From contig CAJINV010000010.1 in the NCBI GenBank assembly GCA_905178155.1, positions 663,902 through 727,901 of the forward strand: 64,000 nucleotides of DNA. The letters are read 5' to 3'. The notes under the pieces are model-generated. The model ran no database searches. It was not told the DNA's origin and worked only from the letters and a program-made list of their open reading frames with translations. Shown here one piece after another: positions 1-64,000 of the stretch. The DNA comes from Amoebophrya sp. A120. Its lineage: Eukaryota > Protista > Dinoflagellata. The position numbers and the translations under genes were made by a program. The stretch's first letter is position 1, and every line of letters starts with the position of its first letter.

Positions 1-3000
1 CGCAGATGCACCTACAGCTACACCTCCGCCAACAACCACGGAACTCTTGGAACTCGAAGCAGACGTACAACCCGAAGAAAGAACATTTTGCGAATTCTTT
101 TTGCTTCTGCCCGAGCTCCGCCACTTCGCAAACCGGTCGAACTCGAGAAGAGCTGCGTCGGGTTGTTGTACTACCGCGGCTGAGGAGGAGGATATTTTGC
201 AACTGCCCCTTCTTTCATCAGCTTTCCCATGATCCGCGCTGCCTGTTTTTCCTTGTTCTGGATGGTCAGCAACATCACGATTTGTACCATGTGCGCTTTC
301 GTTTGCTCCTTGTTCTCCTTGCTCATCCCTCGTCCCCTCCGTTGGCGTCGGAGTAGAACAACTCAAGTTGGCATTGGAAGTACTAGAACTCGATTGTCCA
401 TACGCCCTCGTCGTCCTTTTCCGTGGTTGTGGTTGTAACGTCAAGTCCTTCCTTTTTACCGGTCTTAACCGTGATTTGTCATACAATGGATTGATCCACT
501 CCGAGTTTTTCTTCTGGCTCTGTGTGGACGTCCTCGCCTGCCGCGGGTCTTCGAATAGGGAAGTTATACTGCTAGAAGAACTCCTGCCCTCCTGATGTTC
601 CGACTCTTCTAGATGTCGCAGTTCCCCAAGTGCCCCCGGCGTAGTAGGAGGACCGCAGGCCGGTCCTGCTTCTCGTGAAGAAGTGGTAGACGACCTTAAC
701 TTCACAGAAAGTTTATTCTTGTTTTCATTCGAGCCACTGCTTCCACTTCCGCCTAACACTGTCGGTGTAGAAGCAGAATTTCTTGCGACCGGCAATGATG
801 AAGCAGATCCCGATCCGCCTCCTGCAACACTAAAATGGTCCGTTTTCGGCGTGGTCACACAGCTCGAAGCGCAGCTGATCTCTGACGCCGGAGACAACGT
901 CGTATTTCGATTCGAGAGATTTTTGTTCTGCGTCGCAAAGTCAGATGGTGTAAGAGTCTGCCGCCACGAACTACTGCGGGTGAGGTGTTGCTTGTCTGCT
1001 GACGGCGTAGGAGCTAGTGCACTTGAATTTTTGCTCGTGAGAAAACTCTGATGTTGCTCCGATCGACGACCATTGAAGCTGCGCCGACCCTCTACTCCTT
1101 GCTTATCGTCAGAAAGGAGCTCTAACCCCAGTCTTTCTTCCTTGGCTGGCAAGGCAGTGCGTGGCTCCTCCAGCTCGATGTCAAGTATGGGGTAACTGTC
1201 CAGTTGAGAAGCCGCTTCAACTTCATCGCCCGGAATCGGATGGGGCTCCGGTTGCGATACCCGCTGCTCTTTGGCATACACTTCTTCAAAATCTTCGAGA
1301 AGGTTCATCTCCACAATATCCGACGGAAACGCAGCGGACGTGGCGCTGCTGATAGAAGAACTTTTGATTACACACTTAGAAACTGGAGAGGCCTCGAGAC
1401 TGGTCGTGTCGATTTCGTCTTCTTCAGCGTCCTCGTCTTCACATCTGTTTTCTGCACTTGTCAAATGTAAAAGTGTCTGGGTCTGGAAGAGTACAACTTG
1501 TCATGTTAAATCTGAATCATACAAAAATCTGTGTTGCATGATTACCAATATATAAAGCTGTTCACTTTTGAGAAGGCCGAGAGGCAGTTTCTCATGCGGA
1601 AAAGGCATGGTAAAGATCTCACAGAATCTGTGATGCTAGGGCATGCATCACAGACCTCACACTTCATGCAAAACGTGCATGACAAACCTGGCAATCTTCC
1701 AGACCCAGACATTTTTACAATCCATAGCACTGCTCTCCTTGTTGCCATTTACCCCCTCCACGATTGGTTCCTTCTCTGTCGCTATGCATTGCAAAAGTAT
1801 CGTACTAGTATAAATTGCATTACAAATTTTATCAGAAAGAAAAGTGGAATTTGTAATGCTAATTCAGGTAAAAAGGTAGGTTCGTCATGCAAGATTGCAA
1901 TTAGTACGAGTACGATACTTTTGCACAGGATAGCCACTTGTGTTGGGGCAGATAGGACCTCCACCACAGGCTGCTGTGTAGAAGCCACTCCAATATGACC
2001 CTCCCCGCCACAGCCACTGCTCGTTGAGGATGAGGATACTGCAGCTCTCGTCGCGGAGAAAACATCACCCGAGAAGTCCTCTCCATCTGTCGTTTCCCGA
2101 CCTGCTCCCAGAGCGCCGCACGCACTGCTGCTAGCGGTGGAAGAAGATGAAAAACAGCTGCTGCGTTTCGCAGTGCAAAGCGACGCATCTCCCTGTAAGA
2201 CAGCGGCTTTGTCCGCGGGAGTCACCGTCCACGAGTTGCTGCAAGTGTGGCGTGCATCTGCAGTAGTGCTTGTAGTGGAGTAGGCCCTCGTGTAACTGCT
2301 GTCCCGAACTGATACATCGTCGTCGCAGCTGCCTTTCATGGCACTGCTTGACGCTGTGGTTGTCCCGACCACCGGTGGCAGATACACACTTGTCCGAAAC
2401 TGCTCCGGTAGTACAGCTGATTCTATACTCCTCCTGCCAGTCGCCATCGTAGTTCCAGTGCTCTCGAGGTGGGCCCGGTCCTCTTCACAGTGAAACTGAA
2501 ATGCTGCCGACGAGGAGGAAGAAGTGCTGCTACTGGTTGACCGATGACTGCTCGAACACGCATCACTCGCAGTTGACACGGAAGACGCGTCGGAATTGCG
2601 ATAGGTTGCTGCATCAGTGTCTTTGGCAGTATTTCTACTTCCAGAAAAGGAAGCTTCCTGGACTACACAAGAAGCTCCCCTGCTGCTGCTGCTGCTTTTC
2701 GAGCAACTGTCCCTTGTTCCAACTGTCAGATCCAGCAGCGACTCACCAACAGAAAGCGAATTGTAAAAGTCGTTTTCTGACAACGTGGTGAGATGGCCCC
2801 GGGTTATCGTGCTCCCTGCGTTGTGCGATGCAATTCCGCCGGTTCCACCTGGAGAAGGAATCACCGTCGTATCGAAGCTGCAATCCTCGCTCTCCCTTCT
2901 CCCCCCGACCCCACACACGCGACCGCATCTTCTGCGGAACCTCTGCCAGAACGAAGGTCGGCTGCGGCTGGAAGTAGCAACGATAGCGCCGGGTGAGCGA

Positions 3001-3008
3001 TCCTCCAT
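1..3008 (-). CDS. Ser-rich low-complexity hypothetical protein, 3' end runs off the window; 2 introner elements
   Basis: ORF 1782..3008. The frame continues (..EKEPIVEGVNGNKESSAENRCEDEDAEE..) after removing 1783-1932 and 1459-1726. Confidence 0.6.
1459..1726. mobile_element. Introner/MITE family A (GTCTGGGTCTGGAAG TIR core)
   Basis: TGTCAAATG...CAATCCATA ends; TSD GCACT/GCACT; removal restores frame. Confidence 0.9.
1783..1932. mobile_element. Introner family B (TGCAAAAGTATCG TIR core)
   Basis: TATGCATT...CAGGATA; degenerate TSD GTCGC/GCCAC; frame restored. Confidence 0.88.
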
Positions 3009-3963
3009 ATTGCGGTTGTCTACTTAGTTGGGGCGCAGTGTGTCGTGACACAACCAAAGCGAAAGAACTCTCAAAAGGTCAAAAGGCTAGAGTATCGTAA
3101 ACCCAACGTACCTTCACTCCACGATATTACAGAATACGCGATGAAACAACGACAACAACGACTCTGTCTTACTTTCGCAAAACGAAAAAAAAGAGAATTT
3201 CAGGAGCAAATCGGAATGCAGTTCTGATCGCACGATGTGGCACACGAGGAAATTAAGATCTCGGCACGGATGAATTGGACCGGTGTATACACAAATGCCT
3301 CCGGATAGAATTCAATTGTGACCGGGCGAACACTGTCATTTCGGATAGAAAAAACTGCTAGGTGTATTACTGCACAGGGTAGCCCGGCGCAAAGTGCATC
3401 TTTAAACATATTCGAAATTTTTCCTTTCTCCAACTACCAACGCGATTCCGGATCTTAAAGTGTTGATATCATCCACCGGCGGTGCAAAACTTTCGTAGTG
3501 TACACAGTCTTGTCTTCAAAATCGTTGCGGTCCTTGGATTTGAATGTGTTGCGCACGGGACAGCGACAGTCACAAGAACGAGAATCAGAAAAAATAAAAA
3601 ATTGTACGGCCCACAAAACCCATTTACTCCGCAAAACGCGACGTGAAAACGCGAATCGCAGAGCGAAGGGCGAACTGCCTGGGGGAAGCTGGAATTACAA
3701 AACGCCAAAATCATATCCACAGGCAGCTCTACTTTGTGTTTATCCAAACAAGCCGTGTAGTTTCTTGTAGCGACTATTGTGAACACGGTCCGCACAGGTA
3801 GAGCTTTCCTTCCCGGAAGAGGAAAAAAGCTCTAGCGGGCCGCGCTGTCTGAATCGCATAGGAGAATCTCTGATCTTGAACTCTCTGATCTTGAACTACC
3901 ACAGGATTTTCCCAAGCAGACACCAACATTTCTATACACGAAAAAAGACCGCGTCTGCGCATA

Positions 3964-5256
3964 TCAAAATAGCCCACCGAACCAGGTCCCGTCATCGGAC
4001 CCCTCCGGCTGCTCGTTTGGATTCACCCCCTGTTTCTTCACAGCCACGCTCCCACTATTGGGCTTGCTTTCCAGCTCCATTCCTATCTCCCCCTCGATCT
4101 CATCTATGAGACTTTCAGCCTTGCTTTCCCGGGCTCGCTCCCTCATCGCGAAGAACGAACTACCTCGCAATGGCGGGATCTTGGCGTGCCCCTGCTTCCC
4201 AATCGCGCCGGTGTGGAAGCTTTGCATTTGTTGAGCTGAGATATTAGCAGCAGTCGAGGCGGTAGTGGACGACGGCGGTCTCCTGTTCATCGCGTTAGAG
4301 TTTGTTCCTCGTCTACGTATCAACTGTAAAAATGTCTGGGTCTGGAAGAATCCAACTTGTCATGCTGATTTTGGATTCTAAAAAAATCTGTATTGCATGA
4401 GCAGCAAAGAGAGTCCAGGTTTTGCTACACGGAAAGAGCATTTGTCATGCGGTGTAGGCATCAGGAAGGCCTCACAAAATCTGTGATGCTAGGGCATGCA
4501 TCACAGCCATCAGGAGTCATGCAAAATGTGCATGACAAACCTCGCAATCTTCCAGACCCAGACATTTTTACATTTGATACTACGGCTATTTCTATCAGTG
4601 CTCCGTCTACTCTTCCGCCCAATCGCCACGCCCAAGGACTCTTCGGCTAGTTTCAGGCTGCTGCGGGCTTTCGCGAAATCCCTTTCGTAGTCGATAATAT
4701 CTTCTTCGGAAGATGAAATCTGCTTTGTCAGTTTGGCGCGGTCGTTTTGCAGTTGTTCCTGCTGCTGGTGGTACACTAGGGCAGAAGTATCTTTACCCTT
4801 ACTACCCAAGAAACCACGGTCCTCGTCTCCGCGAATGGAAGATGATCTTCTGTTAATCGATATCGACCCGCCGTTCAGACTATACCCACCTACTGAGCTG
4901 CGAAACGGCCCGCGGCCGCTGTTGTCTTTCCTCTTTCCCTTGGAACTAGCAGTGGTGGCTTTAGGTGACTTTTTCTTCCTTTCTTGTTCTCCTGTCGCCT
5001 CACTAGGTCTATCTTGCAGGTACTTTTCGACATTTTCGTATCTTTCTGGAAACAACACTCTATGCGTTTTCCGAATCACCGACGCAGCTGGGTGGGGGTG
5101 GAGGTCTTCTAAGTTATTTTCGTGAATATCGTAATTTTTATCCCGGTCGTCGTGGAGTAGAGTGGAGGCTTTGGAGACGGAGGGGGAATTCGATTTCGCC
5201 CGCGCTTTCTCGTTTTCCTTCTCTTTATCCATGTAATCCCTTATTTCATCCAGCAT
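3964..5256 (-). CDS. Hypothetical charged/coiled-coil protein (ends uncertain, further exons likely)
   Basis: ORFs 4510..5256 and 3964..4323 join in frame (DRNSR|RRGTNSN) after removing 4318-4579. Confidence 0.55.
4318..4579. mobile_element. Introner family A
   Basis: TATCAACTG...CATTTGATA; TSD CTACG/CTACG. Confidence 0.95.
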
Positions 5257-5301
5257 CTTGGCGGAACGCTCGCCTGTTTTTTAGTAGATGGATCTGCATT
5301 C

Positions 5302-5868
5302 TGTCCGCAAGAAAAAGGATAAGAGCTAGAGTATCAAGGAATGAACCCTGCTCCCCGTTACACTTGCGTCCTCTATTTTAGGTCTTGTTGTAGCCGTATG
5401 AAGCTACGAAAGGGAAACTTGTCATCGGATATGCTCAAGACCGCATAATTACTTATGCCTTTTGGTAGAATGGCGAACATTCAATTCTCAGGCGCGACGC
5501 AGCTGCACGAGAACGATCATTGCCACACTGTCTGTACACAAAGATACTTTATTCACATCAATGCCAGGCAAAAGCAGAAGCAGGCGCGAAGTTCAGTGGG
5601 AATGGTGTAATATTATGCTTTGTCCGCAAGAAAAAGGATAAGAGCTAGAGTATCAAGAAATAAACTCTGCTCCCCGTTACACTTGCGTCCTCTATTTTAG
5701 GTCTTGTTGTAGCCGTATGAAGCTACGAAAGAGAAACTTGTCATCGGATATGCTCAAGACCGCACAATGCGTTCTAGTGTATCGCCGAACGTTCAATTCT
5801 CAGGCGCTAAGCCGCTGCACGACGAGAATCTGCGCTCATTGCCAGCCTGTATGCACCAGAGATACTTT
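5302..5868. repeat. Imperfect direct duplication of ~250 bp (5302-~5550 and 5621-~5868)
   Basis: Both copies start TGTCCGCAAGAAAAAGGATAAGAGCTAGAGTATCAAG and align through GATACTTT. Confidence 0.85.
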
Positions 5869-6323
5869 CCAATATGGAGCTGTGCCGACTGTTTTCAGAG
5901 TCTGAAAGTAACACACCATGAGATTCACGGCGGTGCTACCCGCGTGACCCGAAGCTTTTTCTGCGTCCCAATGTAGCCGGCTAGCATAAAAAAGAATAAC
6001 TGCAGAGCCGGATATGCTGGAGACAGTAGGTCTTTTAGTACGCATGCCCAGAGAGAACTCCCATGCGGAGATAGATCTCGTACTGTTACAGAGAGCAAAA
6101 ATTGAATTCAAAGAGAATTGTCCCTTGCTTTGGATACTCGCTTGCATATGAAGGAAAAAACGCAAGCGAATTCGAGAGGCGAGAGTTCGGATTCTTTTTG
6201 AGCGATTGGAGATCCCAAGGGTATGAGAAAGAGACTCGTCTCGCGGAAACCGCAAGACGAATCCCAAGAAAACCACGTGGGGTACTATGATGCTCGGTTT
6301 TAGAACCTCTAGGTAGAGATTTT

Positions 6324-7695
6324 TCATGCGGAACTGCAAAGAAAGATAGGATCTGTCATGCAGAAAACAACAAATGCAATACCATTTCCCCAGATGTCGT
6401 CTGCGTCCATTACAGCTGGTGTGAAATTGTCCGGCGGACAGGTAAAATCCTTTCCACATTCAGGACAGGAAACCCGCTGCCACGGATTACCGGAAACCTG
6501 GATAAGAGTTTGGTCTTGATTTTGACTTGCCTCATGCAGTTCGACATTAAGGAAACCATTTTTCATGAGGCAAGACGCAATACAGGTTTCTTCCTTGTCA
6601 GATAGCGGTACTGAATTATTGGCTTTCTCCTCACTTTGCAATGAATCAGAAATCGTTCGTCAAATTTTGCTTCATCATTCTTGCTAACACGAGCAGAGAT
6701 GTAAGTAATGATCGCTCCTCTTTACTGCCATGTTAAGTGGCTTCTGCAATACAGATTCCCCTAAAATATTTCTGTCAGATAGCGGTACTGAATCTGGATT
6801 TCTCCTCACTTTGCAATGAATCAGAAATCGTTCGTCAAATTTTGCTTCATCATTGTTTCATTCTCTCTTGCAGCTCTCCGCAAGAGATGCGCTTTTTGTC
6901 ATGCGCAGTACAGCTGAAAACAGCTAAATACCAGTGACAACATCTTGTAGGACCCACCAATTACACCGGTGTTTTACCAAAGTGCCGGACGTGCTCAGAC
7001 CACAGAAAAATCGAGGTCTTCGCCCATCCGAAGGCAGAGATCCAAGCTATTTTAGAATCGCCGAAACGAGGATGCAGATACGGTTAATTTCTGACGAAAG
7101 AACCTGCAACCTAGCTGAGGGATTCGAATTTCGTGCAGGATCATCCCCATGACAAGATTTTTTTGTCATGGGAGAAAGCACATCACAGATTTCTATGGCT
7201 ATGTCACAACATTCTCAGCATTAGCATGGACAATATTCTGCGTATCCATCATGAGTTTGTGTTGGACTCAGACGGAGGCATTCGAAGTTTCTCATCAGGA
7301 TGTTGTTGGACTAAGTACTACCGCTTCTCGAAAAATCTGTATTGCAAATGGACTCCGATTTCGGATCGTGAACAGTTTCAATTTCGTGAATTTTAAGAAC
7401 GTTTGCCAAGCATGATCACACACATCTATAATACCGGCGCTCCGCATTTTGGGCAGTTGGTATCAACCGGGTACCGGCCCGCTAACTTGGCACAGCATAT
7501 TCTCACCTTCTCGGCACAAACGGAATACCAGGGTCGTTCCGGTGTCACCCCCGCCGTGACCGCGGCGATATCCGGGTCGTTTGCGGCACCAGTGGTCCTC
7601 ACGTCGAGAAAAGAAGAAGCAGCGCTGCGAAGATCTGTGAGAACGGAAGGAGATTGGGCGGGAGTGTTCGACCGAACGTCCTTCTCTTCAGCCAT
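6324..7695 (-). CDS. Cys-rich, possible zinc-ribbon hypothetical protein (exon structure and 3' end uncertain)
   Basis: ORF 7426..7695 (CPKCG) continues GSLPSDGRRPRFFCG...HRCNWW after removing 7048-7433; second CPEC in ORF 6324..6641. Confidence 0.35.
7048..7433. mobile_element. Putative degenerate introner (singleton)
   Basis: TATTTTAGA / TCTATAATA short IR; TSD CAAGC/CCGGC (3/5); internal CATGACAAG..TTGTCATG motifs. Confidence 0.5.
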
Positions 7696-8827
7696 TTTTC
7701 CGGCTGGACTACGGTGCGGGGTCTAGCGGAAACATGGTGAGTTGCGACAAACGGGGTAGTTCATACAGAGTGAACATGCTCAACTCAAATTGTTTCGGAT
7801 ATTTGACGGCTGGGCTTGCACACAACTAACTAATGATAATCGGCAAAACTACAGCAAGAACGAGGTCGGGGTACGACTCGACTATTTAGAGGCGCACAAC
7901 AGGTAGCTGCTTCAAGCGGTGTGAGGACAAACGAAGCTGATAACAGCCCTTGCAACATGGAAACTACAAAACCACGATTGGAACTAGTTGAAGCCACGAA
8001 CGCGCGAAACGCATGTACAACTACCGAATGACGCATGTACAACCGTCTGACGAACGAGTACTGAAAGAGGGTGCGGCACGACGGGTAGACTACTCTGGGA
8101 GGAGAAGGACGAACGAGTGGACGAAACGTGACGATGGTCTGTTTGGAAAAGCCGAAGAGCACGCGACAAACCGACTTGTATCACCAGAAGCAGGACCGAA
8201 GGGGAACTGACGAAGTGAGAAGCGACAAACCGAACTACTCATCTAGCTACCACGTGGCGTACCGAAGAGGGAAAAAAGTTTTCTACAATTGTATAATTCA
8301 GACGACATGAACAACGAATAATTTCAGTCGAAAATAACGCCACTGCGGCTCGCGCCGTCGCTACTCCACCGGCTTGCCAGTGCCCGCAGTGCAGCTGCTC
8401 GGGACACACGGCAGCCCTCTGTTTTCTTGAAAGGAATTGAGAAAATAACCTTCAATTTCTTAACATTTCCATTCTTCACCTCTGGGAATTGTTGTTGTCC
8501 TGCTGTTATCCGAACCTTTCTTGTCATCATGCCGTACGATGTACTTAGCTTCTGACAGAATTGTTCCAAACAGCCTTGCCAACGAATGTCTTGTTTTGTT
8601 TGTCTCAGTCTATCCGCATCTTCTAGGATGCCGTGCTACCCAAGACATAATCAAGTAAAATTCTACTCTGCAGAGGCGACTTTCACACGGCCTACCACAG
8701 CTGCGCTACTAGCCGCGTACAAAATAGCACGAGATCCTTTGTGTAGGAACAAAATTCTACCAAAAAATGTGAATCCACACATAATTTGAGTGACAAATCT
8801 TTTCCAATCCTCGTACTACCAGTCCAC

Positions 8828-10665
8828 TTAGTCCTTCTTGACGCGTCCGTAGAACTTGCGCTTCTCCTCGTAGGTCTGGAAGCGGCCGTGTCCGATCTTG
8901 GAGGAAGTGTCGATGAACTTCAGGGTGATCTCTTCCAGGGCGGCGCGCTTGGTCTGCGGGAGCAGGGACTGACGCAGGGTGACGCAGCGCTTCTTGGTTC
9001 CGGCGACGGAGCCCTTGATCATCAGCCAGTCCTCCTTGATCTCACCGTAGTGCGGGAACCCACCGAGCGGGGTGATGTTCTTGTCGGTCAGATCGTGGGT
9101 CGTGTTCGCGTCGTGCTCGTCCTCCTGTTGGGATTTGTAGTGCGGGAAGGGGGATGAGAAGAAAGATGTTGTGATATAATTATCCATGGACAAACACATT
9201 CCGAGTTGTACGATTACGTCAATTTTGCAAACAGAAGTAAAACCGTAACCGATATAATAGTTCTCGAAGTAGTTCTCATGCTAGTATTAAAACAGCAAAA
9301 GATCGAAACACACAGTCTCCCGTGCAAGAAGAAGCGAATCAAAAAATAAGATTCTTTACCTTGTTTCCGATGCGGTAGATCTTCTTGTTGATTTCGGTTC
9401 GGTGGTGGTAGCCGTTCTGACCCGCACGCGGGACCTGGAACTGCACGCGGGCCGGGTGCCAGGCACCGATACAGGCGACCTTGCGGAGACCACGGTGGGT
9501 CTTGCGGGGGAGGCGGGTGACGCCCCAACGGGTGACGACGCCGTCGATACCGCGACCCTTGGTCACGCCGATGATGTCGATCATCTCGTCCTTCTTGAAG
9601 ACGTCCGAGACACGCACCTCCTTCTCGAACAGACCCTTAGCGAAGTCGACCTGTGGGTAGGAGAAACGCAATTTGTAATGCGAAAACAACATGAGAAAGT
9701 AAGAAAAAGGCGACTCTCTGTAGAAAACTACCGACATGCTGGTGGTTGAACTAGGACAACTACATGATCATAAATGACTCTTCACATTACGACGCCCTCT
9801 CCTACTCCTACGTCATCTTTTCTATGCCAAAATCCTATAACAGTGTTTGTTTATACCTTGGCAGAGATGTCGGAGCCACCGTTGATCTGGATCTCCTTCA
9901 AGTGCGCCTTCTTCTGGCCAAGCTTGCACTTGTCGACCTGGGTGTGGCACAACAGACGGATGGTCTTGCAGTACTTCTTGGCGCGGTCGATCTGGGCGTC
10001 CATCTCGTTGGCCTCGAACTTCTTCTGGTAGTGGGAGAACGCCTTCTTCTTGGACTTGTACCTGTTTTTTGACAAAAGTATAAGCAATCACGCATGAGGA
10101 GAGGAAAAATAAAAATCGTTGTCAAGTCTGCATGAGATGAAACTCCTACTCAAAGTTTACTGTCAACCTCGCTGTAAAAAGAGCGTCAGCATAATCTTGC
10201 TTTGAGATGACTACATGAGGAGAGCCTCTAGTAGTCCGGTTTATCTACTTAAATCGCAACATCACAAGTTCATCATCTTCCTGTGATAGAAAAATTATAC
10301 CAGTTCTTGTAGAAGCGACGCTTCAAGTTGTCGGCCAAGTGGGCGGCGAAGACGGTGGTCAGTGCGCGCGGACCACGCGGGGTCTCCACGTATCCGACGA
10401 AACCAACGGCGACCATCGGCGGGGCCTCCAGGATGGTGACCGGCTCCACGACGTCCTTCTTGTCGACCTTGGAACCCGGGCGGGCGACGGTGCGCACAAT
10501 GTGGGTCATGCCAGCCTTGAAGGCCATAAAAGCAGTTAAATGGCAGGCCTTGGAAGCGTCGTCCTTCGGGAAGGACTTGATCTTGCCGTAATGGTGCTTG
10601 GTGCGCTTCTTCGGGAGGAAACCCAAGTTTCCGTGGCGCGGGCACTCGAACTTACGATGCGACAT
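8828..10665 (-). CDS. RPL3: 60S ribosomal protein L3 (uL3); exons 10301-10665, 9857-10061, 9360-9650, 8828-9124
   Basis: [53 protein letters not shown]; three canonical GT-AG introns; strong GC3 bias. Confidence 0.98.
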
Positions 10666-11652
10666 TTTGTGGTAGAGGTTTTTGTTTGTGACTTGATGCG
10701 TTAGTGCTGAGACTTAAATTCCCGTTTGAGAACGGAAGTGCGTTAAGAAGAGGTTATTCTTCCCTTCTTTGGTCCCTGTGGTGGTGGTGGGTGAGGGTCG
10801 GAAGGATTATGTTTATGAGGGGTTTTAAAATTGAATGTGATGGATCGTGCGAACTACATTTCATCTGCAAGATCTTCTCGCGGTTTATTTGTCTCCAAAT
10901 CCAGTGTATTTCCGGTTTCATCGTACCGAATTTAGATCGCAGTAGATTGTCATCACTTCAGAACAAAGAGCGCACCATCGAAACTCGTTTGTTCCTTGTC
11001 ATACAAATCTTCGGAACTCAGTTGTGACCTTTAGATCTCATGCTGCTACAACATCAATTCAATTTACCTAGAAGATCCTCTGCGAGATCAAAAGAGCCGA
11101 GCCTTTTTAATGCAGATCTGCATGGTCAACATGATCTCGGTGTGTACGTATCAATAAAGCTAGCTAGGGACCGATTTAGATCTTGGCGCGTCAAGGAATT
11201 GTATCACGATCGCAGTTACCTTTCAATTTTGGCCGCATTCTTTCGAGGTCGTTGAAACGGAACGGGCTACACGGCTCCTGCAGCCCCACAGCGCGCGTCG
11301 CGGTCAGGCTGTATGCTGGCGCACGTAATCTTCGCTGAAGCTTCTGGATTTGCGTATGGTTTATTTCGAAAGCATGGCACAGACTTGTCGTGTAGTAGGA
11401 CGTGCATTTATTCATCGACTAAGCCAGTTTTGCCATCTGATAGGTGAACTGTGAATTTAAAGGATTGAAATTTGGATACTTATTTGTAATCCGACATGAT
11501 CTTCAAGCTCGAAAAACATTAAAAAGACAATGCGGCCGCTCGTCATCCTCATCGCAGAAGTATTTACACATTATTCATTGCGCGTAGACAAGTATCATCA
11601 TCCAACTATACGTCGCTTTGAGTTCTAGAACAACCATTTCTCCTTCTAACTC

Positions 11653-14600
11653 CTATTTCCTGGTCATGTGCAGGTCAAACCAGTCGCTCCCCTTCAATAT
11701 CTCCCGCATCCAGTCTATGTCAAACAGCAGCTCGTCCCGCGTCCGCCACCTTGTCCCGAACTTTGCATCCACCGCTAATTCCCCAAACAACCCCGCGCCA
11801 CAGGGTTCATCTCGGTACAAGCAGATTTTCGGCGCGTAGATGTACTGCCGCGCAATTTTGAACCTGTTGTAGCCCAACGCTTCCGCCGTGGGAAATACCG
11901 ACCGCGCGAACGCCCGCATGCTGTCTATCTCAATCGAGATGTACTTCGGCGGGTCTATTCTAGCGTACACCGGCGGCAAATTGTCCCGTGGCTGCACTTT
12001 CCTCACGTAAAACCCGCCTTGCGTCTCCTCGTAAAGGGAAAACTTGTTGATGTCCCCAATCTTCTTGTTGTTCTCGTACCAGAGGTTCGTTTTGTACTTG
12101 AACAGTTCTTCCTGTTTTTGCTTTCTCTCCGCCTCTGATAATTTACCTCTATCTTCCTCCGCTGTTTCACTTGCAGAAGTTGTTCCTCCACCCCGCGCGG
12201 CCAATTCCGCGGAGAATTCGTTGTGCGCCCTACTATTCCCGCCGAACAACAATTTGGGGTCGTTTTCGTCGATATATTTCCCGTCCGCCCGTAGTTCCCG
12301 ACTGCTGGATATGCCTTGCACATGTGTCTGTGTCTGGAAACTTGTGACGAGACGCAAGGAACTGCTAAGCATGACAAGTTTTTTGCATGGTCCTGAGTCG
12401 CGTATTCCGCATGAGAAACTGCGTTTTTGCACGACAGGGAGCAGGAGCTCTTCGCGGCCACGCAATACAGAGTGCAGAGTCATGCCAGACTAGCATGACA
12501 AATCTCGGAATCTCCCAGACCCAGACATATTTGCAGTTGATACTTGATAAAACGGCCCGGGATTTTTCCACCCAAATTCCGTCGGTTAGGATCGACCTCA
12601 GGCAGTCCTTGCTGTTCTCCTCCACGTCGATTTTCAGGAAATACGGCATGCCGAACTGCTTCACCAAGCTCGCGCAGGACAAGCTCGGAATCCACTGCGA
12701 TTTTATCCGGACGTTCCGTCGATGCTGCGTCGTGCCGTCGGAAACGAACATCGTCCGCCAAAACATCTCGTCGTTATTCACCAATTTGCTCGTCTCCGCC
12801 CGGGGGGAGAGTTGCACGAACGTGCTATTCCGGTACAGATCCTCTATTGAAAGGAAAAATCCCCCCTCCCCGTATTGAAAAGGTATGACTTCGAAAATTT
12901 GCGTTGCTGATTTGAGGTCACAAATCATATTTGTCTTGCAAGAAGACAAGGGCAGGAACTTTCGCCCCATTATGGAAGCGATTTGTCATGCTCCTGGGTC
13001 TAAAGGGGAGCCGTTTGCCATGCTGAACAACTAGACACATACGCCCCTATCTAGCCTGGAGATCTGCCCGCAATGCGTCTCTGCAATACAAAGCTGATTT
13101 GTGTACGCAAATCAGCAACAGAAATTTCCATTTTGATATGGGGAGGGGGGGTTTTTCATAGTGATATCCTCCGCTTTTTCTTCAGAGACAATGGCGTAGT
13201 TCAGTAAAATCAATTGCCCGGTGGACAATTCTTTTTCAAACTGCTGCCGGGCACGGAATATGCATTGCAAAAGTGGTATCGCACTCGTATAAGTGCATTA
13301 CAAATTTCCTTAGCATGAGAGATAACATTTGTCATGCGGATTCATCTTAAGAAAGAAATTTGCAATGCATTACTGCAATACTTTTACACAGGATACGGAA
13401 AATGCTATTCGGATTCGACTCGACGGTGACGACGTGGAAGCCGGAGTGCAGGTAGAACATGGTGTCTGCGCCGAGGCTATGCATTGCAAATTTTATGTCT
13501 GGGTCTGATCCAACTTTCGCATGACACCGCAGGTTTAGAATGCGAGTCTTGGCATCACAAGCTTCGCGTAGGGGTAGGCTCCTCAAAACTGCCAATCCTG
13601 CATGAGAAATGTCACCTTCAAGAGGTAACCCGAAAAATCGAGTGACTTTATTTGCTACTCATACAATGCAGATCTTCATCTTTGTGTCAACGAGACCTAG
13701 CATTACAGACTTGGACTCTTCGGCCAGATCAAAGTAGACAGATTTGCGATGCATAGAGGCCCATACCAACGTCTAAGATGAGGTAATCGTGCTTTTCCTT
13801 CAAATCTTTATCCGGGGAAAGACACCCATTCCCATCCATTTTTTGTATCACAAATACTGGAGCTTATGCATGTTCTGAATGACAAATTGGATGGGGATGG
13901 GTGTTTTTTCTTGAATAATCTTCGGCGGATTCTTCCAACTGGAGATCGGCATCTTGCTGGCCTTCTTCCTCGTCCTCTTGGTCTACTGCATCAGATGTTG
14001 ATGAAGCGCTCTTTGAAGAAGTAGAAGATGCTGCACCGGTGGCAGCAGCAGAGCCTGCTGCGCTGCCCTTCTGACGGTCTATCATTCCTGCAGGTATCGA
14101 GGTGTCGGTCTCGGTCTCGCTGTGTTCAGAAGTTGTAGGAATTGCGTCGTCGCAGAAATCATACAGAGCTTCCTCATCTTCACTCCCCTTTTCGTCAGTT
14201 TGCTCTTCCCGCACCAGAAATTCCGTCTCTTCCGCAAACACCTCGGAAAACCGTACCGCGTCCTTCACGTGGAAAACGAGTTTTTCCATGTTCCAAAACG
14301 CGGAGCGCTTCGTTTGCTTCACCCAGTTGCCCAGCCAAATGGAACTGTCAAAGTCAAAGTGCATGACGTGGGCAAGTTTGTCGTAGATCCCGTTAATCGG
14401 AACGGCGTACAGAGGCTCGAGTATGTTCAAACTCTGGTCTACCGGATACACTAAGTTCGGGTTTGTTTTCAAAGTTGCCTTTCTATTTCTCGTGTTCGCT
14501 TTCTTGGTTTGGTAGAGACCCACCTCCCTAGAAGAGGATCTCGATGCAACGGACGAGGATGCCTTAGCAATTGCACTTTTTCCGGCTCTACTACCTTTGA

Positions 14601-17600
14601 AAACTTTATCGTCGGCACTGCTGCCACGACTGTCCCTTATTCTCTTCCTACAGCTTGCAATTTTATTGCTTTCGACTCTCGTAGTTCCCTTCCCTTTTCC
14701 TTTTCTTCCGTCGCGATCGCTATCTTTTGTGCCTTTATTTCTCCTCTTTTTCCGCCACTTCTTCTTTTGCTTTTTTCCTTTTTCTGTATCTCTGCTATGA
14801 AAATCGCCGAAATCGATTCCCTTCTTCGCGACCATCTCTTCCGGCGGTCCGTTCGTGCCAGGTATCACCGCCCACAAAATGAACCCGGTAATGGACAAAT
14901 ACCGGTAGCCGAGCTGGAAAAAGTTCTGCATCAAACTTACCGGAAATAACATCTGCTTCGGGTCCCGGAGGGTTGTTTCCGCGATTGCCGTACTGCCGTC
15001 GGGTTCGTCTTCGTCTTCGTCAGAAGAAGTTGATGCTGCAATGGTTTTCGCGTTGCTGATTCCAGCGTGAAGGTCAATGTCAGTTTTCCTCTTTTTCCTC
15101 TCCGCCTCTATCTCCTGCTTCAGTCGCAGTCTCTTCAACTCCAGCTGCCCCTTGATCTTCATATTTGCGATGGAATGGACAAAATGCGTCTTCACGTCGG
15201 GTGTTGAAGCTGTATCGCTGGATTCTGGTTCTTCGGAACCTCCATCGTCAGAAGCCGCTTGCTCTACCACCCCACTGTCGCTGTTTCCGTCGTGTTCCAC
15301 CTCCATTTCTACCAGGCCAGCACCCGCTCCCTCCGTGTCGTTCTTTACCCCGAACAGCGTCATGCTGCCGTCGCCACTGAAAAATTGCGACTTCGTGTGC
15401 TCTATCAAATGTAAAAATGTCTGGGTCTGGAAGAGTGTAGACTTGTCATGCAGATTTGCCATGACCCATGAGGTCTGGAATGCGGGACTTAGCATGACAG
15501 ACTCTGCGAGGCCTCTGCCATGCCTATTCTGCATGAGAAACTTCGTCCCAACTTGATCAAAAGTGGGCAGCTTTTGGCACTCATGCAACACAGACTTTTG
15601 CATGCTTCAGATTTACCATGACAGGTTGCAATCTTCCAGACCCAGACATTTTTGCAATTCATATGCTCCGTGATACTCTGCCCCCGGTCGTCCACGGCGA
15701 GTCGTTGTCTGCCGCGCCCTATGAAGTGCAAATATGTCTGGGACTGGAAGAATCATGCAACTTGTGATGCTTGTCTCACATGCCTTTTGAATCTTTAATG
15801 CGCGGACAGGAATAAAGCCTCTTTCCTGTCATGCAAAAACGCGGCTTGCCATGCGGATAGCGAAACACAAAGGACCCCATAAACTTGTCATGCGTGGCTG
15901 CGTATTGCAGTGCGCTGACCATTCACACAGTAGCATCACAAGTTTTCGGACCCAGGAGGAGACATAATCTGCAATGCATACGCCCGAATTCCCCGAGGTT
16001 TTCCACGTAGTACTTCCCGTAGGAGAAGTATCCTAAAGAAAAAAGTGGTACAGATAAACACTCTGACGGAAGGCAAGCAAGACAGACAACCTCTGTCATG
16101 CAGGAAACGCTTGACAGCCGCATTTCATTTGTGTTTTCCCTTATAGTCTGCGCATCACAGGTTTTCTTTGCCATGTCGAGCAACTTTGTGATGCAGAAAC
16201 TCCAACACGTGTGTTGTAACTGTATTAACACTTTTATTTTCCTGTGATAAAAAGAGGTTTAGCATGCCAGCTCTCAGCCCGGAGAGCTGGATGTACCCGG
16301 CGAAGGATCTGGATGAGATCACGAGGAACATCCTATTACCACGAAAAATGCCCCCAACCCAGAACTTGGCGGCATTTATATTTTGCGAACCTTTTCAATG
16401 GAAACGCTCCCCGTCTTGCATGTATCAGCATCAAAAATCTTGCATGCTAGAAAGCTCAAATCTGTGCAGCTGCAAAGGAGCCCAACAGCAGCCGGATCTG
16501 TTATGCAAAAGATGCCTTGCGCGTCTAGATTCTGCATCAGAAAGGCTCGTAGTCCTTTCATGCAACACAAAAAGCTTTCATCTGGAAACTTTGCATGAGA
16601 AACTTTTGCAAGTTCCGGGGTGGAGGCATTTTTCATTGTCATGCATCCGGTAGAGAAGCTGCTGGGGAGTTACTTTGAAGAAGGAAAAAAAGTCCGTGTT
16701 GAAACGGTAGGGAGTGGCCCTTTCGAAGGAGGAAAATGAGTGGTCTAGATCTACTTCGGAGGGATGTACTGAAGACGAAGTGGTAGTAGTTGCACTTGTT
16801 CTGTTCAGAGCCAGCAGTTCGTTCCACGCGGGGTGTTTCGAAAACTCGCTCATCACATCGATGTCCTCTTGCACGCAGCACGGCCAAGCCGCCACTTCCT
16901 GGTTATCGGAAGGGCGTTTCGGAACGGTGCCGGAGTTGAGCAGCTTCGGGTACAGTTTTTTTTGGACCGTGCTTCGTTTGGAGAGAGAAGAAGTGACGGG
17001 AGCTGCAGTATCATCTGGATCATTGCTTTTGCTATCCCCCGGTGTAACAACTGTTGATCGCGGCACTAGCATTCCCGCGCGACAGATTTTCAAGACGTCG
17101 AAGACCATCCGGACTGCTTGCGGAATGATCGGCATCAGGGCAGATTCTGTGGTGGAGACGAACGCGGATAGAATCAACGCGGAGAAGCAGAGTCTGCTTA
17201 TAACCCGCTCAAACGTTACCATCTCAAACGTTACAATAGAATCTGGAAATCTGTGATGCAAGAACTGCATGACCTAGCCTGCTCCCATAGGATCATTGCG
17301 CATGACAAGTTTCGGAGTCCCAAACCGCGCTAGAATCTGGCGAAATTTGTATTGCGAAAAGCTCAGTCCTCTATACGGTCCTCATGCTCTTCATGCAATA
17401 CAAAATCCAGACTCTATTGTAACGTTTGAGATTGTAACGTTTGAGCAGGTCAGACTATTCTGCACGTTTTTCTGGATTTCCTTCTCCCCATACCGGTTCA
17501 ACACGACCTCCAACGACGCTAGACTCTGCCACTCCCGCCAGTCCGGAAAGAAATGCACCCAGTGGGCGAGGATGTACTGGGATTTCTCGTACAACTTCGT

Positions 17601-17987
17601 GATCACCGTGTTGTTCTTTTGGGGCGTGGAATCCGGGTTCCAGATCTGAATGTGCTGGTGCCACAGCTCGAAAAATTCCAAGTACATCGGGTTTTCAAAG
17701 CACTGCTGCCCGAACAACGGACAGGGGTCGGTTGTTTCGCGAGTTATTGCGTCGTCAACATGATCGTCGTCGTCGTCGTCGTTGTTACTAGCAGCTGCGT
17801 CCTCCGCCGGCAGCGGCTCTACTGCGCCGGCTTCCTCTGCGCGCGCAACCGGAACCACGACGTCCAGAACACCACTATTGCAGCTGAGTTGAAAACCCCC
17901 GATCCAAACGACCCACCGGTAGTAAACGAAAAGCAGCAACGAAAGGGCGTTTTTGTGCACGCTAGAGCGATAACGACGGGTTGGCAT
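11653..17987 (-). CDS. ~1298-aa protein with N-terminal hydrophobic segment and C-terminal FkbM-family SAM methyltransferase domain; 10 introners
   Basis: Removing 10 elements plus TSDs leaves 3897 nt (1299 codons) and rebuilds YLILDVGMGLGADTMFYLHSGFHVVTVESNP; YFLKIDVEE lies downstream. Confidence 0.85.
12310..12542. mobile_element. Introner family A-like
   Basis: TATGCCTTGC...GCAGTTGATA; TSD CTGGA/CTTGA. Confidence 0.9.
12845..13166. mobile_element. Introner family C (GGAAAAATCCCCCCTCCCC TIR core)
   Basis: TATTGAAAGG...GTGATA; TSD TCCTC/TCCTC. Confidence 0.93.
13259..13395. mobile_element. Introner family B
   Basis: TATGCATTG...CAGGATA; TSD CGGAA/CGGAA. Confidence 0.93.
13478..13755. mobile_element. 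Introner family A-like, inside SAM-binding motif I
   Basis: TATGCATTGC...GCGATGCATA; TSD GAGGC/GAGGC. Confidence 0.93.
13809..13917. mobile_element. Smallest introner (109 bp, singleton)
   Basis: ACACCCATTCCCATCCA / TGGATGGGGATGGGTGT IR; TSD ATCTT/ATCTT. Confidence 0.9.
15403..15663. mobile_element. Introner family A
   Basis: TSD TGCTC/TGCTC; TAT...ATA ends. Confidence 0.95.
15720..15980. mobile_element. Introner family A-like
   Basis: TSD CGCCC/CGCCC; TAT...ATA ends. Confidence 0.92.
16029..16249. mobile_element. Introner family E (GAAAAAA-TG TIR core)
   Basis: TSD AGAAG/AAAAG; close copy at 30809-31029. Confidence 0.92.
16334..16643. mobile_element. Introner family F (GAAAAATGCCCCC TIR core)
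   Basis: TSD CATCC/CATCC; right end ATG rather than ATA. Confidence 0.92.
17199..17454. mobile_element. Introner (singleton, CTCAAACGTTAC repeats in TIR)
   Basis: ~50-bp IR; TSD CTGCT/CTATT; frame restored (QNRLCF). Confidence 0.88.
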
Positions 17988-18503
17988 GGTGGCGATTTGT
18001 GGTATTGAAGATGGCCACGTGTTTGTTCTGTCTAAAAGTCCTAGCGACTGAACTCCATTTTACGGACGAGAAACAACACGAGCAACGTACCTACACACTG
18101 CCGCTCGCTACTGCCCGATCAGAATTGCAGTTGTACCAGACTCGAAGAAGATAACTAGCACTTTATACTTTTACGAATTTTTCCGGGGAGTGATCCCGAC
18201 TTGCCGCTCTTGCTGGGCGTAGGCAGGAAACACAGAATACCATTGGGAAAACAACGAACCCTCTCTGTGGTTCCCGAGGCGGAGAGGCCTACAAAAGCCT
18301 TTGATGCATGGACTCATCAACGCGATTTTGTGATTCGAAGTCAATGTAGGTGAAATGTAAACATTTGGTTAGCGTGACGAAAAAAGAAGCCAATTGGAAA
18401 TGGTAATTTTCGAAAAAGAAGACAAGTAAACAGCTACAGATAGTGTATGTGCAAAGAATAAAGGAAGAGCTATCATGATGCTCGAATAAAGAGAAGGCTA
18501 TAA

Positions 18504-19713
18504 TATGGGATCGTTTCAACGATTAAAATTAAAAAAATTAATTTTTATTTATTCAAGAGGTCATACAAAATGAAAATCATCAGAGTGCGACATGGAAACT
18601 GCCGTCGTCGCGGGCCTCCGAGGTGAACGTCTCCGGATTGTGTTTTGTTTATGGTAATGAAATAGCTAGACACGTCCCAACTTCAGCTAGTTAAAATGGT
18701 ATGTAGTTGAACAAGGTTTAAGAATGCAAAGGAAGCAGGAAGCTTGGCTCCGTCTTTGCGGCCCACAAGCTGGGCGTCTGCGTGGTCCCTCGCTCTCCGG
18801 CTCGTCTGGGGCCCCGTCACGTAGCAGCGACGCTATGCTGGTTTCGACCGGTGGAGTTTATGGGGCAATGTGATGGCTTTCGAATACATCCCAAGAGGAA
18901 GCTGGTGCGGCAAAGCCTGAAAATGTGTGGCGTTGTAGTATTGAGATCTCGCACCTCAACGGACGGAGCAACTTTCGTGGTTTTGGTCATCAGTTTCAGA
19001 GTGGGAGTTCCTGAGTTCCTTTTAGAGCTGGAGGATCGCGATTAATTAGACGCCCAGAGACGTCCAAGAAGACGTCTATTTTCCGCGATATGGAAATGGA
19101 TTGACTAAGTGGGAATAGCCAAAGTTAATGACGTCCCTGGGGACGTCTCTGGGAGACGTCCCGCAAGCTCATTTTTGGCATCAAAATGAGGCGCGTCAAA
19201 AGTTGACGCTTTTCCTTACGAAAAAGCTACTCTTTAGGATGCTTTTGCCCAACATATCCGCAGCGTCGCCTCCTCCACCGTTCTGCTCGCGATACTCCTG
19301 CAGGGCCTCACTGGGCTCCGTGTCGGTTGGCGTCGCCTTCTCCGGGCCCAAGATATCGGCCAGCAGCTCTTCTCTGCGCGCGTGGATCCCCCCCATGTAT
19401 TTCCGGCGTCCGGAGGGGGCGCGGAGGAGGGCCCGGATCGCCCTGGCGACGTTCTCCATACCAAGGCGCTTGGTATTAGAACTGCTACTGCCGCGATGAC
19501 AGACTCCAGCTTCCATATCATTTCAACTAGCTTAAGTTGGGACGTGTCTAGTTATTTCATTACCATGAACAAAACACAAGCCGGAGATGTTCACCTGGGA
19601 GGCCCGCGACGGCGGCAGTTCCCGCATCACCTTCTGATGATTTTCATTTTATATAACCCCTTGAATTGCAAAAAATTAATTTTTTTTATTTTAATCGTTG
19701 AAACGATCCCATA
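18504..19713. mobile_element. Intergenic 1210-bp TIR DNA element, probably non-autonomous, with introner-type ends
   Basis: ~200-bp imperfect TIRs TATGGGATCGTTTCAACG...CGTTGAAACGATCCCATA; perfect TSD TATAA at 18499-18503 and 19714-19718; internal ORF 19196..19516 not recognised. Confidence 0.9.
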
Positions 19714-20043
19714 TATAATAGCGTCGGTTACTGTGAGTGAGTGTCAGTTTACAAAGTAAGCTGTGACCGAGTCTGCAACTTGTAGAAATAGAAATTGCTC
19801 GGCGGTCGGGTCAGCAAGTAATTACTGCATGCAGACCCGCGCGTGCGTGTGCAAAATTCGAACTGGTACAACAAAAGCGAAATTAGAGAGGAAGGATTAG
19901 GAATAGGATCATGAGTATAAGTACGTGACACAAAAAAAGAAATGCGAGAAGTCGTATTTTCAAAGAGGCAAATCATTTTGGAGGATGTGGTGGCTCGTTC
20001 GCTGTTTATCACTCCTGTTTGAAATCTTCTGTGGTTCTCGTCT

Positions 20044-23000
20044 TCACTCGTCTGGCGTTTCACCCGTCCCAGCAAGCTTAGGCGATAAACCCGTGTCAAC
20101 CCCAGCAGTTGCAGCAGGAACAGGCATTTCACCAGTACCAGCGGAAACAGATTCGTCCGCCCTGTGGCATTCTTCCGCCTGTACTCCGTTGTAGGAAAAC
20201 GTCACGCGCTGCTTCAGCGCGTCGGAGAGCTGCGTGAACAGCTGCTCGTCGATGGCATTCTCCGTGTCTTCCGTGGCGGTTTGCACCTGCCCCAGGTCGA
20301 ACTGCATCCGCAGTTGATTCCACGCTTTCAGGTTTGCTTTCCCGAAAATTCGGACCAGATTCTCCCACATTTTGTTTCCCGAGGCTTCGTTGAACACGTC
20401 ACATTTCAGCGCCGTCAAAACCGGTTTCGCGATCAGTTCCGCGACTTTGTTGTGAACTTGCTCCGCAGTCTGAGGTGTTTCCGCAGCGCTGGATTCCGAC
20501 TCGACCCCGTCCAGCGCCTTTCGCTCGATTTCCGGCCAGGTTTCGAAGAAGTCGGCGTAATGCAAGAGGACCGGCTGCTTCTCCGGTTTGCGCATCTTGC
20601 CAAGGAGGCGCAAGAATCCGCCCTTGGGCCCCAGGTTTGGCGCATGGTCCACCCATCCTTTGGCGGCCAAGAACCCGTCGAAACCCTTTTCGGGGTCGGG
20701 GGTTGCAGTTAGTGCCGTCGCCTCCGCTTCAGGAAAGAAAACCTGGTTTTGCGGCTCCAAGCTGGCAAAGGCCCAACCGACGTCAAAGCGACGCATGTAC
20801 ATTTCGCCCGACTCCGATTTGAAGAACCCGATGTTGCCGAAGTGGCCATCCGTATGCATTGCAAATATGCCTTGGTCTGTGACGCAAGGAAGGGAATCAA
20901 TACTTGTGAGCACGCTGTAATGCGCTGCCGAGCATGACAAATTTTTCCGTGGCTCTGCTTCTGACTTGCCGCGTACTCCGCATGAGAAACTGCGTTTTTG
21001 CATGACAGGCAAGAGGAGCTCTTCGCGGCCACCCAATAGATCCAGAGTCCAGAGTCATGCCAGACTAGCATAACAAATCGAAATCTCGCACCAATCTCGG
21101 AGACCCAGATATATTTGCATTTGATAATCCGGGTCGGAAAGCAACACGGTCAGAAACAGATCCAGCCCAAGTTGGTGGATCTGCTGATGGCTTGCTTCAA
21201 AGCTCTGGAAATTCTTCCGCGCCCACCAGGCACTTCCGAAAGTGATTCGCCCGCTGCCGATTTTGCTCAGGAGTTGGACGACACCCGTGTGTCCGACGGC
21301 GGGCGTGCCAGGCGACATCAAGCCCTTTTCCCTTTATCAACCAGGGCAAAGGGAGTTTTGGCAAAACGCATGCGGCAAACAAGGCAACTACCCTTCAATT
21401 TGGGAACAGTGTCAGTGACCGTCATCAACAGTCGCGTGCACAACAGACGGCTGGCACAAAAATTACGAGTTCTTGTGTGAATGAAAACATGTTTGGATGA
21501 GACTCATTACCAGTACCAGCTCTCTCCGCGTTTGCTTATAGCAGGGCTTCTGCTACAAAATTGAAATCGTCATTGCGACAAGCACTACTGGGCTAGTGTG
21601 CCTGATTGCAATAAACCAAAACACTTGGAACATCGTTCCATACAAGGACGGCATCGCTCCACGGCTGGTTTCCCCAATCAAAATTCAGGAATTCCCGCAT
21701 GCCCCCCTTGTCCAGCTCGTGCCAAGACAGCGTCATCGACTGCCCATCCCCTGAGGACATGTCGGCCGCGTAGTCCCCGAAGAAAATCGAAGCGGTGAAA
21801 AGAGCCCCTGCATCGGTTTTGACCACGATCGTCGTTCCGCCGATGCTGCGACAGTTCACGTAATCATCACAGTACGGCAGAGCACCGGGTGGGGTCGGTT
21901 TAGGACCGTGGTAAATCTGCTTCGTCACAGCCCGAAAAATGCTTCCTGCGACCAGCTCCGACATCGCGTCGGCGACGTTTTTTTCGCGTTTTTCCTTCTC
22001 CTTCGGCTTTTCGTCCTCCTTCCCTATCACATCAATGGGCTTGAAAACGGCTTTCTGGCCGGCCCGAAGACGCAGGGGCTCGCCACTGAAGTCTAACGTC
22101 TGCAAGTCGGTTGCAGCTTCAGATTGACCTTTTTTTTCAAGCTGGTAAACTTGAGCTTCGTGTCCACCGGAGCCGGGCTTTTCCAGCCTCTTCCAAGACC
22201 AGACGACCCTCGGCTGAGGATTCTTCACGTCCAGCACCTTGATTGCAAGTATCAAGATGTAATCTAGGGGAGTGTTGCGAAATGCGCGAGCACGATTTCC
22301 TGGCTCACATTGATTGAATACGCAAAAATGGTCTCTGCAAAGGCAAAACGATGACACTCACAGGTCTCATGTTTTGCGGACATAAGGCTTTGGAAGACGC
22401 AGGCCTTTAGAACAAGGTATGCACCATGTGGGTTTGTTGCATAGCTGGATAAGCAGAACAAACTATAACTAGAATTTCCTAAGCATGCATGCATTTCCTA
22501 CGCCTAGAAAATCTCTCGTCGCACAACACTTCTATTTGTCTATCCGATTCTTTCCACTCGATAGTCTCCGGAAACCGTTCGGCCGTGGTCTGTCCCATTT
22601 CGGTTTGCGGATCGGAAGGAACATCGGTTTGCGGATCGGAAGGAACAATGTTGTCCGTCTCCTCACCCTCAAGGACGAGTCCTTTAGCGTCCAGCTGTTT
22701 CTTATACCATTCCAGGAATTGCTTTGAAGCATGTGTTGGCAGCTCGAAACCGAGACCAGGAAATACAACGCCACCATTGCCTTCCGAATTTCCCCCGTGG
22801 TCCACTTCCACCAAAGCGGTAGAACTTGTTGCGGTCGAATCCCATTCCTCCTCCCCGTCCGACGAATGTACTTCCCCTTCCGAACTCGCAGCCGCCTCTC
22901 CGCTCCCAACAGCACCAGTTGCCGGGAATCCCCCAGGACCCTCGTCCCCCAGCGGAGCCAGAAAGCGGGTGTTTTTCTTGCTGGGAGGTTTCGGAGAGGG

Positions 23001-23679
23001 TTCTTCCGTCGTAGCTCGCTGCAACTCCGGCTCCGCTGCTTCCGGGTCAAGGATGAAAAGTATCACGGAGAAAAAGAAAGGAAGAGCGAGCTTAGTATGA
23101 GTGTGGAATTCAATTGCTATGTGGATTTGGAATTCTTCAGGAAAAAAAAGGCTAGTTTTCAGGCTTGCTAGTAGGTACTCCTCTAGAGTAGACTACGACC
23201 AAGGCGAGAAATAAATCCATCACGACATGCAAACACACTCAAGAGGGCCAGCTCAATTTTATCTTTTCCGTGTGATACCTCGCACGGCCTGGACACGAGT
23301 GGTGCCGCCAAGAGCCAAAAGTCCAAATCCGATCGCGTGGGAGCGTATCAACTGTAAAAATGTCTGGGTCTGGAAGATTGCCAGGTTTGTCATGCATATT
23401 TTGAATGACCCACGACGTCTGTGATGCATGCCCTAGCATCACAGATTTTTAGAGCACTTTGAGATGCCTCTACCGCATGAGAAATGCCCTCTCCACGTAG
23501 CACAAACTGGAGTCCTTTTGCTGGTCATGAAATACAAATTTTTTTAGAATCCACAGTCAGCATTACAAGTTTAGAATCTTCCAGACCCAGACATTTTTAC
23601 ATTTGATAGAGCGAAAAAGCTGCGTGCGGCTCCGGTTGCTCGCCGCGATCGCGAAGGTAGCGGTTGATGATGTTGCCAT
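20044..23679 (-). CDS. Atypical PI3K/PI4K/HipA-like kinase-fold protein with signal-peptide-like N-terminus; 2 introners plus probable canonical introns
   Basis: AVFKP, SELVAGSIFRAV, DPDGHFGNIGF (rebuilt across 20853-21126) and RRFDVGWAF; N-terminus ...HAIGFGLLALGGTTRVQA. Confidence 0.6.
20853..21126. mobile_element. Introner family A-like, inside kinase catalytic loop
   Basis: TSD ATCCG/ATCCG; related to 12310-12542. Confidence 0.93.
23346..23608. mobile_element. Introner family A, inverted relative to 4318-4579
   Basis: TSD GAGCG/GAGCG. Confidence 0.95.
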
Positions 23680-24859
23680 GTTTGCGCTTTCGTGTCGTTT
23701 ACGTTTTTAGTCTACTTCCTTAGTCGTGAATTTGAGAGTTTATGATAATTTCCGGCGCTGTGCAGAGCTCTTTTTCACTTGATGTAAAACTAAAAGGAAA
23801 CGGTAGTGATAAGTTCGTGCAAAACAAATTTTGGTTTTAGTGTTTTTGTCAGAATGCTGTTTCGTCTGTGGAATAATTAGGCTAGAGAACTGTGGCGCAT
23901 GGAAAGGGATTTCAAAACTGAAGTCTAGACGGCCGTCTTCCAGATCCTCTCAAAGAGTCATCAACACGAGGACGAGACTATAACTACGGAACCGAAGTTA
24001 CGACGTGGCTATGGCATTATAGCACGTGATACTATAGAATCACAACCGAAACACTGCAATCAATCGTCGCAACAGACACTACATACTTTACCTCCGAGGT
24101 TTGTAGTCCTTCATCTGTGTGAGGAAAGAAAGGACGTATAGGCAGCAACCGATATTTTTCGTAATATCAGCACGCGAACAGGAGAAGTTACAACAACCGA
24201 CTAGTAGACTCAGCAAGCCGATGAAACTGGTAGGAAATATAAGCAGATCATTGCGGACCGATCCTGTCGTCAAAGAGCCTTGTGATTCTGTACCCGACAG
24301 GGAAAGTTTGTTTTTCTATTGGCTAAAGGCGGGTAAAACATCAAGCAACAAACAGCTTAACCTCCTCTTCTTTTTGCAGAAGTCCGAAGTGACGCACAGA
24401 ACTAAATGCACAATTGCCCTTCGTGCGGTACTTGTCATGGAAAAGATAAGGAAAAGCGGTCTACAACTTGTGCAGGAAAATAAAACCTGGACGAAACTAC
24501 TGCACCAGCTGCACGAGTTTGCAATCATTATCGCACGACCTAAAACTTCTACCGTAGTAGTTTTTCTTCCGTTATTTTTTCCGATTCGGTCACCGTGCCG
24601 CCGCTTCAGCCCCGGCCCGCGCTAATGCTGCTGGAAAACTGATTTTCAGTCTGTTTATAGATTCTTCACCGAGGAAATTCATGGCAAAAGGCGCGTTGCC
24701 TTTAGCTTTAGTTGTCCTTTTGTTCATCGCATAATAAATAGATACAAGAGCATGCAACTCTTACCCATTGCAGCCCTCTCTACTACTTACTTCTCTGTCA
24801 TGACGTCAAAAACGTTGTGGATGCTTATTCGAGGAGTTCGACGAAAATGATGATCGACG

Positions 24860-27316
24860 CACAGTTTACGAGTCGATACATAAACTGCAAAGGACTTTGT
24901 GATGTCGGCTGCCTGCTGCTGGTACTCGGCCGCCTTTTTCTGCATCTGCTTCTCGTGCGCAGTCAGGTTCTCGCCGTATCAAAGGGAGATAGTAAACTTC
25001 TGCCTGCTTCTTGCACTTCGTCAACTACAGAGCTGCCAGCATATCATGACTTACGATTTATCTCACGAGTGAATTATATCATGCTTTGCGAAAAACAAAC
25101 CTTGTGGAAGCAGGAATCAATGGAAGCTGCAAAAGTTAAAGTACAAAGTTTTCTTATGTAATGCAAAAGCATCGTACTAGTAGTAATCGCATTACAAATT
25201 TGCTCAGCATGACAAATGGAATTTCTCATGCTGATTTACCTTGAAAAAAAGATTTGTCATGCACAAATGCGATTACTACGAGTACGATACTTTTGCACAG
25301 GATATTTCTCCAGACGATACGAAGATCAACCAGTTCCCGCCTGTGATCCACGGTTTCTGTTTTTCGATCTATCCTGAGTGAAAACGCCCCCACCCCATAG
25401 TGAAGATGGGCAATCTGCTACACAAATCAACCAGCATTGGCTGTTGCGCACGACAAGTTTGGCCCCGCAGTGTCATCCTGTTTAGCTAGTTATAGTAGCA
25501 TTACAGATCTAGCATATTATGCTGATTGGAGCATCACAAGTTCCAAACCACGACTAGAAAATGCTTCTCATGTTGGGGCTCTGCATGAGAAGCATTTTGA
25601 GCATGCAGATCTGCATGACGACTATAGGGTTGGAACGTTTTTACTCAGGATACGATCCCGATCGCCTTCGCCGCTACCTCGTACTCCTGTCCGCTATGGA
25701 TGTGTCAGGATCGAAATCGTCAAAATTGAACAAATAGTTTGTCATGCATAAAACCGATACCAGTCGGAAGCCCACTTATCAGGCGGCGCATGACAAATTT
25801 TCCGAGCATCGGAATCCAATTTGTCATGCTGTTCGAGCACAGAAGACTGCTTTTGTCATGCTAGTTTAGTAGCTCCATTTCAAACCCTAAACAGGCCAAC
25901 AATCGGCCTCACTTGCCATCCCGGCAAGACAGGCACTTCATGCCTTGCATTTTGTGCATCGCAAACTATTTCAACTTTGACGATTTCAATCCTGACGCTT
26001 CCATATCCGCGCTCCCGGTAGTACGCCGCCTGCAGCTCCGCTGTGACCAGATCGGCGTGAAAGGGCTCTATCTTCTTTCCAATCTCCTCTTCCGCCGACA
26101 TATCTCCCGCAGTGGACCCATTTTTCGCATATGAACTGCAAAAGTTAAAGTATCGTACTAGTATAAATTGCATTACAAATTAGCGCAGCATTACGAATTG
26201 AATTTGTAATGCTGATTTTCGTTGAGAACGAAATTTGTAATGCATAAATGCAATAATTACTACGAGTACGATGCTTCAGCATTGCATATCGCACTCCGCG
26301 CGGCGATTTTCTTCTCCGCGGCGGCGCGAATCGCGGCCAGAGCTTCCTGCGCCCCCGCAGCCGCACTTTCCGTGATTTTTACGTTGATGTCGCTCAGCGT
26401 TTTTTCGTATCCTGTGTAAAAACGTCCCCACCACAGAGTTGTGATGCAAATGCGCAATGACAGGAGCATCTGTAATGCGCATACCCATGAGAGGCATTTC
26501 CAATCGAGTTTTGGCATTTGTGATGCTGTAAACAGCATGAGAAAGTGGTTTTATCACGCGGATTCCCTTGCTAACCAGCACAACGCTGCAGAGGAAAACT
26601 TATCATGCACAACTCCCAAAATTTGCAGATTTACCGACTTGACTATGGGGTGGGGACGTTTTTGCTCACCATATTTCGTACTCCGTCACCAGCGCCCGGG
26701 CCTTAGCCGCTGCCTTGGCGGCAGCTGCTTTCGCCTCCGCGCTTTCCTTTGCTACAGCGAGGGATCAAAATGAAAAGTCCCCCCTCCCCATATCGAACTG
26801 GAAATCTGTGATGCAGGATCTGTGTACACAAATCGGATTTGTCTTGCGGTAGAGGACTGCAGACAGATGCAAAGCCCGGAACGGGGTGGCTTGGGGTAGG
26901 TACTTAGCATGGCAGACGTCTGCCCTAGTAGCGTAGCAGCATTACAAACCGCCTGCGAAATGCAGCGGAAGCCCTGGCTTTGCTCTCTTGCAAGACAGAA
27001 TCGATTCGTGAGCACAAATCAGCATCACAAATTTTGAAAAGCACGCCTTTTCGATATGGGGAGGGGGGATTTTTCCTCACAATACGAGGTTTTTGGTCAC
27101 CAGTTCCACGATCTGTTTCGCTTTTGCCTTGGCATTGCCGTTGTCTGCTGCGGTGGAGGAAATAGACGAGAAAAGTGACAAAGCCGAGGACGTCGGGAGG
27201 TTTGAAAGGTAGAAAAACCAAATCGCAAAATATCTGCAGACGATGGAGTGGATAAGAGGCGCGGCGGACGGTCTGCCACGCCGCTGCGCTACGTCGACAG
27301 TATTTCGTCCGGACAT
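24860..27316 (-). CDS. Ala-rich coiled-coil hypothetical protein; 6 introners (ends approximate)
   Basis: Spliced frame ..VTKNL|AVAKESAEAKAAAAK..EYE|KTLSDIN..ARSA|KNGST..YYRERG|QEYEVAAKAIGI|EKQ.. Confidence 0.6.
25155..25304. mobile_element. Introner family B
   Basis: TSD TTTCT/TTTCT. Confidence 0.93.
25370..25652. mobile_element. Introner family D (GAGTAAAAACGTCCCCACCCC TIR core)
   Basis: TSD CGATC/CGATC. Confidence 0.93.
25695..26005. mobile_element. Introner family G (GTGTCAGGATCGAAAT TIR core)
   Basis: TSD TCCGC/TCCGC. Confidence 0.93.
26130..26288. mobile_element. Introner family B
   Basis: TSD TCGCA/TCGCA. Confidence 0.93.
26408..26673. mobile_element. Introner family D
   Basis: TSD TTTCG/TTTCG. 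Confidence 0.93.
26763..27084. mobile_element. Introner family C
   Basis: TSD CGAGG/CGAGG; left end GAT. Confidence 0.92.
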
Positions 27317-28483
27317 TTTGCTAGTTTCGCCAGGGCCTCACGCGGCCCCAGCTTGGGAGACGTCGAAGGCACTATGTCTATGGACAACAAGTTAAGAACA
27401 TGCGAATTACCTTGTCCGTGTAGCACCAAAATTTTTCTCTTAGGTCAGGATAGTAGCTTGGATCAGGATAATACCGCTGCCTTCTCGTAGTTCGCTCGGC
27501 TTGCGCTTGTGTATTTTTTTTCCAGTTGCTTCATTCACAAGCATCTGTCCTCTCCGTCGCTTCAGAATGATAAACAGGACGAAGAAATGCGCATTCCCTC
27601 TTAGGTCCCAGTCCCATCATGGATACTAGCAACACACTCGTCAAAAATAATGTAGCAGTAACTGACACTACTTTTTAATTATTTACCAGCTACAGTGGAA
27701 GAGCATTCACTTTCCTTCCTCGAAGTCTTCTCTGCCCCCGCTGGGCTAGCATGACGCAAATACGCCACAATTGACCGGCAATGAACACGTAATAGCTCTA
27801 CGTAAACGTATTTACATTTCCGGCTTCGCATTAGAAGCTGCAAGTGAAACGAGAAAAGGAGCATTAAACCCAACGCGACCATTTTTCGCAACGTAACAGC
27901 CTTCTTACAGTTTCAGGGTCGGGGTTTTTTATTCGGCTTTCTTGTTTTAGGGGAAAGAAGAACTTTTGCACCATTTTTACATCCATGAAGTAGATGTAGA
28001 TGTTGTTCTAACTAGAGCATTCATTGGCGTCAAAATTTGTCTGTGCTCTAGCTGCCGTGGTCAGTGAACAAGGGTGGGGGGAACCGCGTCTAATTGAGGT
28101 CAAAAATGATACAAGAAAAGATGTTCTTGAGAAGCACATGGGGATGAAGGGGGTCTGCTAGTAGGGGTCTGCTAGTGGGGGTCTGGTAGTTCTGGTAGTG
28201 GTTAGGCTCAGGGTTTTGTTTTGCTAACAAAAGTAAAGATGATATGAAAGGCCGTTAGAAAGATTGATAAGATCATGCAACATTTCGCTTAGGACTTTGA
28301 CATGCCTCAAAATTGAAGCATGCCTGCGGTGATTCAGAGAAGATCAAGATCGATTGATTGATAGATACAGCCATGTAAGTAAAAAATTTGTGTAAACAAA
28401 AAAGCTAGCCTACTGCTACTACCGTCGTTTTCCTGCTAGAATAAACATCCGATTTTTTTTTTTCGCTGCTGCTCATTCGGAAC

Positions 28484-31400
28484 TCACGCTGCCGTAGGGG
28501 CCACCTCCCCGTTGAGCATGCGATCGTCGGTCCAGTCAAAATAGCCGACGCCTTTGCCGCCTTTCGCGAAGACTTTCACCGAATTGAAAACAAAATTGGT
28601 TCCGTAGTGCTCGGTGGGCATCAGCAATCCAACCTGGTCGTCCCATCCGGGGTAGATGCTTTTCGCATCCTTTTTCCCGTAATTCGCATCTTTCACCAGA
28701 GCATTGCACGCATCTATCCCCTGGTCGTTTCCGTTAGCCTGGAACTCGGTGCCGGCCCAGGACCCGCAAAAGGCAGTGTTGATGATGAAGGTTTGCGTGC
28801 GAAAGTGCTCGCTGGCTTCGCTGCAATGAGCCAACGGAAAGACCACGTAGGGCTTCAAACTTTGCAGCTTGGTCTCCCAGAACTCAGGTTGGGCGGACTC
28901 CTCCGCGCTGATGGCGTTGGCGTCTTTGCGAGGAATCCAGTAAAAATCCGTCTTGTCCTCCCCCAGCTTCATGATGTGAATGCCACCCTGCTCCTTGTTG
29001 AATTCGATCCCGTTCGGAATGCCCTTGGCCAGGACCCCGCAGCCGTCGTACCCCTCGCAATTTCGCATTTTCAGGTACAGCGTCATGTAGTCGGGGCACT
29101 GGTTGTCCGGGAAGTACCAGTGCTGCTCGTTTGCTGGATCCGGTCTACACTGCTCGTACACGTCGTCCCCTACCTCATCCTCGGTGGGATTCAGCCTGTT
29201 CGTTTTGGTCCGGAACATGTTGCAGTTCCCGACGCAAGGCTTCCCCTCAGGGCAAGCACCCTCGTCCCGTCGCCAGGGGCCAAACTCGGTGTGCAGGGTG
29301 GTGGGCTATCAAATTGAAAAGCGGGGCCCTAGCTGTACTACACAGAACTTGGTGGAAGCATTAGCATTTGTCTTTGTTGTATAATATCATGCCGAACCGA
29401 CCGCGCAACCACTGCCGTCCAGGACTAGTGAGGGTCGTTCATGCGGCAACGCTCTCGAAAAACCCCAACGCCACCCAGGACCAGCAATTAATTAAATTTC
29501 ATTTTCTTTCTATTAGTCGCCGATGTAAACATGCCGATGCCGTCTTGATGTCTTTTCAATGCAAGCAATTGATAAAGTTTTCACCCTGAAGAGCAAAAAT
29601 TTGTGTTGCGAAATAGAGGCTCAACACCAGTGGAAACTGTTCATAACGAGGATGCTTCTCACGATTGAAAATTCTGGATCAGAAAAAGAACTCAACATAG
29701 TCGGTTCTGCCCTCCAACACGACAAAAGAATCTTCTCTTTTCGAAACTTCGCCACAGATATTAATTGAGTATTTCCACCTTCTGCGGGCGGGGCACTAGC
29801 ACTTTTCAACAAGATATGATCATCTCCTTGTTGGGAAACCCGTGCACGTGCTCCATCATGTCAAACTCCCCCGACTCCGGCCAGTGAGCATGCCCAAACT
29901 GCCACCCGTCCTCGGCCCAATACCCCTGCCTCGGGACCCAAAACTCTTCCCCGATCGGCACGACCCCGCCCTTGTGCGCGGTCCAGTAAGCGGGCCACGA
30001 GCCATCGATCGCGGGCATGCGCTCCACGTCGACGACAAAAATCGAACCGTACGTGAAGCCAAACTTGCTGTGCATGCGAATTGCGTACCGGTTGCCATTT
30101 TCGTCGCTCCCTACGTCCGGGCTTTTGCGGTCATCGGGCGCCAAGGCCGGCCTGCCTTTCGCGAAGTCGATGCTCACCTTGTTGTCGTTGGTTTGCGTGA
30201 TCAGGGTGTCTCTTCGGTTCCAGCCCTCCTGGTAGTTAACGGCCCCCTGTGTGGGGTCGCCGAGTCTGTCCCAGGGGACAAAACAGTCCAGGAAAGCGGC
30301 CCGATCGCTCCCCGGACAGTTTAGCGCCAACTGCAGCTGCGGTGACGCGGAGTTTTGTTCCTCGTTAGACACGTTTACTTCCTCGGACGGCTTTTCCTCG
30401 GAAACACTCAGCGGATCCGTTGGTGGCACTTCTGGAGCTGGATCCGTTGGTGGCACTTCTGGAGCTACGCTGATGACAGTGCACAACCCCCTCCCTCACT
30501 TGTCGGGCATGAGCAGCAATAGAAACACCACCAGACCTCAACCTCATGGAGCCTGTGCATGACAAGTTGTTCCTGCGCCGACTGAAGTACTTACTGTTCT
30601 GGCTACATCAAGAACTTCCGGGATTTGTCATGCCAACTGTGCCAAATGAACGAAGAAACTGCAACTGGCTCTGGCTTCAGCATTTTGCATGACAAACAAG
30701 GGGGACGTCGAGTTGTGCAATCGGATAACGCGGGTCTGATTCCGGGCGCCGTTCTTGGTCGTCTCCTCGGCTTCCTCCGGCGCCTGGCAGTACTCACAGG
30801 CCGGCTCCTATCCTGAGAAAAAAGTGTTACAGTTGCACACTCTGATGGAAGACAAGCAAGACAGACGACCTCTGCCATGCAGGAAATGCTTGGCAGCCTC
30901 ATTTCATTCGTGTTCTTTTCCCTTTAGACTCTGCGCATCACAGGTTGTTTTTGCCATGATGTCGAGCAACTTTGTGATGCAGAAATTCCAACAAATGTGT
31001 AACTGCAACACTTCATTTTTCCTGTGATAGCTCCACCGGATGACTGACGTCCCTGGTCCCCACAGGCTCCCCAGACCGCAGCTCGGTAGATGTTCTCGTA
31101 GCCCCAGCGGCGAGTTGCAGTATCCTGAGTAAAAGCGTCCCCACCCCATAGTTCTTGTCATGCAGATTTGCAGTCACAGGAAGATTTGTAATGTGCATCC
31201 CCGTGAGAGGCACTTATTTCAGTCGTGTTTTGGACTTTGTAATGCTGTAAACAGGATGATTAGCTGGCTTTGTGATGCGGCTGCACTTGTGAAACTGCAC
31301 CAAAATACAGAGAGGAACTTGTCATGCGCATACTCCCAAAACTTCTCGGCTTGTGTTGCGAGATCCCCGTCTTGAGTCTGGGGTCGTGGGGACGTTTTTA

Positions 31401-31579
31401 CTCAGGATATGCAGCGACGAAGCTTTAACATTTTCTGCGGTGGACAGAGCCACATTTTTCCGCGCTGGTTGGGCAGCATTCCGCGCTGCAGGTTTCTTCA
31501 AAACCTTGAACGCTAGTGCCGGTGCTGGCCCACGATCAGCCCCTCCTACGTAGAGGATTTGTAACAGGAACCGCTTCAT
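28484..31579 (-). CDS. GH16 beta-1,3-glucanase (laminarinase-like) paralog 1, ~599 aa; 4 introners
   Basis: SWPAYW, WPESGEFDMMEH (ExDxxE), TTLHT, INTAFCGSWAG; 1800 nt after element removal. Confidence 0.88.
29307..29816. mobile_element. Long degenerate introner (510 bp, singleton)
   Basis: TATC...TTGAAAAG / CTTTTCAA...GATA; TSD TGGGC/TGATC; removal gives EMITTLH as in paralogs. Confidence 0.8.
30472..30727. mobile_element. Introner family H (GTGCACAAC TIR core)
   Basis: TSD ACGCT/ACGCG; related to 57636-57857. Confidence 0.85.
30809..31029. mobile_element. Introner family E
   Basis: TSD GCTCC/GCTCC. Confidence 0.93.
31121..31409. mobile_element. Introner family D
   Basis: TSD TGCAG/TGCAG. 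Confidence 0.95.
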
Positions 31580-32712
31580 TTTTTTCCTGACCGCCGTTTT
31601 TTTGTGTGTGAAGAACAACTGACTTTTCGATGCGTTTTTCTGTTGTGTAAAAGACAGACTTTTACTCAGAGGTCGTCGTGTTCTCGTCTTTTCAGAAGAT
31701 ATCCCAGATTGTTATATGAATCGTTTGCTCGGCGCGCATATGTACTTATTAACTATTCGGGGAGAACTTTCGGCGGGCACAGAAGATCCACGACTCGAGT
31801 GGTTGTCGGCAAAGCTGAGGAACTGTTGCTTGGAGTTTTCATCGGGAAAACGAACAAGTGAAAAAATAAATACCTACGTATAGTACATAGGAATATCTAA
31901 ACACCAAAGAGCGGAAATAGCCTGTTATGCCTTTACGGGGATTTCGGTTTTCCATCCCCATCGTGTTTTGCACGAAGATTTGGCGAGTCACAATTAAAAC
32001 AGCCACGAGAGGTGGAGCGATTGGACGAAGCCTACGGCAAAGGAAGAGACCTGCATTCAAATCTTGAACGACAACGATTTTGGTTGACGAATAACGATTT
32101 GCTGGACGGCCTGCCGGTGCAGCTGCAGGTGCAGGTTTCATTTCCCTACAAAAAATTTCTTCGCAAACGAGGAAAAGCGATCTTCCACCGGCGCAACGGC
32201 GCCAGCATGTACGAGGGAACGAGGGTAATGAAATCACGATATGAAACGACCTACTTCACTGCAATACAGCCTTGTATCGAAATAAATGCGAAGGTAAAGA
32301 AAAACGAAATAACAACAAAGTGGAGAATACTTCGGAAGACACAGGTCGGTGTTCCTGTAGCGCCCGGAAAATTTATTAAAAAATTTCTTGGATGTTGTTG
32401 ATTTTTTCGTCGGCTACCAGATCAAGAACAAGCTTGGTTCTGTTAACTTCTTCTATACCAGTGCTAATAATTATTGCATCAGCTCCCTTCGCAAACAGGA
32501 ATACATGAAGCGAACGAGCTATTGAAAAAGACTGCTTGTTGGGGGAATAGGGATTTTTTCTTTATTCACCCACGTCCTTTTCTGGCAGTAGCTGGCAGCG
32601 GTAGAAGAAAAACTACAGAAGAAGTATGCGGTGAGATGAACAAGGGCCAAACTAGCAGGTGGACGAGCTGCTCAAGTATCTTTATCGGCCCTTCAACAAC
32701 ACCTGTCTTCCC

Positions 32713-35700
32713 TCAGACCCCATCCGGAAATAACGCCGGATATTTGTCTTTCCAATCCCGCTGGGGCTCTTCGCTGCCATCAAGCATGCGGTCGTCCGCC
32801 CAGTGGTAGAAACTTTCGCCCAAACCACCCCCCTCGATTCTATCACACGGAAAATAACCAGAAGGGCTAGCGTACCAAATAAATGCCTGGATCGATACAA
32901 TTACAACTGTATCGATACAACAAAACTTGCTCGAAATCGTCGCTCTTGCGACGTCACACTGTTTCTTTTTTCCAACATCTTCACCTTTCATGCGGACATA
33001 ACCAACTCAACAATTCCCGCCTAAATCCTATCTTCACGATCTCCATCCTTGGGACTTCAGAATACAGTACGATAGTAGTACGCGCGGCTGATAGTTTTCG
33101 CGCAGAACAAGGCGACAAGATGACTTTCATGCACAATAAATTTCGAGTACGTTTGTGCACGCCTGATAGATTACAATTACGTCAAGTATTGTACGCTAGC
33201 ACCTTACGAAAAAATTGTTCCAATGCATAGGTCCACTTTTTCGAGAAGATTTTGATCGAGTTGAAGAGGAAATTCGTCCCGATCCCCTGGTCTGGCTCCC
33301 CTTCCTCACTGTCCCACAAAACCTCCCCGAGGTCCGCAAATTTGCTCTCCTGGGTCTTATAGCCGTAGGCAGCGTCCTTCATCAAAGCATTGCAGTTCTC
33401 CCGCCACTTCGTGGCCTTCCAGTGTTCTCTTGCCTCATCTGTAGTGAGATCTGACGGAACCGGGGGATGATCGTTCTCTCGAGGACCCCAGTTGTACGTA
33501 AACCCCGCCCACTCCCCGCAGAACGCCGTATTCAGGACCAGCGTCTGCGTGCGAAACAGTTGCTGCGCGTTGCAGTTTTTGTTTTTATTCACGGGAAACA
33601 CCACGTAGGGGGTCAGGGGTCGGAGTTTTTCGGTCCAAAACCAGCCCTGCTTGGTTTTTTCCTCGGTGAAAACCTCTGGGTCCACGTCGTTTCGGGGTAT
33701 GAAGTAAAACTTCTTCACTTCGTCTTCTTCTAATTGCATTAAATGGATTCCCCCCCGTTGCTTGTTAAATGGCACGCCGTTCGGCACGTCTCGGACGTAC
33801 GCGCCGCAGCCCAGATTGCCGTAGCAGCTGGTCTCCTTCAGGAATATTGTGAGGAAAAATCTCCCCATATCGAAAAGGAATCTGTGATGCTGATTTGTGA
33901 CCACAAATCAGCTTTGTCTTGCGCACAAGGCAAACGGCAGCCATGTGGCGCATGGTACAGTCAGTCTGTCATACGTTTGCGCCTATGTCTGACTTGTTTC
34001 TCATGCTCAGCTGCTAGCCGGACGCGTACTTACCCAAACGGGCTTAGATTATGTCGACAAGATGAAGCTGTTGCTGCAATACAAAGGTCATTTGTTTACA
34101 CAAATACAGCAACACAGGTTGTCTTTTGAGTATGGGGTGGGGGCTTTTCTCACTTTGATAAGAAACGTCGGGAGTTTACACCCTTCCGTCATGTTCCACA
34201 GCGCGTGGTGGTTTGCCTTGCACTCCTCGTTCGCGTCTGTTACTTCTTGAGAAGACGGCTCGGAATCCCCGAGAGTCCCTCCGCGGGAGGGCCACACCTG
34301 GCAGCTGTGGCTGTTGTAGCTGGTGGCGCCGCTGTGGACGGTGGTGATCATTTCTGTGTTGACGAAGCCGTGCAGGTGCTATCAAATGCAAAAGTGTCTG
34401 GGTCTGGAAGATTATGAGACTTGCCATGCATGTTTCGCGTGGCCCAGGATTGTGTGTGATGCATGCCCTACCATCACAGACTTTTAGAACCCTTCCTGAT
34501 GCCTACTCCGCATGACAAACGCCCTCCCCGCGTGGCACAAACTGGACTCCTCTTGCTGGTCATGCAATACAGATCTTTTTAGAGTCCAAAGTTAGCATCA
34601 CAAGTTCCAACCCTCCAGACCCAGACCCAGATCCATTTTTGCATTTGATAGGTGCTCCATCATGTCGAATTCGCCCGATTCCGGCCACCCACTGTGGCCA
34701 AACCCGTCACCCGGCTGAAATCCGGTGTCCCACGCGAGCGGCACGATGCCGCCCTTGTGGGCCGTCCAGTAGGCCGACCAGCTGGCATCGATGGTCGGGA
34801 TCCGCTCCACATCCACCACGAACAGCGAGCCTGCCCCAACCGCGTACTTGGTGTGCATGCGAATCGCGGGGCGATGGTTGTTCCAGTCGTCGTTCGCGTG
34901 CGTAGTGATCTTGCCCTTGTGAAAATCGACACTGACTTGTTTTTTCATCACCGCATTTTCATCCGGATTGTCTCGCAGCGTAATCAGGTCGTCCTTCATC
35001 TCCCACCCTTTCTTGTAGTCCACGGCCCCGCCGGTGGGATCGCCGACTTTGTCCCACGGGACAAAACAGTCCAAAAACGCGTCTAGATCGTCGCCGGGGC
35101 AGCTGAGCGCCAACCGGTAGTTGGTGGAATCCGGATTTTCAAACGGCCAGGTGGTGGTAGAAGTCGTACTAGAGGTTGTGGATGTGGACAAGGTTGAATC
35201 TGCGCCGTTTGAATTTACCATCACGCACTCGAACGGGTACTGCCCGGGGTCGGAAATCCGGTCGGCCAATGGGAAAATTGACGCACGGCTACACACATCC
35301 ACTTCTTCACTGGCAGCAGATGAAACGTCAGCAGCTTGTTGTGCGCCCTTTTTGCAGCAGGCCGCCTCGTACTGAGCATGCGCAGTGCCCGCCGCGGGCG
35401 TTGTCCCCTCGGGGTAGCAGGCCGCGCAGCTCCCCGGGGTGCCGTTGCAGCCGGGGAGGCAGGAGATGGCGGTCGGCGGGAGGGGTGTGGTGTCCGAGGC
35501 AAACAGGTTTTTCGTGAAGGCCTGCGGGTGTTTCTTGTTCAAAACCCAGGCCGGCAAAGCGACGCAAGAGTGGAAAGAAGTCTCGTTTCCACCGTACGCG
35601 AGCACTTCTGCCGGGACGGTCTGCTCGACCGGCAGCCCGGGGATGGTGAGCGCTTGGCACTCGGGGTACTTTTCCGCGTCGGCGTTATCAAAGTGAAAAA

Positions 35701-38100
35701 TGCCCCCACCCCCGAACTAGGGAGCATTTGTATTGCAAACCTTTCCAAATGAAACACTCGCCCTCTTGCATCTATCAGCATCACAGATTTCCGATCGTGA
35801 ATACTAGCAAAAATTTGCATTGCAATAGACGCCAGCAAGAGTGGCCCTTGTCATGCAAGCGATGCGATACACGCCTAGACTCTGCATCCGAAAGATAAGA
35901 TTCATACTTCTTTCATGCATGAGCATGACAAAAAGTTTTCATTTGGAAACTTCGCATCACAAATTTTATGCAATTTCAGGGGTGGGGGGCATTTTTCACT
36001 GTAATATGCGTAGGGAACGGTTTCCGTTTCCCGGTCGTACTTGCAACACGCACTCTTGTAGGACCCGGGCGCCAGGCCCTGTATCAAATGCAAAAATGTC
36101 TGGGTCTGGAGGGATTCGAACTTGTGATGCGCATTTCACAACACGCAGAAATCTGTCATGCGTAGGCAGCAAAAGCCGCCCACTTCCTGTCACCAAAGTG
36201 GGGGATTTGTCATGCGGATTAGGCATTGCGGAACCGTCTCGAAAACTGTGATGCTAAAGCGTGCATGCCAGACCTTCTGTGTCATGCAAAAACACCATGG
36301 CAAAAATCTCCGTTCTTCCAGACCCAGACACTTCTGCATTTGATACCCTGTGGCAGTTCGTCATTTCCATCTTCTCCGACGAGGCACCAGTTCGCACACT
36401 GGCTCCCCGTCCCGGCCAGGCGAAACTGCATCCCACACGGCTCAAAGCAGTCCATCGGTCTGCCTATCCTGAGTAAAAACGTCCCCATAGCAGAGTCAAG
36501 ATGGGGATCTCGCAACACAAATCGAGAAGTTTTGGGAGTCAAGCATGACAAGTTCCTCTCTGTAGTGTAGTGCAGTTTAGCAAGTACAGCCGCAACACAA
36601 ATCCATCTAGTCGTCCTGTTTACAGCATTACAAAGTTCAAAACACGATGGGAAATGCCTCTTATGGGGATGCGCATTACAAATCTTCCTGTAACTGCAAG
36701 TCTGCATGACAACTCTGGGGTGGGGACGTTTTTACACAGGATACTGCCGGTAGTTGGTTCTTCCGGACACCCACCTTGGGCCTCGCTGACGCAACGGCAT
36801 CAAAAGGAAACATCCCCCCTCCCCATATTGCAACGGAAATTTCTGCTGCTGGATTTGTGTACACAAATCGGCTTTGTCTTGCAGTATAGGACTGCAGGCA
36901 GATACAAAGCCTAGACGGGGCTGGCCAGAGGTGGGCGCTCAGCATGGCAGACGTCTACCCTGTTGGCGCAGCAGCATTACAAATCGCCTGCGTAAAGCGG
37001 CGAAAGCTCTGGCTTTGCTCTCTTGCAACACAGACCTCATTTGTGACCACAAATCAGCATCACAAATTTTCAAAAGGATGCCTTTTCGATATGGGGAGGG
37101 GAGATTTTTCCTTTTGATAAACGGACGTCGATGGTCCACTCCAGCGCAAGGGCGGGCGGTTGCAGTGGAGATGATGTAGTTGCCGCCTCCGTTGAAGATG
37201 TCGTGGCGTCGTCCTCATCTTCTGCCGTGGTTGTAGACGTCGTGGTAGTCGTAATTCCAATTTCCTCAGAAGTCGTCGCTTCTTCTTCATCTCCCCCGCA
37301 GCCGACACAGTTTTCGCACGCGCCCTGCACCGGCACCTGATTGGAGGCAGTGAGGACACCGCTGAGCGGCGTCAAGCTCGTGCTCGGGGCGTCAAGCTCC
37401 GAGGAGGAACTGAGCGAAGAAGGTGGGGGCGGCTGCACAGGAGGAGAACCCTCTTGGTTCTCGACGAGAGCGCGAGGTGGAGACTGCGTCGTTCTAATAT
37501 CCTTGCTCGCCATATTAATAACGTTCAAAGAAGTAAAAGAACTACTAGAGCTAGACCTAGTATCTGAAGCATTTTTATCAGACGACAAGGTGGATGTTGC
37601 AGGAGCACGGAGAATGTGTATCAAATGTAAAAATGTCTGGGTCTGGAAGAGTGCATGTTTGTCATGCTTGTCTGGCATGACTCTTAAATCTGTCATGCAC
37701 GTTACCCAAGAGCTCCATTTTTCTGTGATGCAGAAACGCAGTTTGTCATGCAGAATAGGCAACACCTAGAAGCTCAGAAACTTGTCATGCTGAGCCAGCA
37801 TTTGTGGCCTCATCATGAAACGCCACCCAGCATCACAAGTTTCCAGACCCAGACAATTTTACATTTGATAATGCGCCTCTTCGCACGATTGTAGTGCTTC
37901 TTGGCTGCTGTTGATGTAGTTTTCATCGAAACCAGCCTGCTGCGCTTTTTCTGTTGCTGTGGTCCTCGTGTACCACTTTTTTCCCTCACGGAGAGGCCAG
38001 CGACGGGGCGCGCTGCGAAAATAAGGCTAACGTGTAAGAACACCACCTCCATGATCATGGCCGAAGTGGTGAGGACGCGTCGAAGACCGCTGAACTTCAT
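32713..38100 (-). CDS. GH16 beta-1,3-glucanase paralog 2 with signal peptide and Cys-rich/Thr-rich N-terminal modules, ~977 aa; 8 introners
   Basis: WPESGEFDMMEH|LHG, LNTAFCGEWAG, FYHWADDRML; 2934 nt after removal. Confidence 0.88.
32841..33229. mobile_element. Degenerate introner (389 bp, singleton)
   Basis: IR contains GCTAGCGTAC; TSD GATTC/GGTCC; removal restores the C-terminus shared with paralogs. Confidence 0.8.
33845..34160. mobile_element. Introner family C
   Basis: TSD AGGAA/AGAAA. Confidence 0.9.
34380..34650. mobile_element. Introner family A, adjacent to GH16 catalytic motif
   Basis: TSD GGTGC/GGTGC. Confidence 0.95.
35686..36006. mobile_element. Introner family F
   Basis: TSD GGCGT/TGCGT. 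Confidence 0.92.
36082..36345. mobile_element. Introner family A
   Basis: TSD CCCTG/CCCTG. Confidence 0.95.
36465..36743. mobile_element. Introner family D, inverted relative to 31121-31409
   Basis: TSD CTGCC/CTGCC. Confidence 0.95.
36798..37119. mobile_element. Introner family C
   Basis: TSD AACGG/AACGG; left end CAT. Confidence 0.92.
37619..37870. mobile_element. Introner family A
   Basis: TSD ATGTG/ATGCG. Confidence 0.92.
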
Positions 38101-38948
38101 CGTAGTGACTTTATCGCTGACGAGTCAGTCTAATGATCATCAAAACTAGATTGTATGCGAACGATCTTATCGGTGCTGTGCCATCGCCATGACCATGACC
38201 ATGTATGTGTGGGAGGAAAAATAAGGGCTCCTGCCTGGGGTAAGTAAGTAACCGTGTTTAATATCTTCTATTGCCGTACCAAGAATGTGGTGCTTTTCAA
38301 TTCTGTCTTGCGGAGTTGTGCAAACAGCAGACGATAGACGACAGGGTTCTTTTTGCGTTCTGTTTGACGAGGGCACGACTTGTTTTCGTGTTTTGAGTAG
38401 AAACAGACGGACGACAAGAGACGACAGGGTGGACGAAGTGTACGACGAACGGAGACGGACGGACGGACGGACGGACGCAGTCAGTGCATCAGCTGCGTCC
38501 CGAAGTTCTTGTGCACTGTATTTTTTCGATTTGGAATGAGGGCAACACTGATCATAAACGCGAACTCTGTGTAAACACACGACCACACAGACGTAGTAGA
38601 CGCAACAAAGCTGTGCCCGGCGTCCGCGTCCACAAAGGAGCAAACGTATGAAAGATGATGGAATCCTCAGGCCGCGGAGGAGAGTTATTTTTGAGTGGAG
38701 GTTTAACCTTGCATGGCTGCAGGAAAAGGTTGTGAAAAGAACAAGAAGCTATGCAAAAGAATAAAAACTCGGTTTCTAAAAACAAAAGTCTAGTAATGGA
38801 AGTTTGAGATGTTGATAACAGTGTTTTATTTGTGTCGACGTCGTGTAATGTAATGTCGCGCAAATTTTTGGACATTTGCTACAGATGCACAAAACGAAAA
38901 TTTAGAAGACGATAATCGCAACAGCGTCGAAAGCAGTACATTACGTGC

Positions 38949-41900
38949 TTATGCCTCCTCGACGACCTCGTCCCCGTTGAGCATGCGATCTTCGTCCCAG
39001 TCAAAGTAGCCGACGCCCTTCCCACCTCTCGAGAAGACTTTCACCGAATTGAAGACAAAATTGGTTCCGAAGGTCTCGTCGGGCAGCAGTTTGACCGTGT
39101 TCCCGACCCAGTCGGGGTAGATGCTGTCCGCCCCCCGCACCCCGTAGCCCGGACTTGCCACCAAGCTGTTGCAAGCGTCGTGGCCCTGATCGTGAGCATT
39201 ACCGTTGGGCTTGAAGTCTTTCCCGGCCCAGTCCCCGCAGAACGTGTTGTTGATGATCAGGGTTTGGGTGCGGAACAACCTGGCGGACGGACAGTTCCCA
39301 TCTTTGTCGGTGGGGAACACGGCGTAGGGCGTGGACTCCGCCAGCTTTCTTTCCCAAAACTCCGGCTTCTTGGTTTCCGCGTCGGCGAACGTGCTCCCGG
39401 CGGCCTCCACCTCCGCGCGCGGGATCCAGTAGAACCGGGTCTCGTCTTCTTCCAACTGCATGATGTGAATCCCCCCGCGCTGCTCGTTGAATTTGACGCC
39501 GTTCGGGACGCCTTTCACCTTCACGCCGCAGCCCAGGGAACCCTCGCAATTTCGCTCCTTCAGGTACAACGACAGGTCGGGCAGCTGGGCCGAGCATTCC
39601 GCCTGCTCAAACGCGTGTATGTTGTTTGCGTAGTCCGCCTCGCATGTTTCGTACAAACCGTCATCGCTGAGGTTAAGGTTTATTTCCCCGTAGTTTTCTA
39701 CAGCTTCTTGACTCGGTTCTGCGTTCAACACGTTGGTCATCGTGCGAAAAACGTTGCAGTTCCCGTTGCAGGGCTGCGGAGCAACTGCGCCGCACATGTA
39801 ATTCCCGTACTCGGTATGCAGGGTGGTGATCATCTCCTGATTACCCCAGCCGTGCAGGTGCTCCATCAGGTCGAATTCGCCCGACTCCGGCCAGTGCGCG
39901 TGGCCCAGCCCGTCCTCAGGCCTGTAGCCGTTGGGCACATATGCGATCCCGCCCTTGTGCGCGGTCCAGTAGGCCGGCCACGACCCGTCGATGGCGCGCA
40001 TCCGCTCCACGTCCACGACGAAAATCGCCCCGTGGGTGAAGCCGTACTTGGTGTGCATCCGGATGGCGGGCCGCTTGCCCCAAAGCTCATTTGGAAGCTG
40101 ACCGGTCTGAAAATTCAGGCTGATCTGGTTTTTCTCCGGCAAGTGGGTGATCAATTCCTCCTTTTTCTCCATACCCTTGGCGTACCGCACGTGCCCGTTG
40201 CTCTCTGCCCGGCGGCCCGCGTAGGCGGGGGCGTAGTACGCCACGTAAACTGCATCGCGGGTCTCAAAGCCCACCGCCCTGGGCATGATATGTGTGCGGC
40301 CGACGAGTTCGTCTCTTGGGAGGCACCGCACCTCCTCGAAAAGACTGCCCTGAAAGACCAACGCTGCACCAATCCCACTCACCAACGCGTGGTCATGTCT
40401 TATGTGGATTGATTCAGCCTTTTCTGCTGCTGTTTTTTCCGCCAGAGAAGATTCGTCAGCAAACTCTTCATCACAATTTTCGCCCGCATCTTCACCCGCT
40501 GTTTCACAAATCACCTCTTCCTCCGCTTCTTCCTGTTCCTTCTCTATTGCTGCCAACGCCGACATGTTTGCCTCCGTGATCGCGACGACCTGTGACAGCG
40601 GGTGTTTTCGGAAGATCCACGAGTAGGCGTCGCCCAACTGCGCCCCGCTGATATTTTGGGTCGCGAAACAGATCGGGTTTCCCCACTTGCTTCCCCGCAG
40701 TAGTTGTGGCTCCGGGCTGTCTCCTACCTCTTTGTTGAAGACGTTGTAGTTGCATGGCTGCTGAGATGTGTCCCCTGGCTGTGGGTTGAAGCGGCTATAG
40801 TCGCAGTACCTCCTTGGGCCGATGAACGGAAACTTGCTGCTCGGCTTCTGCTTGTTTGCTGAGGCTTCTCCCGTCGAGGACGAAAGCGAAGACGAAGATG
40901 ATGACGATGCGACACTAGCAGAGAGCGTCGCACGCCCGTCGTTGTTCTTGTGTCTTTTCGCACTCACAGCAAGTCCGTCTGTTGCTCCGACAGGTCGTTT
41001 TACTCCAGCTGTCTCGTCCTGGTTCGCATTTGCGCTTCTTGCTGCCTCCTGCTGCCGTAATCTCGCGGCGTCGCTGCGAAGAAAGAAAACCCGCTTCGGT
41101 GCTTTCCCCGTAATCTCCCCTCCTGCGACCGCTTGGTCACGCTGGCGCTTCACGGCGACAGTAGTGGAAGTAAGAAGCACCTCCCAGAAGATCAGCAGCA
41201 CGACGAAAGTAACGACGGACGGGCAGTTGCAAAGACGGTAAAAGCAACGACGAGGAAGAACGACTGCACTGACAACGACGTCCGGAGCCCCGTCAAGCGG
41301 AGGGAAGAAGTTCGGCTTTCTGGTTTTCTCTCGAAACGGTGAGCCACTCGTGGGAACCCTTTAGACACCGGCACAGCAAAAACGCAAACAACGCACGAAT
41401 GAAAGCGTACAAGCCGTTCTGGACGAAGAAGACAAGATGAACGTGGCCGCGTCGCTCGCTCGCTCGCCGGTCATGAATCTCACTCTACGCAAACACAGAT
41501 CAAGGTCAATACACAAATAAAGTAAAATCACGCAAAACCCAACCCAACCCAACCCCCTTTTTCTCCATACCCTTGGCGTACCGCACGTGCCCGTTGCTCG
41601 GATCCGCGGGCTTGTTCCAAAACACGAAACAGCCCAAAAACTCGTCCACACTGGTTCCCGGACAGTCCAGGGCCAATATCCTGTGCAAAAGTATCGCACT
41701 CGTAGTAATTGCACTCATGCATTACAAATCTCGTTCCCAACGCAAATCAGCATGACAAATTCCATTTGTCATGCTGAGCGAATTTGTGTTGCAATTACTA
41801 CTAGTACGATATTACTTTTGCAGCTCATAGCCAACTGCAGGGGTTTATTCCCAGTTGGCTCGGCCGACGATGCGTTTGCGTTGTCCTCCGCGTTGTCCTC

Positions 41901-42521
41901 CTCTTCCGTCCATACGAGGGCCCACTTGGCTTGCTGCTGCTCGGTGGTTTGTTTCTTGATGACCTCCATCTTGAGGCGGAGACGCATCTGCAGGACCGTG
42001 GATTCATCTTCAGCTGACGGAAGAAGAACTTCATCTATTTTCCTATGTTCCAGAATTTCACTCTCTGATGTGCTCTCCTGCTGCTGCTGTTGCGCTCGAA
42101 GGATCATTTTCGACGTCGTCGTCGATTTCTGCCCGTAGTTTATTTTCATCGTATGCGTGCTGGTCGACTTCTTCGCTCCTAAGGTCAACCCCATGGCCAC
42201 GCCGAGGAGCACAACCCCCGCAGAAGTGCCGCTACTCGTCGACCACGACCCGAGTACCAGAGCGGACGCGAAGACAAAAAACAAGAGTTTGGCAAGCGGT
42301 GGAGCTGCTGCTGCTACTGATTCTTGTTTGCAGCAAGCGGTCCACGGGAGGACGTCTTTGGCCGGGAGATTTAGTAACATCTCCTGGGTAGAAGTTCTTG
42401 CGGTCCGTTTATTTTTCCCACTTCCGGAAGTCGAGAAACTTTGCTTCGAGCGGAGCATCTCTTTTGGTCGGATCAGATGGGGAAAAGCAAAATGTGGGGC
42501 GTGCAGCTTTCGACAGATCAA
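38949..42521 (-). CDS. GH16 beta-1,3-glucanase paralog 3, interrupted by a 1352-bp foreign insertion (chimeric or disrupted allele); start approximate
   Basis: WPESGEFDLMEHLHG; the 5' half (FLGCFVFWNKPADPSNGHVRY) and 3' half are in frame once the insertion and 41677-41829 are removed. Confidence 0.8.
40204..41555 (-). mobile_element. Insertion flanked by a 44-bp duplication, carrying a partial EEP/AP-endonuclease-like coding sequence
   Basis: Identical 44-mers at 40160-40203 and 41556-41599; motifs ATQNISG, VVAITEA, GIGAALVF, VAYYAP; (GGGTT)n at the junction. Confidence 0.7.
41677..41829. mobile_element. Introner family B
   Basis: TSD GCCAA/GCCAA. Confidence 0.95.
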
Positions 42522-44229
42522 TTGATGTCGTCGTGGTACTTATTTTTATCTGCACAACAAACGGTGCTGGTGTGGAAAATTGGTATTTACCCGTCGCACC
42601 GTAGGGGGAGACCAAACTACCCCTCACAGAATTCTCGTCCTGGTTGGTGGTATAGTAATTGATGTCATGTAATTGTAAATGTAATTCTAAAAATTACTTC
42701 TGTACCTCTAGTTGTCCGACGTACTATCCGCACTAGTTGTACGACACTTATTCCTGCAAAAAGACGAGAAGCAAAATAAATAAACAAACGGGCATGATTA
42801 CCCTAGAACTACTGCGGACTCAATTACGCACTGTCAACTGAGTTGTAACACGACGGGGGCGAAGAAGGAGTGACGCACGACACTTAGACGATAGCGTGGT
42901 GACACACTTGGACGATAAGGAAACAAGCTATGAAAGTTTAATACTATTCCTCTTGCACGTAGTACTTACATTTTACAACAGTTCAGGAGAACTACGAGAG
43001 CGAAAAAACTAGACGGCGACGGGATGTGAACGAATGATTTATTTCACGTCGAAAAACAGACCGCGGACGACGACGAGACTCCTTCTTGTCCCTATAATAC
43101 CGTATTCGGACGACGGACAAGTAGAACAGTGAACAAAACACACACGAGGAAACACCCGAACACATCGTGCGAAAGTGAAGTCGCAGATCAGCAGCACCAG
43201 CATCAGCATGGTCATATGCATATTAGGGGTGGTCACTGAGGTAGAAAAAAAACGCATACTTACTTACTAGACGTACACACTGGGGGCTTCTGAACGAAAG
43301 TTTCTGCAATGGAACTTCAAATTTGTATGCCAGTACTTCGTTTGAATGATGCTATGCAAATACTTATCCGCCTCACTCTAAGAATAAAAGACGCAAAAGT
43401 GATAAACAAAATGAAGTCGACGGGTCACGCCGGGGGAGCGAATTTTCTCGCGAAGGAACGACTCTAGCGAAGGGGATGGAATGCAAGTAAACCTCCACGG
43501 GTAGATCTATCTATCTATCGTGCGATGGGACTTGACTTGAAGATGGTACGCCCGGCCGCGCAAGTTCCGCACTTCTGATGGTGCAGCACAAGCACTGCCG
43601 CCAGTTCCGCACTTCTGATGGTGCGCGTCTGGTGTAGCCGCACAGTGCAGCAAGGACTTATGTTCTTAATTCTTATACTCCTAACGGTGATTGCAGCACC
43701 AGGAGCCCGAGCCAGACAGAAGGTACTGAAACCCGGCAACGAGCCCTCTCTCACTCCGGGGAGGTGCGAGCCACCTCGTGACAGCCACAAGCGGCGCCAC
43801 CTAAATGCGGGGACTATCTATTAGACGGACTACCGCCAAAGGCCACGAAAGCTTGTTTAGAAGCCGAGCACGAGATGCGTTCTACCGCCTGGATTAGCAG
43901 ACCAGACTCTAGGGGACTTAATGAAAGGCGTGCCGGATCAACTTCCGCAGACAAGCCTTCGGGCCTGTTGATCGCATAAGCTAAATTGTTAGAACTAATT
44001 TTTTTCCTTCATCCGGGTAGAGCAATCACTTCGCCGGAACCTCCGCACGGCCGCGCCAAAAACTCCACAGTGGTGCTGATGAACAAGCGCGACACCACCT
44101 CCACGGCACTGTCGCGTCCGCCCCCCCCCCTGACAAACCCGCTGGCTAGGCGGAAAAAACAAAGCCCCTGCGAGTTCGCGGGATCCGCAGACTAGCGCTA
44201 CAAAGGCTACAGCAGTAAGACAACAGGAA

Positions 44230-44415
44230 CAGACTTAGAGGACGAAAGAAGAAAAGTAAAAGGGTAGAGACCTAAACCTACGGGGGCGCATGCAAAAGAG
44301 GGCAAAGGGAAGGGCAGAAGGAAGACATCAGACTTAGACGAAAAAAGCAAGATAAAAGGGTAGACTCTCAATCCTACAGGGGCGTATGCAAGAGGGGGCA
44401 GAGGGAAGATCAGAT
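44230..44415. repeat. ~100-bp imperfect tandem duplication inside a TE-like intergenic block
   Basis: CAGACTTAGA..AAAAGGGTAGA..CCTAC.GGGGCG.ATGCAA occurs twice. Confidence 0.65.
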
Positions 44416-45146
44416 TTCGGCAACGGAATGAGAGGAGCGCACGAATTTGCGATCGGGCTCCTGGAAAGCAAAACACACGAACAGTGGCACAGACGTACGA
44501 ACCGACGCTCTGGTAGATAGGATAGCACGAGCAAAGAAAGCATCTACGAGAACAGCAAATACGGATACAAACAAAAGGACGGCCATCAGCCAAAGCCAAG
44601 CCGTGAGCATATAAAAGCAAACATACAAAGCAGCGAGCGAGTAACCAGAGGTCACATCGCTGTGCAGGTCTTTCGTAGTAATTTCTCTAGACGCGCGGGC
44701 TTCGCACTTCGTTTTACTGTTTCGCAGACTAAAAAAAGAAAAAAGGGGAGGGGTAACGAAAAAAAGGGGACCGAGCTTCGTTCTACTTCTTTTTGGTTTT
44801 GCTTTTGCGTTTCCTGAATTAATTTTTACAGAAAAATGAGTAACAGCCTTTCGCAGTAAACTGTAGTTTTAGGTGGGGACAAGGCGCTTTATGGTAGAAC
44901 TTTTAAACACTCACAATAATTTGACAACTACGCTCGAAAAATGTAAATGTGTGAATAAAGTCAAGTTGAATAAAGTCAAGTTAGGACATTTTGGAAATGC
45001 TGAGAGATGCAAAAAAACCTCATGCAAGAAGTGCATGGAAAGTTCCAACCGAATAAATACCGAGCTCGCTGTAATTCGTTTTTGGCGTTGTGAACGTGTC
45101 GTGAATAGAAAAATCGGAAACACGATTGAATCACCCCTCAAAAGTA

Positions 45147-48100
45147 CTAGTTAGACGAGTTAGAAGAAAAGATCGAAGAGTTGTGCGCGGCATTCCTGTA
45201 CAACCCGCCCACAGGCTCATCCTGCGAAAGAGGAGAAAGCCCATCTCCCGGCTCAACATTCTGGGACGATGATGATGTTGAGGGTGCGCCGTCGGAAAGT
45301 AATTCGCCGCTCGCCGGGTCGTGCTCGTGCACCTCCGGCGATAGTGAAAGCTCCGGGGCGAGAGAGCCCGCGGAAGTCACGTCGTTCCCGCTCGCCTCGG
45401 CCATTTTCAGGACCCAGAATTTGTAGTACAGCAGCGTGGATCCGGCGTCCACGGGCCGCGCAGGCTGCTCCCAGGCTTGCAGGATGTCGTAGGCCCGCTT
45501 TTGCGCGTTCGCGTCGTTGGTCAGCGCCATGTTCCCGGTCGCAATCTGCCCGATCCACATTTTTAGCGAAGCGTGGATAGCGCCCAGCCGCGTCACGTGG
45601 TTATCCACGATCGAAATATCCACCGGCGTGCATGGCGCAACGCAGGACCAGTCGTCGGTTGCGTAGTTCGCCGGGTCTTTGCAGTCAATATGGATGTGTC
45701 AGGATCGAAATTGTCAAAATCGAAAAATTTGTGATGCACAAAATGGATGCCAGTTGGGGCCTCAGTTTCCAAGTGGCGCATGACAAATTTCGGGACCACC
45801 AAAATCCAGTCTGTCATGCTGTTTGGGCAAAGCAGACTGCTCCTGTCATGCTACTCTGGCAACACATTGTATAACCCTAAACAGGCTTACAATCGATCTC
45901 ATTTGCCTGCTCCCCAATACAGGCGTCGCGTGCCCTACATTTTACGCATCACAAATTTTTCGATTTTGTCGATTTCGATCCTGACACTCCCATAGTCAAA
46001 GGCGTCGTAGTATTCCAGTTTCATGAACTCCGGGTCGCGCGCCAGCCGCAGGGCGGTGGTCAACGGCATCATCTGGATGCCGTGCATGAACTCCTTCGCG
46101 GGGCCAAACCAGGTGCTGTACTTCACCTCGTTCTGGTACAGCATGCCCACGCAGTGGTTCCGCGCAAACTCGAGCGGGTGGATGTCGCCGAAGTTCTCAT
46201 ATTCTTCCATCTGGTAAAAGGTCCGGATCGACTGCGCATTCAGGGCGGTGATCATGGTAAAGATGGTTTCCAGCCGGGCCCCCAGCTGTTCGTACTCTGG
46301 TAACTGCAACTTTTTCCCGTGCACCTTCATCCAGCGGCCCCACAGCTGCGCGCCGTGGTAAAAGTTGATCTCCTCGGAGGTAGACTCCTGGTCTTTGCCG
46401 AAGGTGTTGGACCGCAGCCCGCGCGACCAGGAATGCAGGTCGAAAAGGTCAAAGTAGCGGAACATGGGGAAGTAGGGGTCCGACATGGAATTCCCGCCCA
46501 AGTCGATGGTTTCGTAGTTTTGCGCGGGGTTGGCAACCGCACGGAGGAGCCCGTGAACGACGTCAACCAGTCTGTTGCCCCCAACGGCCCCCTCCTGCAG
46601 AATCTCTTCGCCCTTGAACTTCATCAGAACCGCCGCGGAGTAGACAAAGTAGCCGTAGTGGTTATGGGGGTGTCAGGATCGAAATCGACAAAGTTGAAAT
46701 TATAACTTTTTTTATCTGCATAAAGTCGAGAGCTATTGGAGTAGACCCAATTTCCTTATTTTCCAAGCGGCGCATGACAAATTTTCATGGCACCTAGTCT
46801 GTCATGCTGTTTGGGCAAAGACGACATCTTTTGTCATGCTGTTTCAGCAGTTCTGTCTCTAACGCCAAAAAGGCCTCTAAAAATCGCCCTCTTTTGCCTG
46901 CTCTGCAAGACAGGCAATCTGTGCATGGTATTTCATGCATACACAAAATTTTCAATTTTGTCGATTTCATCGGTCCTGACACTTCCATAGTGGTAGTGCT
47001 GGTCGTTGAAGCAGATGTTTCCGAAGTCGGGCAGATATCAACTGCAAACATGTCTGGGTCTGGAAACTTGTGACGCTGACTGGCGAATCATGAGGACGCC
47101 ACAAATGACGGCTCAGCATAAAAAATTTCTGAGTTCTTGCTAGGTGTTGTCTACTATCCAGCATGACAAACTCAAGAGTCATGCTCGCCAAGCAAGACAA
47201 ACTTGCATTCTTCCACTTCCAGACCCAGACGTTATTATATTTGCAGTGCATAGGTCACAGTAAGTCCCGATGCCCGGCGTTTCCTCGTTAATCGCATCCC
47301 CCTTTATTGAGAGGAAAAATCCCCCCTCCCCATATTGAACGGGTATGTTTCCGAAAATTTGTGTTGCGGATTTGCGGTCACGTTTGTATTGCAAGAAGAC
47401 AAGGGCAGAAGCTTCCGGCCCATTATGGAAGCGCTTTGTCATGCTGTTGGGCCTAAAGGGGAGCCGTTTGCCATGCTCAACAACTAGACCCCTACGCCCC
47501 TACCTAGCCTGGGGACCTGGCCGCAGTGCCTCTCTGCAATACACAGCTGATTTGTGTTCACAAATCCAGCATCAACAGAAGTTCCGTTTTGATATGGGGA
47601 GGGGGTATTTTTCCATTCGATACCCTTCGCTTCGGCTGCAGGGCTCATGGTGGGATTGATCACCCCGCCAAACTTCGGCTCGTACGCGAGCGGAATCTGC
47701 TGCCCGGAAACGTGCGCACAGAAATCCTGCGCCGGATTGATCCAACAAAGAAAGAGCTCCTTCAGGATTTTCGGACACAGCTCCATATTCTCCTCGTCCT
47801 CCTGAGCCTGTTGGGCTGCGTCAGCAACAGGCTGGCCCGCACCAAAGAGCTCCTCCGCCAGGAGGCAATAAACGGCAAACTTCTGGAACTTTTTGCCGCC
47901 ATTGTAGACCCCCCCGGGGGCAGGAACGCTGTTGTGCGCCGAGTAGGCAGGGGCGCCCCACTTGAAGTGCCCAAAGTCCGCCCGAAACTCCGTCCGCAAG
48001 TCCTCCAGGACCTGCCCACTCACCAAATTCAAAGTTCCGCTGGAGTCGCCTTTTGGCATGAAATCCAGTCCCTGCGCCTCTCCAAGTAGGTTCGGCTTCA

Positions 48101-51100
48101 TCGACCATCTCGAGCCCCGCACGGCGGTCATCCAGCCCTGCGACATAGACTGAAACTGCAGGTCTTGCACCATCGCCGCGAAATCGTTTTCGTTGTCCGG
48201 ATTGCTTTTCAGGTGACGCAGGTGCGTCTGGTACGCAAAGTGCAGGTGCTCAGGGGCTACACTGCCACTACCCCCGGAAGTAGAAGCGGCGAGCGGCTGC
48301 AGCGCGGCCGGTGGGTGTTTGAACTCGTAATTCAAGAGTCCAGACGCCTGTAGGTCCACTCCCATGTCGTACAGAACGGCAGCGGCTGACGCGTCGTAGG
48401 CACTGGCGCAGGTTGTGCGCGTGGCCGTCCACTCGTCTTTGGTCGCCCGGCAGCGCAGCGTCGGGCGCTGCACACCGTCGTCGTACTTTCTCGCACTGGA
48501 CTGCACTTGCGCGACCCGCAGCCACCCTTGGAATTGCTGGTTTAGCTGCACCATGCGCAGCCTGTTGTTGGGCGTCCGGAGATTCGCATCGTGGTCCCAG
48601 GCCAAGTCTGTAACCGGGGCGGTCCCAACTGGCAGCAGAAACACCCGCCAGACCGAACCACCCTGAACGGCGTCCATTTCGAAATCCCACGCGAAGACGT
48701 TGGGTGGTTGCCCGACAAGATCGCGCACCGTGATTTTCGTGGGTGTAATCGCGTTGAAGAGCAACACGGGGGTCAAATTAGGTTCGTAGTAGGCCGAGAC
48801 ATAGGACATTCCGTTGTAAATCGGGTACAGGATTTTCGAACCGGTAGCCGTTGCCGTGGAGGTCGCGTGAATCCCCAGCAGGGACTCTTTCACGATTTCG
48901 TACTGTCGCTTTTCCTGCGCGGAAAGCAGTTCCACAGCGTCGATGGAGAGCGAGATTTCGTTTAAAGCGACCGGACGCGTGTAGGCGAAGGCGTGGGGCT
49001 GGTTTGCGAATTTCGCTTTGTTTCCGGTCTCCGACATCCACTTCTCCCCGTCCGCCGAGAAAGTTTCCTTTCCCGCCGACGGGAATCCGTTCATCTTTTT
49101 CTCCCCCATGTTGAGCCGTATCAAAAGGAAAACCAAATCCCACCTCCCCATATTATCCAAACAAAGCTCATTCTGACGCTGGATCATTTCCGCACACAAA
49201 TCAGCTCTGTCTCGCAGTAGAGGACTGCAGGCACATGCCAAGCCTGAGTGGTCGAGAGGTTCTTTTGATGTAGGCCCCTAGCATGAAGACAAACGTCGAC
49301 ACTGTAAGGAGCCGCCCCACAGCACCTTCACAAACCGCCTGCACACTGTGGCGAACTGTCTGGATTCGCCTTCTTGCAAGACAGACAGAATTCGTGGTCA
49401 CAAGTCTGCATCACAAATTTTCAGACGATGAATGCGTTTGCAATATGCGGAGGGGCTCGTATTTTTCCTCACAATACGCTGGTGTTGCTCGCTACTGGTG
49501 ATCTTGTGTGGCTTATCCAAGAAAAAAACTGTGTTAGTGTAACTTTCTTTAGTTGACAGCATCACAAATTTGCTCTACATAACAGAGAAAACCTGTCATG
49601 CGCGGCTTGTAAGGGAAAACATAGATGAAAAGAGGACTTCATGGCTGTCTGGCATGACAGGTGTAACTCTGTTGCACGTTCTGCATTACAGAGTTACACT
49701 TACACAGTTTTTTTCTTGCATATGGCTCACAGAGGACGGCCAGCGAGCCGTCCACCCAAAACAGGGCGAAAGTCCCGACGTAGATCGGGACCGAGCGGAA
49801 GAATCCATACTCCTCCATCATGCGACTCAGGTCCTCGTCCTTATCGCCGTACGGGCCGTACCGCATACCTTTGAACGCCCAGTTGGCCCAAAACCGATTC
49901 GTCTGGTAGACGCCCCCCACTTTGTGCTGCGCAAACCCTTCGTACACGCGCATCGGGTGCGTGTGGCGCAGCGGTTGGAACACGCCGTCGACGGGGTTCG
50001 CACTGCTGATCGGATTTATCCCAAGGAAAAAAATAAACGTCGCCAGCACCCCAGAGTTATTTTCATCCAAATCTGCATGCCTAAAATGTTTCTCATGCGC
50101 AGGAGCCCCATATGTAAGGAGCATTTTCTCATGCTGTCTGGGAGGACAGGACTTTGTCATGCGCAAATCAGGATTAGGAGCTAGATTTGTGGTGTGGCTT
50201 CACTAGCCAAACACCACGACTACATTACTGACCCAAATTTGTAATGCGCAACAGCCAAAACTTCTGGATCTGTGATGCAAAATTCCCATCTTGACTCTGG
50301 CCGGGTGGGGACGTTTATTTTCCTCGGGATAGGACTGAGCAGGGAGCCGGCCGGGAGGAGCGGAACGAAAGGGCTCCTGGTACCTATGCTCTGCAAAAGT
50401 ATCGCACTCGTAGTAATTGCAATCATGCATTTTTTTCTTAAATTACAAATGTCATCTTTCATGCTGAGGACATTTGTAATGCGTTTATACGAGTACGATA
50501 CTTTTGCAGTTCATAGTACCCGGATCCGCCGGAGACGAATCGGTCGACACCAACTCAGCTGGAGCGTTCTCTTCCACGTTACTTTTCGGCACGACCGCCA
50601 CACACGGGTTGCCCTCAGAGTCGATTCCAGGGACTTCAACCATCTCCTCCTCCTCCTCCACTGGACCGCCTTCGCAACCAGCGCAACTCCAGGTGGAGCC
50701 TGCGTGTACTTCATCTTCTTCTGGTAGAGGCACAGGCACGAGGCTCGTCGAACTGACGCCCAGCGGGAGACCTGCTTTTGGCACGCAAACGGGAGTTGTA
50801 GTACTGGTCTCCGTACTAGCGGTCTCCTGCTGTTCCGCTCCTCCGTCTTGCACGGCATCAACATCCGGCTGCTCCGTAACAACATCAACACCTCCCGGCT
50901 GCTCCGTAGTCGTCACTGTAACTTCAGGTGCCGGCCAGGACGTCTGATCCACGACCTCAGTGCTGCAGCAAGACAGGTGATCGCCGGTACCATTTGGGCA
51001 GCAGGCACCGGCTAGCGCCAGCTTTGCGCACTCCGGATGGTTCGCACACAAAGCTGGGTCATTCGCATCGTGGCTCCTTCTACTGCTCAAAGTAGATGAC

Positions 51101-51480
51101 GCAGCAGCTTCCACGAAAGTCGATTGGGAAGAAGTCGTTGTCGCGATTTCGTTCTCCTTGTTGATCTTGATGTGCAGCGCCGCTGGTGGACCATTTGTTT
51201 CGACGTTAGTACGGAGCAGACTAGCCGTTAGGCTTTTCTTGTTACTTTTCGACGTCCTCGCAACACCCTTGGCGGAGAAGCGCCTCTTCTTCTGACGATG
51301 TTTTTTCCCACCTCCCGTCGTTGTACCCAGAAGCTTCAAGCCCTCCACAAGGAAAAGGGCTGTGCCTGCGTCGCGGCTCCTGCTCCTGGTTCCGGTGGCC
51401 GGCGGGGAGAAGAAGGGCCCTGGAAGTAGAAAGAGCGCTCCGAGTAGTTTTCTGGATAGGATAAGCTGGGCCGGCGTCAT
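45147..51480 (-). CDS. GH81 endo-beta-1,3-glucanase with signal peptide and Cys-rich module, ~1370 aa; 8 introners
   Basis: DFGNICFNDQHYHYGYFVYSAAV, FPMFRYFDLFDLHSWSRG, DQESTSEEINF, STWFG..HGIQMMP; 4113 nt after removal. Confidence 0.92.
45689..45994. mobile_element. Introner family G
   Basis: TSD GTCAA/GTCAA. Confidence 0.95.
46663..46989. mobile_element. Introner family G, inside GH81 HYHYGY motif
   Basis: TSD GTGGT/GTGGT. Confidence 0.95.
47036..47252. mobile_element. Introner family A-like with decayed TSD
   Basis: TSD GCAGA/GGTCA (2/5); removing element plus 5 nt restores PDFGN. Confidence 0.88.
47305..47622. mobile_element. Introner family C
   Basis: TSD CCCTT/CCCTT; close copy of 12845-13166. 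Confidence 0.95.
49119..49476. mobile_element. Introner family C
   Basis: TSD AGCCG/CGCTG. Confidence 0.88.
49514..49722. mobile_element. Introner family E
   Basis: TSD TGGCT/TGGCT; close copy of 55481-55689. Confidence 0.95.
50017..50331. mobile_element. Introner family D-like
   Basis: TSD GGATT/GGACT. Confidence 0.9.
50385..50515. mobile_element. Introner family B
   Basis: TSD GTACC/GTACC. Confidence 0.93.
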
Positions 51481-52416
51481 TTTGAGAAGACGGAGGAACT
51501 AGCCTTGATAGCGCTTATGTGATGCTGCGTTCAGTGCTCGTGGATGTGAAAAGCAAACCGTGCTCCAACATCGATGAAGTAAAAGTTGAAGTTCTTGATG
51601 GTACAGCAGGGGTGGGACGACCGCGGCACTTGATGCTATGAGTTGTAGATACTTATCAGCCGTTTATTCATCTAAACGCTAAGAAAGTAGAAAAAACGAA
51701 GTTGCTTCTAGTAGTTGCTGTGAATGGTGATATTAGTGAGTGGCGACTTATTTCATCTTCATCATTTTTACTCTGCTAGCGGCATAACATCGTTCATCAC
51801 GTATCAATTTTTGCTACTCGAAGGGCAGCTCAATACTACCGTACACGATGAGGGACAATGTTGAACGAAATACTAGCAAGAAAAAACTCCTCCAGGACGA
51901 GACGGAGATGACGAGTGTAAGAGAGACGGAGCAAGCCGTGGGGGGCTGGTTTGAATTTCTCGATACACAACATCGGCTACAGAAATTTGAACGATTGGAG
52001 GACGGTGGACGAGGAAGATATCATCGAAAAGCATATGAGCAACGTAGTACTTACTTAAGGAGCAACACGACCGACGAGAGCGAGACACGTAGTACAGAAA
52101 CGACAATACGGACAATAGGCAGGGACGAGAAAGCAACGACGAATGCGGAATGAGAACGACTACATATGATTCTGTGAAGATCTTATCAACGACGTCCGGA
52201 GCCGCGGCCTCCGAAGTTTCTACATATACGGAGTTCCATTTCAATTGTTTCTATTATACACGATTTTGGGGAAAAATGCGCTTTATCACCCCACCACAGG
52301 AAAGACAGCGTAAGACTTTTGAGTGACGTTTCCTACCTGCGGAGCAAAAACGTCCGGTGACTTTATTGCGTTTTGGTTTTCCTCCTGCTATGTATACTTT
52401 TCATCTTCGTAGTAAC

Positions 52417-55400
52417 TCATGGCACTGCAAACGGAAAGAAGTCTTTTCCGTCCAGATACGGCTTCAGCACTTCCGGCACTACAACGTATCAAAAGGAAAA
52501 ATCCCCCCTCACCATATCAAAACGAAATTTCTGATGCTGGATTTGAGTACACAAATCAGCTTTGTACTGCAGGAAAGCATTGCACGCAGACAGCAAGCCT
52601 AAGGGAAGGCCTTTTGGTGTAGGGGCCTAGCATGGCAGACGTCTACCCTGTAGGCCTTGCAGCATTACAAACCGCCTCCATATCGCGGCGGACTCTCTGG
52701 ATTTGCCTTCTGGCAAGACAGACAGGATTTGTGGTCACAAATCTGCATTACAAATTTTCGGAAGGACATGTTTTCAATATGGGGAGGGGGGATTTTTCCT
52801 TACGATACAACGCCGTCTTTCGTTTGGTAATTTTCCAACAAACAGCACAACGTCCGCTGTGTGGCGCACAGCGTCGCATTTACAAAATGCACAAATTGCT
52901 TCTCCTTCTTCGGCTTTTTGTTGTTCGCAGGTGCTGGATTTGACGAATTTATCTTTTTATTCCCCGGCTTTATAATCTTCTCAGCGCTGCCGTGGACGTG
53001 ATCAACACCATCATTTGAACTACCTTGATGAATATTGTCCTTTTGAAGACCGTGCTTCTCTTTGTTCTCTTTCGCCTCTACTTCTCTTCTTTCCGTTGCT
53101 GAAGAACCACCAGAACAATCCTCCTGCGGCCCGACAAGACTAGCTTCCTGCTCGTGATTTTGGAAGATCACTGTTGTGGTGACATTCAGCGCTCGGCTCT
53201 GGTAGTCGGTACAGTTAGAGCACGAAACGAGTTCGCGGTAAAGATGATGCTTTTTATCGTACTGGTCCGCACTACCGGTTGCTACATTTCTATGGAGAGA
53301 AAAAAGTTTGTCACTGTCACTAACTTGCGGGCTTTGCATTACAAATTTTTTTAGCATCACAACTTTCCCCTGTATTGCAGAAACACTAGGGAAATCCCTC
53401 AGGAAGTTTGGATGTGATGCATTTTTACGCATGACAGAAAGTTTTGTATTGCAAAAATGCGCATGAGTGATCGTAACGAACTTTTTTTGTTTGATAACTT
53501 TCAGCACGACCCATAACCGCGGCAGACCCCGGAAAGGCGGCCTCGAGGTCAAATTTGTGGCTGGCCGCGTTGTTCATAGCACCAGAAACGATTTCCACTA
53601 TGCGGTAATCCAATCCGAGCGAGCGGTAGAACTCCTCACTCGTCTGCAGAAATTCTTGCAAGAGCTGTTCTGAGGGCGAAGAGGGAGGTGGCAGCTGTTT
53701 CTGATTCATGTTCCTCTGCTGCGCTTGCTCGCCTTTAGTTTTACTACTGATGCTCGTCGTTGGTGCACAGCTAGTAGTTGACCACGTCGCTTGGCAAATC
53801 CCGAACTGTTCGACTTTGTCGAACTGATTCAACCGAAACAGGCCCTTGACGTCGTAGCCGTGACTAGCCTGCTCCCGGCGGAAACAAGTGGACACCCCCG
53901 CGAGCCGAATCGGCAGGTCTGCAGAGTCGATGTGCTCATTGGCGTAGAAAGCCGACAACGGCTGTTCACTCGTGGCAATCAGGTAAGATGATTGGTGGTC
54001 CTGATGTGAAGATGTTGTTGTAGCAGGAGCTGTTGCTGCACCAGCAGGTGGTCCTCCTCTGGCGGAGGGGGTGAAAGAACGACCGCCCAAAGGGTCGCTC
54101 CTACCGGCGTTATCCGCTCCTGGGTTATTTTCTGGTGCTCCTGCTTGTTCGTCGTGTACCGCGTCGTTCTTCTTTATCTTTGGAACATTCGCCGTACTGC
54201 TGCTGCTTGCGGTAGCAGGAAAAAACTGTTTCACTGTGATGATTTTGCTAGATCTGCATCACAAGTTTGTTACACATGACGCCGAAAGTCTGTCATGCGC
54301 GCTTCCCAAGGGAAAACATCCTTAAAAATGCAATGTGTTGCAGGTGTAGCAAGACAAATAGTTCTGTGTTCCATTTTCTGCATCACAAGTTCACAGCGAA
54401 ACAGTTTTTTCTTGCGATACTTGCGGTAGCAGTACTAGTGTTTGTCGTTCCTGTGGTCATTTTGTAAAGCTGGTCGTCAAAATCCTCCAGTTCTGCCGTC
54501 TGTGCCATCAAATCGCCGCGCATGTAGAGCGGCGGCGCTAGCAATTGGTAATCCCGGCCAAACTTTTGCTTGTCGGTGAGAAACTGAATGGCGTACTGCT
54601 GCAGTGCGAAGTTGAACTTCACCCCCAGTCCGGTCAAGAAGTAGGCCCGGCTGCCGGCAACCTTCGCCCCCCGCACGTGGTCCACCATTTTAAACTTGCG
54701 CAGAAGCTCGTAGTGGGGCAGAAGAGCATCAGGTTTGAAAATATGATCTGTGGCCTTAGTAATAGAAGACACCTCCTCGACAAGAGGTTCTACTATCTTC
54801 TCGCGGTCATTATCTTGTTCTGCAATGAGGCCCCTGGTCGTGCAAGAACTTGTCACGACTTCACGAATCCTGGTTCGCCGGACCTCGCTGCAGTCAGTCC
54901 GGTACAACTCGACAGAGTCCTCTACTACGACGGCTTGTTCTGGTTTACTATTTATTTCTGTCGAAACCGCCGCTTTCCTCCTTCCGATCGGCACGTCTTC
55001 GTGTAGGATGTTTCCGATTTTGTGTAGGTAGAAGTCCCTGTTTTCCTTCGCGTCCTGTTCTGCTTTTGTTGTCGCTTCAATTTCCTCCACCACCTTCTTC
55101 CGCTCCTGGATTCTTACGTCGACGTCAAGGCCTACTAGTACTTCATCCACATGATGGTCTTGTTGAGAGCAATCAAGAACGGCTGATGAGGAAGATGTAA
55201 AAATTCTTGCACCATCGAGAGGTGGACCACTTGTTGAACCAGCATCTTCACTTGTAGAAGTTGTTCCTGCTGTTTTTATAGTACCACCAAGAACATCCTT
55301 CCCGTTCACAACTATGCTCTTCTTGTTCATCTTTTTCAACTTCGCAATTTCCTTTTGCAGCTCGTTCGCCCGGTGCTTCAGATCGTCCTTTTTCCGTGCC

Positions 55401-55778
55401 AACGGCCGCCACTGCGCGTCATGATATAACGTTTGGGAAACGAAATCTTGCTCGACAAGTTCTCCCGTAGTTTTCTTGTTTATCCAAGAAAAAAACTGTG
55501 ATAGCGTAACTTTCGTTGGCTGACAGCATCACAAAGTTGCTCTGCATGACAGAGAAAACCTGTCATGCGTGGCTTGTAAGGGAAAACACAAGTGAAAAGA
55601 GGACTTCATGGCTGTCTGGCATGACAAGTGTAAGTCTGTTGGATGTTCTGCATTACAGAGTTGCTCTTACACACTTTTTTTCTTGCATATTGTTGTTGTG
55701 CCGGTTATAATTTCTCCCGTTTTCCGAGGCACGCACCTGTTCGGGGTGGTCCCGGAGAAACTGGATGGAGATAGGCAT
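52417..55778 (-). CDS. SARS: Seryl-tRNA synthetase (eukaryotic type, divergent, low-complexity inserts), ~798 aa; 4 introners
   Basis: [82 protein letters not shown]; 2397 nt after removal. Confidence 0.93.
52487..52807. mobile_element. Introner family C
   Basis: TSD CAACG/CAACG. Confidence 0.95.
53291..53496. mobile_element. Introner family E-like
   Basis: AAAAAAGTT / AACTTTTTT IR; TSD ATTTC/ACTTT. Confidence 0.85.
54211..54419. mobile_element. Introner family E with left tip replaced by exon-like sequence
   Basis: Close copy of 57047-57256; 13-bp direct repeat CTTGCGGTAGCAG at 54206-54218 and 54420-54432. Confidence 0.9.
55481..55689. mobile_element. Introner family E
   Basis: TSD TTGTT/TTGTT. 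Confidence 0.95.
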
Positions 55779-56489
55779 ACTTGATTGTTCTGGGGAGATG
55801 AAGAAGCAAGTTGGCTTATCTCTGTTGTAGTCTACAGCGGAATGCTAGTAACTTGTGTGGCAATAAACGGGATGTTGTCGATGTTTTACTTTTCCTCACA
55901 CCGAAAGCGAGAGGACGACTACAGTGCTACATATTTTCACCATTCGCTCAACCACGGAACGAGTAGAAACTGAGAAAACACATTTCACTTTCACCACACG
56001 GATCAGATCTAGAAAGAATAAAAAAGACTCAGAAACGCAGGCGATCGTGGAACTTCTTTATCTGTGATCACGATTGAGGCCTTCATCTTCACTTTGAAAT
56101 CAAGTAGCCACAAACCTAAAATTTTTGTTAGTTTGTCCTGAAGAGCGGCAGTTTGATCTTCAAGTAGATCTGGATCCACTTACTCGCTCAAATCGATGCG
56201 AAACGAATACAACAGAGCCGAACATGATAGTCAGTTTCATGAACTCGTCACTTGACCTCGGAAACTATCACGCGCTGCAGCTGCGAGCAGCACGATTGTC
56301 TTTTTGTGCTTCAAATCCAACCATCGTGTTGTCGTGGCTGCCTAGTACGTGGGAGAGTTTCTACAGCTTCAGCCTACGAGTAAAATTATTGAAACCGATT
56401 TCTTATAGAGTCAGTCGATCGCTAGGGGGCGTCGACGCGCGCAGGTTATGCGCCTCTGTCCACAGTGAGTTCACTGTCACAAGTCAATC

Positions 56490-56617
56490 GTGAAAGGCAA
56501 GTGGGTGCTTCAAACTTGTTGTGAAAGGCAAGTGGGTGCTTCAAACTTGTTATGAAAGGCAAGTGGGTGCTGTATGTGAAAGGCAAGTGGGTGCTTCAAA
56601 CTTGTTGTGAAAGGCAA
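56490..56617. repeat. 31-bp minisatellite, ~4 copies
   Basis: GTGAAAGGCAAGTGGGTGCTTCAAACTTGTT in tandem, no spacers. Confidence 0.9.
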
Positions 56618-56993
56618 TGCAAAAAGTCGACCGAAACAGCTATAAAATTAAATAATGTAATGGAAATAATGAAAAAGTGATTTACTTACACCTCAAAGAC
56701 AACGTCGGATCGGAATTCGGAATGATTTTGATCTGCTTCTTTTCTTGGGATAAAAGACGTGAAAAACATATAAAAATCGTATTTTCACGAAAACAAGTAA
56801 AGACAATTCTTAATCGACCGCTAGCGCACACGATGCCGGTCGGTTTCGGGACTGATTTATTTCAAGACTAGCTGCGAGATGAGAAAGAGAAAGCTACAAC
56901 TACATGATTGCACGATATAATTCTCGTCACTCGAAGCAAACACTTCGATCACGACTTTGATGTTGATGTCTTCTACTGCTACTTCTTCACACT

Positions 56994-59900
56994 TCATTGC
57001 AAGCTCTCCAGCGTGACGCTCGCGGCAGTGACATCATACGCAGTGATATCCCATGAAAAAAACTGTTTCACTGTGATGATTTTGCAAGATCTGCATCACA
57101 AGTTTGCTACACATGACACTGAAAATTTGTCATGCGGGCTTCCAAAGGGAACACACGCTTACAAATCCAGTGTCTTGCGGGTGCAGCAAGACAAATAGTT
57201 TTGTGTTCCATTTTCTGCATCACAAGTTCACAGTGAAACAGTTTTTTCTTGCGATAAGTGAACGAGCGGATGTCAAAGTGCGGCATGATTCCCCCGTTCC
57301 GCTGCTTCCACTCTTTGTTCGACTCTGGATTGTTCAACACGTAGTCATTACACGCTCCACGGTTGGCCAGCCGCACGGCCTTCGCGTCTTGATGTTTGTC
57401 AATCACGAACTCCCCATCGTCCTTGTCATCGGGGTGCAGCGGTTTCCCACCCGGGCCCCCGACAAAATTGTCGCCCGCAAACTCCCCGCACAAGGTCGTG
57501 TTGATGATGTAGTACTGCACGTCGACGTCGCACTTGTTGATCGGGAAGATGATGTAGGGTTTCTCGTTTTGCAACACGAACTCTACCAGTTCCGCAGTGA
57601 TCTGCCCGTTGAACCTGCTGTCGATTTCCTCCCGGTATGAGAGTGCACAACTCCCCCTCCCTCTCATTTGTCATGCAAAAGCCCTACCTTACGCCTTGCC
57701 TCTTGGCACTGTTTGCATGACAAGTTCTGGCAGTCCAAATAGCACTGCACTCCTGTCCAAATTTGTCATGGAAAACCTGTATGCAGCTTGCTGACGCTTA
57801 TATTGCTGTTCATGCAATACAAATGAAGGGGAGGGGGTGGAGTTGTGCACTCTCATACCCGACTCCAAAACCACATCGCCGCAATGTCGTCGTCGAAGTA
57901 CATGGCGTAGACGCCCCCGTTATCAAGTGTAAAAGTGTCTGGGTCTGAAAGAATGCAACTTGTCATGCTGATTTTGGATTCTAGGTAAAAAAATCTGTAT
58001 TGCATGAGCAGCAAAGAGAGTCCAAGTTTTGCTACACGGAAAGACCATTTGTCATGCAGTATAGGCATCAGGAAGCCCTCACCAAATCTGTGATGCTAGG
58101 GCATGCATCACAGACATCAGGAGTCATGCAAAATGTGCATGACAAACCTGGCAATCTTCGAGACCCAGACATTTTTACAGTTGATACCCGTTTTGCTTGT
58201 TGAACTCCTCCCCCATCGGAATGCCGGCGGTCCCCGTGGCGCACCCCGCGTTCGGGCAATTTTTCTCCTCGACCGTTCCCCACCGCCCGCCGTAGTTGCA
58301 GTCATTGGTGTTGCGCGAAAAAGATTTTCCGCCGGGGCGGGTCCAAGGTGTGTACTTGTCCGGCAGCGGGTTCTGCTTCCCCGCCCACGGAAGCTTGCAC
58401 TCCGGGGACGTCGTGCAAGGCCTTGTACGCACGCCCTCCGCGTTTAGCTTGCCGTCGTTGCGGTCCTTGCACGGACTGGCGTGCAGGGTGGACAGGCCCT
58501 CCTGTTCCAATATTGCAAGGAAAAATCCCCCCTCCCCATATCAAAACGAAATTTCTGACGCTGGATTTGTGTACACAAATAATCAGCTTTGTATTGCAGG
58601 AAGGCATTCCGCCCAGAGCCCCAGGGTAGGTAGGGGCGTATGGGTCTAGTTGCTCAGCATGGCAAACGGCTCCCCTTTAAGCCCACCAGCATGACAAATC
58701 GCTTCCCTAATAAGGCGGAAGCTTCTGCCCTTGTCGTCTTGCAAGACGCATTTGATTTGTGACCTCAAATCAGCAACACAAATTTTCGGAAACATAGGTT
58801 TTCAATATGGGGAGCAGGGGGGATTTTCCATTTTGATATCCAAATTGACGTGTTCCATGATGTCGATCTCCATCCCGGCGGGCCAGGTGGTGTATTACGG
58901 TGAAAAATGCCCCCACCCCGAAAATTGAAATAATTTCTGATGCGAAGTTTCCAAATGAAAACTGTTTGTCTTGCCTGAAAGGACTAACTATGAATCTTTC
59001 TGGTGCAGGGTCTAGTCGTATAGTACAGCATCGCTTGCATGACATGCGCCCCCCTTGCTGGGATCTTTTGCAATACAGATTTTTGCTCTTCACGACTGAA
59101 AATCTGTGATGCTGATACATGCAACACGGCGAGTGTTTCCCTTGAAAAGGTTTGCAATACAAATGCTCCCAAGTTCTGGGGCGGGGGGGGGCATTTTTCA
59201 TTGTAATATGGTGCCCGGATGGTTCTCGCCGTGGTTCGTCCACAGGGCCGGCCAGGTGCCCAGCCCCGCCGGCATGGCCAGCACGTCGACAAACGCAATC
59301 GACTTTTTCGGCAGCGGTTTCACCGTGGTGAGACGGACAGATTGGCGGACTGACTTTCCCTGCCACTCGTCGTCAACCAGGGTGCGGAGGATTTTTTTGT
59401 TCGCGGAAGTGGCAACTGGGTCGTCGATCACCTGAACCAACTTTTTCTTCATGTCTTCAGTCAGCTTGTAGTTGACCGGCCCGTTTGTCGGATCGCCTTC
59501 TTTATTGTAGTGCTCAAAGCACTCGGGGGACACGAAATTCTCCGGCCCACAATCGAAAAGCGTCGTAAAAACTTGACTTCCGGACGTGGTGAGCTGGGTA
59601 TTAGTAGTAGTACCCGGACCAGTACTTCCGTTTGACGAAGGAGCAAGTGTCGAATCTTCAGTCGGTGGAGCATCGGTTGCAACCCATGGAGTTGTACCAG
59701 GGCAGGCTTCTTTTTGTTCCTTCTGCAAGAAATTTGCGGTAGATGGTCCAGCTCGCAGCGGCGTCGTCGTGTCACTTTCATCTACCGCACTCGTTGTGCT
59801 GGAAGTAGGGGGCTTGTTCATCTTCATTCCCATTTTGTGTAGAAAAGACGAGCCCCCCTTTTGAAGTGCTGCGCCGTTCTTGGGGGTCATAGTTTTCTTG

Positions 59901-60091
59901 CGCTGGGTCTGTTGATAAAAATTCGTCGTGCTGCTCTTCTTCGTATCTACCAACTTCCGATCATTTTTCCCGGCCGCAGCATGGGTCATCTTCGTCCCCA
60001 CGGAGACCGAAGGATTTGTTCCGAGCAGTACAGCTGCCGCTGCCCATGATGTCGTGGAGGTGCTGCGACAGAGAGAAATAGATTGCGTCAT
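56994..60091 (-). CDS. GH16 beta-1,3-glucanase paralog 4 (more divergent), ~576 aa; 5 introners
   Basis: DPTNGPVNY, RQSVRLTT, MPAGLGTWPALW, WPAGMEIDIMEHVN, GGVYAM, INTTLCGEFAG. Confidence 0.9.
57047..57256. mobile_element. Introner family E
   Basis: TSD AGTGA/AGTGA. Confidence 0.95.
57636..57857. mobile_element. Introner family H
   Basis: Perfect TATGAGAGTGCACAACTCC IR; TSD CCCGG/CCCGA. Confidence 0.93.
57921..58186. mobile_element. Introner family A
   Basis: TSD CCCGT/CCCGT; close copy of 4318-4579. Confidence 0.95.
58511..58838. mobile_element. Introner family C, inverted relative to 12845 and 47305
   Basis: TSD TCCAA/TCCAA. Confidence 0.95.
58893..59208. mobile_element. Introner family F, inverted relative to 16334 and 35686
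   Basis: TSD TGGTG/TGGTG. Confidence 0.95.
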
Positions 60092-60438
60092 CCTGATGTG
60101 CACTAGAAGCGTGGTCAGGGTCACCAGCACAAAAGCTTAATATTTCCTGAAACGAAGTTCAAGTTTCCGACGGTAGAAGGGGTAGTCGTGAAAGAATGTC
60201 TTGTTGGGAGAACGAGCTTTTTAGAATAAAAATAGTCGTATTCGTTTAAACCTTTGTAAGAAGCCAAAGACGAAAGACCTGAGTTGCGGTTTGAATCAAA
60301 TACTCGTGCGTTTCGGGGAGATTTGTGTGAAAGAGGTTCTTGCAAGAACGCGTACGCACCTACGAACGACGAACAAATCACTGTGGACGACAAAGCACAC
60401 GAATCTTCTGGCGCACGCACCAACCAACGACGAACAAA

Positions 60439-61359
60439 CCCCTGGAAGCGGCTGGGTCGGAAGGTCGGCCGCCACTTGGCATGGCAGTGGGGCGCCCCAC
60501 AAGGCGGCGCGCCGCCGGTTTCTGGGTCTGCGCGGCAGGGGCGCGGGGGCGGGTTGTGGGCGCCATGCATCAGGGGAACGTGGCGGGCGCCCCCCCGCCG
60601 CGGTGGGAATATTGCCCTGCGCCGGCTGCCTCGATCTTTCGGCCAAGGCTTCGAACACGCCCCCCAGGGAGGCCCACTCCCCAGGCCCAGGAGCGCGGCG
60701 GCTACAATTATGGCCGCGAAGCTGATCCCAGCTTTTGGCCCCGGCATCACGCTGCAGGGGCGCACAGAGCCGCAGACCACCTCGGGAGCCCCGGAAGGCG
60801 TGCTCGCCTGCAGCCAGTGTTGTGGCGCTGCTGTCAGGTTGGGGGAACTGCAGCCAGGCAGGCTCCTGGCGCAAGGGCGCCACACTCGTCAGGCCACGTT
60901 CGTCCGCGTCTTTTGCAATTATTTTGGTGCGCGGAAGCCGCGCCCCCCAGGTTGTGGGATTCCTTCGCAGACTCCCCGCACCCGCTCCGCGGCACCACTG
61001 CGAAGGCCCAGGCATGTTGGTTCGCCAGGGCCTTGTCGCTGCCGATCCATTTCTTGCGGCGCGGCAAAGAAATGGCGCCTCCTTCTGTGGTGCATGGCCT
61101 CGGCATTCCCAGACCGCATCACGCGCGGGCAGTGTCACGCTAGGTCTGTTACTAGCCACATCGCAGCGTCGGCCTTTCTTTAGGAATTGCCGTGACGTGC
61201 GCTAGCTTGGTTCTTTGCCTGTCCCCTGGCCTCATGGCCACAGGTCAGCAGTCAGGCACACTGCTGCGAGAGGGCAAAGCATCCTTTCTACTTTCAAGTA
61301 GCGGCGGAGCAAAAAATATCTTGAACGAAATTTTTTTAGAAGCTTTTGCAGCCGCTATA
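60439..61359. mobile_element. 921-bp GC-rich insertion flanked by a 26-bp duplication
   Basis: GCACGCACCAACCAACGACGAACAAA at 60413-60438 and 61360-61385, splitting a ~61-bp tandem unit. Confidence 0.6.
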
Positions 61360-61876
61360 GCACGCACCAACCAACGACGAACAAATCACTGTGGACGACA
61401 AAGCAGACGAATCTTCAGGCGAAAGTAGTGGACGATACGTTTACAGACTGGCGTAGGTTGGATTTTTTGACAGACTGAACGAATGTTGTAGTACATTGGA
61501 CGGATATTTACGAACGACAAGCTTATTTGCTCTACTTCATGCCAGGAGACTATGCTTGGTCAACATGTAGCATTACGAACAAAAACTTTTGGTACCAAAA
61601 ATCAAACAGTGCATCAAAATATTGCCCTGTTCTGCCGCAAGAAGGAGCGTCATTTTGAACTTCCTTTTCCTCCTTTTCGACGTAGTCGCAATAAAAATAG
61701 AGAGTGACCCGGCCGGTGGGGTTGGTCATAGCATGCGGGAAAAAGTGAAAATTTGCGACTTTTGTTCTAAGACGACCTGACTCAACTTGAAAAGTTGACT
61801 TTTTTTTTGAAAAGCAAAAGAGCAGAAAAAAAAGAAACAACCTGAGAAAATCGCTGGAAGTTGTGCAGGATCTACC

Positions 61877-62151
61877 GCGCGCGCGCGCGCGTTTTACCGG
61901 ATTCGGCTTGGCTTTTTTTGCAAGTTTTCCCGGATTTGCCAAATTCATCAGCTTCACCAGCTTCACCAGCTTCGCCAACTTTCTCGGATTTGCGAAATTT
62001 GGCAAATTCATCAGCTTCACCAGCTTCGCCAGCTTTCTCGGATTTCTGAAATTTGGCAAATTCATCAGCTTCACCAGCTTCACCAGCTTCGCCGACTTCG
62101 GAAATGACCGGGGCCCGTGTGTTTTGTTTGACGCGCGCGCGCGCGTTTTAC
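61877..62151. repeat. Nested tandem repeat (TTCACCAGC 9-mers within ~54-63-bp units) bracketed by (CG)n-TTTTAC copies
   Basis: Direct reading of the repeats. Confidence 0.85.
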
Positions 62152-62949
62152 AGGATTCTACCTCTGCCGCCTGTAGGTGGCGTGTTTCTGTTTCGTGTTG
62201 TGTCTGCTAGACAAGAAATACAAGGCGCGAACGAAGAAACAACGGGCAAGCAGACAGGGCCGAGACAAACGACAGACCGAGGGCGATCCTACGGAGCGAA
62301 CGGCAGACCGAGGCTGATCCTTTGTAGCGAACTGCAGACCGAGGCTGGTCTTCTGTAGCGAGCGGCAGACCGAGGCGGACCCTCTGAAGCGAGCGACAGA
62401 CTGCGACGGGTTCCGTGTATGTTTATATGCTTGCTGGTCAGACAAGGGGGCGCCACCGGCCGACCCAGCGACCCGGCACAGAACACAAAACAAAAAACGA
62501 AGGCGCTGAGGCACTCGGGCCCGCTTTCCACGCGCTTGGGGGCGCCGGTGCGCAACGAGGCGCCCCAGCCTCTTACTCTTGGGCGTGCTCTACAAACAAA
62601 GGATCTACCTGCGTAGCGCGGTTCGCTCATCGCCGCGGTTGTCAGGTCTCATTATCCTCGTGTGTCAAAGTTCGGAGGCCTTCAGGCATAGCACACAGGA
62701 CCACCTGCATGGCGTAGATACGTCCACGCCACAAGTGTCCACCTGTGTAAGTATTCAGAAAAGAAGTGCAGGCGTGGAAGCAGGAAAGCCCGCTTGCCAC
62801 TGTTGCACATAGCTCACTCAGAGGCCTTCATAGCAGAGAGGCGCACTCACATAGAGCCACCCGGCCGGCGCGAGTCGCTCATCGCCGCGGGTAGTGGTTC
62901 CGTGTTTGCAAGTACTCAGAAAGGCCGCGGCGGAGCAGGCTTCCCCTTT

Positions 62950-64000
62950 GATATCAGCGCCCGTCGGTTCCGACCCCGATGGGCCATCCCCCTCCTCAGA
63001 GGGTTCATCCTGCTCGGCCATCTCCCGGGATTTTTGGCAAACTCCGTCGGGCCCTCTATGTCAGCGCCCGTCGATTTTATTTGTCTCCTCCTTTATATCA
63101 CCGCCCGTCGTTTCCGACCCAGATGGGCCATCCCCCTCCTCAAAGGGTTCATCCTGATCGGCCATCTTCCGCGATTTTTGACAAAGTCCGTCGGATCCTT
63201 CACGAGCTCCGTCCTGCTTCCGAGATTTTTCCCAGAGGGTTCATCCTGATCGGCCATCTTCCGGGATTTTGGACAAAGTCCGGCGGATCCTTCACGAGCA
63301 CCATCCTGCTTCCGAGATTTTTGACAAAGTCCGGCGGTCCCGCGTCCAGCTTTTTCCAACTTTAAAAGGGGGAATGGAGGCGGTCCGGCGGCCAATTTTC
63401 TCCAAGTCCAGAAGGGGGGATGGAGGTGGTCGGATTCTTTCCAACTTTAAAAGGGGGAATGGAGACGGTCCGGCGGCCAGGTTTGTCCAAATATAAAAGG
63501 GGGAATGGGGGCGGTCCCGCGTACAACTTTCCCCAAATTTAAAAGGGGGAATGGAGACGGTCCCGCGTCCAGCTTTTTCCAACTTTAAAAGGGGGAATGG
63601 AGACGGCCCGGCGGCCAATTTTCTCCAAGTCCAGAAGGGGGGACGGAGGTGGTCGGATTTTTTCCAACTTTAAAAGGGGGAATGGAGACGGTCCGGCGGC
63701 CAGGTTTGTCCAAATATAAAAGGGGGAATGGGGGCGGTCCCGCGTCCAGCTTTCTCCAAGTTTAAAAGGGGGAATGGAGGCGGTCCCGCGTCCAACTTTT
63801 TCCAACTTTAAAAGGGGGAATGGAGACGGTCCGGCTGCCAATTTTCTCCAACTCTAAAAGGGGGAATGGAGACGGTCCGACGGCCAATTTTCTCCAACCC
63901 TAAAAGGGGGACGGGCCATCTTCCGGGATTTTTGACAAAGTCCGTCGGATCCCACACGGGGCCCATCCTGTTTTCGGGATTTTTGGCACCCCCCTCCTCA
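62950..64000. repeat. Complex satellite; ~40-44-bp units with AAAGGGGGAATGGAGACGGTCC core from ~63350, longer GGGTTCATCCTG units before
   Basis: More than 12 head-to-tail copies with higher-order structure, running to near the window end. Confidence 0.9.

Follow-up and report, generated by a model that had tools for sequence, protein, structure and literature searches.

The introners of Amoebophrya sp. A120 have been described as having TAT ends followed by seven variable bases and a run of A, with short direct repeats at their boundaries and without GT-AG (PMC7789003). According to the text of that work U1 is missing in A120, no transposase is reported from the genome and a general mobilisation by transposases is argued against (Farhat et al. 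2021, PMC7789003). Gozashti et al. tied one A120 family, fam38 ("Ginger"), with TA/TA ends and a 5-bp duplication, to an integrase-like ORF, and for another A120 family terminus matches to hAT5/hAT6 are listed (PMC12130899).

Several groups of transposons have internal or subterminal repeats. In hAT elements (Hermes, Ac, Tol2) BED domains bind to subterminal repeats, whose "exact phasing" is crucial (PMC10368747), and hAT5 elements make 5-bp duplications (PMC12730594). The hAT, Transib and MULE groups form hairpins on the flanking DNA and leave footprints (PMC5499845). Emigrant/Lemi1 (PMC1636448) and Muta1 (PMC5499845) are non-autonomous elements with internal repeats bound cooperatively by the transposase, and in MITE and foldback elements more repeats lead to more excision (PMC1636448, PMC5499845). 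IS3EU/GingerRoot elements have TA...TA termini and a duplication usually of 6 bp (PMC10045372).

The class of element dealt with here is already known, as are subterminal repeats as a kind; what is new is the spacing, i.e., the helical phasing, of a word shared by the A120 elements. In the openly available papers searched, neither the word nor its phasing was found described, and the same holds for neutrality after insertion and for the +3 scars presented below. The passages searched in PMC7789003 and one of its supplements mention no internal shared word, phasing or scars, and its figure-only supplements could show the word.

Introners of the window

The window, i.e., the whole 64-kb stretch of A120 DNA that was analysed, was studied together with loci L001–L148 of a second public assembly, where a scan of public metagenome contigs detected the same families with copies up to 96% identical. 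An inverted-repeat search followed by manual curation, in which 6 of the 45 automatic candidates were discarded for being false or having wrong bounds and another 11 elements were put in by hand, provided 50 elements of 109–358 bp with TAT...ATA ends and a 5-bp target-site duplication. They total 12,701 bp and leave 51,299 bp of window DNA outside them. Removal of the element together with one copy of the duplication restores reading frames of up to 1,376 codons, and contigs assembled from X3 and X4 (two runs of one sample, by our guess RNA) skip the element plus 5 bases at 13 of the 15 joints listed. The raw RNA runs X9 and X10 gave 5 and 7 reads only. One frame of the window (29302–28487) matched an annotated protein of Amoebophrya sp. 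A120 with 100% identity across 272 residues, its sole database match, which indicates A120 or a very close strain as host. The Rfam scan of the window gave no match. The TAT-N7-AAA ends of the elements match the published description. The elements are the published A120 introners, which they also resemble in their size of 110–360 bp, in lacking GT-AG and in being missing from probable transcripts (PMC7789003). Across families the profile of the ends has A at positions 11–13 with a frequency of 0.74–0.92 (TAT was itself a detection condition for the set). Rates of change were taken from 444 copies found by homology, 20 of 464 having been dropped for ambiguous ends. The 5-bp duplication was perfect in 335 of the 444 and had one mismatch in 65, and a 6-bp duplication was present in 0 of 353 elements under a detection that favoured 5.

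The interiors sort into about 14–16 families that are mostly unalignable beyond chance, with interior scores between families mostly of 20–35 and a shuffled maximum of 32. A sequence-only reading of the window had called these families unrelated, which is right for the interiors but too strong overall, as all families have the TAT-N7-AAA end in common and families A and D merge at a lower threshold. Gene direction could be called for 223 of the 444 copies (35 of 35 window calls were correct), and 100 of them lie in sense and 123 in antisense orientation. The same reading had seen orientation independence as fitting a two-strand motif; the independence is real, but the palindromic ends account for it without the motif.

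Except where said otherwise below, each element rests on curation, and its sites, i.e., copies of the shared word treated in the next section, on the matrix. Family A, apart from the example element described below, is found at 1459..1726, 15403..15663 (in reverse orientation), 23346..23608, 34380..34650, 36082..36345 and 57921..58186, always with six sites. Family B has six sites at 12845..13166, 26763..27084, 33845..34160 and 36798..37119, five at 52487..52807 and 58511..58838, four at 47305..47622 and two in a decayed copy at 49119..49476. The members of family C carry four sites (1783..1932, 26130..26288, 41677..41829 and a nested copy at 25155..25304), five (13259..13395) or two (50385..50515). 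The nested copy lies inside the outer introner 24977..25319, which has no sites of its own. Family D ranges from seven sites (15720..15980 and 20853..21126) through six (37619..37870) and four (12310..12542) to three (47036..47252). Family E stands out by its strands, with four sites all on the minus strand at 25370..25652, six all minus at 36465..36743, six all plus at 31121..31409 and, in the other orientation, five of which four are plus at 26408..26673; a further copy at 50017..50331 has five. Four sites are usual in family F (16029..16249, 30809..31029, 49514..49722, 57047..57256 and 54211..54419, the last with an altered left end), with five at 55481..55689. Family G is represented at 16334..16643 (five sites), 35686..36006 and 58893..59208 (six each), and family H at 25695..26005 (six), 45689..45994 (five) and 46663..46989 (four). 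Families K (17199..17454, four sites), M (53291..53496, five) and N (57636..57857, four) appear once each here, to which are added an N-related element with four sites (30472..30727), a single one with five (13478..13755) and the shortest introner, of 109 bp and two sites (13809..13917). The elements beginning at 12310, 12845, 13259, 13478, 13809, 15403, 15720, 25370, 25695, 26130, 26408 and 26763 are skipped in the contigs; the outer introner at 24977 is skipped as one unit with its nested copy, and contig pieces abut across the family K element. Finally, there is an old and decayed introner of family G (29307..29816, 510 bp, one site); its removal restores a 606-codon frame.

A shared word inside the elements

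The example introner (4318..4579, family A, 262 bp, delimited by curation) has TAT...ATA ends and lies in an exon of a minus-strand gene; its removal restores a frame of 349 codons, and a contig of run X3 passes from 4312 straight to 4580, so that the element and 5 further bases are left out. The introner is flanked by identical 5-bp duplications (4313..4317 and 4580..4584, plus strand) and bordered by terminal inverted repeats, or TIRs, at 4318..4349 (plus) and 4548..4579 (minus), detected by the inverted-repeat search (33 nt, 97%). The octamer that the sequence-only reading had placed at five positions of this element is there exactly in all five, at 4358..4365, 4443..4450 and 4482..4489 on the plus strand and at 4498..4505 and 4530..4537 on the minus strand. 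The matrix added a sixth site that had escaped that reading, a W variant TGTATTGC at 4389..4396 (plus), 31 bp past the first site. From there the steps to the next sites are 54, 39, 16 (about 1.5 turns, to the opposite strand) and 32 bp.

Over the whole window TGTNATGC is matched 147 times, while 100 dinucleotide shuffles gave 7.51 ± 2.49 and never more than 16, so that the excess over background, which had been proposed as a check, is there. Of these, 140 fall inside the 50 elements, six wholly outside and one straddles an element end. At least two sites are present in 49 of the 50 elements, the exception being the outer introner 24977–25319, and the octamer is indeed common to families with different TIRs, as had been claimed. 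Writing its fourth base as a free N was too generous: TGTC (67), TGTG (45) and TGTA (26) are used, and TGTT appears only twice, without enrichment. The variants TGTNTTGC (46), TCTNATGC (17) and TGCNATGC (21) are enriched in a one-mismatch analysis. The full word reads (AA)Y-TGT-V-W-TGC on either strand, and sites were called with the 13-position matrix (AA)Y-TGT-V-W-TGC-D. This gave 239 sites in the elements (18.8 per kb) versus 34 outside (0.66 per kb over 51 kb). Elements carry mostly 4–6 copies, the outermost lying mostly about 35–60 nt from each end. In the second assembly a site is present in 353 of 354 elements (20.1 per kb; the count leaves out four elements longer than 460 bp), and only one of the 444 homology-found copies has fewer than two. 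The word presumably resembles the Sox-Oct composite site, the RBFOX word and an apicomplexan palindrome.

As the sequence-only reading had noticed by eye, the word is scarce in exons, with 0 exact matches to TGTNATGC over the 24,003 bp of reading frame that come back once elements are taken out. For the introns of RPL3 its impression of scarcity is only partly right. The three GT-AG introns (9125–9359, 9651–9856 and 10062–10300, on the minus strand within 9125..10300) contain one exact match, but four weak matrix sites (9136, 9274, 9674 and 10259) versus 0.3 in shuffles, a number reached in 0 of 1000 (post hoc). No matrix sites were found in the presumed GT-AG introns 27149–27410 and 24622–24879, nor in a 1.2-kb element of the window with long TIRs. 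A cluster of ten matrix sites at 6300..7400, versus 0.69 in shuffles, has no recognisable element ends and represents either decayed elements or use of the motif outside elements. In 421 kb of masked locus DNA there were 122 strong sites versus 12 expected, a tenfold excess; about half of the 21 non-element clusters inspected turned out to be further TAT families, and several had no ends. Two loci retrieved by a scan of viral contigs (L149 and L150) had the motif at background density, and we have taken them as chance.

Helical spacing of the sites

Copies of the word on the same strand are whole turns of the helix apart, most often 31–33 bp (three turns), and copies on opposite strands are half a turn off. 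Same-strand pairs at 31–33 bp number 17 versus 2.1 expected. Such doublets are seen in 9 of 14 groups, and the DNA between their two sites differs from family to family. When doublets were excluded and held rigid, the best period was 10.4 bp (in a range of 8–22 bp), again with opposite strands shifted by half a turn (p = 0.003 in the band and 0.033 globally, doublets excluded). Over the 14 family consensuses the phase statistic was 0.457, a value reached by 0 of 3000 jitters and, in the global test, by 0 of 600. A plain 16–17-bp repeat was tried as a model and fitted more poorly than 10.4 bp plus half a turn (0.273 vs. 0.457). The phasing holds in every leave-one-out and remains at p ≤ 0.02 after related families are collapsed to eight super-groups. 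Families E and n9 are exceptions to the phase, clusters without a member in the window gave p = 0.11 only, and there was no significant phasing when distances were taken from the element ends (p = 0.31). Inherited indels between sites are mostly of ±1, with one of −11 (13 family-A copies) and one of −4 (13 family-C copies), and they provide no clean test of phase.

With a period of 10.4 bp and a half-turn for inverted sites, the geometry of the helix would place all sites on one face of B-DNA. Such a one-faced array points to a protein that acts on double-stranded DNA and grips several sites at once.

Conservation of the word and time of selection

In eight families of the window the core of the word diverged by 0.099, i.e., 3.5-fold more slowly than the spacers (0.348), with 0.368 at its middle base and 0.174 in the first 30 terminal bases. 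CpG does not account for these differences. The sequence-only reading had proposed a conserved two-strand code for protein binding, and the low divergence of the core and the helical phasing of its copies support it. It had also named two results that would speak against it, a lack of enrichment over background and a rate of change equal to that of the neighbouring sequence; neither was obtained, because the word is both enriched and conserved.

Conservation fades among recent changes. The ratio of observed to expected change is 0.13 on long branches and reaches 0.53 on short branches, and private changes at invariant bases (230 of 8955, 0.026) are close to the 0.027 per copy implied by mismatches in the duplications. 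The 259 insertion scars described below destroy 29 sites, with 29.0 ± 5.0 expected. Single sites therefore look unprotected after landing and look to be kept in the lineages that are still being copied. In older copies invariant bases change at 0.010 and spacers at 0.021, i.e., about half (P = 0.07), so that inserted copies may still have some protection, and redundancy could mask a need for one or two sites. Since the scars are neutral and the 3'-most sites are not favoured (see below), selection seems to act when the element is copied and not when it is spliced.

Probable scars of excision within the elements

Private insertions inside elements are mainly of 3 nt (186), followed by 6 nt (45), 4 nt (32) and 2 nt (30). 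The 3-nt scars read XY-z-XY. Of 60 informative cases, 57 have as z the complement of a neighbouring base (p = 7e-24), and the context forbidden by a hairpin model was found in 1 of 175. Scars per copy climb with the number of mismatches in the duplication (0.50, 0.65 and 1.46). By analogy, scars bearing a complement fit the product expected from repair of hairpin-sealed flanks. We infer a rule of duplication length minus two, by which a 5-bp duplication would give +3 and an 8-bp duplication +6, an assignment that is not unique. The scars alone fix neither the length of the duplication nor these elements as their makers. Nested insertions do exist (25155 within 24977), so the abundant introners are their likely source.

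The +3 scars with their complements point to a likely hairpin cut-and-paste mechanism, contrary to the published view that mobilisation by a transposase is unlikely in A120. Should such scars also arise in exons, the loss of an intron at the level of DNA would leave one extra codon with the frame kept, and this could be one way in which the proteins of the parasite have come to diverge as rapidly as has been reported.

What reads the word

We favour, with moderate confidence, the explanation that the transposase copying the elements, likely a hAT-like one that makes flank hairpins, binds the phased sites on double-stranded DNA, and that these sites are likely not a signal for removal from RNA. 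An unseen autonomous partner would supply a multimeric transposase in trans to these non-autonomous elements, and the multimer would hold several sites along one side of the DNA, in the way hAT transposases bind their subterminal repeats. Mobilisation would be limited to copies with intact sites in phase, a filter that could keep one word across families with interiors that otherwise differ. The +3 scars inside elements would come from excision by way of hairpins on the flanking DNA, and after landing the sites would decay freely while splicing would rely on the element ends. Membership in hAT is an analogy only, with a putative BED-domain transposase. Transib elements have CAC termini, unlike the TAT...ATA ends here. 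Among the binders named by the sequence-only reading a transposase is now favoured, an RNA factor for splicing or excision is disfavoured and a chromatin protein is possible. A Pfam search found no transposase among 129 ORFs, 99 from fetched loci and 30 from the window, which is a small sample of the genome (99 of the 176 long ORFs of the fetched loci were scanned, with 97 of the 105 selected, the two viral-locus entries and a few others being left out, plus one from L018), and the 1,104-bp element of L018, the only long element checked, had no Pfam match. Other observations count against this explanation, namely that the word common to families with different inner TIRs, at 8–13 bp, exceeds the 4-bp repeats of Hermes in length and uniformity, the excess of the word outside elements, the weak RPL3 sites and the position of families E and n9 off the phase.

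A host DNA-binding or architectural protein, such as a domesticated transposase domain, might bend or open the element for several transposases, the word being a host accessory code. This would suit a single word despite different inner TIR sequences, sites that are spread through the interior and not crowded at the tips, the weak sites of the RPL3 introns and the excess outside recognised elements, and all the results at the DNA level fit it equally well. Such a factor explains the data nearly as well as a transposase, yet no candidate protein is at hand, the 1.2-kb long-TIR element has no sites, the decayed family G element at 29307 has kept only one, the DNA flanking genes is poor in the word (the 34 sites in 51 kb mentioned above) and most outside clusters that could be resolved are more TAT elements; we hold it to be an unlikely but serious alternative. 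Distinctly less probable is that removal of the element from the transcript is what the sites signal, through either a co-transcriptional mark on DNA or a two-way branch point, with redundancy hiding single losses. The branch point was tested because the T-N-A core reads U-n-A-pyrimidine (UnAy) on both strands. The distance of the outermost sites from the ends, the weak sites in all three RPL3 introns, the near absence of copies with fewer than two sites and the reported lack of U1 (PMC7789003) would agree with such a mark. Among the 223 copies with a direction, however, changes at the 3'-most site were 56/1456 and at the 5'-most 49/1461 (p = 0.49) and there is no strand effect, which speaks against a branch-point signal. 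Site loss through scars is as expected under neutrality, a period of 10.4 bp belongs to the DNA helix, the two presumed GT-AG introns have no sites and the annotated A120 protein joins across the old 510-bp element with its one site. Besides, standard U2 would, going by the branch consensus, pair best with the very base that is avoided at N.

Two further explanations we consider very improbable. In one, opposed copies of the word pair with each other and close the intron RNA into a long hairpin, so that its two splice sites come to lie side by side. Predicted folds do pair core with core at 0.4–0.8 in the consensuses of A, B, C, H, M and N, but free bases of opposed sites show no covariation (observed minus expected −0.005 for 32 pairs and −0.010 for 8), the one-stranded consensus of family E barely pairs its cores (0.00–0.09) although both orientations are skipped in contigs, and the TIRs already close a hairpin, so the idea is largely refuted. 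The other, to which we give the least credit, is that the word is a functionless, neutral relic of one ancestral element or of mutation bias. The common TAT-N7-AAA end makes a deep shared ancestry plausible, but a relic should not have a core that changes 3.5-fold more slowly than the adjacent spacers around a free middle base, nor layouts that differ among families and yet keep the phase, and CpG is not the cause of the rates.

The phased site offers bait for the missing protein in a genome with tens of thousands of non-canonical introns, and the search for splicing signals shifts to the element ends. A more speculative reading, which we regard as rather doubtful, is that a host protein, perhaps a tamed transposase domain, reads the word on DNA as an orientation-free address of non-GT-AG introns for a spliceosome without U1, an address that would be redundant inside each element and weaker in ordinary introns like those of RPL3. 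Were this true, together with the +3 scars both gain and loss of introns would keep the frame.

Comparison with known systems

The TA...TA termini of the window elements recall IS3EU, but the duplication is of 5 bp and not the usual 6 (PMC10045372). The complement-bearing scars suit flank hairpins, known mainly in hAT, Transib and MULE, unlike IS3EU/Ginger (PMC5499845). The repeats of MITE and foldback elements are, in contrast to the A120 word, family-specific or tandem, and go with other duplication lengths (8–9 bp in Muta1; PMC5499845). The A120 elements resemble hAT in their many short repeats in two orientations, in a presumed binding that is sensitive to spacing, in a probable excision through flank hairpins and, for hAT5, in the 5-bp duplication (PMC10368747, PMC12730594). 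Unlike in hAT, the word here is of 8–13 bp instead of 4 and is found throughout the interior, at least 14 families have it in common and its spacing keeps to a 10.4-bp period, in elements that are themselves introns.

Probable excision scars and the distribution of introners

Private insertions of three bases were found at about 2 per kb in the introner copies of the window and of L001-L148, the loci of a second public assembly that carry the same families. They have the build XY-z-XY, in which z is complementary to a neighbouring base, and insertions of six bases built in the same way were likewise present in these copies. Both sizes are likely to be excision scars, and scars of this kind would maintain the reading frame, if exons acquire them too.

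The window also contains at least four tandem paralogues coding for a PF26113-family protein (28487-41360 and 56997-60136). Introners are absent from the paralogue at 38952-41360 but number 3-7 in the paralogues next to it, which shows either introner gain after the duplication or loss. Several mutually unrelated tandem repeat arrays, possibly subtelomeric, were detected at 61900-64000.

Nested, atypical and long elements

A family-C introner (25155-25304) is nested in a motif-free one (24977-25319), and the contigs assembled from presumed RNA runs skip the two together as one unit of 348 bases. Nearby, a likely GT-AG intron within a 3' untranslated region (24622-24879) was spliced in the contig of one run and retained in that of another. 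The left end of the family-F element at 54211-54419 lacks the TAT and resembles the downstream exon, as though a longer duplication had replaced it. A probable old TAT...ATA element (32841-33168), without similarity to the current families, has a duplication matching at 4 of 5 positions and one weak motif site.

The 1,104-bp TAT...ATA element of locus L018 (505-1608) has a perfect 5-bp duplication, four exact sites and GC-rich repeats; a Pfam search with its longest frame gave no match. The 1.2-kb element with long inverted ends at window 18495-19722 has no motif and is not related to introners. In a contig deriving from another copy, 19951 is joined to 21243.

RPL3 introns

On the minus strand, the sense strand of RPL3 intron 3 bears C-box-like and D-box-like words (10187-10275), which suggests from sequence an intronic box C/D snoRNA; Rfam at the gathering threshold gave no match for this candidate. 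All three RPL3 introns (within 9125-10300) have a CTCAT word, a possible branch point, some 30-45 nt upstream of the acceptor, and each gave a weak alignment to the family-E introner consensus, in all three cases to one and the same segment.
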